A stretch of DNA of 64,000 bases, from NCBI RefSeq assembly GCF_052425735.1, contig NC_135765.1:31930001-31994000 (forward strand), written 5' to 3'. A program made the translations under genes and the position numbers. Position 1 is the first letter of the stretch. Each line of letters opens with the position of its first letter. Shown here piece after piece: positions 1-64,000 of the stretch. The notes under the pieces were generated by a model. The model did no database searches. It was not told the DNA's origin and was given only the letters and a program-made list of their open reading frames with translations. Origin of the DNA: Oculina patagonica (taxonomy: Eukaryota).

Positions 1-84
1 CAGTGGTTAGAGCGTCCAACTGGTAATCTGGAAGGTCATGGGTTCAACTCCCATTGGGGGAACTCGGAAAATCTTTTTTCCGAG
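1..84 (+). repeat. tRNA-derived SINE head (truncated by window edge)
   Basis: A-box-like TGGTTAGAGC and B-box-like GGTTCAACTCC, followed by a non-tRNA hairpin tail (CTCGGAAAA...TTTTCCGAG). No complete cloverleaf or acceptor stem. Confidence 0.55.
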
Positions 85-555
85 AATTCTTGTCATGGTT
101 TTGGACCCAATACCATAAGGAAGGTCTACCATGTGATTTTTGTTGCATTGAAGTTGCATCAAGTTTCTAATGGGTTAGAAACTCCTGCCATATCGCAGTG
201 ATAAAATTGCCATGAAATCGCCGCTAGTTTACACTGTCTAATATTGATACCAATGTTTCATTTTTTCTGAAAATAACAGATTGGGCTCAATAGTGACTTA
301 CACAGTCTAAAACTTACAGTACCATAACTAAGCTTTCTTTGTTGGGGCAGGGGAGGGAGGGGGGAATTGAATAGGAGTATGCAAAACTGTCGATCCATGC
401 TATTTTTTTGTCCAAATCTTGAACAAAAATTTTGTCCAAGATTAGAGCTTCCTGCCATAAAGAGTGCAGAATCTACACCAAAATTCTCAGCTAATCCGCA
501 ATCCACTGTACTTTTGTAGTCTGCCAACGCTCAATGTATCGCAATAAATCTGGGC

Positions 556-696
556 AAGATTTCCGCAGAGTACCCTACATTAATTATGCATACAATTTTG
601 TGCCTTTTCGTTCTGTTCATGACTGCCGTTCGTGTGTGAAGGATTATATGGAATATTTGTATGCATAATTAATGTAGGGTGCTCTGCGGAAATCTT
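556..696. mobile_element. Small palindromic MITE-like element
   Basis: AAGATTTCCGCAGAGTACCCTACATTAATTATGCATACAA is mirrored by TTGTATGCATAATTAATGTAGGGTGCTCTGCGGAAATCTT. Confidence 0.6.
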
Positions 697-1158
697 TCCT
701 AAATCTGAAATACGGGCGTGTTTAAGGCCAAATCCATTGATCTGCGAACCTATTCACCCCCTCTTTGTACTGTACATCACAAGCTGTTCTTAAATTATAC
801 GATTTCTTTTTGAAAAAAAAAAAACATTTTGGAGAGTAAAAATTAATAGTAGGAAGAGATAAAGGTATTTTTTAAATTTATTGAGCTTTATTTCCAGTAA
901 GCTGTGGAAAACAAAATGTCTTTCGATAATATAAACTGTTTGCTAGTTTAGCTTAATACCCCAAGTTCAATACTGAAATCGATACGATAATGTATTACAT
1001 GTCAAAACAAGTAAGTGGCATTTTCCAGCGATGTTTCCATTTTGCCTTTTTGTATACTGTTAGTTTCCTTAGAGATCAGGCGAGATTTGCTACGGGTAAT
1101 AAAACTAAACATTAGTCTTACATAATCACTGATACAAACATTAAAAACCACAACTTAC

Positions 1159-1388
1159 TGATTAGAATTACTTGCAGAACCAGCTGCAATTGATCCTGCT
1201 ATCGAGTTTGAATTCGAACTTGCGGCTCCAGATTCGGGACCTTCGCAAGAATCCAAGTGCATTTCGATTGCCATTTCCAAGTTTCCATTACAAGCTTCAA
1301 GCAATGACTTCGCAATATCTTTAGAGGCTCCTGTAACGTTAACAAACTGAGACACAAGACTCGCGGATATTTTCGTTCTAGCCGCCAT
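1159..1388 (-). CDS. UBXN7: UBX domain-containing protein 7-like, first coding exon (UBA-like domain); gene continues beyond the left edge
   Basis: [46 protein letters not shown] matches the N-terminal UBA-like motif of UBXN7 (F..VTGAS......LEACN.NLEMA..M.L). ATG lies in AAGATGGCGGC context, and a GTAAGT donor starts at 1158. Confidence 0.8.
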
Positions 1389-2032
1389 CTTGAACTAACC
1401 ACTGACTAGTGACTAGACGAGCGCGGGAAACTCACTCAACGGGGGTGGGTTGAAGTTGAAAATTGTCGTCACAAGTTTTGGTTAAAAATTTCCTCAACAA
1501 AAACAAAGCTGAACTTCAAACGGTTATGCCTGCTTTTCTAAAGTAATTCTTAAGAGTACTAATTTGTTCTAAACAATTTTTCTAATTTTTACGTCATAGA
1601 ATAATTGAAATTAAGCTAATTTTACCCCTACCCCGACAGAGATTTGCGTTTTCAAACAAAAAAAGCGAGGAGGTCTGAGGAGAGAGTTTCGCGTCTTTTC
1701 ACGATAAGCTGTTTTCATTTGGAGTCCGTGCATTCTTTATGCAAGAAAACATCTCCGTGAGAGACCTCATTTAACCTTAATTTTTTTGGCGTTTGAACTG
1801 CAATTTGAAGGGCAATGTAATCGTATTCAGTTTCGTTCGCTGCAGCACTAAAGTTATTGTGGTGATGTATTTTTCCACGGTCAGATCGCGGGGAATTTGA
1901 AAGTATGTCAACTTTTGTTCGCTTGTTTGACAAAATATCGCTCGTTGATGTGGTTAAACAAGGTTATGATTTATGCCTCACTCCTCGAATGAAGCCCTGT
2001 CTGAGCAAGATTCTTTGATATTTCCGTGAAAC
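1389..2032. promoter_or_regulatory. Bidirectional promoter / 5'UTR region shared by UBXN7-like (-) and DZIP1 (+)
   Basis: The two start codons are head-to-head, ~645 bp apart. A YY1-like CGCCATCTT overlaps the UBXN7 ATG. Confidence 0.55.
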
Positions 2033-5000
2033 ATGAGCGAGGGTAAGTAAAGTAAAATTTGAACAACTTTATCAGGCTTTAAAAAGCTTGCATAAGCATA
2101 AAAATTTACTACATATCAAGAAATTTATCAACGACTTTATGTTAAAGAAGCTTACTAGAGTTGTTTAAGCTAATGTAGACTTTAAAAGGTCGCTATTGAA
2201 TAAAGCTAAATGACTTACGATTAAACATAAGGCGTTTATGTGTTTATGCTTATAAATATTGTTTTTGAGAGCTCAAATATTTGAAATTCTGAACATGATT
2301 TCATGCGAGCGTACAAGTGGCACTCTGTGAACTGTGTAGAAATCGATTTCCGTAAGTCAATTCGTCAGGTCAGTTAGTTAATTGATGTTGATTTGTTATG
2401 GCTAATCAATAATCAATTGATAGCTACAAACAAAGAAAAGTTGTTTCATGTATAAACTTGTGTAGTTCATTAGAAGTTGCTGGTACAGTGGTGTCAATAT
2501 ATTATTACCCTAAAGGGAACTGAATATGGGCAAAATGTAAGGGTTTGGTTAGGGTTAGTTTTAGGGAAGCATTTATGCCTGGATGACAACAGAGGATAAA
2601 AACTGGTCCAAGTTATGAAATCTTTTGAACTGCAGCAAATTTTTGTTTATCGCGCCAATTTTTATCTGCGCACTGATTTTCTTTTCAAATTTGACCAAAG
2701 CAGGCCGACAAATCGGAGTGAGTTGACTGTCCTTTTGGCATTTATTGTATAATAAGGCAGCTAGCAGTATTAGTATAAATGTACATGTATGGTGGTTTTA
2801 ATTAATAATTGTAATTTTTATTTCAACTTCTCCTTAGGTTAGTACCTGAACAGTTTTGTCAACTGTCCATTTTCTTGTTACAGTGTAGTAGTGTACCTTT
2901 TTCCTCTGTCAGTATTAAAACAATGCCTGACTTCCTCTATGGCGCACGCGTGCAGGGAATCATGGTACAGTAGTTGTACTTATCAAACTATGTGCGAGAC
3001 TTAGCAACGATACCATGATTCCCTGCAGGCATGCGCCATAGAGGGAATCGGGCACTGTTGGTGAAAAAATTTCTTATGAAAATCAGTTTGGTTTGCATGA
3101 AAATGAACATATGTCAAATGAAACTTACTTCCAAGTGAAGATTTTTACACCATTTTGAAGCAAAGGCAGATGATAATTGGGACAAATGATGGAATACCGA
3201 TTTCTCGGAACCCTTGATTTCTGGTACTTTCCTTTAATCAAAACAAAAGATTTTACCCTTAAATTTGCTTCAATCAGTCAAACAATGCAATTCCCACCCT
3301 TCGCCGCTGATATCTCAAACTTCCGATTTCTTGAATTATCTTTAATTTCCTTTGAAGGCTCTGAGGCTCAAGAAATTTGAGCTTCCATTGTTGCCTATTA
3401 TGTTGTGTCAGACAATATAATGAATACAGTAAAAACCTGCGTATAAGAACACCTATTTTGGCGGTTCAGGCTGATTTGGTTCTTATATAAAGGGTTATAA
3501 TCTGCAAAATCAGCCTGTAAGTGTTCTTAAGTGTTCTTAAAAAAAGTTTCTTAAAATAAGGAACATACTAGGCTACCAATAGATGAAATCAATATATATG
3601 CACACAATAATTATTGTATTTTAATTTTAATAAAATTGATTAATCAAGGCAATACTGTACTGTAATTGGGGTGGAACTATTATGTGTGCAATGAAAAGTA
3701 GTGTTGATCTTTGATATTTTTCCATATAAGAACAACTTTCATTTTTCAGGCTGAATGTGTTCTTATATAAATGGTACTTTATTTCCTAAAATCAGGCCTG
3801 GGTGTTCTTAATCCACTTGTTCTTATACGCGGGTTTTTACTGTACCAGTAATATTACAAAGGTTTTGTTCAAGACAGTAATTAGCTCTAGATATTTAGTG
3901 TATATAACACAAAAGATGTCTTAAAACAACTCCACCTTGAGCTTGAAAAATTAATTTAAATGGTTCATGTTAGCAATACAACAGTAATTATATATTCTGT
4001 ATTTTATGCATGATTATAATGTGTGCATTAAATATAACTGGTGCCAACATAATGTCTTGGCTATGCATAATTAAGATGTGAAAATATTGGTAAATACTGC
4101 TCAGTTTTGAATGAATATTATCCTAAAGTTCAATAATAAATTATGGTGTTGCATGTTTTATTATAGGTATGAATTTTTCGTTTGGAAGAAGACAAGAAAA
4201 GATTGACTGGCGGAGGCTTGGTAAGAAACCACGGTGACAAAAAGATACCTAGTCCTTTAAAAAATTAGCTTTTGTAATTAGTTTTTGTCTAGATAAATAT
4301 GCTAATATAAAACTCAAAGGATCTACTAGGCGATTTTTCTGTTTAATTCATAATTTTGTACATATGGAACTTAATCATGGCAGCAAAAGGTAACTTACTA
4401 AATTAAAGTAAGGTTGCTTTAATACAGTTATGTTTATTTTGTTTTTATTATACAATATTTTACTGATTATGGATAAGCAGGATCTTCTATTCCTATCATT
4501 GTTAAGGGTTTTATGCACATGGGCATGTTTTAACATATGATTTTCCTAAAATTAACTATCACAATTCTAGTCTTTGAAGGGCTGGAATAATATAATATTA
4601 GGTCTGCATGAAAATTCACAAGGAAGATAAAATGTGTTTTCATCATTTTTGTACAAATGCAATGTCAGAATTGATACAAAATTTATTCCTAAATGTTATA
4701 TGATTATGCTAACATTTATCATCTAGAAAGGATGAACATTTAATTTGTTTGTCTCATGATACTAGATAGAGTCTTCATCAGGTGATAAGGTTGATTGTTT
4801 TGTCTAGACCTTCAGAATTTTTATCATCTCTTTCATGTCAATTTTCACGTTGTCCTTTTGAGGGGGAAATTATTTTATTTGCTTATTTATCTTTTAATGA
4901 TCATATTTTTTCTTCAATCAGCATCTGTGGATGTCGACAGGATTGTGAGAGAGATGGATGTAAAGACACTGCAAGATAACATCATGCATGTTACATTTAG

Positions 5001-8000
5001 CAACATAGAGGCTGAGCTGGTAGGTGCATTCATGACAGAATATTAAATTGCCACCTACAATAGGTATATTATGCAAATGCTGTTCCAGAGAGTGATATAA
5101 CACTGTTAAGAAATATTACACCATCTCTCATGCAATCTCGAGTGTTTGTTTGTTGATTGCGGCAAGGAAACATCTTGACAGAATCCCACCAGCTGGTCAC
5201 AACACATTGCAACATTTTTTTTGAGCAACAACAATAACTTAGTTTTTTGATGTTTTTATTTCTGTGCTCATTGTACAATATTAATGAAGTGAACAGTTCT
5301 CTTAATATGTGACACATAATGATCTGTTTCGGCAGGGAATGCAGGGTGCTGGTTTTGATCCAAACTATATCAAGTTATTTCGACTGGCACAGCTCATAAT
5401 CGAGTACCTTTTGGTAAGACATAGCTTTGTAATACAACCGAGTAGTCCCGCTTCTAAACTTTGACCATATTACTTTTTTTTGGGGGGGGGCTCCCATATG
5501 CAACGGGATGGCTTAGGGTAAGTGGCTAAGAACACAGTGAAGTGCCCACTTAGGAGAGGTATCCACCAGTTACTTGTATAGGACATTCTGTTAGCAGAGG
5601 TTGAGTTGCAGTTAATAATTCTTTCCCAATAAACCACAAGAGTGCAACATCCAGTCCCAGAATCAAAATGCAGCACTTGGATTCAGGTTTAGCAATTAAC
5701 GGTCTCAGTTGTCGTGTCTGTTGTCACTGTCGATTGGTCATGTTGTCAGGAAAAATGACAGATGTTGCTAGGCGGGAATTACAATGTTCTGACTTGGAAA
5801 AAAACAGACAGAACATTGTCATTGCCACCTAGCTACGTCTGTCATTTTGCCTGGCAACACAATCAATCAACCTGAATCCGCTATAATACATGCCCTTTCT
5901 AGCACAAGGGTTACATTTAAAGTTTTTTTGAAAAATTTAAAACTTTTATGTGGAGATTTAATCTAGGACAAGGCTGTGCTCTAAGGAAATTTTCTGGGAG
6001 CCCTTCAGGCTCCCAACCCTGCCAGGTAGGGTGCCCAGCCCTTTGGGTTGGTCGCCCAAACTAATTAATTATTCAATTTATTAATTATTCAATTAATTAA
6101 TTTATTAATATTATCATGGTTTAATAAGTTAATAATTAATTTACAATAAATTTAAATCATACAACCAATTAAGATTTGTTGTTGATTTTATTTCACAGCA
6201 CACTCACTATTCACACTCACTATTCTATTGTTTTTGTCAATACAGACCTAATACAGAGAGTTTGTAAGAGGTTTTATTTCGAATGATGACATTATGGTCT
6301 AACCCTAAACAAGTTGCAGGTCTCATTTTTTTTTTTTCATTAAAATTGACTAAATTGCAAATTTCATGGCATACAAATATGTAGTTCAACAATCAGAAGT
6401 TCTTTGTTACTTAAGCAAGCAAATACATTATCTTATAAGTATCAAAAACGAAACTGTCATTCCACAGCCTTAAACTCTAAATGTATCAGACGTAAATAAA
6501 AATTTAGTGTTCACTGCCACTGAAATTAATTAGTAAATCTGATAAGTAAATCTTAATGACGAACTTGCAAATTTCAGGGCATACAACAGCATGGTTGACG
6601 ATTTACACGACTGTAGTTTTACTGTAGCGGCTTTGTGAATCGTGAGTCAAAAAAGTGTGAATTCCAGTATGCCTGTCATATGAAACCCATCGAAATTTTC
6701 GCGCCAAAACGTTAGAATTTCTACCTTTTCGTAAAAAATTAATTCTTACTTTATCTAGTTTCATAAAAGAACGCCAGAGAAGTTAGGGCTAAAATCATTA
6801 ATTGCAAGCTTTTCTTGTTTCATCGATCGGTTTATTTGTCGAGAGTTTAAAAAAAATAAGAAAGTCGCAAGAATTTAAGAAAGAACATTTATTATAAATA
6901 GGTTGAGTTTCTATTCTTGTGACGGCTGAAAGAACCGCCATTTGAATGATAATCTGAGCCATGCAATTGATAAAGAAACGGACTGATTTAAACATGCAGA
7001 AATTTATGGAACTGCCAACAATCTTACATTTAAAATCTTTTTTACAGTTCACAAGGGTTTAATTTCACACACGGCGAAGTGATTGTTACTATTTTTAGCG
7101 GCCACCGCATTTTGACAAACTTGTGATATCCAACGAAAATTCCTTTATTAGCGTAAATATCTCCAAAGTTCTATTAAATATCGTTAGAAATTTCATTTGA
7201 AATTACCACAGTAAATCAAGTTGTAAAACAAATAAATTCCATTAAGCTGAATGACAACAACATTTTATCGAGATTTGCTTTAATTAGAGTGCAACAAGTC
7301 GTCGCTAAGGCTACGTTTACACGGACACGGTTATCAATCGACACGGTTTCATGACCTCGAAACCGCATCGAAAACGACACGGTTTCGAAGTGTTTACACG
7401 GAGCCTATTTAACGATTTTCCGACTGTTTTCGAATGTGATTGTATAAGCAAGCGCTGCTCTCTATGCTTGTTTCACCATGTTTACTCTTCGCAAGCCAGC
7501 CAGTACGTGCCAAAATACATGGCCGTTTTCAAATCGATGCGGTTTCGCCGTTTTTGACCGTTTACACGACAACGAAACCGTATCGTTTTGAAAACGCTCC
7601 ACTTTTGACAGCGTTTTCAAAACGACCCGGTTACAGTAGTGGTCTCGATCGGTGCCGTGTAAACGAAAGGCGTAACCGCATCGCTTTCGATGCGGTTACA
7701 AATGAAACCGTGTCCGTGTAAACGTAGCCAAAATTAATCTATTCCTTTGTAAACATCTCCAGACGCAGAAATTTGCATGTGCGAAGAATTTCATTTCATG
7801 CTAACACTAACTCACTGCCCTTACGAAAACTATTGATATACCAAAATAAATGGGAACTAAACCATCTCGAAGAAAAAAATCAAGATTTTTAACCCATATT
7901 ATTATATTTTTTAAAATGTTCGTGCGGTCCGTCACGTGCAAAGTCAAGCTTGTGTTAAATCATGTGGAACGAACTTGACAGCGCCGGCAAGCGTAAACAT

Positions 8001-11000
8001 TTGACTCCGTAATGTGTGGAAGGCTATTTTCCCGCGAAAAACATAATCAATCTGCAAAAACATAATTTTACAGTCAATTTCCTGCTATACTACAGTGTGG
8101 AACAGCGAACAAGAGGGCCAGCCGTGCCCGGCCGGGCCACCAGTTTTATTTTCTGGTCGCCCGAGAGCAAATGTTAGTCGCCTGAGGCGACCGGGCACCG
8201 CTAGAGCACAGCCTTGTAGGAGTTTAGAAACATTGTACACAATCATCTTGAAGTTTGCCTTCTCACAAAACACCTATTAATTTAAAGTAGACCAATAGTG
8301 GTAAGTATGAAGTAATTTCCAGTTCATTTTCCTTGTCAGCATTCTCAGCAGTTCCTGTCGGCAAGTCTTGAAGTAGAAAACAAAACACTGCAGGAATCTT
8401 TGGAGGTAAATAAAAGTTTTAGTTCACTAGTCAGGTTTAAATTGTTAATTTTGTTCTTGTTGCAAGAATTAGGTTGGATCATGATTTATCACTGCTGTAT
8501 TACAGGCAAATGAAAAGGCCAAGAAAGAACTAGAGGTGAAAAGGGAAGCTTACAAAAAACTAAAGAAAGAATGCCAGAAACAAAAGCAGTGGATTGCTGA
8601 GTATCAGCTTCTAATCAGGGCTGGAGCTAGTGGATCACATAAGGTACGTTTTGTGCGTGCACCTTGACATGGTTTTCCAAGACCTTTGATGTAAAGGAAA
8701 TAAAATTGCAGCACTTTTGTAGGATGGTTACATTTTCCTTCTATTTAAGCTTAGTGGCCCATCAGGTCAAATTTATCCTGGTTTCCGTAGAATTACTAAA
8801 GAAACAAGGGGTATTTTTTTACCCCATTCTGGATGGGATGCTAGTCCATCACAGGGTTACTCTCAGCGTTGAAATTTGCTGAATGCACATTTATACACCT
8901 GGGTAAAGAGAGGCTGAGGCATGACGAGAATAAAGTATCTTGCCCTAGTACTGTCCATGGTTGTTACCCAACCTGCTCAATCCAGAGTCTAGTGTAATTG
9001 GACCATATTGGTGAATTGTTACCTACAGTACGTAATCTGACAAAGTCAGGGTAACTGATTCCAGAGTGAAGTGCCAAAACTCATGAGCCATTGGGCATTC
9101 TAATAATTGCAACATAATTTAGTTAATCTTTTATTAATAATTGAAATTAATTTTTAGTGTCCATATTGCCCCAAGTCATTTGTGAGCCATGAGTACGTCA
9201 TAGCCCACCTGTCAAGGCGACATGGTGAACACTCAACCCAGATGAATGGAATGGTGATCTCGGCGGCACCTGTAAAATCCGTGGGTGCTGTTACCATGGA
9301 AACAAAACCAGGCATGACAGAGAAAGAGAAGAGTGATCTTGAGGAGGAGTTGGAAATGATTAAACGGAGACTGCAAAAAACTGAACGCGAACTTGAAGAG
9401 GAGAAAAAACTAACTCGATCACAGGTTTGAAACAACACCTTACAGCAGTCTTTGGTATGCACATTATGATTTTATCATCTGTTAGCACTGAACAGTGTTT
9501 TTAATCAGCTTTTATTGTTTGTTTACAGAGAGGTCAGTTGACGGCAGAAGATCAAAAGATTGATGAACTTAAAGCAATGTTTGATCAGTGGCAAAAGGAA
9601 GAAAAAGCTGAACAACAGGTAGGTTTCTTCCTCAACCAGTTGGCAAATGTTTTTGCTTACTCTTTGCACGCATTGCAGGCCTTGTGTTAAGAGGCTGTCT
9701 CTCTGAAAACCACCCACTCAAATTCATGTTATAAAATAATTTGGCTTGAAACTCTGGCAACTGAAAGACTTAATTGAGGCTTGAACTAAAACAGATTTGG
9801 TTTTTTTCAAAATGATATTCTGGCCACGTTAGGAGCCATTAAATATTTTGCCCCTTTGGGCCTGCCGTAACATCTTGAAAATTAGAAAAAGAGGCATTTT
9901 ACAAGCCACTGTAAAATATTTCATTTGCATCGAACACTGACAATTTTTATATCAATTTGTTCATTAACATTATTTTCTAGTTTTCTATTTTATAGCAATA
10001 GTGTTATTCTGTTTTTAATAGATCAGCAACTAGGTTATGCTAAAACAGTTAGACGGCTCGCTCTCAGTTTCTGTCATTTTTGATAGTTGGCTCAGGGCCT
10101 TGCCAACTATCAGCCATTATAGTTCACCACTAAATTTTCTCCGATTCTGATTGGTTTAAATTGAACACGTGACGCGATAGTGCCCTTCCGCCGGAGGGCA
10201 CTATCAGCCCATAGTGCCCTCCCGAGAAAAATGCCCGGATCGATAGTGCCCGCCCGTGACTTTTTTTGTAAACAAGCGTGCCTGCAGACAAAAAAACCCA
10301 ACCAAATTCACTGCATTTCGTGGGTTTCTTGTCTGGTTTTGTTTCGTTTGTTAAATTTCGGCTTTCAATTGAGTTTTTTATCCTGAAAAGTAAAAATAAT
10401 TCACCATGCTCGTTTTTGTATGTGCTCACGGAAGAAAATTTAGTGGTGAACAATAAAGACAATAGAGTGTTTCTGTCTCGGAACTATCGGTCTGATAGTT
10501 GCCCCTTGGAAATTTGATGTTCTTAAAACTAGCATATAAGCCCTCGAAGCTTCGCTTCTCGGGCTAATATTTGTTTTAAGAACATCAAATTTCCGCGGGG
10601 CAACTATCAGCTGATAGTTCCTCGACAGAAACACTCTATTGTTAAAATAGAAACCTTGAACTTGCCATCTAATTGTTAAATTTTACTCTCAAAATCTAGA
10701 TCAGAGAGTTCAGTTTCACAGGGTAATGAGTGACCCAAGACAGTGCAAATAATTATACTAACATGGGTGCAGACACATCTGTGGTCAGTTATTTTAGGGC
10801 TGTCAGATTTCGAAGGTGATGAGAAGCAGTCTGAGTAAGGTGATGGCTCAAAATTATTTTTTTTATTGCAGCAAGAAATGGCTGAGTTCAAGAGAACTTA
10901 CATGCAAGATATGAACAAAGTTAAAGCAGAGAGAGATAAGTTTTCTGCTGTAAGTTAATTTAAATTTTAGTTGGGCTTTTTCTCTATAAATAATTATAGC

Positions 11001-13402
11001 AAAATAATGTCCTGAAAGGTGTGAATCTATAAAGACATGAACAAAATGGCCCTTAAAGTTTTATGTAATCTGATTGGCTAACAGCTGTGTTTGAACTTTC
11101 ATACTGCACTCTTATCAAATCAATCAAATCAACTGTGTGATGTATAGCTTAAAAGCTTTATTTTATCTGCACATGTAACACTTCTGAATTTATTTTTAAT
11201 TTATTGTACAGGATGTGATTGCATTGAAAGAGCAGCTGAGTAAGTAGAACAATAAAACTCAATCATTTTACTAGTTTTGATATACCGTAAAATTCCAGTT
11301 ACAAACCCCCCCCCCCCACCCCCTTATAAGCCTCCCCGGTTATAGCCCATCTACTTGGAAACAAAAAAATACATCCGGTTATAAGCCCTCCCGGATATAA
11401 GCCCCCCTCTGTCAGATGACAGTACTGAACATGGCTAAATGTTGCTTTATTATGCGTTTTTAACTTAAAAACGTATTTCGATCAACACTCCCGTGGCCCG
11501 TTTCGAAACGTTTTTTTATTCCGCTTATAATCCCTGGCCCGGATATGTCATCATCAGTTTTATTATGGAAGCTAACATGAGGCCTCTATCACTGATCAGT
11601 GCTTTGTACTCAGATTCTTAATTTTTCATGTTTCTGGCAACAGTGCCAGCCTCAAACTCAGCTGTGTTCTTTAACCTTTATCTTGACAGTTCCTTTGCAT
11701 GATTTTGCGATTTGTCCACTTCATTTCCATTGGGGCCATCTGAATACCACATTTTGAAGAGCTGTTCTAAGGGGCATTTAGACCCCCTCCCTTCAAAGCT
11801 GTTTTATTGTCTTCAATGTAATCATTTGTGCTTAAAGCTATCTTTGAAAAGTTTATGCCTGAATCAGGGATGTCGCTAAGGGCCAGCTGCCGGCTAATTT
11901 TACCGGCTGAAAGAGAAACTTAAATCCCGTCGAAATTACACATGAAAACAAAGACTTAGCATTTTTAGAGCTGCCAAGACCAGAAAAGCCAGCTGGGCTT
12001 GTTGATGAGCCGGCTTAGTGTTTTCTTAGCTACATCCCAGCTGAACAGAATAGTCATTTTTAATGTAACAATAATTTGATATTTTTTGTCATTTCAGAAA
12101 AAAGGACATCAATGATAGGGTCAATAAGAGTAAGTTTTGTTTTCCAATAACCATTAATCTGACTCAAGATGAAAGCAATCATTGTGGTTCCTTGACTGGT
12201 TTCTGTAGCATTAAAGAGCTAGGCATGTTGCTGGTCATTGCAGGTTACTCCCTCTTTGCTAGGTTTCCTTCCCCAAAATTTGACTTGTACTCATACTTAT
12301 AGGGGGAGGGTGGTTCTGTGGGGAGGGGAGGAAGGGGGAAGGCACTGGGCGGGTGAAGGGTTGTGCCCAAGGACCCTGATGACGAGGGCTCTCAACCTCT
12401 GTACATCTAACCTGACACTGTGTGGCTCGTCCCTTCTATAGAGGAGTTGAAACACTGCTGGTCACTTCACTAGCACCACTCACGTGTTCACTTAACTCTT
12501 ACTTATCCACTTGTTGTAGTGGCAGGTTACATGTATGATGTTTTATTTATCAGGATGAAGATGAAACTGATGCTCCATCTAGAGCCAACCGAGATGACAT
12601 CTCACAACAACAGCTTGTGTTACAGTTTGAAGAAAAGGTCAGTCTAAGATTTTTGTTTAATAATTGAAACCTCTGAGACGTGACTCTCCTATATCCTGGG
12701 TTAGAACCATGCAACTCAAATTTCGTTTGATGCACTAATTTGTTATTAGTTTTCTCTTTTCTCTAAGGGTTTTCTCTGGGTTATCTTGTTCCCTTTGCCA
12801 CCACCGCTGCCACCACCGCGCCCCCGCCTCCGTCGCCACCACCACCACCACCTTCTCCTCCTTTAATTTGGAGGAAACTGCAAAAACATCACAGAAACAG
12901 TTTTAAAGATGTAGGATTTGCGTCTGAGTGATGTTGCTTTTTTTTAAAGTGAATTGTTTAATAAAGTGTAGGCTTAGGCAACAACAAAATAATATTGTGT
13001 GACAAGCACAATTATATTACATTTACACTTGGAGTTCAGTCTTAGGTTTGGTAAAAGTGTTGTTCCGTTTTACCTTATTACATGAAATTTTGTTTGTTGC
13101 CTATTTGCTTCTCCTATTCAGGTTAATCAGGTAAAGACAGAAACAGAGCAGAGTTTACAGAAGCAGATGCAGAAAATGCAGCAGAAATTCAATGCTCGGG
13201 AGGAGAAATCCAAAAAAGAACACAGAGAAGAGATGGGCCAGGTATGGGCTGTTTCTGTTTGGGGGTCACAACTCAACATCACCAACATCATCATTATCAT
13301 CATCATCATCATTTGCATGTATTTTCTTTTCATTTTGTATTACATTGTTTGAATGAATGAATTAAAAAAAAAAATCATCATCATCCTTGTCGTCGTCGTC
13401 AG

Positions 13403-13435
<33 letters not shown>

Positions 13436-16400
13436 TGTCATCGTCATCATCAGCAGCATTAGCATCATCATAATCTCATCATCATCATCATCATCATCTT
13501 AGTTGTCATGATCTTAGTTGTCATCATCATCCATCCATTAATAGTTTGCTTTTTCTATTGTAACTTTAGATTTTATCTTACCTGTAAAGTGCTTTAGAAT
13601 AATTTTTCTATAATTGTAGCGCTATATCAATTAGATTATTATTATCATTATCCCATCTCCTCCTCGTGAAGAATGGGGCCACTGATCCTCCTCCTTCAAG
13701 CCACCCTGTGTATGGCTGCTATCTGTGCCTCCCCCCCCATGTCTTTAATCCGAGATCTGACACAATGCCATAAAAACCAAGCTCAAAATGTTATTTTTGG
13801 TTAACACTCTGGACTCTGTTGAAAGTTTGAGGGGTAACAGGTAAAAAAACTGAATACAACAAATTCAGATAAGATAAAATGAACAAATTGTCTGTCTGTT
13901 TTGGGCTTGTTCACAAAGTAATGAAACAGATAAAACCTTTAAAAGCGTGGATTCAAAGGTAATGGTTTGGAAACAAAGGAGCACCAAGTTTATACATGTC
14001 CTCTTGTGTATTTAGTTTCAAGAAATGTTGAGTCAGTATGAAGAAAACCTACAGAATGAAAGAATAGATAAGGATCGACTTTCTGGAGACTACGAGAACA
14101 AAATACAGACGCTAACCAAGGTAAGAATGTAACTTTCTTTAGCTTAAACAAAAATTTGTCTCTCTTGCTGCGTTCAGTTCTTCTCCTGCTCAAGAGATTT
14201 TCAACAGACCTGTTTCTGAATGGTTGTTATTTCGAGTGGAAATTCAAAAACTGAGCAGCAACCAATCAGAGACGTACATGGATGTCAGTTGAGTTACGTC
14301 ATCACTATGGAATTTTCTCGAAATTTTTCTATAGATCCGGTTGGTAATCAACAAAGTTACATCGTCGCCTTTTTTCCGATGTTACAAAATTACCTTAAAA
14401 TCGAAGTAAACATGAAAGTAAGAACTTATTAAGGCAAAAAAATAGAAGGGATAATTATAAACCTGGATGGATGGTTAAAATTGAAGAAAGTAAGATGAAA
14501 AATAGATGCGCCAATTGTGACGTGGCTGCTCTAGTTAGGAGAACAATTGCCTTCCTTATTTGGTTGGAATCCTGTCTCTGAGAATTTACCTAGCTCGCGA
14601 TTCTAGAGTTGTTGCTAAGTAACATGATGCGAGGTGACGTTGTCCTCGTGCTATTTCTGAATGGACATAAATCTGAATGGGACATTCCTTGCCCCAACCC
14701 CCTCTCCCCAAATTGATTGACTGGATGGTCTTTAGGGGTGTAGAATCGACCGCGGTCAAACGACAGAAATATGCAAAAAACAAGAAAAGTACATTAAAGA
14801 TAAGGTTTTAATTTTCACAGTATAAAGATTGGTACATAACCTGCTTCCTGGGGATTTACTAAGTTTTTTTGAGCTTTACTAAAAAAGTTCTACGTGTTGA
14901 AAATAGCGACATGAGGACTTGTCGGCGCCATTTTGTCAAAGCACTTTGGTTCGGATGCGGAACATTTAAAAAGTAAAAAGACTCGTTTACCTGTGGAAAT
15001 GGGAAAATGTTTTCCCCGCAGCAACTATTTTATCGATCCTTGCTCATACTAACTCTTAAGACGAACGAAATTCCCCGAAATAGGAAGAAAAGCTGCCTGT
15101 GCTTTTGACCGCGGTTAAGGTGTAGAAGTGCTACAAGAGGTCTTGTGTTTTACTTACCGCTAAATACTTCTTTTACAGCAAGTTCAAGATCTCAGCAATG
15201 CCCTGGAGTCGCAAAAGGTAAGAAAACTAATACTTACAGTACGCTGTAAGTTTCAATTCTCTGAAGTAAACTCTCTTGTTGAGTAAATGGACAACGAGTA
15301 ACAGGTTGGGTTGATGCTTCATGTCGTAACACTTGTTCACCTTTCTTCACTGAGTCAGGCAAGAGACAGGCAGTGGCCTTTACGTATCCAACAAGACATT
15401 TTCAAGGTCTTTCTACCAATTATATTACAGCAGCCCGATTCAATATACATGATTGATTTATATTTCATATTTTGTTTCTTAGCAGGTGGAAACAGACAGA
15501 GTTCAGTACACATTTAATACTCAGCCACCTTCACTCCTTGGTATGTATATCTGTTAAACTGACATATCATACAGCATAATTAACTTTGTGGTGTTCTGTG
15601 AGAGTGGAACTCGTGTATGCGGTGTTCACTAGGTAAGCATAACTCAATGTAGCAAATTTCCAATATCTTCTGAAAATGTTCTTTTTTTTCTGAGTTTTTC
15701 CCTGGGGGAGGGGGTGGAAATGCAAATATTTTATGAGTAACAATCAATAATTTTGCTGTATTTTGACATCTGTAGCTTCTACACCTCCCGTGCCAGCTCC
15801 AAGGCAAACCGAGCGGCCTGTTCAAGGTGAGTAGAACTAAGAACAAAAGTCAAAGTTGTAAAAAAATTCGATTAAAAAAGCTTCAAGCAATTTAGTTTAA
15901 ATGCAAGCTCTGTGTAAACTGAAATATAAAGCGATTTTCGATTGAGTGTCATAAAAAAACGAAACCAAAATTATCACTCTGGCCAATCTTAAAGGAAACG
16001 GATAATCCAGTGAACCAATCAAAACTCAAAGCAAATGCATGGAGCCAGTGTGAAGCGCGGGAAAACGTGTGTGAGCGAGTCATGATTAGTTTTGCTTTTA
16101 CTTCTGATTGGTCAAGAAAGTGGTGGGAGTTTTTTTTAGACCAATCACTCCGTTGTAATGCAAAACCAACGAAAACGTGAACAACTTCTGACACACAAGT
16201 GAAAACTACTCTACTAGTAATGGTTGTGAGTTTGGAGCAATTTGACATCTAGGGGAGGGGTGGGGTGGCGAATGATGGCCTAGATTCTCGCGAGAACGAA
16301 ACTAATGTCACAAGATAGTGGAATGTCGTACATCAAACTGTCAATAACCTCATGTCTCCAATCATTGTGTCTTTCCATTTATCGTTAGTTAATTAAAGTG

Positions 16401-19400
16401 TTTAATTGTCTTGTAGTATGATTCATGCAGCGAAAAGTTTAGTAAGTTTAAATGTTATTTTCCTCCAGCTGAGCCCAGGGAAAGGGAAAGAGCAAAATCT
16501 CCTGAAAAAAGTGTAACAACAGGTACGCTCGACATTTTGCGAATTTTTTTATATTTTTTTATTTTTTTTAATTTATTTATTGAACACAAAGAACACTGCT
16601 TACAACACAAATACATACACTACTTACAATGCTACTTACAATACTTATTACATTGTTTCTTCACTACTTTTGTAAACATTTCTTTTTGTTTTTATGCCAA
16701 CGGTGACGTATAATAAACAGTAAAAAAACCTCATCACACAGCTAAGTTTTATCAAAATAAGTACAGTACAAGTTTGATGTGTGGTGATAAAAATTTGACA
16801 AAGGGTGAAAGAAAGTTGATTTTAAATCCCTGGTCAAACGGCAACGCAAGTGGATGCAAGTAGACGCAAGTTGAACTGACGTACAAACTTGCGTTGGGTG
16901 GCCAAACGGACTCGCAAGGGCACGCAAGTTGTCAGAAAAGTCATTTCAATGATACTGCGCGCGCTGCAATTCAGTACTTGAAGTAAACAGCAAGACTTAA
17001 GTTTACTTGAATTGGGTGGCCAAACGGTAAAAAACTTGCGCCGACTTGCGTGCAAATTTTGATCTCGACCAAAGTGAACGCAAGTCATCGCAAGTCAACG
17101 CAAGTGCACGGAAGTCCTGGCCAAACGGAAACGCAAGTGGACATATGTTGAAAACTTGCGTCTCCGTTTAGCCAGGCCTTAAAGGTTCGAAATTATCACA
17201 CATCATTTGCACTTTCGTTTGTTTTTTGTTTTGTTTACAGGGGAAACCATAACTCTTTATGTATCGACAAACCAAACCAAGTCTGGACAATACCGCTTAT
17301 GGCGACAATCCTCCGATGGATCTAACGAATGGTCCAATCTCTTCGGTTTCTCTGCCTTCATAAAACCCACAGGGAACTTCACCTACCCGGTGTATGTGTT
17401 CGCCGCAGCGGGATCCCCGCACTGGCGACAATATATATCGGGGAGTTCCTCCCCGCCCAGCCCGGAGTATCGTCTAGACTATATGTTCTACTGCTCTCAA
17501 TCGTCTTTGCCCGGGACTTTGCAATATCACGTGCTAGAAGCGGGGAGTGTTCCTGTGATCAGATCGTACGTCTGCAGGAATAAAAGTGTCCCGGGATGGA
17601 AGCACAAGGGACTGTCGTTCTTTGCTCCTAAACAAGCTTTGGGCGGCGACAAAACACGTATGTAAAGGAATTGTTGTTTTAAACCTTTTCTGTTTTTACG
17701 TTGTAAAATATCACTTTCAAATCGAAGGAATTTGCACAATGACGCCGGGCAGCAGAGATAAGCAAAGAGATATGCGCGCGCAGTGCCCATTGGGAGATAG
17801 GGGGATTGCGTACCACATATACTGAGGCAATATTTACCACATTTTATGTGACGAGTCGTCTGCATGAGCAATTTTCGTATATGACAACTTTTATTTGTCA
17901 CATAAGAGCTAACACGCCAGCTTATCAACAAATATATTTGTCACATATAAAAATCCCAAAGGAAAGTAAAACGGATTACGAGGTTTTCTTTAAACTGGAT
18001 TTGTGATAATCGCATCAGTTGTTTAAAGTAGTCAGACATTTTAGGCTAAAATGGAGATTGCAGGCAACGTAGATCTTTTTGTTTGTTTGTGTATTTTCAG
18101 TAACAAGTGTTTCTGCATCGTTCGAATCTACTTTGACGGAGGACAAAGAGCAAGGTTTGTTCAACTCTGTGTTCCTTTGGTTGCTCAGTTAATGCTTTTA
18201 ACTGAGTCAAATGAATGACCATCGTGTCTCGACCATTTTTTGTAAAAACCAAAAACATCTCAACTTTGTGCAAAGATCGATAATTCTGATCTTCAATAAT
18301 TCCTTTATTTATAGACTTTGAGCCAAGTGAATCTGAATCTGAAGAAGAGGTCTCTGCTTCTGCAGTACCGAAAGTGTAAGTACCTTATTACATGAAACTT
18401 TCGCGACACTTAAATTTCGCGATTTTGCGAAAACTTTGTATTTTGAATCACTTTAATTTCCCGTTTTTAGGGAAGACACAATTTACATTTCTTGGCAATA
18501 TCATTTAACATGCCCTTGACTTAAATAAAACGACCTCATCCAAGGAACAATAACGCCAATGGACGGGTCTAAATCTCGGCAATAGCAACAACATATCTTT
18601 TCTCACCATGTCTACAAGTTATTTTAGTAGGTCATGCTTGTACGTGCATGAGTTATTGTCAGTCAATTTAGTGACGACGAAATGCATTTACATTAAAATT
18701 CCTTCCTTCATTGGTACTAAACTTATTCTTTCTTGATTATTGACATAGTGTGAGTCACTTAATTTTTGCGTCATGTTCGCGTCACTTTAATTTCGCGAAA
18801 TTAACGTGTCGCGAAAATTTCATGTAATAAGGTAGCTTTATACTTTAGATTTTTAAAACTTAAAAGAAAAACTTCGCAGAAAAAAAAACACTTTTTTAAA
18901 ACTTGTACAACATAGAAAACACTCATGAGTTTTCTGCTCAATATATTTTATTTGAATGGTCACACACTAGGGTTTCATCCACACACATAATAATTATATT
19001 ATTTATCGTATTGTTTTCAGTGAAGTGGAAGATGTTGATGCAAATGAAAGCACAGTTAGTGCTGAAGACGTCAAGGAAATAACTTCGTGAGTTCCCTTCC
19101 TCTACCTCGACTGTAGTAAAAACGTTTCTTTATAATTCATACACTTACGTCTGCCCTTTCCGTGTCCAAATATCTCCATGAAACTCGCACATGGTGCTTT
19201 AACCAATCACAACGTAGCTGTATTCTTCTCGACCAATGAGGTGCATGAAGTCCAAAACTGCACGTGATGTGATATCTGGTTCACGTGATATGTTATTGCT
19301 CTAAATATTAATTTTCTTCTTTGTCTTTCTTTTCACAGAGGGCTTTCCAGCTCTGAATGGGTGAGTTTTCCTATCGTTTTTTCTTTCCTCTGTAGCTAAT

Positions 19401-22400
19401 TGTAAACTGCTTCATAGTTCAGTGACTAGCTGAATGAAACTCATATTTTGTTGTTTTCACAGGGTACAGCCACTTTAGAAGTCGGAACGTTCCATCCAAT
19501 TCCCCATAATCAGTTAATAACAAGTAAGAATTTACAATGAAATGTCACTTGATAAAGTGAATATATGAAAGACATATTATATTATAGGTGAACTGCGGAT
19601 AAATGATGAAATGAATAAAATGATCCTCGCAAAAACCATCACCATTACCATCTGAGCCTTGATACGTTGGGAACAGGTCAACGTATCAAGGCTCGGTTTT
19701 TGATTGGTCAAGAAATTAGGGAAGCCAACAAAAAAATGTGAAAGTCAATCAAAAACTCTACGGAAGGACAGCGGCAGCGGCATTTGTTTGTTTTATTTTT
19801 GTAAAGCGGTGAAATTCGTAACTTCATGGATTGTCCTTGTTAGACATGAATAATTTTTATCTTATAACACTTTCCTTTTGCAGCTCGGTTCAACCACAGA
19901 TTTGATGAAGTGCGAGCGTGTAGACAGGAAATAGTTCAAATACTGGACCAGAAACTTTCTAAACAAGGACTATCGCCGGTGAGTACAGATCTTCTCTTAA
20001 CCTTTTAGAACTTTTGACGTCTAGAAATGAAAAATATTGCGATAACTAGCGAAGGCCACATTGCAAGAGAATGCCTAAAGGTGTTTCCTGGTTTTTTTTT
20101 TTTTTTTTTTTGGGAAGCTTAATCTCTCTAATGTTTCTGAACTTTCGGTTTGTTTGCAGGAAAATGGAAGGCTGTCTTCACAGAAGATGGAGGCCAAAAT
20201 GGCCGCCCTAAAAACGGAGAGACAAGCACGGAGCAAGGTGAAAAGAAGTTTTTTTTAACATTTTATAGCTGATGTATGGACAGCATGTTTCTTTTTAAAA
20301 CAGACCGTGCATTTCGCGGGGTTTTCTTTTACATTTGCCGCGAAACGTACAATCCTCTTTTTTCTTTCAACGGAGACAAATGTGCATAAAATTGTAAACG
20401 CGGCTGTGCGGTTCCTAATGTATCTACATTGCTTTTTTTGCTTTTATTTCTCTTCTTTCAGAAAATCAAGAATTTCACGGCAGTCAGACAACAGTAAGTA
20501 GTATGAGTTTCTTGGTATTCGCTTGCACTTTTAATCTCTACACTCTTTAAACTTCTCTGCACGTGGTGCGTGCTTATATTTATACATGTAAAACTTGTTT
20601 TGCTTTAGGTGTGTGGAAGAGTTGGAAGACATAATGAAGAAGACTTACCGTAGTGGAACACCAACAGGAAAACCAAGCTCACCAGGTTTGTGATGTTCTT
20701 TTGTCCTCCCTTCTACCTAGATCACAGGACACCCAACAATACTGGTTTGAATTTTTAGAACAATGCTTGACAAATGACAAGAACCCATTGGGAAGTGAGA
20801 ATGAGTGACATTGGCGAGGATGGAAATGGGTTTCAATCGTCAAATTTAAAACCACGAGAGTAATGCTAGAAACTTTAGCTTACGTTCCTTTTAAATTTTG
20901 TAAAAATCTTCTTGCAACATGGAACATATCTTAGAAATTGCTTTCCAATTTAGTAAAGTTTCTACTTTTTCGATCAGGACATTTAAGCAAATACGCATAA
21001 TATACAGCTGTATATTTTCTCCTTAGTTCCCGCGGGTCCTCGTCCCGGAACCCGTTCTCCCGCGAGTAAGCCTCCTACATTCAAGTCTACAGCAACCGCT
21101 GTCCGTACTTCCGCTGCACTGCAGCCAGGCCGGAAGTCACCTGCTCCGAGAGGGACCCTGGGGTCTACTGGGTAAGTATTGCAAAGAGTTCATTAATTTA
21201 GGGGGTGGGGGATGTCACCACACGTGCGAAGAACGTGACTCGCGACGTCACTCAACGACATTTTGTTGCCTTGGTAACCATAATTGACAGCATCTGGTGA
21301 ACAAACGTTTTCAATATTCGTCTGTTTTCTGTGTTAGATCAACCAGTGGTGGTGACATGACAGTTAGCGATAGATCCGTCACGGACCGCTCCTTCAGTGG
21401 CACCTCCGTTACTGAGCGGACTCTGAGCGAGTCGGAGGAGGAAGTGACCGACACTGAAGGATCACAAGACGAAGAAGAAGAAGAAGATTCCAACTGGGAT
21501 TCAGAAGAGTGAGTAGATAAAGGAAAGGAAAAAGTAAAGTCTGTGTTCGAGCCAAGTAGCTCATCCCTGATGGAGGTTATCCCGGAGGGATATTTTTACT
21601 CTCCCCTGGTAGGGATGCTAATCCATTGCAGGGTTACCCCCAGCAGTAAACTCGCCGGTACCCATTTATACACCTGGTTAGAAAGGGGCACTGTGAGAGT
21701 TAAGTTACTTTCCCAAAAACACAACACAATGACTCCGGCCATCTCGAACCCGGACTGCTCTATCCGAAGTCCAGCGCACTAACCATCAGGGCCCGGTTGT
21801 TCAAAGCACGATTAAGCTAGTCCAGGATTAGCGTGAAATTTGATTTCAATTTTATATAATTTTGTTAAGGTTTTCTGTTAATATTTTCTGTCCCACAGTT
21901 TTGACATGGACCAATCTCAAACGTAACAAAATATTAGCCTTGGGAAACCCTTTTAAACAAGAGAAATTAAAATCTTGATCATCTTTTAATCCTGGGTTAG
22001 CGTTAATCGTCTTTCGAACAACCCGGCCCAGGCCACTGGGCCTCCCACCTCACAGAAAAGAAAAGAAAGCATTTTTCTTTGGAAATTTTCGGAGTGTTCG
22101 GAAACTTTCGAAAAAAGTCGGAAATCTTCGACGGATGGTGATAGGTTTAATCCGTGTAGAGTTACGTTGTCATGAATGAAAGTAATATCACTCGCATGAA
22201 AGACGATATGAAAAGCCATCATGGGGTATTTCACGGCATATCACATGAAAGGATTGCATAAGTAGCTCTCAAAAACAAAATTTCACTTCTTGTTTTGTGT
22301 GGTAAGTTAATTTAAAGTAAATTTGGATCAAAATAACTATTTGTTACATGTAGAAAGTTCGTTTTTTAACGAATTAAAGATATGGTCGGTTGCGCATAGT

Positions 22401-24740
22401 TTGTTTTTTGTTTTGACTTTTTTTTCTGCGATCTTCTCAGAGAAGCTGCCAAACCTGCTCCTCAGCCGACTACCAGAGTAGCAGTTCACATTCCCTCACA
22501 ACAAGATCTGGAATCCGACTCGGACATTGAAGAGGTGCGCCATCCTCACGCTGAGTTTATTTACAACACGTTATCTGATGATTCCCTTTCTTGGCTCCGT
22601 CCACATTAATCCCGGCGAATAAATTGAAAAACGGAGAAATTTGAAAACGCAGTATAAAATATCTTTGTCCACACTAGTCTGGATAAATTTAAAAACGCAT
22701 CTATTTTGGTCAGAAATGGATAAAACGCGTTTTCAAATACCCACTTTGAAGAGCGTTTTCGAAAAGTTCCGTTTTCAAAATGTATTCCGTCCACAAAAAA
22801 ACGCAAAACCGGCGTTCAAATTTATCCACTTTAAGGAGCGTTTTCGAAAAGTTTCGTTTTCGGTGGACAATTTATACGGATTAGTGTGGACGGTTGGTCA
22901 AACGGGAGAAAAAATATTTGTTTTCAAATTTATCCGGATAAGTGTGGACGGGGCCTTGGTTGCTCATTGAGTATGTTTACAAGTGTATTATGTTTTGTAT
23001 TTGTAATACAGCTGGCTGCGGTTAAAACCATTCCCAAAGCCGCCCCAAGAGGGGAAAAAGTGAGTGTTTTTTTTTCTTTTAACCAAGGAAGCTGATTACT
23101 TTTGAGAAGTAGGAAGATAGATAGTAACTTTTTTTTGTCGTTTTAAAGGTTCGCGAGTTAGCTGAAACTCTGGAGCGTAGCTTGAGCTTCGGTTCTTCAA
23201 CCAAAAAACCTGCTGGCGGAGTCTCGCTTCACTTCCAGGGGAATGGTAACGAGAGAAGCGAGCCCCAGAGAACTTCTGCTCAGCAGTCCTCGGGACGACA
23301 GGTAAAAAGCATGCGCTCTTTGAAGAGTCTCTCTTACTGTATACATCTCTTCTTCCCTTTTTACTTTTCTAGCGTCAAGATCAAAAGATCGATACTCCTT
23401 ACTAATTGCCACTCATTTCTTTTAATGTTAGTTCTGAGAATTTGGTCGTAGGTCAAGACACTTAAATTCGTTGTCAACATACCTTCGTTTTGTGCTATGT
23501 AGTTTCTTGGAAAAAAAAGCTGAACTTTAAAGGGACTGTGTCACGGCTATGAACCGGTAAATGTTTGCAAAGACATTAATTCGCTGATTCTAAATGACAA
23601 AACCATAGCTTCATTGCAGCCAAATGTGTCTCCCGGGCGTTATAATTTAAAGTTACAAGCAGAAAGATTAACTTTGAAAACTGTTCCGCCGGACCATATC
23701 GCAATCCGTTTCAATCTTTCGACAGTTTTGGCCATCCATACCTTCTTTTAACGCGCATTTGGTGTGTTATTTAAATATTCCTTCACTGTTTTAAGAGGTT
23801 ATTTTATATATTTAAATGAGTTTGATGGTCATTCCCTATGCCTAAGTTTGGCTAAAATCCGTGACACAGTCCCTTGAATTTGATTTTTCTTTCTGGCGTT
23901 TCATTTTTTTTACCTCCCTCTCTTTTCTGTACCCTTATGAAATGTTTCGTATTTCATCCCACTTTGTTGGGAATGTGGCTTCATTTGTGTTTGTATCTCG
24001 TAGAATGAAGATGATGTCGATAGCGACTTCTCCATTTCCTCTATCGATGAGAAGACGCCAGGCAGACGGTAAGAATTGTGTACACGTTTCTTGTTAATGC
24101 TTTACTTTGCTTTATAAAAACTAAAATACGCTAAGAAAAACCCCACAGAAGGGAAAATTGGAGTTGATGAACAGCAAACGCGTCTGCCGGCGTAGAGTGG
24201 TTTTCGATTGAGTGTCGTAGAGTTAAAACCAAAGTAATTATTCTGGCTAGTCATAAAGGACACAGACAATCCAGTGAACCAATCAAAACTCGAAGCAAAT
24301 ACATGTAGCCGACGCGAAGCGCGGGAAAACGTGCGCGAGCGAGTCACGATTAGTTTTGGTTTTACTTGATCGGTTGAGAAAGTAGCGCGAGATTTTTAAA
24401 CCAATCACTAAGCGTAGTAATGAAAACTAAAGCAAACGCGAATTACTTTCGACACTCAAATGAAAACCGCTCTGTCTTACGTACTTGCCTTTTGTCTTAT
24501 TAGGGCACCCAATCAAGGTCGAGGAGCTTTACAGCCTCCAGGTAAGACTAAAATCTTGTTGCCTTATCGAGGCTGCTTTTTTTCAATTTATAAACAAAAT
24601 ATCATCTTGTTTCTTGTCCAGGTGGGGCGCAATCTACTGGCCGACAGAGTCCTGTGTTCGAGTTTAAAAGACCTCAACCCCAGGCTACACGCGTAGAAGC
24701 ATTCACGCATGACGATTTCTCCGATTTTGACGACGACTGA
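2033..24740 (+). CDS. DZIP1: DAZ-interacting zinc finger protein 1 / iguana (DZIP1/DZIP1L family), ~36 exons
   Basis: Phase-consistent exons 2033-2042, 4167-4220, 4922-5019, 5336-5413, 8340-8405, 8506-8643 and 9158-9424 give MSEGMNFSFGRRQEKIDWRRLASVDVDRIVREMDVKTLQDNIMHVTFSNIEAEL...DPNYIKLFRLAQLIIEYLLHSQQFL (Dzip-like N domain), a coiled coil and the C2H2 finger CPYCPKSFVSHEYVIAHLSRRH. Many small coiled-coil and low-complexity exons follow, then a conserved ILDQKLSKQGL...ERQARSK region (~19.9-20.7 kb). The last exon, 24622-24740, ends HDDFSDFDDD*. Middle exon boundaries are approximate. Confidence 0.85.
2920..3058. mobile_element. Palindromic hairpin element
   Basis: ACAATGCCTGACTTCCTCTATGGCGCACGCGTGCAGGGAATCATGGTA is mirrored by TACCATGATTCCCTGCAGGCATGCGCCATAGAGGGAATCGGGCACTGT. 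Confidence 0.6.
3427..3842. mobile_element. Tc1/mariner-type MITE
   Basis: TIRs CAGTAAAAACCTGCGTATAAGAAC / GTTCTTATACGCGGGTTTTTACTG, flanked by TA on both sides. Confidence 0.75.
5732..5868. repeat. Degenerate palindromic element
   Basis: GATTGGTCATGTTGTCAGGAAAAATGACAGATGTTGCTAGG is imperfectly mirrored by CCTAGCTACGTCTGTCATTTTGCCTGGCAACACAATCAATC. Confidence 0.5.
5969..8216. mobile_element. Non-autonomous DNA transposon (~2.25 kb) filling most of DZIP1 intron 4
   Basis: Perfect 15-bp TIRs CAAGGCTGTGCTCTA / TAGAGCACAGCCTTG, GC-rich subterminal GGTCGCCC/GGGTGCCC motifs and a flanking TAGGA direct repeat. No transposase ORF. Confidence 0.65.
7309..7729. mobile_element. PIF/Harbinger-type MITE nested in the 5969-8216 element
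   Basis: 24-bp TIRs GGCTACGTTTACACGGACACGGTT / AACCGTGTCCGTGTAAACGTAGCC, with left flank TAA. Confidence 0.75.
8750..9000 (-). mobile_element. Decayed SINE-like repeat (same family as 21540-22050 and 61700-61956)
   Basis: Shared GGATGGGATGCTAGTCCATCACAGGGTTAC...CATTTATACACCTGG...TCTTGCCC motifs. Further decayed copies lie near 12.2-12.4 kb, 29.8 kb and 59.7 kb. Boundaries are approximate. Confidence 0.5.
9158..9424 (+). CDS. DZIP1: DZIP1 exon encoding the C2H2 zinc finger and the start of the coiled coil
   Basis: tttttag|TGT CCA TAT TGC...CAC CTG TCA AGG CGA CAT...TCA CAG|gtttg; pattern C-x2-C-x12-H-x4-H. Confidence 0.85.
10080..10643. mobile_element. Multi-hairpin non-autonomous element (possibly Crypton-like)
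   Basis: The IR pair GTTCACCACTAAATTTTCT / AGAAAATTTAGTGGTGAAC abuts a ~185-bp near-perfect hairpin at 10459-10642 (ACAATAGAGTGTTTCTGTC...GACAGAAACACTCTATTGT). Confidence 0.6.
11865..12040. mobile_element. Short MITE with hAT-like ends
   Basis: Imperfect TIRs CAGGGATGTCGCTAAG / CTTAGCTACATCCCAG, with CTGAA on both flanks. Confidence 0.45.
13273..13531. repeat. Interrupted (CAT)n microsatellite
   Basis: Long imperfect ATC/CAT runs in a DZIP1 intron. Confidence 0.9.
14746..15118. mobile_element. MITE with 9-bp target site duplication (Mutator/Merlin-like)
   Basis: Ends are TCGACCGCGGTCAAA / TTTGACCGCGGTTAA, with GGTGTAGAA directly repeated at 14737-14745 and 15119-15127. Confidence 0.6.
15927..16213 (+). 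mobile_element. ~280-bp CCAAT-rich TA-flanked MITE family, copy 1
   Basis: Shares CCAATC...CAATCCAGTGAACCAATCAAAACTC...GAAGCGCGGGAAAACGTG with the other copies. TIRs are degenerate. Confidence 0.75.
16826..17178. mobile_element. Harbinger-like MITE with internal CGCAAGT repeats
   Basis: Ends are CCCTGGTCAAACGG / CCGTTTAGCCAGGCC. Homologous to 26595-26943. Confidence 0.7.
17241..17657 (+). CDS. 417-nt phase 1-1 exon within DZIP1 encoding a three-repeat beta-rich domain
   Basis: Acceptor ttgtttacag|GG GAA ACC and donor ACA C|gtatgt. 139 codons are open and in frame with the flanking phase-1 exons (16469-16522 and 18101-18154). Confidence 0.65.
18383..18832. mobile_element. TA-flanked MITE inserted next to a DZIP1 splice donor
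   Basis: TIRs CCTTATTACATGAAACTTTCGCGACAC / GTGTCGCGAAAATTTCATGTAATAAGG, with TA at 18381-82 and 18833-34. Confidence 0.8.
21540..22050 (-). mobile_element. tRNA-headed SINE (CORE-like middle) interrupted by a MITE
   Basis: On the minus strand: a tRNA-like head with GGGTTCGAG, then TGTGTTGTGTTTTTGGGAAAAGT...GTGTATAAATGGGTACC. The head is split at CAG by the 21790-22028 insertion. Confidence 0.65.
21790..22028. mobile_element. Harbinger-type MITE with CAG TSD
   Basis: TIRs GGCCCGGTTGTTCAAA / TTCGAACAACCCGGCC, with CAG duplicated. A related end lies at ~58176. Confidence 0.7.
22593..22955. mobile_element. Harbinger-type MITE
   Basis: Ends are GGCTCCGTCCACA / TGTGGACGGGGCC, with internal GAAAACG/CGTTTTC repeats. 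Confidence 0.7.
23531..23874. mobile_element. TTAA-targeting MITE (Kolobok/piggyBac-like)
   Basis: TTAA|AGGGACTGTGTCACGG ... CCGTGACACAGTCCCT|TGAA; perfect 16-bp TIR. Confidence 0.7.
24193..24473 (+). mobile_element. CCAAT-rich MITE family, copy 2
   Basis: TAGAGTGGTTTTCGATTGAGTGTCG ... CGACACTCAAATGAAAACCGCTCT. Confidence 0.8.
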
Positions 24741-26286
24741 GATTTCGGCTTCCCGAACATGTGTATCGGTCGCTTCTAGGAAATTCTCCGATGTAAATAT
24801 CATCAAAGCTGAAATACTGCAAGCGAAACAATGCTATAATGGTTTTGAACCAATTGTTGCGAAAATTAATAATGTTTATATTACTAAGGTTGGAGAGTAT
24901 ATTTATAGTTGGTGAGAATAAAATATTGTAATCAAAAAGTTCACAAAGAAGCATTGTAAAGTCAAGTTTCTGTATAGTTAGTTTTGTAGACTGCATACTT
25001 AGGGATTTTGTATTTAAAATGTACAGAGAATATTCTTGGGAGTATTTGCATTGTACAATTTTCTATTCTACACTCGATGTATAGACAAACCAGCTAGCAA
25101 CAAATGCCGTTTTTGAGAAACCCTCGTGAAGGTACCCGAAGCCCGTCCGTTTACCGTTGACCAATCAAATAACAACACGAGCACTCTTAAGCACACCGAA
25201 ACTGTCGCGTTGACGTCACAGCAGCTTGTCGTCTTGACAACACGTCAGTTGCTAGGAAGCCTCTTTTGAAAATCGCGGGCTCGATCAGTTCTTAGAGAAG
25301 GGCTTCCGATAAAGGCATTTGTTTCTAGCTCTCCTCCACTCGTAATTTGTATGTTTTTGGTGGCTTAAAAACATTTGCAGTTTTGCAGTTTATATACATG
25401 CGTTTCTTGATTAAAAGATATTTTGAAACATTTTGAGACTGTCTTTGATATCGATTGAACGTCTCGTGTAAAACAAATTTATAACCCGTGCATTTTCTGC
25501 TCATTAAAGCTGTTATGTCTTTCTAAGTGAAATGAAGAAGACTTGCATTTCACGATTACGTGTAGAAAGCAAAGAAAATAAACTCCAACAACGCTATATT
25601 TCTCTTTTTTTATTCTAAAATACCCGACAAGGTGGATTTTCACAGCTTTAAATACATGTCCAGTATTTTTAATTTGCATCGGGGCATGGGATAGTTTTCG
25701 ACAAGTTGTGACGCATAAAAAATGTACATCGTCAGTTAAAATACAGTACTCGATTTCAGCTTCCAAGCTTGTATGTTATCACCGTTTTAGCTTTTACATA
25801 AAAGATGAAGAGAAAGTTCGCCTCCGTTTACTCCCCTAACATGGGTATAACATCGAAGAAAATTAATGTACTTAGCAAATACAACTGAAATTTTTTGGGC
25901 GCCAGGTCTGATAGACCGTTCTGTACAATTAGGAACGCAAAATTTAACATTGGACTACAATTTAATATCTCCTCAGAGTGTCTGGTTTACCAAAAGAAAA
26001 AGGAAAGAATTCTGCTTTTCATCGCCACAAGCTATTTTCTCTAGCTGAGTCAGATCCTACAACCATCTGTTTTAAAAATTCTTACGAAACTCCAAGCTGT
26101 GGTTTGTTGACCAAAACAACCAAGTAGCTAGACGACTTCCCGAGATTGTTATAATTATAATTATTACAACTATCATCAATTATAATAATTGTAATAAATT
26201 ATAATATATTTTTCCCGCTGTTTCCTTAGTCAGTGCAATGACAAAAACTAGAATTGAAACCTAAAGATTGCTGGTGTGAAGAATAT

Positions 26287-29200
26287 TTAGTTGAAGTGAA
26301 ATTTGAACTGGAATCCTTCTCCAAATGGAAACCCGCCTTGATGCCAGTGATGGCCGCCACCGCTTTGTGCTTCTGGGTCAAGGGGATCTTCACCGCTGTC
26401 GTATTTTGCACGTTTTTCTGTTGAAAAAAAAAAAGAAAGAGAGAAAAAGAGAACAGTTAGATAAGTCCGTAAAAGAACTGACCACACTCCCTTTCCCCCA
26501 CAATACACCTTCGGGACTCTGCTCCCCCCCCCCCCCCCCCCTCCACTTCCCTCCCCCGCGCGCCTTTCAGCAACCCGTACTAATCATTTCCTTAAGCCCT
26601 GGCCAAACGGTAGCACAAGTGAACGCAAGTAATCGCAAGTTGAACTTGCGTACAGACTTACGTTTGGTGGCCAAACGGACACGCAAGTTTAGTCGCAAGT
26701 GCACGCAAGTTTGCAAAAAGCCATTTAAAATGCTACGAGGTGCAATTCAGTATTTGAAGTAAACTGCTGCAAAAAATACGTTAACTTGCGTTGGGTGGCC
26801 AAACGGTTCAAATTTGATCTCGACCAAACAAAACTCAAGCAAATGCAAGTGTACGCAGGTCAACGTAAGTGCGCGCAAGTCCTGGCCAAACGGAGACGCA
26901 ATTTTCAACTTGCGTCTACTTGCCTTGCCGTTTGGTCAGGGCTACAAAGCAATAACCACTCAGCCTTTTTTCGGCAAATTTCGTGGGATCACTCAAACAG
27001 TTCCCAACGATAATAACCAATCAGGAAACCGCTAGCGCACTGAATGACAGTGTCACGTCAGCTTTTCGTCACTAGATGACGTCATGTTGCTTAGCCACCC
27101 CGCTTAAAAAAAACGCGGGTTCAATAAATTCTCCGGACAGGAATCGATTATTTTTTATCATTTTTAAGCAAAATACGTAGCAAAAAACTTTTCCTACCAG
27201 GGTCAGTGAGCACTTCTTTAGCAGCAGCGATGTCAATGAACATTTTCTCGGCTTTCTTCTTATCATCACCTTCATAGTGATCAGGATGCCATTGTACAGC
27301 TAGCTTACGATATGACTTCAAAATTTCCTTCTTTGTTGCTGTCCTAAAAAACGAAACAACAAATTTCTTAGGGGCTAGACGTACTGTTAATAAATACTCT
27401 ATACAATATGTGAAGTAATATTTATCAACTAGACAAGAATTTCCTTAAATTAAAATCCAATAAACTGAACAATCTAGTTAAAAACCAGGAGACGACACAA
27501 AAAACTTATGTCCTCTTAAAAGCGTTACCTTTTCAATCCTAATATTTTATAATAATCCCGCTTCTGTGATTGCTTTTGTAGTTTTTGTGCTCTGTCAAGA
27601 CCTTCTTGAACCTAAAATCAATTTATAAAGTACACAACTATTAAGAATAAATGCGAGACAAGTCACTATATATGTTTGTTAATACTGTCGGTAGAATAAT
27701 AGCCATGTCACGAGCCAGTTGCAGTCGGAAACAATTCTGAGTTCTCTTGTCGGACAGGATTTGAACTCTTCGCTTCCTTCCAGACAACAATCAGCTACTT
27801 TAGCCACTTGGCTACCAAAAACTCGTACAGTCAACTCCCGCCTTGCGGACACCTCGCTACGGACAGGAGTTGAAGTCCCGGCGAATAAGTTACTGAAAAT
27901 AGAGCAGTTTACAATTGAGTAAAACCAAAACCAAAGTAATTACACTGGCCAATCACAAACGACACAGACAATCCAGTGAACCAATCAAAACTCGAAGCAA
28001 ATACATGTAGCTGGCTCGAAGCGCGGGAAAACGTGCGCGAGCGAGTCACGATTGTTTTTGGTTTAAGTTCCGATTGGCTGAGAAAGTGGCGCGAGATTTT
28101 GAAGCCAATCACAGAGCGAAGTAATGCAAAACCAAAGCAAACGCAAATTACTTTCGACACTCAATTGAAAACTGCTCTAACTCTCGCTACTAAGGACTTT
28201 CTCTATAGCGGATACCAAATTGTCTTACTTATTCTCACAAATTTTTTTAATGTTAGTTCTGAGAATTTGGGTCAAGACAATATCTCCTAGCTGATAATTT
28301 TCTTTATTCTCATCACATGTCTGCTTGATAATGTATTGATTTTTAAGGAGACGACAGATGCTTATCAGCCTACCTTGTGTAAGTGTTCATTGATAGTCTT
28401 CGCTTTCTGGTAATCAGTTACAGCTGTGGATAAACAATCAAATCTATTAAAAGATTAAAGCAGATTACAAGCACTCTCTGTTTTCTATCCTGGTGCGTCT
28501 GTTAAGGAGAGTAAACGCGGTAAAAAATTGGACCCGCGAAAACTAAAGGGCGCACAGCGCGCCATGACTCACCACGTTATAAGTTTGACATTTTGTTTGT
28601 TTTCTGTTGGCTTTTCAAACTTCCTGACCAATCAAATTGTTCATCGTCGCACGAGCTATTCGCACGTGCGGATGCTGCTTTGAACCTTCTTGATTGGCCA
28701 AGCAACAAGGACACCAACATAAAGCAAAACGTTGAACCTTTACAACTACGTCACAGGGTAATTCCTGTAGAAAAACGAAAGGGCACTGGTAAATAGAAAT
28801 GAAAACGACATTTTCGTACCTTCATCATACATCTCATTCAGTATGTGTGCTTCGGCTCTGTCGCACAATGCGTCAACATCGTTTTCGTCAACTTTCAACG
28901 CTTCATTGCACTGTTTGATAGCATCGCTGGGATTATTAAGCTGAAAAATACAACAAATAACTTTTAAAAAAGAAGCATATTAAAACAAGAGTTATGTGAG
29001 CAGTTCAGGGACATGTGGTTCATCCAATCAGATATCTGTCGCGTTCCAAAGTGTTATGACGTCGGCTAATACGTCATCAGGTAAGTCATGCTACCTAGCA
29101 ACAGCTCTGCAGAAGACTGCAGCCTTAGTCAACTTTTGCCCATTCTCATCCCCAGTCCTAGTTTCTAGGACTTCCGGTCTTCATGTATGTAGTCATGACG

Positions 29201-29973
29201 TTTCAAAAGAACGTATGAGAGAGTCGTTACGTTTTCGACTTCCGTTTAGGAATTCTTTGTTCCAAACAGCCAATCAAAAAAATTCGAATTAATTCAAAAA
29301 TCCTATGTTCCTAGAGCCCTCCGTTTTCTCGTGCCAAGCCGGTAAAGAGAAACGAAATCCGCTTTGGGTGACATGACTGATACGGCTGTTTGTTCCGGTG
29401 ACGTCACTGAAAGGAAATTGCGGTCAAGGCCAATGAAAAAGCTGAACAGCTTCTACTCAAAGTCAACTTGTGGCCATAAATAACTTACATTCTGTGTTTG
29501 AATCTGAATTAAAATAAAATGAGAAAACAATTTAGTTGCTAACCTTGAGGTAACAGTGGCACAGCTGTCGTCTTGCCTTGCCCACAAGAGAAGGGATTTT
29601 AGACTCTGTTTTGAGCGCTTGTTTTAGTTTGGACAACGCTTCTTCGTATCTGTAAAACAGTCAGATAATATTATCATTGGTTAGACCACTGTTAACGTGC
29701 ATGAGATAACAAGTTTACAAGTACACGTTTGTGAGAAACAGGGGGTTGGGGAGGGGGCTTTTCACACTCTGGTTTCTGTATGTAACAAGAAGTGATTAGA
29801 AGTACTGCTACTCCCCTTGGATGGGATGCTGGTCTATCACTGGTTAATTCCCCTGCGATTTGTCAGCCATGGACGGCGGAGCATTTTCCCAACTGGGGGG
29901 GCTAACTAGTGACTTGAAGTGGGGGGCTTAAAAGACTCTTCTCTTATTAATTTTTTTTTCTGTAAAAGTGTGT

Positions 29974-30004
<31 letters not shown>

Positions 30005-33000
30005 GGGGGCTAAAGCCCCCCCAGCCCCCCCGGCTCCGCCATCCCTGTCAGCTTGCCCCAACAATACCCTTCTTCCAATTCATGTGCTTTGGTGGGGAGT
30101 GAGGCACTGCAAGTACTCAAAGAGGCACTTTGACATGCATAGTCTAATACATGATCAAACCCATGCACCCCACCCCAACTAGGTGTACAAATTCTGGCTA
30201 GCAACAAATGTATTGCCAAACTGGAAAAACTAATTGATTTAACCTACATGCATCCTATCTCGGTGGAATGAAAATCAGTTACCTTTACTTACAGAAGCCA
30301 AAATTTTGTGCTAGAATTGATGCAAGATGAGACAGGCTCTTAACTTGCTTTACAAATAAACAAAAGAAGACCAAAAAAAAAAAAATTAAAGCACATTAAT
30401 ATTGATCACAACTTACTCTCCATGGTTGATCAATTCTTGAGCTGCTTGCATCTGTTTATTCAACTTTTTAAGTTTCTACACAGAAAAAGAAGGACAAACA
30501 TTTATTTATTAATTACTATGGGAGGTAATTAACATAAAGTTCAATTTCCTTGGCTGAGATAGGTAACCTCCATTCATCAAAATAACTTAGAGATTTAATT
30601 ATTCTCTACATCTAGTCATGTTATCTAAAGAGAATTTTTGTTTGCACAAACCTTATAGAAAGGAAAGCATTCTTTGTGGTCAGGATCAAGCTTGAGACAT
30701 TCTCGAATTTCCCTGAAATTTGCATAAACAAATCAAAAACTGAATAATGTACATGGAATATAACATGATAACATCCTACCTGCAAAAAAAATGACAAGAA
30801 AGCTTTGCATGTTAGATGTATTCACAAAGTATTGCCTTTACTTTGAACAAGAGAAGGTAATGTATCCCACCCCTCCCCCCATTGTAGTGGGAAACTGTGT
30901 GACCATCACATAACAAAGCATTTAGTCACATAACAAGTTGAAACCGGTCATCAGAGAGAGTAATTTTCAGGTTTCCATGTTGTTGAATCCTGGTTGAATA
31001 AAGGTTGTTGTGTTTACTTGAGCAACAACTTTGACCTTCTACACCATCCCCCACATACGTTTTAAACTTAACCAGTTTAGTTAAAACACGGCAGGGCTTT
31101 TAAAAAGGCCCCACACCCGTCAAAGCTCCATCGGGTATGCTGACTGTGGTGAAACTAAATGTACAGTTCCCTATGGAGGGGAGATGTTTTCAGCTTCTTA
31201 TATTGCTCTCTGACAGATATCACACACTGAGAGCCACCTACTTCAAATGTTATTAGCTGTTATTGAAAGCCTTGAAAAAGTAAAGTTCACTTACCTCAGT
31301 GCATCCTCTAATTCTCCCATTTCATAATGCAATTCACTGAGTCTAAGATAAGCTGCCGTGTTGTCAGGTATAAGTTTTGTGGTAGGCCTGAAATAAAATA
31401 TGACAAAATACTTATTACCAACAGCAGTTGGCAAAAAAGGCACAAATATTCAAAATAAACAAAACACTTTTTGGCAGGAGGCTAAAAAGTTGGTTATTTA
31501 CAAAGCATGAAAAGCATGAAAGTTGAACTCAGGACTACCAAGAAAATGAAGCTATTGGCAGGATGAAGGACTTAAACCTGGGACCTCTGGAGGACAAGAC
31601 CATGCCCCAAACCATTTTGCCATGTTGATTGTCAAAAATATTTGTTGTGTTGTTAAATATTGGCTGCATTGAAAACCAGTTCATAGATCACACAGCAAAT
31701 TTATAATTATCTAAATTATCTCGTTATCAGTACAATGTATTGTAGCATTCAAAATTACTTAATATCAAGACTGTCTGTCAGACTTACTTGATGTCTGAAA
31801 TTGCACTTATGAAGTCTCCCATATTTTCATGGCAATCAGCTCTCATTAATCTTAGCTCAGTATCCCATGGGGCAACCTAAGAAAAAGAAACAAGATACCT
31901 CCAACATTTGATTTTTTTGACAGGAAAAAGAGTTTTAACGTAAATTGATGGTGGAAAAACTTTTTCTTGCAAAATTATACGACCTCAAACCTGATTAATA
32001 AGAGAAGTATATTGCACACGTAATATATTACCTCTATTGCTCTTCCTAATAACTCTATAGCTCTTGGGTAATCTCCCATATTAACAGCATCTCTCGCTTC
32101 TATAACATCTCTTTTGATGGGTTCTATGACACTTAACTGAAAGGACAAACAAAACATAACTAAATAAAGAAAACTGAAAATGGAAGAATTTTTCATTTCT
32201 TCTATTCACAAAACATGTTAATTACACACCTGTTGCAATGCTTCAGGATTATCTGGACTTTTGCGTAACTGAAAAAAATCGTAAACTGATCATTAAGGTC
32301 TGACAGTGATGTCCATGATGGTTGGTGCAGTGCCTTGGATCCAGAGGTCCCAGACAACCATGATACAAAATCAAACCAGACATGTTTTTACTTCATGCTA
32401 TGGTTGTTTTATCATAGATGTTATTTTTCAAAGTTATACTATTTGTGATTCAGTAATTAAATGCTCATTGCACTGTCTTACCACTGCTTCATAATCAATG
32501 TGTGCTTCATCTAGCCTTCCTTGTTTAAGTAAAACATTTCCTCGTCGTAACCGTGCCTGTTAAAACAAAAACAGGCCATAACCCATCAAATTCCCATGTT
32601 TTTAAAGTCTATGATTTATGAGAAAATTTAACAAAAAATACACATCTACATATTTTATTATTTCATTCTTTCATTGTCATATTTTGGCTGTACGTTCTAG
32701 CCAAGTCCAATTCTCACAGTTAAGACTCTTCAGGGGTCTTTTGAACAGCATCAAAACCAGGGTTATGTATGACTGGTGCAAAAATGAGTGTTCCACACAT
32801 AAAAGAAAATAGAAGAAGGATTTTATGTAACGATTAATTTCAGAATCCGGAGCCATCTGACAATTTAGAAAATAACATAAAGAAGGCAAGGCCGAAAAGC
32901 TTACCGTAATCATTGTAAAAACCAAGTTTTGGTTTATTACAAGAATTAGCGTTCCTGGAAACCTTTCATATCAAGAACCTTAAGCCTAGCATTAATGAAG

Positions 33001-35114
33001 GACTCAAAGCCTCCAGAGAGTTAGAATTATTTCTCTGATTACCAATATTTCTATACTGTATTGAGTAACATCTACATGCCTTAGATATTTAAGTTTCCTC
33101 TTGTAAAATTTAACATCACATGTCTATGACTCTGTAATAGAGCCGAAATATTGTATTCAATCAAATTTTATTGTAAAAAACCAAAACTTGTTTATAACAA
33201 TGATTAAGCTTCTGGGCCTTGCCTTCTTTATGAATAATTTCAGGACAAATGAGAACAAGTCAATTTACTTTAATTGAAGGTGACTAACGAAGGTATACCT
33301 AGCACATGGATTTGAGATTAAAAAAAGTGAAGTGTAAAATCATCTCACTAACATCCCTTCCTACCATAAACAGGGACCTTAGGATTGGAGTATGAGTATG
33401 AGATTGAGTACATTGAAGTGTGACTTTTCAAACCTTGTGATTATACTCTTGTTTATCACATTTCATACCAATCTCATACCAGCCATATGTCATACATTTG
33501 GTCAACAACAAGGAGGAGTGAGGGCTCTGGGAATGTACCTTAAGGTTACTATTGTTAGCGGCTACAACTTTTTGCGAAATTTAGTGCTCGCTAAAATTTG
33601 TCTCGGTCAAATTTAATACTCGTTAAATTTAAGTACCTCCCCTTCCACCCCAAAGGGAAACAAAATAAGCACTGTCGAATTGAAATTTTTTTAAAAAAAT
33701 AGATGCCAGTAAATTTGTTCTTTCTGGCAATGCAAATGTTCACTCAGTTTCAAGTGAGTTGGTTCTTTTACTGGAAATTAATTTCTATCTTAGCTATATG
33801 TTTATTAAAAGCTGGTTTACACAATATCACTAAATTTTGCTCTGATCTAAAGGTCACTAATACCACCCTCTAAAACCAGGAAAGTGTATCATACCTGAAA
33901 AAAGTCAGGTCTTAACTCAAGGACTCTGTCTAAATCAGGCAAAGCAGATTTTGAACGGCCCATGGCAAGAAATACTGTTGCTCTCTTAAAATATGTTAAA
34001 AAATTATTTGGATCCCCCTCTGAAAAAAAAAAAAAGAAAATAAAAATGAATAACTTGATATCTTAAAATATAGTAGCAAAACACATTTGAGAACAAAGGA
34101 TGTGCAAATGTTTTTATAACAAAAGTAATATGTCTGTACATAAGTGAAGCTATTTGCAAATCAATTGATAAAACAAAGCTTGGCAAGTTTCTATTGGTCG
34201 CCATATAATTATGTTTCGCGCAATTTTTACCCGGGTAGGATGATGCAAGAAACAGGGTATATTCTAACGATTTGAGGCTTTTACTACTCTACTAATTTCA
34301 AATATATGCCACAAAACTGCTTTTGCTTAAAAATGATGCGGGTGTCACTTAACAACAATCTATAACAACAATAATGTGATTTATTTCGAGATGTATCGAA
34401 TTGTGACACACTTACGCGCAGCGCGCAGATTCGTTGAGCAAAATTAAAACACTTTTCTTCTAGCAATGCCAAAAATATTATCTGTTTTAGAAACATCTCT
34501 AATGTATACCGAGCTTCTAAAACGAAACGTTACGTTACATTCGCCGGTATAAACAAATTCAACTTTGTCCCAGATGATCAGGAACGATCGGGTAACACCA
34601 ATATTAGAATTTGATTATTGTTTTGGAAAGTAAATTCAGATTTCTAAAAATAGTTGTTTTTTTCTTTTAAGTCTTACTAATGCCCACAGCTGAAAACTAT
34701 GTGATGTAGAGAATTTTTCTAACCGGTAAAATTGACATCACGTAGACAAGTTAAAATTAAACCAATTGCAGGTTCAATTTACAAACGATTTTACTGCAAC
34801 AAATTCCACTCACCAACGGCTGCATGATAGTGGCCTAATGCATCACTTAACTGTCCAGTAGCTAGCAATTTCTTGCCTTCTTCTAGATGATTTTCAATCT
34901 CTGATGCCGAAAGTTTGCTGGAAACCCCTGCAAGACGAATTATGATTCACCAGGCACGTCATCGATTAACTCTATGTTCGATTCAGTTCGAAATCCTGGC
35001 CGTAAGGCCGCAAAAAGTGAATCTGTTAGTTTTGTAGGACTCACCGATTATCTTGAGTTCCAGGCTGAAGAAAATTAAATGTAAAGAGGAAAAAAGTTGG
35101 CCGAAACTACACAT
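26287..35114 (-). CDS. DNAJC3: DnaJ homolog subfamily C member 3 (P58IPK), ER-lumenal TPR + J-domain co-chaperone, multi-exon
   Basis: Exon 1 (35114-35045) gives the signal peptide MCSFGQLFSSLHLIFFSLELKII. Exon 2 gives GVSSKLSASEIENHLEEGKKLLATGQLSDALGHYHAAV, followed by TPR exons (KRATVFLAMGRSKSALPDL; ARLRRGNVLLKQGRLDEAHIDY). The J domain reads KQSQKRDYYKILG...SYRKLAVQWHPDHY...MFIDIAAAKEVLTDP. The last exon, 26417-26287, reads EKRAKYDSGEDPLDPEAQ...FKFHFN*. Confidence 0.92.
26595..26943. mobile_element. Harbinger-like MITE with CGCAAGT repeats, copy 2
   Basis: AGCCCTGGCCAAACGG / CCGTTTGGTCAGGGCT. Confidence 0.7.
27900..28179 (+). mobile_element. CCAAT-rich MITE family, copy 3 (inserted in another repeat fragment)
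   Basis: TAGAGCAGTTTACAATTGAGT ... ACTCAATTGAAAACTGCTCTA. Confidence 0.8.
32876..33231. mobile_element. MITE with long imperfect TIRs
   Basis: CATAAAGAAGGCAAGGCCGAAAAGCTTA...AAGTTTTGGTTT is mirrored by AAACCAAAACTT...TAAGCTTCTGGGCCTTGCCTTCTTTATG. Confidence 0.6.
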
Positions 35115-35215
35115 TTTCTGACTGACACCGGCCGATGTTTTGCCTTAATTTTCTGTTTCCCTCTCTGTTCTAAGGAAGTGAACCGCAGCTCATTTTCAGT
35201 GTTGGCGCACTCCAT

Positions 35216-35234
35216 CGTGGTCGCACCTGATTGG
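35216..35234 (-). promoter_or_regulatory. ER stress response element (ERSE, CCAAT-N9-CCACG) of DNAJC3
   Basis: The minus strand reads CCAAT caggtgcga CCACG, an exact consensus match, ~100 bp upstream of the DNAJC3 ATG. Confidence 0.85.
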
Positions 35235-36868
35235 TCAATAATTTGTACCCAGACTTCCAATGATATATCCGCGCGATTGCGCGCGTTATGCGCGCGTTGT
35301 ATCTTCTCGTCTGTTCCCCAATTAGTATTTTTATATTTGTATATTTATTTTAGTGTTCCCAATTAAATTTAGCTAAATACCCTGACACTTAAATAAAGTA
35401 AAAATATAATAATAAAAATGTAAAATATAAAATATATTTAGATAGGAAGGATAGGGGGTAGCCTTAGTCCAGTCCCTGAACTCTCTTTTACGCGCGCCTT
35501 TATATAGGGGTTGAACCCACAACCCCTATGTAGGGCGGGGGTAGGGAGAGTTCAGGGACTGGGCTAGCGTAGCAGGCGCCTGTGTAGATTTGGGCGCGTA
35601 TTTGGAAACGCGAAAGGCGAGAGACAGCCACGTGAGGGAAAGAGAGAAGGCCTCGCGTGGCCGTCTCGCGCGTTTTGGGTTTCCCCAACGCGCGCTCAAA
35701 AACTTCACAGGCTAGGAAGGGGGGTGAAAGGGTGGTCTTAATTTTTAATTAAAAGTATCCAAAAATTTAGTCTTCCTCATGGCCTTGTAAGATACTACCC
35801 TTCCGATGTATATTTTTAGTGTTTTTTATATTTTCTTTCCTTTATAGCCCGGGATGTTCCATCTCCTCGATCATCGTTGTTCAATTTAATTTAAGAGTAG
35901 ATAGGGTTACGCGTAGCTGTTTAGGGCTTGAATTTTAACTACATCAGTAAGGAAAAGCATACTGAAAATTCCTAGCATGATTAGAGTGAAAATGAGTACT
36001 TATTATTTTCTAGTCTGGATCAGATAACGCCTGTAATCAAATATTTATAGCAAGTTTCCTTATCAAGAATAGTTTTGTTACGTTTCTTGTTAATCGAGTC
36101 CAAAAAGTTTGCCCAGCGCTTTCTTTTTCGGATAATTTGATGCCCTAGTGTGTAAAGTTACACATAGACACTGTCTACTGCTTCCTTTAACCTTAAAAGG
36201 TATTCACTTACTCCGGATAAAGTTAGAACACTTGAATTCTTTTAGCCCGTTTGGGCACTTAACACGCGCGAAGTCGCGTAAACGAGCTCGTTCTCGTTCT
36301 CTCGCCTCGCGACTCGCGCCTGGCCCAAACGTGAACTTACTTGCAAGCTAGAATTCTTTCTAGGCGGAAACTTTTAATCCGTAAGGATGAAAAAAACTAT
36401 TTGTTAGCGGCGGTTTTGCAACTTATATTAAAGTTGTTATTACAAGAATTTTTTTTTTACAAAAGCGACAAGATATCCTGTATTAGCAAGAGAAAATGAG
36501 GGATTAGCTTGGTATTAGCTATAAGATAAACTTTATTCTAAGCCGAGGTCAACGCAACTAACAAGACTAGAAAATAGTGTAATATTTCTAAATACACTTC
36601 TACCATAAAGCTTACTGAACAGAAATTTAAACAATTATCTTTTGTTACTTTAAAGTTTCTGACAAGAGCACGTCTCTAATTAGTAGAAGGTCTATTTCTC
36701 CGCTATATGTCAAATGACTCATCGATTGATTATTTAGTATAGACTTTTTATCTTGGGAATCTATGTCAACAGTTTAACTATTTTTCTAATGTTTGGTGTT
36801 CTGACTTGGTAAAGAGCTATCAAAAACGCTCTGAAAACAGCTACATCGAAACCTATTTACTGAGTTCG

Positions 36869-38608
36869 TTAATTAATCCAGGCGTAGGAAAAGAATCCAT
36901 TCTCTAACCAGAAGTCGCACTGTTCCTTGTGGTATTCTTTAGCTGGAACTTCCACTCCACTGTCTGTGAACAGGGCTGTTTTGCTTGGATACTCTTGCCA
37001 CGATTCTTTTTTCACAGTTCCCTTCTTGATGAATTCGCCAAATTCTCTTCTAAGATCTTTCATGAAATTCTTGTCTTTCTCTGACGGCTCATAACCAACC
37101 TCACTCGGGAAGCCAAAAAAAGCCAGGAGGTCCCACATGTGGAAAGCAAACGTGGAGGGAAAACCGAATACGCCGGTGACGGGATTCGAAGGACGGTTGG
37201 TTACCACGTATCGGTAGACAGGGCTGTTTAGACCTTCAGATGCATTCTTCGCTACTTCGTTGTTTGGACAAGTGGTTCGCAGGTCGGATACCATAGATGT
37301 GTATGCGAATTGAAGATCTGTATTGTTGTACATGTTCAGAACCATATCCACTTTACTTGAATTGAAACCAAAACTACCCAGCCTGCTTTTAACGCGAGCA
37401 CGATATTCCACAAAAGCAGTGTTGTTGAAGACCACACTCGGGGCTATATCACTCTCTTGCGCAGTGGTTCCAATGATCAGCGGTACATCATAGGCCATTC
37501 CAGTTGCCATAGCAACAAGGGGTGGGTCTGACACGACAGTTTTGTCAACTACTGCAACTGCCCCAGCAAAGCGACCGTTCGTTGGCAGCTCCAATAGATC
37601 ATCCATTCGCCAGTTTGGGTACTCAGTCCATGGAATGGCATCTTGAATTTGTCTGGGACTCAGTTTGTACAAACACTGTCGCTCAGCTTCGAAGTCATTG
37701 TTGTGTCTCTTACACGAAGCATTTCTTAGAAATATTTCATTGTCAGCAGCTGCATCTTCCCATGTCTTGTTAAAAACGGCCGAGGCACTCATTACAATCG
37801 CTCCATGGAAAAGTCCAGTCGCATTAGGCGAGGCGAGCAATCCCAGTATAGACGTACCCCCTGAGCTCGATCCCATCAGAGTCACAGATTCCGGGTCGCC
37901 GCCAAATTTCTCAATGTTTGTTTTGATCCATTTTAATGCTAAAATTTGATCCATAAATCCATAGTTCCCCGAAGTATTTGTGGTTGAAGCATCTGCCAGC
38001 GACTGCAGAGCAAGAAAACCAAACGCATTGAGCCTGTAGTTGAACGAGACTGCCACAATGTTCATATCGACGACCATTTCCGGGGAGGGATGAAATCCGT
38101 TCCAGTTGCCAGACAGGTACAACAGGAAACCACCGTGAATAAAGACAAGAACGGGTAGAAGTTTACCTTTTGATCTTTCCTTTGGGGTCCAAACGTTGAT
38201 AAACAAGCAGTCTTCACTTCCAAGGACTTTTTCAGCGTCACCCGTCGTGCCAAGCACATCTTGTTGAGCGCAAATGCTTCCAAATTCACCTGCGTCAAAT
38301 GTTCCACTCCAACAAGTGTCTTTTCCACAAGGAACCGGGGGTTTCCAGCGTCGTTTTCCGCTCGGCGGTTCTGCGTAAGGGATGCCCTTGAAAACAAGTG
38401 CTTCTCCTTCTTGCCTTCCCCGAACAACACCAGCTTGAAGTTCTACCTCTACACTTGATTTCCTTGTGAGGAAATAAGCCAGGAGAGCCACTGAAACTGC
38501 AACAACAAGAACGGCGACAACTATCAATATAATTTTCCTCTTTTTGAGGCCTGATTGGCTTCCAAAGGATAACGTTTTGTCTGGGTTAGGCTCTGTGTCT
38601 CCCTCCAT
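36869..38608 (-). CDS. Intronless type-II membrane carboxylesterase (type B / COesterase family), paralog 1
   Basis: 579-aa ORF with basic residues plus a signal anchor, FKGIPYA.PP, SEDCLFINVWTP, HGG oxyanion hole, NYRL..FGF, GSSSGG nucleophile, GTTAQE acid and FHMWD His. Confidence 0.93.
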   Translation of the reverse strand: MEGDTEPNPDKTLSFGSQSGLKKRKIILIVVAVLVVAVSVALLAYFLTRKSSVEVELQAGVVRGRQEGEALVFKGIPYAEPPSGKRRWKPPVPCGKDTCWSGTFDAGEFGSICAQQDVLGTTGDAEKVLGSEDCLFINVWTPKERSKGKLLPVLVFIHGGFLLYLSGNWNGFHPSPEMVVDMNIVAVSFNYRLNAFGFLALQSLADASTTNTSGNYGFMDQILALKWIKTNIEKFGGDPESVTLMGSSSGGTSILGLLASPNATGLFHGAIVMSASAVFNKTWEDAAADNEIFLRNASCKRHNNDFEAERQCLYKLSPRQIQDAIPWTEYPNWRMDDLLELPTNGRFAGAVAVVDKTVVSDPPLVAMATGMAYDVPLIIGTTAQESDIAPSVVFNNTAFVEYRARVKSRLGSFGFNSSKVDMVLNMYNNTDLQFAYTSMVSDLRTTCPNNEVAKNASEGLNSPVYRYVVTNRPSNPVTGVFGFPSTFAFHMWDLLAFFGFPSEVGYEPSEKDKNFMKDLRREFGEFIKKGTVKKESWQEYPSKTALFTDSGVEVPAKEYHKEQCDFWLENGFFSYAWIN

Positions 38609-39600
38609 TTCAAGGGTGCGGTGCTCGGTAAACTATTTGTCCTTTTCCTTGTCCTTTCTTTATTTCCACCTTATAACTAAACGAAACCGGTAATATAATG
38701 CCGAATTCTAGTTTCAACACCACCTCTTAGCTTATAAGTAAATATGAGCATTGGCAGGTATAAACTTTGACCCGTCTCAAGCGCAATTAAAACACACTTC
38801 AATAATATGCTAATCAACAACTTTAAACTATCAATGAAATTCCCAGTTACAGATAATACTGCGAAACGAACCAAAACAATCAAGAATGGAATTGAGAAAG
38901 CAACTGTCAGACCAATTTTCCTCCTTCTTTCGGGACTTCAAATTATAAATATCCTGTGCTGTCTAAACAGTCTAAATATTTTATCCATTTCCTCGTGTCA
39001 TTTAGCTAATGCTTGATCATATAAAGATAATGAAAGTATGCTTAGAGCTGACAGATACACAGCGCCCGTTTATGATCCCCGTGTTAAGTTAATTTTGACA
39101 AGATGAACTATTGGTCATTTTTGTCAGTACTTGACTTGACGGCTTTTTTCTCAGACATTATGTAGTAGATAAACATTCTTTTACGCTGAAACTGTGCTAA
39201 GACGACAAGGGCCTCGTTAAAATTATTTTTAAATTTCCCAGCGGAAACGAACTGCAATTCTGCGTTTGTAATAGCTCAGTATAATAAATCCAGTAAGATC
39301 GTGATTTCCTTGCCGGGTAAAACTTCCTTTTTGGATGCTTCTTCATCTGTTCGTGCACAAGTTTTCGCACTCTATCATGTTTGCCCTTTCCCAACCCCCG
39401 CCCTCGACAGGAAAATATTTTGAACGTAAACTGCATGCCAGGGCAAGAATTCACGGCAACTATATATTATTTTATATTTATATTCAACAACTACGCACGC
39501 TGCCCATATATGGTCAAAATGTTAACGTTATCTGTCATCTGTAACTGTGCTCACATCGTGGGTGGCTCCTCCTAAAATGTTCTGCAATTGGTATACTCTT

Positions 39601-39928
39601 TTTTATACCATGCCATAGAAAATACAGCCAATCAGAATACAGGGATCAGAATACAGGAAAGCCGTTGTATATTCGACGGTATTCAACTCAACCTTCCCAT
39701 CGTGCGCTGCGATTGTATTCTCCGGACGAAATTTAGTAAGCGTATTTTCTATGGCATGGTATAAAATAGTTACGCAACACTTTCTCGTGGGATACTATGG
39801 AATATCCCACTTGTCACTTGTATTTTCTTGGCATACACACTCGCCTAAAGGCTCGTGTGTATACCGAGAAAATACAAGTGACTCGTGGGATATTCCATAG
39901 TATACCACTCGAAAGCGTTGCGTAACTA
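39601..39928. mobile_element. Double-hairpin non-autonomous element (possibly Crypton-like)
   Basis: The IR TTTTATACCATGCCATAGAAAATAC / GTATTTTCTATGGCATGGTATAAAA abuts a ~160-bp hairpin TAGTTACGCAAC...GTTGCGTAACTA. Confidence 0.6.
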
Positions 39929-40370
39929 GTATATATACCATTTTGCCAGAAATTGTACCCCTTTCGTATAACTTTTCATGAAAAAAGGTGCCCCTTTCAT
40001 ATACCTGAAAGACATGGTATAGACTTAAAACATAACGTTTTCTTGTCATTTTCAAGTAGTGCTTCATAAATTGAAATAATACAGCCATGAATTGCATCTG
40101 TTCGAAATATTTTAATTAAAGGCCCTTTCAAAAAACCTAAATGACAGGTTTCCATACCCTTTCGTATACCTATCCCGGGATCTATACTTGTGAAATCCCT
40201 ACCCTTTTATATACCTGAAGCCTGAAAAAGGTACCCCCTGCGGGCGGAGCCTCCCCGTATAGGCCATTATAGGGAGTAACCCCCCCCCCCCCCGGGATGG
40301 AGCCGGAACCAATTGTAGAATTGCACGCATTTTAGGCATCCTACTGATTAACGGTTACGGCAATTAGATA

Positions 40371-40830
40371 CAGTCGAAGCTCTCGTAAGCGGACACCCTC
40401 GGGACGCGAAAAAAGTGTCCGTAACTGGAGCTGGCCGCTTACAAGAATGGTTCTCGTAAGCGGTCACTAGAAGTGTAGGGTATAGATGGCCGCTTACGGG
40501 AGCTTGCCCAGCTAACAATAACCGGACGGACGTGGATGACGACAAAACAAACACTGAAACATTGTACTGTAGTTACTGTAAAATCATTGTGACGAACGGC
40601 GATGTGAAGTTGATTGTTAAAAACATGATATTGAGGCTGTTAACAGGATTTTCTTTGGGGTGTCCGCTTACCGGAGCTTAAAAAACAAAGAAAAGGTCTT
40701 AGTCGTAATCTCTAAAAGTGTCCGCGGCCGCTTACGGGAATGTCCGCTTACGAGAATGTAAAAATACAAAGTTTGTATGGGAGTTAAAACGGGGTTTCAA
40801 CCAAGGTGGCCGTAAGTAGAGCTGTCACTG
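40371..40830. mobile_element. TA-flanked Tc1/mariner-type MITE with CCGCTTAC repeats
   Basis: TA|CAGTCGAAGCTCT ... AGAGCTGTCACTG|TA, with multiple GTCCGCTTACG/CGTAAGCGG motifs. Confidence 0.65.
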
Positions 40831-42034
40831 TATTAAACAAAACAATTATTGCAGAAAATCGTCCGATTTTAGCACAAACTGCACCGTATCAGGCGATAAT
40901 TGTTAACTGTGCGAAAGTAAAGCATGTAAAATTTGTTGTTCTGGGTTGTTTGCTCTCAAAATACGATCCCCACGGAAGAGTGGGTTTGAATGTGTTCTGT
41001 TTGTAGCGGAGTTCCACAGCGGCCCGAAGGGCCGCAGAGCGGAGCCCCATAGCCATAGAAAATCTACAGAAATAGGAAAACCATGAACTTGAGTTTTCAT
41101 GGTCATCTTGGCTAGCGGCATGGCTAGCGGGCGCGTACGACGTACGTACGTCGTGCACTCTAAAAAAAGATTAACCCAGGAGCCTGGTTAACCCTAACCT
41201 CTTTGATACTGGGCATCCAAGTAATGGTTTTGACAGCTGTCAGTACAAGATGTCCGCTGACCAGTATCACGTGACCATATTGCGGGCTCAGGTGTATATA
41301 TCATTAAGGTCACGTGTTTTTTAAGTTGACCGCTGACGGGAAAATGGTTTTTCTATTTGATTGCGGGCTCAAGTCCTAATTTTTCCCCCTGTTTTATGGT
41401 CAGTGAATTCAGATATTTAAATAAAGGGCAAAGTAAATTACCCGGGAGCTCCGCTTTTAGGCTTGGCTAAATCTATTTAATAGTTTGGATTGGTGGGGGT
41501 CGTTGGAGTGGTGGTGGTGGTGGGGGGGGGGGGGGGGGGGTGAAGGTGATCCTATCCTTTTTTACTGCCTTGGTTTCTCTGGTTTCCCTGGAACTGTTTT
41601 CTGTTCACTGTTTCAAATTACCAGATCAATGATCTTAATTATGAACTTTATTATTGGTTATCTCATCCCCAGATCTTTTTCACCTGAGAGTGGGAAGATC
41701 TGAGTACGAGATTGTATTTTGATGTCCACTTGTTAAAAACCAGGTCCGCAATGGGTAAGTACTTTTGTGTCATGTACAGAAACCAATTTCGTTTGGTCTT
41801 TCCTGGTGTTGCGAGAACTGCTGTTGGTTAGTAACTTGTTATGGAGTTGGTATTGTTTAAAGAAAATGTCACATTTAACCATGTCCAAAACTGATTTTCT
41901 GAAGAAGTTGGTTTGCTGTGGAGCTGTTTTATGAAACCTACTAAATAACACCACCACCCTTTGACAAAGTAAATAGAAAAGTAAATGTTGCTAAAACAGA
42001 AGTTAGTGAATGCGTGACATACTGTAAACTACAG

Positions 42035-42178
42035 GCCCCAGTTGTTCAAAAGGTGGATAACACTATCCGCCAGATAAATGGTTCTCCAGTGGAAGCATGG
42101 TATGTTTTGTTAGCATTTATACACTGGGTAGCGATATATTCAGTGGATAGCATTATCCACCTTTTGAACAACTGGGCC
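42035..42178. mobile_element. Short palindromic Harbinger-type MITE with CAG TSD
   Basis: CAG|GCCCCAGTTGTTCAAAAGGTGGATA ... TATCCACCTTTTGAACAACTGGGCC|CAG. Confidence 0.75.
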
Positions 42179-43005
42179 CAGAACTATAGGACTGTGTGTA
42201 CACAAGTGTAAAATGCAGCGAGATTGCCATATGGATGTTGTTTGAGCGACAAGAATACAATTCTTTGATTGCAAAAATCTGTGTTCACTGGGGTACTGTG
42301 ATTTTATTGGGTGGGTAACATCAACACAAGCCTTTTGTTTTTCCTACAGCTAACTGACAAATATTATTTACAGCTTATCTTAGTCACCTGATTTGAATAT
42401 AAATGATATATCATAATTACTCATAATAATAATAATATTAATAATATATTTCTTAAAATTATAATTACTACTAATACTACTACTACAGTGTAGTAGTATT
42501 AAATAATAAAAATCGTTCAGAAGCAATTTAACATCTGTATGGTTCACCACCGGTTTCTGCAACTGAAGTCTCGAGGTGTGCCATCTCAATAGCTGTTACT
42601 TCAAAATCATATTAATTGAGTTAGGTGCAGGCACATGAGCTGAGCAGCATTTGAACAAGGGAAAAATTGGGGTTTATTGTGGCATTAGCCAACAGTCTAC
42701 AATATTATTTGACTGTTTTGACAACTGTGACTGTTTGACTATTTTTAATAGCAATGTTTTCACAGCCCCATGAGCTTGTTGTTGCCTCTCTTTTTGCCCT
42801 AGCGACAACAAAACTGCTAGCTACTACATTGTAGTATTTGCCATTTTTTTTGTAGTAAATTAGCTGGTGTTCAGAGACCCCAAATGAATAGTCAGTCATT
42901 GTATAGTATCTGTGGTATTAACCGAATTTTTTTGCAGTAAATTAGGCGCTTTTGAGGGACCCCCAAAGTCCCCCTCCTGAATGGTCAGTCATTGTATAGT
43001 TATTT

Positions 43006-44841
43006 TTAGTTTATCCATGCATATGGGAAGAATCCATTATCAAGCCAAAATTCACACTCTTCCTTGTGGTATCCATCCTCATCGAGAACCTTCACACCAT
43101 TGTCTGTGAAGAGTGCAGTGTTTTCAGGGTATTCTTTCCAAGAAGTATCTTTTAATTCATCATGAATAAATTTACTAAATTCTTTCCTGAGATCCGTCAT
43201 AAATCTCAGATCTTTTGACGAGGGAGTGTAATTGAATGCAGTCGGAAAACCAAACAGTGCAACAAGGTCCCACATATGGACGGCAAATGTGGCTGGAAAT
43301 CCAATCAAATTTATTGGTGATGAAGGCGAATTCGTGACCACGTATCTGTACACCAGACTATTAAAACCTCTAGATGCATTTAGAGCAAAAACATTGTTAG
43401 GACAATTAACGCGTATATCAGAGGACATAGATGTATATGCAAACTGAAGACGTGCTGAGGACCCATCAGGCATAGTTTTGTTATACATGCTCAACACTTC
43501 ACTGACATTGTTACCAACAAATGGAAACAGTTTTTCCTTAACATAGCTAATATAATCTTCCCACGTGGTATTGGCAAAGTTCTTTACAGGCTGAATATTG
43601 ATCTCTTGTGCTGTTGTTCCAATGATCAATGGCACATCATTTGCTTCCCCTGCCATTATAGCATTTAAAGGAGGCTTTGGCACAACATGTTTGTCAACTA
43701 CAGCAACTGCCCCGTCAAACAGGCCTTTGGTTGGTAAATCCATTAGATCTGCCATGGCCCAGTAAGGATACACATCCCATGGAACTGCAACCTCTATTTG
43801 TTCTGGACTTAATTTGTACAAGCATTCTCTCTCGGCAACTGAGCTGTTTCGCACACACTTGGAGTTTTTGACTAAAATTTCGTTGTCAAGAGCCGCATCT
43901 TCCCATGACTTGTTAAAGATCACTGAGCCACTCATTAGAATCGCTCGATGGAAAAGTCCTGCTGCGCCAGGTGAGGCAAGTAGTGCCAGCTCGGATGTAC
44001 CACCTGAGCTTTGGCCAATCAGAGTCACAGATTCCGGGTCACCTCCGAATTTCTTGATATTTGCTTGTACCCACTTTAATGCTAATATTTGATCCATAAA
44101 TCCATAGTTTCCTGAAGTTTTTGAGGGTGAGATTTCTGCTAACGACTTCAAGGCCAGGAAACCAAATGCATTAAGTCTGTAATTGAAAGAAACACCCACT
44201 ATATTCATTTTGCAAACCATCTCAGGGGGTGGGTGAAGTCCATTCCAGTCCCCCGAGGAATACATTAAAAATCCACCATGAATATAAACTAAAACAGGCA
44301 GTAATTTTTCACTGGGTCTTTTCTTTGGAGTCCATACATTAATAAACAAGCAATCTTCACTGCCAATGACCTTGCTTGGGTCTTTTGTATGCAGCACATC
44401 TGGCTGAGCACACATACTTCCAAATTCACTTGCATTCAAAGTTCCATTCCAACATTTATTCATATGTTCATCGCAAGGAACTGGAGCCTTCCAACGTTGA
44501 TTTCCAATTGGTGGTTTTGCGTAAGGAATGCCTTTGAACACAATGGCGTTACCTTCAAGATTCCCATGCACCACACCGGCGTGAATTTTGACTTCGATCT
44601 GTTGAGACTCGTCCGAAACAATTTCTTCATATTCCTTCACCTTTCGCGAGAAATAATAGTAAAGAAGGCCTGTGAGGATAGCAACAAACGCAATGGCTAT
44701 AAAAGCCAGTGTTATCTTCCTTTTCCTTCGTTGCTTGGATAAACGCGCGCCGGTGTTATTGAAAAGAATGCCATCTCGTTCCTCCATTTCGGTTTCCTCT
44801 TGCTGTGGGATGAAGGGCCTTGTTTCCTGCGATCTTCCCAT
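43006..44841 (-). CDS. Intronless type-II membrane carboxylesterase, paralog 2
   Basis: 611-aa ORF with RRKRK plus a signal anchor, HGG, GQSSGG, GTTAQE and VHMWD; ends WIN*. Confidence 0.93.
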   Translation of the reverse strand: MGRSQETRPFIPQQEETEMEERDGILFNNTGARLSKQRRKRKITLAFIAIAFVAILTGLLYYYFSRKVKEYEEIVSDESQQIEVKIHAGVVHGNLEGNAIVFKGIPYAKPPIGNQRWKAPVPCDEHMNKCWNGTLNASEFGSMCAQPDVLHTKDPSKVIGSEDCLFINVWTPKKRPSEKLLPVLVYIHGGFLMYSSGDWNGLHPPPEMVCKMNIVGVSFNYRLNAFGFLALKSLAEISPSKTSGNYGFMDQILALKWVQANIKKFGGDPESVTLIGQSSGGTSELALLASPGAAGLFHRAILMSGSVIFNKSWEDAALDNEILVKNSKCVRNSSVAERECLYKLSPEQIEVAVPWDVYPYWAMADLMDLPTKGLFDGAVAVVDKHVVPKPPLNAIMAGEANDVPLIIGTTAQEINIQPVKNFANTTWEDYISYVKEKLFPFVGNNVSEVLSMYNKTMPDGSSARLQFAYTSMSSDIRVNCPNNVFALNASRGFNSLVYRYVVTNSPSSPINLIGFPATFAVHMWDLVALFGFPTAFNYTPSSKDLRFMTDLRKEFSKFIHDELKDTSWKEYPENTALFTDNGVKVLDEDGYHKEECEFWLDNGFFPYAWIN

Positions 44842-45499
44842 ATCTGCTTCTTCAGATCACTTGCTAGTTTTCTAAATCGCATCTGGCTTATGATGTTAAC
44901 AACATACCGTTCAAGAAGACCGCAAAAGTATAAAACAGGGGAATAAACAAATTTACGCAGTACGTGAACGTTCGTGCGCCGTCACGTGTCTCGTGACAAT
45001 CTGTCACGTCAGTCACGAATCCTCAACGCGCGCGCGAAGCGGAAATTCCGCGCGCATCACAGGCTTCCCAAGCTCAAAATTCGTCTTTTTGATGTGTTTT
45101 TGAGAGCCCTTCGGGCGGCCGACACTACATACGTAGTGTATGCGACAGCTTGTGTATATAAAGAAATGTATGGGAAAATTACGGGTTCTCTAAAATCGGG
45201 TAAATAACTATATATTTTGAAATAAAGTTTACCTACCTCAAATGTGTCGCTTACTTGTGTCTTGTGCCGAATTTGGAACCATTCCGACGCCATTTCGCGA
45301 AGTTATTATTAGAAGGAGAGACAACGACGACGTTACTCATAAATTTAAATATTCAAGCGATTTAGTTGACCGCGTAATTATTGATCCCTTGCAGTTATGC
45401 ATGAATAAACAACAAAGGTATAAAAGCGTCAACTAAGACAAAGAACTTTGCACTTTGTAATCGCAACGCCATCTTGGTTGACATGATCAGTTGGCGAAG
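44842..45499. promoter_or_regulatory. Bidirectional promoter between esterase paralogs 2 and 3
   Basis: Divergent ATGs ~660 bp apart. CpG-rich core with GTCACGTG, TCACGTCA and GCGGAA; TATAAAAG at 45419-45426; CGCCATCTT near 45467. Confidence 0.55.
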
Positions 45500-47308
45500 A
45501 TGACTTATCGAGCAAGCTCAAATGCCAGCACAAATTTAACAAATCCTCTCTTATCCATGAGTGAAGATGAGTCTGATTTGGAAGAATTTTTTTCATCAAG
45601 ACCATCTTCAATGAAAAAGAAGAAGAAAATTATTGCAATAACAGTCGTTTCACTTGTGGTTCTTGCCATCGTTGGGGGAATTGTATTTTACTTCGTGTCC
45701 AGAAAATCAACGAAACAGCCTCAAGAAATTCAACTTGAAATACAAGGCGGTGCGGTACGTGGGCAATACGAAGGGGACGCGGCAGTTTTCAAGGGGATTC
45801 CGTACGCGGTGCCGCCAATCGGCGGAAGACGCTGGAAGCCCCCAGAACCTTGTGATGTAAACAAATGTTGGAATGGAACTCTGGATGCGAGCAAATTTGG
45901 AAGCATCTGTGTTCAACAAGATACTAATAACCCTAAAGACCCAAGCAGAGTCATTGGAAGTGAAGACTGTTTGTTTGTGAACTTATGGACGCCAAAAGAA
46001 AGATCAACAGAAGAATTGCTGCCCGTTCTAGTTTATATTCATGGAGGTTACCTATTGTATTCATCTGGGAATTGGAAAGGAATACATCCTTCGCCCGAAA
46101 TGGTTTCTGAAATGAAAATTGTTGGTGTTTCTTTCAATTACAGACTAAATGCATTTGGTTTCCTAGCCTTGAAGTCGTTAGCAGACAGTTCGACGTCAAA
46201 AACCTCAGGAAACTATGGATTTATGGATCAAATATTAGCATTAAAGTGGGTGCAAGAAAATATTAAGAAATTTGGAGGTGACCCAGAATCTGTGACTCTG
46301 ATTGGACAAAGCTCTGGCGGTACATCCGAGATTGCGCTGCTTGCCTCGCCTAGTGCTGCTGGACTTTTCCATGGAGCGATTGTAATGAGCGCCTCGGCCG
46401 TTTTTAACAAGTCATGGGAAGATGCGGCTCGTGACAACAAGATCTTCGTGAACAACTCCAAGTGTGAGAGAAGCAGCCCAGCAGCGGAGAGAAAATGTTT
46501 GTACAAGTTGAGTCCCAAGCAAATACAGGACGCCATTCCATGGGACGTGTACCCATTCTGGCGCATGGCAGATCTAATGGGTCTTCCAACAAAAAACCGG
46601 TTTGACGGGGCTGTGGCAGTGGTGGACAAAACTGTCGTGTCAGACCCACCTCTCGTTGCCATGGCAACTGGAAAAGCTCATGATGTACCCCTGATTATTG
46701 GAACAACAGCTCAAGAAATTGACATTCAGCCTGTAATATTGTTCACAAACTCGAGCTATGGAGTTTACCGAAAACATGTCGAGGAAAAACTGCGTCCTTT
46801 TCTAGGAGACGATATAGGCAAGGTGCTAAGCATGTATAACGAAAGCTTGGTCAGAGGAGAATCTTTTCAGTTTGCCTACTCGTCCTTGGTTTCTGATCTA
46901 AGAGAAACTTGTCCGAACAATGCCCTGGCTCTAAATGCATCGAAGGGCTTCAAGAGTTCTGTTTACAGATACGTCGTGACTAACAGGCCATCGGCGCCTA
47001 TAAATCTAGTTGGCTTCCCTGCCACGTTTGCGTGTCACATGTGGGACCAGGTAGCATTTTTCGGTTTTCCTACTGAGCTTAATTACAAGCCTTCTGAAAA
47101 GGATAAGAAGTTCATGAAGGATCTCAGAAGAGAACTTGGCGAATTCATTCATAAGGGAACTGTTAAAGAACAATCTTGGAGGGAGTACCCAGAAAGTACC
47201 GCTCTTTTTACTGATAGTGGAGTCAGTGTTCCCAAAGAAGAATATCACAAAAGGCAATGCGACTTCTGGCTGGGCCGAGGGTTTTTCTCTTATGGATGGA
47301 TCAATTAA
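45500..47308 (+). CDS. Intronless type-II membrane carboxylesterase, paralog 3
   Basis: First ATG is at 45500 (the track start 45491 is TTG). Contains KKKKK plus a signal anchor, HGG, GQSSGG, GTTAQE and CHMWD; ends WIN*. Confidence 0.93.
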   Translation: MTYRASSNASTNLTNPLLSMSEDESDLEEFFSSRPSSMKKKKKIIAITVVSLVVLAIVGGIVFYFVSRKSTKQPQEIQLEIQGGAVRGQYEGDAAVFKGIPYAVPPIGGRRWKPPEPCDVNKCWNGTLDASKFGSICVQQDTNNPKDPSRVIGSEDCLFVNLWTPKERSTEELLPVLVYIHGGYLLYSSGNWKGIHPSPEMVSEMKIVGVSFNYRLNAFGFLALKSLADSSTSKTSGNYGFMDQILALKWVQENIKKFGGDPESVTLIGQSSGGTSEIALLASPSAAGLFHGAIVMSASAVFNKSWEDAARDNKIFVNNSKCERSSPAAERKCLYKLSPKQIQDAIPWDVYPFWRMADLMGLPTKNRFDGAVAVVDKTVVSDPPLVAMATGKAHDVPLIIGTTAQEIDIQPVILFTNSSYGVYRKHVEEKLRPFLGDDIGKVLSMYNESLVRGESFQFAYSSLVSDLRETCPNNALALNASKGFKSSVYRYVVTNRPSAPINLVGFPATFACHMWDQVAFFGFPTELNYKPSEKDKKFMKDLRRELGEFIHKGTVKEQSWREYPESTALFTDSGVSVPKEEYHKRQCDFWLGRGFFSYGWIN

Positions 47309-47330
47309 TTAAATTAATTAATTAATTAAT

Positions 47331-47614
47331 TAGAGCAGCTTCAATTGAGTGTCGAAAGTAATTTGCATTTGCTTTGTTTTGCATTACTACGCTTAGTGAA
47401 TAGCTAGAAAACTCGCGCCACTTTCTTAACCAATCAAAATAAAGTAAAGCTTAAACCAATCGTCACTCACTCGCACACGTTTTCCTCCGCTTCGTGCCGG
47501 CTACATGTATTTGCTTCGGGTTTTGATTGGTTCACTGGATTGTTTGTGTCCTTTGTGATTGGACAGAGTGATTACTTTGGTTTTGGTTTTACGACGATCA
47601 ATCGAAAATAGTTT
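47331..47614 (-). mobile_element. CCAAT-rich MITE family, copy 4 (inverted), within a (TTAA)n tract
   Basis: Starts TAGAGCAGCTTCAATTGAGTGTCGAAAGTAATT, the reverse complement of the family right end. TTAA repeats lie on both sides. Confidence 0.8.
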
Positions 47615-48837
47615 AATTAATTAATTAATTAATTAGTTAAAATTAATTTACAACCAGGTAACGTTAGGAGTACGCCTATGAAATTGTAAACGTGCATGCA
47701 TTGGTTTTTCGCCTGTTTGCCTTTCGCCAGCCTGTTGTTCAGCCATTCAATAGACCTTTAATTCCCAAGTGATGAAAAACTATTTTCTCTTTGCAGCATC
47801 AATGCATTGTAAAGCAAATACGTGATGAGATGAAATAGATTCATAAGCTGTGAATATTGTCTTGATGCACCACGAAATTTCTCAGAGCTAATATTTAACG
47901 ATTTTGTTTCAAGTGTGTGGCAATTGCAAGGGAATTTGAGTTTACGAATTTGGCAGATCTGGGACTGAAAGCTAGTGTTAAATTATATAAAGTAAATAAA
48001 TGGTATAAGTGGAGACAGGAAAGTAATAACTTTAACGCCATACCAGTGTAAAACCCATGTATGCAGGCAAAGACAGTTATGTTTATAATAATAGCCGCAG
48101 TAAAAGCACGTTTTATTGACTGACAAAATTCCAAATAATAATGAATATTGAAGAGACGCAACCAACATATCGTTATTAGTCGCCAAGAACGATTAAAACA
48201 ATTTCCTTTCGTGGTATTAGGGGAAGCACGTTGTAAATGTAGGAATTAACTTGTCTAAATAAGTCACATAAAAATTAAAATTGTTGTTCAATCGACACAT
48301 TTTAAAATGACACTGCTATATATGAAGTTTATTCACCTGCTAGGATTAATGACGGAAAATCTAGATTCCTCATTGAGTCCGGAATTAACGGCACTTCTAG
48401 CCTATCGGAAATAATAAACAAGCTTTTATTAAAAATAAAGAGCTTTATATTAGTGGTTGCTTTTTGTCGTGTAAATGTCTGCTCAATATACAATTAAATA
48501 TTAATAGAGAGGGGCATTTGAAATTATGAATCAGCCAAGTCACATGAAAATAAAACAGAAGTGGATTTTTTTAAAATTACACTGCGTTGCTAAAATGTAA
48601 CAAAACACAACACTTTTTTTCTTGGTTTATCACATAATATTAGCAACGAGGGAATCTTTAGATACTGGGAGGGTGTCGGAAGGGGTAATCATGACAGTAA
48701 AAGTTGTAGATGGGAGAAGGGCGGCCAAAAGAACTTAATAGTAAATTACTCCATGGAGTTATGTTCGAAATTAGGTGTCAGCTTTTGCTAAAATAATTCT
48801 TTTTTTTCGGTAATTGTTTGCCACAAGATGGTCCTTG

Positions 48838-49767
48838 TCAGCAGCGAAAGATAGAGCGTAAAATCCGCTTGGAACTTTCCCTGAAGTCTTTGCTGCTAAA
48901 GAAATAGATGACAGGATTCACTGCAGAGTTGGTCAAACCAATCGTTACTGCCCATATATAGAATGAATTCACATGCTGCTCCGGGTCGCTGACAAGAACA
49001 TACCCGTATGGAACCCAACTGAGTGTAAAAACTGTAATGACGACAGCGATTGTCTTGGCAGCACGCTTCTCAGATTCCCGCCTTTTTTTCGACATAGCAG
49101 TCCTCGTATCAAAAACGCGCCCTGCACCAGGTGAATTCGTGCCATTCTTGTCTTCTTTTTCAAATTGCGATTCTGTTAACGTCATCGCGTTGTTCACTTT
49201 GAAATGTGCCCTCGTTCGCAGAAAGAGAATTCCATAACTGGTTAATATAACGCAGTAACAACCAGCGAGTCCGATAAGGATTAATATAGATGACAGCCTG
49301 GTCCCTTTTCCTGCCATAAAACCTGTAATTCCCAGGAAAGATGGCACTCCCCACATTATCACTAACATGACAAGAATTTTTTGTCGTGTTAAAACTTGTC
49401 GTTGACTGAACGGCCAAGCGATTGCTAACAATCGTTCCACACTCATAAAAGCGAGGTTCATGAGCGAAGCTCCGCAAGTGATATACGCCGCTAAGCGAAA
49501 TGCATCTCGTAAGCTTTGTTTGCAAACACCTGTCATTCGTTCTAAAGTCAGAATAGCTTCCATAGGTTGAACACAAAGGTTAACCAGAAGATCTGCGACA
49601 GAAAGACTGCAAATAAAGTAGCACCATGCCTTGTGAAGCCGAGGACTTGAAAAAACAGTAACACAGACCAAAATGTTGCCAAAACTGCCGAACAGAGCGG
49701 ACAGAATATTGACGGAAAACGCGGCAATCCCTTCCAATTCACGTATTGCGCAACTTGTGTTGAACAT
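48838..49767 (-). CDS. Intronless rhodopsin-family (class A) GPCR, orphan
   Basis: 309 aa with 7 hydrophobic segments: GN in TM1, LSVADL, ERL (DRY position), TM4 W, FTLSWVP and NSAVNPVIY plus helix 8 FRE. Confidence 0.9.
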   Translation of the reverse strand: MFNTSCAIRELEGIAAFSVNILSALFGSFGNILVCVTVFSSPRLHKAWCYFICSLSVADLLVNLCVQPMEAILTLERMTGVCKQSLRDAFRLAAYITCGASLMNLAFMSVERLLAIAWPFSQRQVLTRQKILVMLVIMWGVPSFLGITGFMAGKGTRLSSILILIGLAGCYCVILTSYGILFLRTRAHFKVNNAMTLTESQFEKEDKNGTNSPGAGRVFDTRTAMSKKRRESEKRAAKTIAVVITVFTLSWVPYGYVLVSDPEQHVNSFYIWAVTIGLTNSAVNPVIYFFSSKDFRESSKRILRSIFRC

Positions 49768-50786
49768 GGTTTTAAAGTTATTAAAACGTTCTTGAAATTA
49801 GACTCGTAAGCAACCAAGGCTTTTAGTTCAAGATTTCGCGTTCAGTCATTTAAACCAATGTGTTGGCATCGAGCGTGACGAATGGATCGAGGATAAACGG
49901 ACAATTAATAAAGCGTATTCTAAAAAGAAAAACCTTTTGACATTGACCAAGACTCTAAACGTTGTCAAATAAATTGGCACGGAATAGCATAGAATCACAT
50001 TAAACGTTTATATTTCTGTGAGACTGTTTGTTTATGGAAATTGTTTCAAGACTATCTCAATTGTCGGTTGTAATTATTTCCGTGTCTCTGTTTATTTAAG
50101 TTATTTCTAAAAAAGACTTAAAAGAAAGGAATACTGGAAAAAGATAAATTATGCCACCTTTTGCCTTAAGTTAACCTGTTCAATTTATTTTGGCCTTATT
50201 TTTAGTTCAGCGTTACAGTTAGTTTTAGTAAGATTAATTTAATTGTCGACCGCTGTAGAATTTTGAAAAATGAAAAGGAGATGCGAATTTAGTTTCTTTG
50301 TAAACATTAATTTACCCAGAAGCTTTAAATGTTGCTTCAGGAAACCTATATATTTGTTTTAGTTGATTGTGATGGCAGAAATTTGTTTAGTGGTGTTTTG
50401 TTTCTGTCTTAAAGGAAATTTCCATTTCATCTGCTGTCTTATAATCGGTCTCGAGTCACGTTCAATGAAAATTAGTAGCAAATAATTTTTTCACAAATAG
50501 AATGGACAATAAAACAAAGTAAAATATTTGTGAATATAGAGAGATATGAGTTTTGTTGTGGCTAAGTTGCAGGGTTTAAAATAAAACCAAAATTAAGGTA
50601 TCAAAAATACGTTTAATTTGCAACAAAAAATGTTACTTAGTATTATAATAAAAAGGACAAGTTAGCAATAGGTAGTTTGTCCGGGTTTTTTGCAATTGTG
50701 AATAATACGACTTCTGGAAATCAACCTGCTCAAATAAAGCAAATTTAAAAGCTACACGAATAAGACCTGATCTACACAGATCTTGA

Positions 50787-51081
50787 TAGAGCAGTTTTCA
50801 GTTGAGTGCAAAATGACGTAAAACCAAAATCAAAGTAGTTGCTCAGACCAATCACAAGGGACACTTACAATTTAGTAAACTAAACAAAACTCAAAGTAAT
50901 TACATGTTGTCGTCACGAAGCGCGCAAAAAAACGTGCGTGAATAAACTCACAATTGGTTTTGGTTTTACTTTTAATTGGCTGAGAAAGTGGCGCGATATT
51001 TTTGAGCCAATCAATGAGCGTAGTAATGCAAAACCAAAGTAAAAGCAAATTTCTTTCGACACTCAAGTGAAAACTGCTCTA
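50787..51081 (+). mobile_element. CCAAT-rich MITE family, copy 5
   Basis: TAGAGCAGTTTTCAGTTGAGTG ... CACTCAAGTGAAAACTGCTCTA. Confidence 0.8.
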
Positions 51082-54000
51082 TTAAAGAACTTAAGATAAA
51101 ATTAGTTCTTTTCCATTGTATGTGCAACAAATGGACTTAAAGTGATTTTCACTTGATTCTACAAAACTGCCGTGCTCTAAATATAGTAGTGAGAAAAGTA
51201 AAACTGTTAACTGAAGACATCCGGCAAAGGTTTTTTGCTGGACGAACTTGAGGGCAATTTAGATCTGCAAGAGCAATACAAGAAATTCGCTCTTAATTTT
51301 TTTCATAGGCCTGGTTTTAACTGATTTTCTCAATAGATTTTCTCATGGACTTTGACAGGGTTGCTGCAGTTTGTTGTCACGTGATTTTACCAGACCAATC
51401 AGTATCCAGTAGCTATTGACCAATCATAACTCTCTGAGCATCTTGGTCAATATTTATCAGTCGACCAACCGCTTACTGTGAAGCCTGCAGGCTTGGAGAA
51501 AAACGACCATCAATTGGCAGTTATTGACTGGGCCGGAGACTGTTTCAGTTTGATATCGAGATTATACGGACCAATGAGAGCACGCAACGGTCGACGTACG
51601 TACGTACGACGCGTGGGCAGTTCCCATCAAACAGACCAAAACTGCATCCTCATCCCCAGAGCTCTTCTCTTTTTCGCAATGTCAAGAGAGCAAAGATCTG
51701 GGATCAAAAATGTGTTTGTGCAGAGTTCTCCACTGCTTCGCGTCTTGCGCAGTCGAGAAAACAAAGGTTTGGGGTCGAGATTAGCCAAAACGGCTGCTGT
51801 CGAATGAACAAATATTTATGAAATCCTCTGTGCTTCCTCTATACTTCCAAGCCAAGAACTAATAATTTTACTGAAAAATTATCCTTTTAGGCCGAATATG
51901 GTAAAGAATTCATAATTGTCCTCCATTAGTTTTTTTGTTTGGTTTGCCGCCATATTTTTATAACCTGCACATTTCACTCAATTCGCTGCAATGAAACCGG
52001 AAGTTACGTGAGAACTCCGATGCAGTGAGATCAGTACTTACTGTCCATTAATAAAAACTGAAAAAAATATAAAAAGAAACTGTTCTATATTATATTGTTT
52101 TCCAGCTTGAAGGTGTAAGCATTTATCAACCAAGACGAAATACCGTTCAATAATAGAATAAACTATTTTGATGGGTATTTTTCATTATTATTTTCTGAAT
52201 CTCACCCCTTGCGCAAGTCAATTTTCCCGCCCTCGCCTTGAGTGACGTCAACCCTGCAATGTACTGTTATGACGACAACATAACTTCATTATTACGTTTG
52301 CATTGAACGGCGCCAAATATGGAAAGGCTTGCGTCTTTATGTATTTTTTATCGCCCGGGGTCCGGGAAAATTTCGGTCAACATGAAAGAAAGATATTGTC
52401 AATATTACTTTGCCCTTTACAGGGATTAATAATTAATTAAACGAACCAAAAATTATATCCATTTCCTCCCAATAAAAAATCACGAATTTTTTGAATATTT
52501 ATTAAAATGTTTGAATGTATCGACGTACAGTTGACACAAAATGATGTCGAATCAAAAATTCAACACCGCCAACGTTTTTTTTAACGCCTAACGCTCCGGT
52601 AGTACCTGTCATTACTGTATTTTGATTACGTTTTACATCTTATGAATAATATAAGGTAAAATAACTTTCTCCACAGCCAATGGTTGTTGTTAAAACTATA
52701 CTAGTGGGATCTCTGCATGCAGAATAAATTCAAAACATTTTCATTTATATGGCTGTGAGACGCAGCTGATAACGAAAATAACTCTATGGGAAATTTACGG
52801 TCAAAAGAAGCGAATATTATGGATTCATGGAAACTGGCGGTGTATTTTTCTCCTGCAGTGCTAAAGCAAATTTTCAAAATTCGTGTTTTGATAATATTTG
52901 GTTTCTGTTGAAAAGCCTAGGTTCGCTTTTTCAGGCCTTCAATAAGTTATAAATTGGCCAAAGGCTGAAACAGCAGTGATCTGTCCTGCACTAGTTGGTA
53001 CTCGTCCCAGTGTGAAGAAGCCAAAGAGCCACAATAAAAAAGGTAAATTATCTTTTTTTTTTGCCAAATGCAATTCAGTTTAATTGCAGCTGATAGCGGA
53101 CGGGTTATTTTTGTGTCACGCGGTTACTGAGATTTATAACTAAAACCACTCGCGTCCCGTTTGAAGGTTGGTATCTACACTTCATTACCGTCTTTTTTCA
53201 GCACATTTTTCGACTGTTATAAAAGCAAACTTTGCGACAACAACAATAAGATTAGTCTTTTTCAGGTCAGTACTAACTCTTTCAGACAGGATATGACGAA
53301 ATTAGGAAATTAGAAATTTGGACGGTAGTTTTCACTTAGTCGAATGTAATTGTACGCTTAGAGCGTAATTAATGGTTCAAGGTAACTTCTAGTACATGAA
53401 AACTCAACGAGAATGATTCATTTTACAATTCGTACTATTGGATTCAATCAAGATAGATTATTAACAACTACACTCTGGCTAACTTAAGTTAAAGCACTGA
53501 GTGACAGTTTGTATATTTGACTAAAAAGGAATCGGTGGCTTAAGATAATGTATGAGTTTTTAGCACATAGTATTTCAATGCTTTACAATAATATTTCAAT
53601 AATGTTAAAAAATGTACCAAATCCATTTTATCAATACAGGTTTTTTTAATTTTCTACATAAGATTTGCACTGAGAAACCCATACACGAAGATCATTTTTA
53701 TTAGAACTTTCGTTTGCGCCATCTTCGCTCGTTTTAACCGTTTTCTTCGGCACGACCAGATTCGGCCTGCATCTCAATTGTTTAGATAATGCATACAGTT
53801 ATGATAATGACATTTGTTCAAGCTGTAATTTACCAGTATCCCACCGACGTTACATAACAGGACATCGCTTGGGCTTTGTTTTGTTTATGAAGCGGTGGGA
53901 AGAATCTTTGAGCATGTTTATTTTTGTTGATGACAAAAATTAATTGTTTGGCTTTTTTTGATTTGTATACCTTTTTGACGGTCCGATGTTAATTAAAAAC

Positions 54001-55085
54001 TAATATTTCAACCGGTATGAATAAAATATCAACAACCCCGCAAAAATATAAACAAAAGCATGACGTGAATACGGTTTTATTTTTCGGTAAGTAATATATA
54101 TATATATATATATTTTTTTTTTTGGGGGGGGGGGGGGGGGATAGAATTTATTTCCGATTGACAGAAAAGAACTGACCTCAGTTATCAAAGAGTAAACACT
54201 TCATGAAGTGAATAAATTCAGTACCGGAACGTGCTTTTAAACGCGCAGAAATTCGTTATGGTGAGGTTTTTTGGGGTGACTCTCCAAAAAAATTATGCGT
54301 TTTTTTTCTATTACAGGGCTCAAGCTTTTTAATTTAATTGGTGAGAAAAACTCGTGCGACGTACCTCAGCAAATCGCATCAAACATGCTTTTTTTAAACC
54401 AATGGGAAGCAAAATCAAAACTTGACTTCATTAGGCTTACGCGCGGTTTTCCCGCGCTTGCATTACCACGGGTTACATGTTTTCCCGCGCAATGACGCTT
54501 GCTGCACGCTTTTACTAGTTACTGTGAGTTCTGATTGGGTCATTGTATTATTACGTTGGTTGTGATTGGCCAGGTGTGGGCCCGATGTGATCACTTTGGT
54601 AACTTTCAACAATCAATTTGGAATCGTTTTATCATCAAGACTGAGAAAATTACGTATACGTTCGGGGAAGTCTAATAGAGTGAATCAGTAATCATAGAGT
54701 ATGCTTTCCAGAGATTTGTTAGTTTAAGAATTATCGGAAAGCTTTTGCCAGTTGTAAAGGTCCCTAGAGTTCAAGGTTATTTTAAATCAGGTACACTAAC
54801 TACGCTAAATTGAATATCAGCAGACTCAAAATTGTAATTTTCCCTTGTGCCCTTACAATACGTCAGCCCTTGGTAAGAGTCTTAGTGTACGAACCTTGTG
54901 TTCTCTCTCTTCTTCAGTTCAAACCGTTCATAGGAATTACATGTAAGCAAAGTTCTTCAAGATATTTCCATAGTGGGGAAGGGTTTTGGTTTCTTTTCCT
55001 CTGTAGAGTTGTAACAATGTTTCGAAAATCGTTGCCTTTATCTTTAAGACTTGAACTCACATCTTTAATTTTTAACGTGTTGTAA

Positions 55086-55763
55086 GGGACCGATCGTTTA
55101 CGTCCCAAGGGGGGGGTGGTTTTGAGGGGGGGGGGGGGGTTCTAACAGCCCCTTGGGGGGTAGTTCAATGAGAAACGTGGGGGGCAAATTTATGACACAG
55201 CCGGCACACAGGTAGAAACAAAAAAAAAGGAATTCTCGCTGGCGGTTCTGTGTTCTCATAACAGGTCATAATTACCATACGGAAGGACCAGAATGCAGGA
55301 ACTGCTAAGCTCAGATTGGGGAGTGCCCCGGACCCCTTTCACCTTCCTGAGTTCATGGAGTCCGTACTGTGAAACAGTTTCCCTAAAAAAAAATACCGAT
55401 GGTGAACACTACCAAAACGTCAGCACACTGCAACTGTTGTTAGCGGAGTCCAGAACAGCGACCGCGAACAGTGTGTTACGGTATGGTTGAGTGTGTGGTG
55501 GAAGTTTTGTGAGTACAGTGAAGAGAGAATGGCACATATGATTACCTCGATCAGTAAACGTAGCAGGATGTTATTGGCATCAACAAAAAAAAAATCTGAA
55601 GGAAGGAGAGTATGGCCTGGTCGAGGGGGGGGGGTACATTTAAATAAGAATACGAAGGGGGGGTTATTTTTTATGATTAAATTTTTTTGGGGGTTCGTTG
55701 AAACACTACCTTTTTGAAAAACCACCGCCCCCCCCCCCCGGGACGTAATAAACGATCGGTCCC
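55086..55763. mobile_element. PIF/Harbinger-type non-autonomous element with poly-G/poly-C subterminal tracts
   Basis: TAA|GGGACCGATCGTTTA ... TAAACGATCGGTCCC|TAA. Confidence 0.75.
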
Positions 55764-56435
55764 TAAATTCAGTTCAGGCCGTAACTCCACATGCTTTGTT
55801 AGCAATTCTTTTCTCCTATGTCTTTTTGGACCAATAAACCCGGTGTATTGGCAAGGACTATGCGAGCATGGATTTGTGATTTTCATAAATCATTCCTAAA
55901 TAACAAATCTTTCAATAGTCACTTGAAATTTTTGTTTACGTTATCAATCAGTCGCCGCTATTTCATTAAAACAACTGAAAAATAACAGTTTTTGTTTAAG
56001 AGTCTGACCCCCCACTTTGCATTGCGTGCCTGTTTTGTTTGAGCGGGAGGACCACAAAACTATTGTACATGATGGCAAACAGAGATACAAACTGAGAGGA
56101 GATAGACTTGTTTCAGCACAGATCGCGATGGAAACAGATTTCTTCTCGGTCGCTCTCACTGGTTTTGGGGGCCCCAAAAATGGCGGAGAAAAAGGTGAGT
56201 TCTGTGTACGCGTGTGAATGCTAGAAACAAGTCTTATCGCTTCTTATAGCTTCCACAGTTGTATCTCGAACGATCGCTGGAAGAAGCGTACGGACGATAG
56301 TTTTTGTGGGCGTCGCGCTCGAACAACAACAGGCGCGCAATGAAAGTGGGTGGGTCAGATTCTTTAAGTGTGTCGTGGTGTACTGTGGAAATTTCTCACG
56401 TTATAAAAGTTAAATATAGATCGCATTTATTAGCA

Positions 56436-56704
56436 TAGAGCAGTTTTCAATTGAGTGTCGTAAAACCAAAACCAAAGCAATACTCTGGCCAATCACAAAG
56501 GACACGGACAATCCAGTAAACCAATCAAAACTCGAAGCAAAACATGTAGCGGCACGAAGCGCGGGAAAACGTGCGGAGCGGCACGATTGTTTTGTTACTC
56601 CTGAGGCGAGAAAGTGGCGCGAGATTTTAAGCCAATCACTAAGCGTAGTAATGCAAAACCAAGCAAACGCAATAACTTTCGACACTCAAGTGAAAACCGC
56701 TCTA
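56436..56704 (+). mobile_element. CCAAT-rich MITE family, copy 6
   Basis: TAGAGCAGTTTTCAATTGAGTGTCG ... CGACACTCAAGTGAAAACCGCTCTA. Confidence 0.8.
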
Positions 56705-58324
56705 ATCTATAATAACATGTGCCACGCACTTCAGTTCAATTTCTGTGCCAAACCGCAACAGGTATTACAAGTTATTGTGGAGAATAGAATAAAAAACAAA
56801 ATAAAACGCGAATTGAGTTAGTAAGATAAACAAGCATAATCACACTTTTATAAAGTTTTAAGTTGCAAAAATTGAAAATTTAAATTAGTTGTAAAGGTGT
56901 AAGGCAGAAAACGCTCAAATGAAGAGTTAACTTCTAAGTAATATTTTCCTCAGAGGAAATATGCGTTTTGTCTACCGCCTGCAATAACCTGCACGATGTT
57001 GAGATAACCAGTTATCTATTATTTACTAAATAACACCTCAAGTGCATGTCTAATTAACAAATGAAACACTTTTTTTCATGAACTGAATGTCACGGCAATT
57101 CTCTCGTTATCTGTAATTTATTGCAGGAGGAGCAGATTTTTCCTTACCCAGGCCATCAGAGGGAATAAATTATGTCGGTTTGGAAGCAAAGGGCGAAGGA
57201 AAACTTGATGTGAGTTAGTTGAACTTCAAAGGACATCATTTAGCAGTCTTTAAAAATGGCAAAGGTAAGTTTTGGAAACATGCTACATGAAATTGCAACC
57301 GGAACAAAATAAGTAAGTGAAATGTGGCCAAAACTCCCACAAATCTTAAAGATTATGGGTTAGGGAAGAAAGCATATGGCTGACGACTTGAGACTAATGC
57401 ATTGAAAGTGTTTTCGTAGTCGTTTGTATAAGACATTGATTTCGCAATACCGTATACATGGATGCTTTCCAAGTCTTCCAATTTGTCTGGGGATCAATAT
57501 TTTAGAATCTTTTCAAAGAAATAATAGGGAAACAAATTAAATTAGGTGTAGGTCGATGAGAGCTTCGTCTCTCTTTACAAAAAAGTGAGGCTTCTAATTC
57601 GAAAAGAGTTATGTATCTAGAGTCATTCTAGATACAAAAAGGATTATAATTAGATTTTGAAGGAAATGTTATGCTGTATCTGCGGGCAAGTGAAAGAAAC
57701 CATTATATTTATCAAATTGGAATCCATAAGGTATATTTTATGCTCCTTTAAGCAACGTTTTAGATTTACGGCTCTGTCAGTACACTTGTCTGCAATGTTT
57801 CGTAGCTTTTGCCTGGCAATTTTGTTGCGCCGTTGTGAGAGAACTTGCACGCAGTGACGCAGTATGTTCACACCGCCGAGGTAACGCTTTAAAATTTCGT
57901 TGCAGCGTCACCGCAAAATATCGTTACGAAAAAGGGAACTTGAATCTTTTTCGTGTAGCACTTGGCTCCCCTCGTGTAACATGTGTCGCAACAAAATCTG
58001 ATTGCCAGGCACGTTGCGTGAAAAATTGATAGCACCACACCATTAAAAAAGTGACGTGTTGAAATACGATGTAAATACTAAAACTTTAGACATTTTTGGG
58101 CTTCTTGCACTGAGAGGACTTGGTAGCACCCCAGAAACAACTTAATTAGAAAACCATAACATGCCTACCAGACCAGGGTCGGGTTGTTCAAAGCAGGATT
58201 AAGCTAATCCAGGATTTCAGTTTTTTAACTTTTCACTGAGGTTTTCTGTTTTTATTTTCTGTCCTCTAGTTTTGACGTCGACTTATCTCAAACTCCACAA
58301 AACATAAGCAATATAAAACAGTTT

Positions 58325-58515
58325 TACATTCAGCTCCCTCTTAACGGACACCTCTATAAGACGGGCACCTCCATAAGACGGGCACCTGCAGGTGACGGTT
58401 CCTGCCGTTTTTCAGCCATTTCACTGTAACTAAACTCCCTATAAGACGGACACCTCTCTAAGACAGACAGTTGGAGCCGGTCCCGAAGGTGTCCGTTTTA
58501 GAGAGAGTTGACTGT
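58325..58515. mobile_element. Tc1/mariner-type MITE with TAAGACGGACACC repeats, nested in a Harbinger-type MITE remnant starting ~58176
   Basis: CTCCCTCTTAACGGACACC ... GGTGTCCGTTTTAGAGAGAGTTGACTG|TA. Confidence 0.55.
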
Positions 58516-58637
58516 ATACAAAAGAAATTGAACCCTCGGACAACTAGACAAGACTGAGGTGACTCTAGGACCATGAGTAATAGAACTGGTTTTCTTTGTT
58601 GTTAAAACAGGTTCCACGGCATCCCAGCTGATCATTG

Positions 58638-61600
58638 ATGGAGGTGTTAGCGGGTTTAAAGTGTGGAGCAAGCAATGTGATCTTACTTTTGGTCTTTCCA
58701 TTCCTGTGGAAAACAGAAGCAGCGACAATATCAACGTTAGTAACACATTCTTTAATTAATGGTGAAAAATCTTCATCGTCATTACGTGCAGGCTACACAG
58801 CAAAATAGTCAGGGTTACATTACTTCCTCCCATCTCCTACTTACGCACTTCTAAAGCAATTTAATTCATACTTGGTTTAATGTTTTGATACTTGTAAATG
58901 ATTTATTGACAGTTGTCATACATTAGCTTTCCAACTTGTTGTTCCTATAGAACGAACACCAATGCATTTTTCAACCACAAAATTCGAATCTTAAGCCGAT
59001 TTCGAAATATTGAGCGCTTTCCTCTAGTACGGAGATACCAGTTGCTCTGGTGAAAAATCAAATGGAACGGTCCTACCCACTGGAAAATTTTCGGAAAATG
59101 GAATACCTTCAGAGGTTTTTACCGGAATGCTCGGAATATTACTGTGCCATTTTGGTTTGCACGATCACCATGCTCCTCGATGAAATACGCGGCTGTTCCT
59201 GGGGAAATGAAATGGAGCGGACCTTTCCACTGCGAAGTTTTCAAATGGTACACAGTCGTACTGTGCCATTATTTTGTTGAAAAATAGTACTGTTCCATTT
59301 GCCAGAAAAATCTCACCGATTTTTCACACAAATTAAAAACGCTCATGGATTTTTCTATTTGACTGATATTTATATTTCTTGAGCGCTTACATTTATTTTT
59401 TCTTTTTGTCCCTTGTCAGGAACCCAGAGTATTGCTTTCATGCTGATCGCGAAGGTTCCTCTCACTTACAGCCTTTTAAAAATGAATCATGGCAGACAAC
59501 CTCGCTTGGAGAGCTTCTTCAGCAGATGCTACAGTGCTATGACTCACGAGTTCGAGTCGAACACGGCGGAAGTAAGTAACAATAAGCTAATACAGTACAG
59601 CCCCAAATTCTTTAACATAGTACCCCCTTCCCCCTTCCTAAGCTAAGGTGATAGGTATGTAAAGTCTTCAGGCCCACTAATACCGTCGCCAAGCTTCAGT
59701 TCTGTAGCATGAGGCGGCTAATTGTTAATTTCCTTAGGGAGAAGGAGACCCCCCCCCCCCACAAGTCACCTCCCGCTATCCAACAACAATTACAGATACC
59801 CACCGCTGGTGGAAGGAGAGCAGGGGTACTCACAACTAAACTACCCACCCCTTGGTTGGAGAGAAACCCTTCAAAGTAAAGTATCTTGGCAAAGAAATAT
59901 ATTATTGTACAGTAGTATTTTTAGGGAAACAAAACAGAGCTAACTCTTTTACACAAGGGCTCAAACCCAAGATGGTAATCCATGAGACGCGGTTTTTGAA
60001 CAGCGTGATTATATACCATCAGGATATCAACAGTTGTAATATATTTTCCTGTTATAGGAGGTGATCCCACGACGGTGACCGTTAGTTTGTATATTTTGTC
60101 CATCGGGAATTTCCAAGTTCGAGACATGGTAAGAGAACTGAGCCCTGCATATAATAATCAAACGCATCGCCTCAATAGAATGCTAGAGTACTCTAAATAC
60201 CTCTGGAAACAAATTAAACTTGCTTTAGTGCACTAATTTTTGAGCTGAATATTTCCTTTCATAATACAAACGGAGTTTAACTTAATTTCATTTGAGTTCG
60301 CAGATATGTCATTGTAATTTTTATGCTGCGTTCCTGAATGCTTTACCTATCTATGGCTTGTTCTAGTAGTGATTGTATTTAGTTTGGAAACGTTGCTCAC
60401 GTCTTACCGGAATTGATCGATTAGAGCGATTTTCTATTGAGTGTCACAAAACCAAAACCAAAGTAATCACTAGCTTTGGCCAATGAGAAAGGACACAGAC
60501 AATCCAAAATTATCCAATAAACAAATAAAAACTCGAAGCAAATACATGTAGCCGGCACGAAGCGCGGGAAAACGTGCGCGAGCGAGTCACGATTAGTTTT
60601 GGTTTTACTTCTGATTGGTTGAGAAAGTTGCCCGAACTTTTTAAACCAATCCCTTAGCAAAACCAAAGCTAACGCGAATTACTGACATTCTACATTCAAG
60701 TGAAAGTCGCTCTGAAAAGAATACTAACACAAAGTGATTACCAGGTTTTGATTGAATTCTTACTCCTATCATTTTAGGATTTTCAGTTGTCCTTTTACTT
60801 CAGACAACAATGGCAAGATTCCCGGTTAGCGTATAAGAACCATTTTCATGAAAGCAAAATCACTTTGGGCGGAGCAATCCTGGAACAGTTATGGCTTCCT
60901 CAGACGTATTTTGTCAACAAGAAAGGCTCTAGCAGCAGTGTGGACGCAAATTTTTTCGTGCGAATTTTTCCCGATGGAAACCTCCTTGTAATTACCAAGT
61001 AAGTTTACGACAGATTTTGAACTTCCGTGTAATGAAGCTTGACTGAAATTTTTGTTTAAGCGTATACAGGGTACCATTACATAGGAGATTTCGTCCTGTC
61101 CCTATCTGTTTTAGGCGTGCATATGAAGTTGTTCTGATTGGCCAGCCAGAGATGATTTACAAAAAACAAATCCAAAATAAGAGGCATAAACAGATTTTTT
61201 GTGCTTAAAACTAAATCGAAAAGGACTATCGCGGAGAACTGGGGCAAGTTCTCTTGTGTTATGGTCTCTTGAGAGGAAATGTTACCTTGAAGACAATTTG
61301 CAAAGAAAAAATCCGTTCTTAGCAAAATTGTAGAGTTGCAAAACTCCCCCCATTCGGCTTCTAACTTCCCGACGACTTTCCAAAGATTGCCGTCAGTGTC
61401 CCGTTCGGAATATAAAATAATTGAAATTTGGGAGGATTTGTTTTCGACTACATCAGAAAATAATCTAAATTGTTGTCATTTTGATCTTCTTTAGAAACAC
61501 ACTTACCATGGATTGCTACATGGATTTAAGGAACTTTCCATTTGATGTCCAGAAGTGTAACTTGACAATAGAGAGCTGTAAGTTTAAGAATCAATAACTT

Positions 61601-63658
61601 TCTTTCGATTTCAGTCTGTTTCAATCCAATGGCTAAGAGAAGTCAAGCAATTCTTTAGTGCAAGGCGCTTCAGTAAATCCGAGTTCTATAAAATGGAGAG
61701 ACCAGAAGCATTGCTACTCCCCCCAGAGGGGGGGGGCTTCTTCATCACAGGTGACCCCCCCCCCCCCTGGTATTTTGTCAGGTCGTCGTAACAGTTTTTT
61801 GCTACCCATTTATAGAGAGGCCCTGTGAGAAAGTGTCTTGCCCAAGAACACAACACAATGACCCCGGCCGTGACTCATCATCATCATCATATATATTTTA
61901 ACTCGGACCACTTGATCCGGATTGTCCAGTACACTAACCATTAGGCCACTGCGCCTCCTCCTCCTCCTCCTCCTCATCATCATCATCATCATCATTTCCG
62001 CGCCTCTTACCACTCAGCTTAGCTTATTATACATTGGGAGGCAGCGTGGTGGGGTGTGGTCCTTTATTTTGTTTTTATCTTTTAAGTTGGCTTCACCACC
62101 AAAGATGTAGTCTACAAGTGGATTTCATCGGACAGTACTCAAGCGGTGGAAAAGGATCCAAGTCTCACCACATCAGAGTTTGACATCGGTCCTATAAGAA
62201 TATTTGAATCTGCTACAATGTATAAAACGGGTAAGTAAAAACAGCTTATGGCTAATTTTTTTAATATCTTTTATTAGGAAGCCTTCATTCACTATACAGT
62301 GGCAGAAGGTCTAACTAAGATAAAAATACTTAATAAGAATATACAATAAAACGAAAAATATCTAAAAATTAAAAACTATTCTACAAAAAAACAAACTATT
62401 TCTACAAAAGAAAGAATTAACTAAAAAACCTACTTAGAACGCTACGCTTAAAATTTACAAAATTAAGCTGCGATTTTCACTCCCAAAATGATAAGCAATA
62501 AATCGTATACTCATTGCATTATGCTGGTGTGACTGTTTTCGAAGTACTTGTGAATCCTGGCGTTTTGTCTGATTGGATAATAAAACTCAGAAACTCTTCG
62601 AGCGCGTTAACGAAGAGGAATTGGCGGCCAGGCATACATCACAGAACCAGAATCAAAAGATTTAGTAAAATGAGGCTGCTCAAATATTTACATTCGCTTT
62701 AACATTTGTTTGTTTGTTTAGGGATGTTTTCTGGCTTAAAAATGGAACTGAACTTCAAAAGAAGATCTGTTTATTACTTGATACAGATCTATATTCCAAG
62801 TGGCATGATAGTAGTTCTCTCGTGGGTGAGTTTTATCCTTAATATGATCCAATCTCAAATAAATAAAAGCAATCATCACAATAAAATAAAGCATAGACAT
62901 TCACATAATTTAGTCGTTAAAGCATTAAAGAGATTTCGCATGTTAAGTTATCATTTGGAATATTCTCTGGCGTTTCTTCGTATGAAAACAGTGTAAGTTA
63001 TATTAAATCTTTGGAGTGTATTATGCCTACAAGTTGATGTGTATACATGTTTGTATCAATAAAAATCTAGCTGTTGCTTAACCTCTCCCAAAGGATTCGC
63101 TCAGCTTCGTGCATTTGAGTAGATCTATAACGATTGTTACTTTTAAAATTTTTTTAATGTCTCCAATTCGATTAGCTTTACAGCTTAACACTCGGACACG
63201 TAATAAAGTTCATACATTCGTGCCAAAAACTGCAAAAATAATCTTTCCTGTACAGACTGTTCCACAAATGCAAAACATATGTCTGCTGATTATCTCTGAA
63301 TAGTGGACTCCTTATTCAAGGAGAATTGCATGTAGTATTCCTGACGATGTTTTTACTTAATTTTCTATTTCGTCACACATTTCCACAGATATCTTTCTGG
63401 ATCGATAATCAGTCGATTCCCGCCCGAACAGCGCTTGGTATTACCACAGTGCTCGCCATGACAACGCTGTTATTTGGTGTCCAGTCCTCTCTCCCTAGTG
63501 TGCCGTATATCAAGGCCGTGGATTTATTCATGATTGTATCGTTTGCTAACGTCTTCGCTGCACTGGTGGAGTTTGCGGTTGTGAACTATACAAGCATGCG
63601 CGAAAAGGAGAGGAAGCAAGTGAAAGACTCAAAACCATCCAAAAAGAAATACACTGTA
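58638..63658 (+). CDS. Cys-loop ligand-gated anion channel subunit (GABA-A/glycine receptor-like); 3' end (M4) beyond the window
   Basis: Phase-consistent exons 58638-58735 (signal peptide), 59420-59571, 60058-60128, 60778-60998, 61495-61577 (Cys-loop [15 protein letters not shown]), 62087-62230, 62722-62825 (M1 [18 protein letters not shown]) and 63389-63658 (M2 [17 protein letters not shown]3 [28 protein letters not shown]). Confidence 0.9.
60422..60713 (+). mobile_element. CCAAT-rich MITE family, copy 7
   Basis: TAGAGCGATTTTCTATTGAGTGTC ... CAAGTGAAAGTCGCTCT. Confidence 0.75.
61700..61995 (-). mobile_element. SINE copy with embedded and adjacent (CAT)n and (CCT)n microsatellites
   Basis: Family core GTGTCTTGCCCAAGAACACAACACAATGACCCCGGCC...CACTAACCATTAGGCCACTGCGCCTCC. 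Confidence 0.6.
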
Positions 63659-63799
63659 GTAAGTAAATCTCATATTCACAGACACTAAATTCATGAAGAA
63701 TTGATGGCTTTGAAAATTTTATACGGGTATTGTTAAAACGCTTACTGACACAAGTCTTCGTTTTGCAGCTTCGAGTTTGATGTTTCCCCCTGTTTGTTA

Positions 63800-63975
63800 C
63801 AACTTGCATGTTTTGTCACGTTTAGCACTGGTTGCATGTTTTCCCGCGTTTATCGCAGGTTGCATGCTTCTCGCGTTTATCGCCTTTTGTTTCCCGCGCT
63901 TGTCACTGGTTGAGTGTGTTGCCGCGTTTGCCATCCATTGCAGGTTTTGCCGCGTTTACCACTTGTTACATTTTT
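63800..63975. repeat. Degenerate minisatellite (units like GGTTGCATGTTTTCCCGCGTTT)
   Basis: About six imperfect CCGCG(T/C)TT-containing units. Confidence 0.6.
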
Positions 63976-64000
63976 TGCTTTTAATTTGATTGGCTATTTC

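Follow-up and report, generated by a model that had tools for sequence, protein, structure and literature searches.

At the ciliary base, DZIP1 acts as a conserved organiser; it is a basal-body and transition-zone protein of cilium assembly, and its architecture had been thought uniform in animals. The question raised by this locus is whether a single large exon, lying among very short ones in the DZIP1 gene of a coral, belongs to the mature transcript, what kind of domain it encodes and how this domain entered the protein. The window, i.e. the whole stretch of 64,000 nt analysed here, contains the Oculina patagonica gene LOC144663667, of which the following parts were assigned:

4166 to 24719, plus strand: coding extent of the DZIP1 orthologue, as aligned to P0089 and P0003 by tblastn
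9158-9230: C2H2 finger (C-P-Y-C ... H ... H), read in the window, with weak Pfam zf-C2H2 matches
16468 to 16522, plus strand: short upstream exon, low-complexity linker, donor CAG/GTACG, from tblastn of P0003 and P0089
17241 to 17657, plus strand: DZIP1 coding exon with the whole inserted beta domain, 417 nt, phase 1-1, AG/GT sites, open frame
18101 to 18154, plus strand: short downstream exon, 54 nt, joints 17657->18101 and 18152(+2)->18313(+2), GT..AG, in four of four runs
18315 to 18375, plus strand: following short exon, 61 nt, from contig joints
15483-15542, 15772-15831 and 19022-19086: further short exons nearby

The host gene is a member of the DZIP1 family. It is composed of Dzip-like_N, a C2H2 finger, coiled coils, the inserted domain and a conserved C-terminal block, and all of these except the insertion, with the finger as a single one, are common to the coral protein and the cilium-assembly proteins DZIP1/DZIP1L (Iguana). 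Dzip-like_N (PF13815) was found by Pfam in P0003, P0009, P0016 and P0017 with E 1e-27 to 1e-36, and proteins bearing it share 94-100% identity with the exons at 4921-5431 of the window. For P0089 and its orthologues, precomputed annotation lists the C-terminal DZIP1 block PF25977, which our own Pfam scan did not report; the Pocillopora orthologues carry the DZIP1 name in RefSeq. The insertion is located in a disordered linker, with the coiled-coil region on one side and the C-terminal block on the other.

The 417 nt exon is a real, constitutive part of the coral DZIP1 mRNA. Its acceptor consists of a pyrimidine tract followed by CAG/G, its donor is CAC/GTATGT, 160 codons are open in its frame, and both adjoining introns are of phase 1. 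The good splice sites, the phase 1 at both ends and the possibility to leave the exon out in frame, all claimed in the preliminary description, were thus seen again, as were the short neighbouring exons (54-65 nt around it). Joining 16522->17241 and 17657->18101 led to a protein without interruption, and reading of the spliced sequence confirmed that the frame is also kept when the exon is skipped. The GC content is 0.51 in the exon versus 0.37-0.38 in the introns beside it. Translation of the spliced window corresponds to the RefSeq protein P0089 from O. patagonica, in which the exon-encoded domain forms aa 480-621 with 100% identity, and the exon is contained in four of four Oculina RefSeq isoforms (X1-X4). 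Splice junctions had been proposed as a check together with the reading frame in relatives, the selection and a search for unrelated carriers of the domain; spliced contigs of the public transcript runs X1, X2, X3 and X6 (four runs with three organism labels) enter the exon and show the joint 17657->18101, and contigs X3-22 and X6-26 extend upstream of 17237. A Pocillopora transcript contig of 3840 nt contains an unbroken ORF of 1067 aa including the inserted domain, and the frame is intact from corals to Hydra.

The inserted domain of about 130 aa is aromatic and, according to an AlphaFold2 model, all-beta with nine strands (3 x 3) and zero helices. Modelling from alignment A1 (19 cnidarian sequences) led to a pLDDT of 89.5 and a pTM of 0.83; a prediction from the single sequence gave a pLDDT of 35 and was unusable, so only the A1-based model was used. 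The aromatic, beta-rich globular unit that had been read from the exon is borne out by the nine-strand model. From the model and the alignment, the following parts were assigned:

17243 to 17374, plus strand: predicted blade 1, exon aa 1-44, strands 2-10, 17-20 and 30-39 in the AlphaFold2 model
17375 to 17509, plus strand: predicted blade 2, the best conserved, aa 45-89, from alignment A1 and the model
17411 to 17434, plus strand: blade 2 loop motif G-S-P-[YHF]-W-R-Q-[YC], with G, S, P, W, R and Q invariant in A1
17510 to 17635, plus strand: predicted blade 3, aa 90-131, strands 92-102, 105-111 and 120-130 in the AlphaFold2 model

Three internal repeats had also been described, and these were recovered in the structure as three times three strands, whereas the sequence signal is weak (pairwise hhalign between the thirds with P 0.0014-0.06, always in register). 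Conservation is strongest in blade 2, where F46, Y51, V52, G57, S58, P59, W61, R62, Q63, P71, P72 and Y76 are invariant among the 19 sequences of A1, and the G-S-P-[YHF]-W-R-Q-[YC] loop may be regarded as a candidate binding site. As modelled, the domain is a three-bladed, pseudo-threefold all-beta module of the DUF5648/DUF7023-like fold class. The beta-trefoil-like fold proposed at the outset had to be dropped: Foldseek comparison with IL-1, IL-18 and ricin-type/trefoil lectins gave TM 0.13-0.23 (about 0.2) and rmsd 14-16 A, and a trefoil would need twelve strands instead of the nine modelled.

Searches for related sequences placed the domain in one phylum only. It was found at the same DZIP1 site in stony corals, sea anemones, a scyphozoan and hydrozoans, and the A1 profile picked up all cnidarian DZIP1 proteins (1e-47 to 1e-65) and zero non-cnidarian ones. 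DZIP1 of a sponge (Amphimedon), a hemichordate, amphioxus, molluscs, arthropods and vertebrates lacks it, with no folded domain at the linker site; in the full-length alignment nine non-cnidarian proteins show a clean gap of 131 residues, and cnidarian DZIP1 is about 130-150 aa longer than that of other animals due to the insertion. The domain is present in all sampled cnidarians and in no sampled non-cnidarian animal. The statement that DZIP1 elsewhere has no such domain holds for the sampled animals, and the term lineage-specific can be kept if the lineage is extended from corals to all Cnidaria (Anthozoa, Scyphozoa and Hydrozoa). A tree of the domain agrees with cnidarian taxonomy, and the dN/dS of 0.05-0.09 reflects strong purifying selection.

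Unrelated carriers of the domain were not detected. In the 529-Mb genome it is single-copy, and a search with the domain, its profile, DUF7023 and DUF5648 led to no paralogue; one extra match (L002) was rejected with E 2 and four stops. Among 1.84 billion representatives, combined with a profile search, no sequence relative outside DZIP1 was found, and when 5.8 billion proteins were searched with the profile for short relatives, only exon-sized ORFs of cnidarian-type contigs and no further family came up. Phmmer against PDB sequences gave no match. Phmmer matches with E 1e-12 to 1e-4 to many stretches of giant bacterial Ig-repeat/T9SS-type proteins (P0021, P0023, P0025 and P0027-29), in which Pfam detects Ig-like, PKD and CHU_C domains, at first suggested a bacterial origin but were also discarded, as the same proteins reached about 0-2 bits per repeat under the family profile, indicating compositional similarity of beta-strands.

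The lone Pfam family with a sequence signal is DUF7023 (PF22894). It was matched by 12/19 cnidarian relatives (best E 1.1e-5) with all scores under the gathering cut-off of 27 bits, which was also missed by the window domain (17.9 bits; E 0.0026). Of the 185 profile positions, 36-126 are matched, and the family itself is of no known function. Its member E4XKE2 from the tunicate Oikopleura can be superimposed with TM 0.70 and rmsd 3.8 A over 149 aligned residues, both structures being predictions. DUF5648 (PF18885) resembles the cnidarian domain in its size of about 130 aa, its threefold repeat and its aromatic-rich repeat pattern, and DUF5648 models aligned with TM 0.62-0.68 (AlphaFold DB) and 0.64-0.70 (ESM Atlas clusters). 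Its HMM found no match at E <=10 in the window domain or at E <=1 in the 19 relatives, and the own genome was likewise free of matches. A beta-alpha propeller has been described for DUF5648, whereas the model of the cnidarian domain is all-beta and helix-free; DUF5648 proteins are bacterial and extracellular, whereas the cnidarian domain is part of a cytoplasmic animal protein, and its conservation is centred on one blade instead of three equivalent sites. In Bacteroidales BSAP-2/3 MACPF toxins, DUF5648 forms a three-bladed propeller in the receptor-binding C-terminal domain; BSAP toxins target O-antigen, and glycan recognition has been inferred in a preprint that describes this architecture (10.1101/2025.01.06.631476). 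It is also present in bacterial secreted enzymes.

Structure comparison by VIA-align led to a Z of 10.4 for residues 351-488 of 9uj0_A, the runner-up being at 2.9. This C-terminal domain of 9uj0 chain A ('Aegerolysin-L pore') spans the whole cnidarian domain with rmsd 3.9 A over 122 residues and 13% identity and is the sole solved structure matching it; there it belongs to a secreted pore-forming protein as an accessory module, whereas DZIP1 is cytoplasmic. C-terminal domains of MACPF proteins in several AlphaFold DB models can also be aligned. Within the overall AlphaFold DB range of TM 0.62-0.79, the best matches were clusters of uncharacterised eukaryotic proteins (TM 0.76-0.79), and the fold is scattered across eukaryotes, including one sponge protein and vertebrate DISP3. 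In Swiss-Prot, residues ~780-980 of the vertebrate Dispatched homologue 3 (DISP3/PTCHD2) were the top structure matches with TM 0.73-0.75, E 7e-7 to 2e-5 for human, mouse and chicken and an identity of 17-20%. DISP3 differs from DZIP1 in being a multi-pass membrane protein, and both domains were compared as predictions. DZIP1 and DISP3 both belong to families tied to Hedgehog signalling. A literature search gave no relevant paper on DUF7023, cnidarian DZIP1, the 9uj0 entry or the DISP3 domain. The insertion is old and phylum-wide, and as a domain it is previously undescribed: gene models containing the exon were already known, and the novelty lies in recognising the domain, with its fold and distribution.

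The borders of the exon bear on its origin. It comprises the domain and a few linker residues. The window, L004 and the scyphozoan-type locus L007 all show phase 1-1 and also have the 3' phase-1 donor in common, and in five cnidarian lineages the 5' phase-1 intron interrupts the same codon. We consider it likely that a single domain gain in the cnidarian stem equipped DZIP1 with a constitutive exon for a module of the DUF5648/DUF7023 fold class. A single entry into DZIP1 would have preceded the divergence of Anthozoa and Medusozoa, most likely with a phase 1-1 exon being inserted in a phase-1 intron, and the module would afterwards have been inherited vertically under strong purifying selection. 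Exon shuffling as put forward in the preliminary description is consistent with the 1-1 phases and with domain borders at introns of the same phase, the part missing being a donor gene; as neither donor nor paralogue was found, we infer the route from the exon phases, and the domain may be 'foreign' in this sense. That it is instead ancestral to metazoan DZIP1 and was lost separately in sponges and bilaterians appears unlikely. The module must be old, with its fold sporadic in eukaryotes (the sponge protein and vertebrate DISP3), and DZIP1 of ctenophores and placozoans lies outside the sample, but Amphimedon and every sampled bilaterian lack the domain with a clean alignment gap, and at least two independent complete losses would be needed versus one gain. 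Capture of a bacterial DUF5648 module in a DZIP1 intron of the cnidarian ancestor, i.e. horizontal transfer, might be suggested by the mainly bacterial occurrence of DUF5648, its consistent structure matches (TM 0.62-0.70) and its first rank in a feature-based Atlas search (0.88). It is nevertheless highly improbable, as the top structural matches are eukaryotic, the sole family signal at sequence level comes from DUF7023 with its tunicate match, and no bacterial sequence relative was found.

Apart from its origin, the exon could be a regulated cassette, as the preliminary description had considered, with isoforms with and without the domain switching DZIP1 function between cell types. Skipping is frame-neutral in Oculina due to the symmetric phases, the 1-1 structure is common to anthozoan loci, including that of Nematostella, and scyphozoan-type loci, and rare variants are dropped from assembled contigs, the joints judged being those listed. 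Among these joints, however, no skipping form was detected in four runs, and the annotated full-length isoforms of six species include none without the domain: it is kept in Oculina X1-X4, Orbicella X1-X2, P. verrucosa X1-X3, Nematostella X1-X2, Hydra and Hydractinia. The hydrozoan exon is fused to downstream sequence and of phase 1-2, so that skipping would shift the frame. Regulated skipping is therefore very unlikely. A chance ORF or annotation artefact is practically out of the question, being already refuted by the frame intact from corals to Hydra, dN/dS < 0.1, the spliced contigs and the confident fold. The cnidarian-stem gain of a constitutive exon would be a neat natural case of domain gain by exon insertion, with one folded unit in one clean exon, constrained across the sampled cnidarians.

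With regard to function, our best guess is that the domain may be a partner- or ligand-binding module. It would act in the cytoplasm, with a single dominant site proposed from the invariant blade-2 loops (G-S-P-x-W-R-Q and P-P), and would tether DZIP1 to a cnidarian-specific partner at the ciliary base, which may be a protein or else, possibly, a glycan or a lipid head group. The earlier label 'lectin-like' may serve as a fair lead rather than a result because the fold relatives are inferred glycan binders; glycan binding is not simply transferable because these relatives are secreted or extracellular and DZIP1 is cytoplasmic. With DZIP1, a fold of the DUF5648/DUF7023 type, else found in secreted bacterial proteins and pore-forming toxins, is placed in a cytoplasmic animal protein. 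A more far-reaching idea, which we regard as quite unlikely, would be a propeller that binds a ligand in the cytoplasm, has a common ancestry with DUF7023 and the DISP3 domain and mediates a phylum-specific interaction at the ciliary base. If true, the domain might dock to a structure found only in cnidarians, for instance the cnidocil apparatus of stinging cells, or recognise a lipid or glycan cue connected with Hedgehog-type signalling, and the cell interior would be a new place of use for a fold so far seen only in proteins that are secreted or extracellular. The exon also offers an experimental handle on what cnidarian cilia, the cnidocil included, need compared to the cilia of other animals.

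One further element lies in the intron upstream of the exon:

16828 to 17180, no strand assigned: intronic MITE of ~353 bp, non-coding, with imperfect terminal inverted repeats of ~24 nt, TTAAA on both flanks and repeat-type depth

Its end at 17180 leaves a gap of 60 bp to the exon acceptor, in agreement with the distance given before. The MITE is intronic, young and present in many copies. It is irrelevant to the origin of the domain, which predates the cnidarian radiation. Of 1047 first-look candidates for copies in the own genome 40 were scored, and full-length copies were 80-88% identical.

By tblastn with two full-length relatives, about 28 coding exons were placed at 4166-24719 (+), and the encoded protein carries a Dzip-like_N domain and a single C2H2 finger. 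RefSeq calls the orthologues DZIP1 or DZIP1L, and precomputed annotation assigns them to the PF25977 'DZIP1' family. The host is otherwise an ordinary DZIP1, a ciliary-base protein with the additional domain placed between low-complexity linkers. Oculina patagonica XP_078380805.1 (LOC144663667) matches this domain at 100% identity and the remaining exons at 90-100%, which places the window in that coral or in a genome nearly the same. Annotated gene models already contain the domain exon, and the RefSeq models leave the domain without any annotation.

The domain exon, 17241-17657 (+), has an acceptor with a long pyrimidine tract and CAG, has a GTATGT donor and lies in an open frame of 160 codons; its GC content is 0.51 versus 0.37-0.38 in the flanking introns, and the adjoining exons are short (54-65 nt). 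As the preliminary description had proposed, it is a 417-nt phase 1-1 exon, each flanking intron cutting a codon after the first base. Joining of 16468-16522, 17241-17657 and 18101-18154 gave a single open frame, and at the Oculina locus the frame was also kept when 17241-17657 was left out. Placement of Logan contigs from four runs, with three organism labels, on window 15400-19600 led to the following GT..AG joints, each present in all four runs (4/4):

15539->15775
17657->18101 (donor of the domain exon)
18154->18315
18375->19021
19086->19339

Contigs of 1.3-1.9 kb carried 17237-17657 with exon sequence on either side. The four extra bases, ACAG, close both the upstream exon and the intron, which makes the joint at 17237 the 16522->17241 junction. 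The RNA label of the runs is a guess, but spliced contigs are only possible from RNA; both anticipated junctions, 16522->17241 and 17657->18101, were recovered in assembled contigs. In a Pocillopora run, a 3840-nt contig contained an uninterrupted ORF of 1067 aa including the domain. No exon-skipping joint was among those listed for the four runs, where rare isoforms may escape assembled contigs. All retrieved annotated full-length isoforms kept the domain: Oculina X1-X4, Orbicella X1-X2, Pocillopora verrucosa X1-X3, Nematostella X1-X2, several from Hydra and Hydractinia X1-X4.

A phmmer search with the domain against 1.84 billion representative proteins gave 29 matches, and the full-length ones were DZIP1 proteins that carry it in the same place, from a Pocillopora-type coral, the anemone Actinostola, the scyphozoan Sanderia and the hydrozoan Hydractinia. 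Searching with the full-length protein added the cnidarians Orbicella, Porites, Acropora, Actinia, Nematostella, Exaiptasia and Hydra, as well as non-cnidarian DZIP1 from Ptychodera, Branchiostoma, several bivalves, Amphimedon, Strigamia, Centruroides and many vertebrates. The profile of A1, an alignment of 19 cnidarian domain sequences, matched every cnidarian DZIP1 collected (1e-47 to 1e-65) and, with all filters off, none of the collected non-cnidarian ones; in a full-length alignment nine non-cnidarian proteins were cleanly gapped across the 131 domain columns. Short relatives from the profile search were just exon-sized ORFs on cnidarian-type contigs. A maximum-likelihood tree of the domain set Medusozoa apart from Anthozoa and recovered anemones and stony corals; as it follows the cnidarian groups, vertical inheritance is indicated. 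In its own 529-Mb genome the domain is single-copy, and no DUF7023 or DUF5648 matches were found there.

Nei-Gojobori comparison with three stony-coral sequences gave dN/dS of 0.05-0.09 (dS 0.74 and dN 0.06 against L009, one of the three). The phase-1 acceptor lies at the same codon in the window, the anthozoan-type locus L004, the jellyfish-metagenome locus L007 and the hydrozoan-type loci L005 and L006. A phase-1 donor directly after the domain is common to the window, L004 and L007; in L005:2965-3552 and L006:2971-3489 the exon takes in some 47 more codons and stops at a phase-2 donor in a homologous codon. This is most simply explained by an ancestral 1-1 exon whose downstream intron was lost in hydrozoans, where the exon, fused with those codons, cannot be skipped in frame.

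AlphaFold2 on A1 gave a model (pLDDT 89.5, pTM 0.83) with nine strands, arranged 3 x 3, and zero helices. The three repeats suggested earlier hold in so far as the thirds align in register and the model has 3 x 3 strands; their sequence likeness is weak (hhalign P 0.0014-0.06). Structural searches gave these matches:

PDB, Foldseek: 9uj0_A as sole notable match; beta-trefoils at TM ~0.2
PDB, VIA-align, 48,161 chains: 9uj0_A residues 351-488, Z 10.4; next 2.9
AlphaFold DB clusters: uncharacterised eukaryotic proteins, TM 0.76-0.79; a DUF7023 protein, 0.70; many DUF5648 proteins, TM 0.62-0.68; also several MACPF C-terminal domains
ESM Atlas: DUF5648 clusters, TM 0.64-0.70
Swiss-Prot models: DISP3 of human, mouse and chicken, TM 0.73-0.75

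With such low trefoil scores, the domain is not a beta-trefoil. The sole sequence family signal was DUF7023, sub-threshold and in 12 of the 19 members, and Pfam membership in DUF7023 or DUF5648 was not reached; the model suggests that the domain has the DUF7023/DUF5648 fold though outside both Pfam families. Multi-stretch phmmer matches over domain residues 15-90 (E down to 3e-12) to bacterial giant surface proteins with Ig-like, PKD and CHU_C repeats (P0021, P0023, P0025 and P0028) vanished under the family profile, a caution that single-sequence matches to beta-repeat proteins can mislead. Among reviewed proteins, the best structural matches, in predicted models, are to vertebrate Dispatched homologue 3 (DISP3/PTCHD2), at residues ~780-980. 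DZIP1 and the Dispatched family are both linked to Hedgehog signalling.

In a preprint, DUF5648 has been described as a three-bladed propeller that occurs in receptor-binding C-terminal domains of BSAP toxins targeting O-antigen, and glycan recognition was inferred for it there (10.1101/2025.01.06.631476). As DZIP1 is cytoplasmic, the putative glycan-binding role of extracellular relatives is not transferable by assumption. The domain is folded and strongly constrained, with invariant residues in the blade-2 loops (G57, S58, P59, W61, R62, Q63, P71, P72, Y76). Conservation centred on these loops, unlike a spread across three equivalent sites, argues for one specific site and therefore favours a protein or single-ligand contact over a multivalent lectin. 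While we hold the structural and evolutionary account of the domain with high confidence, its function as a binding module is a tentative proposal, somewhat short of an even chance. A literature search found no paper on the inserted domain, in which a fold class already known turns up in a new setting, cytoplasmic and specific to the phylum.

A MITE at 16828-17180, upstream of the exon, has imperfect terminal inverted repeats, TTAAA flanking each end and many genomic copies (80-88% identical). This element inserted into the intron recently and is irrelevant to the domain, which is older than the cnidarian radiation. A 14-nt inverted repeat (86% complementary) flanks it at 16775-16788 and 17192-17205, and may be coincidental or mark an older palindromic element into which the MITE inserted. 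A further dispersed repeat in a DZIP1 intron, 15923-16245, reached a contig depth of up to ~1e5 in RNA-type runs and probably belongs to a transposon or SINE-like family that is abundant and transcribed; its frame has a W-P-I-x-x-D-T-D-N-P-V-N-Q-S-K-L motif, as do similar frames at 27940-28287 and 56420-56818.

Elsewhere in the window, 45482-47305 is an intronless ORF of 608 codons, carboxylesterase/cholinesterase-like with a hydrophobic N-terminal anchor. Open frames at 60778-63685 (+) resemble, by sequence, exons of a putative Cys-loop ligand-gated ion channel:

60778-60999 (+), N-terminal ligand-binding motif
62703-62993 (+), transmembrane helices
63290-63685 (+), transmembrane helices
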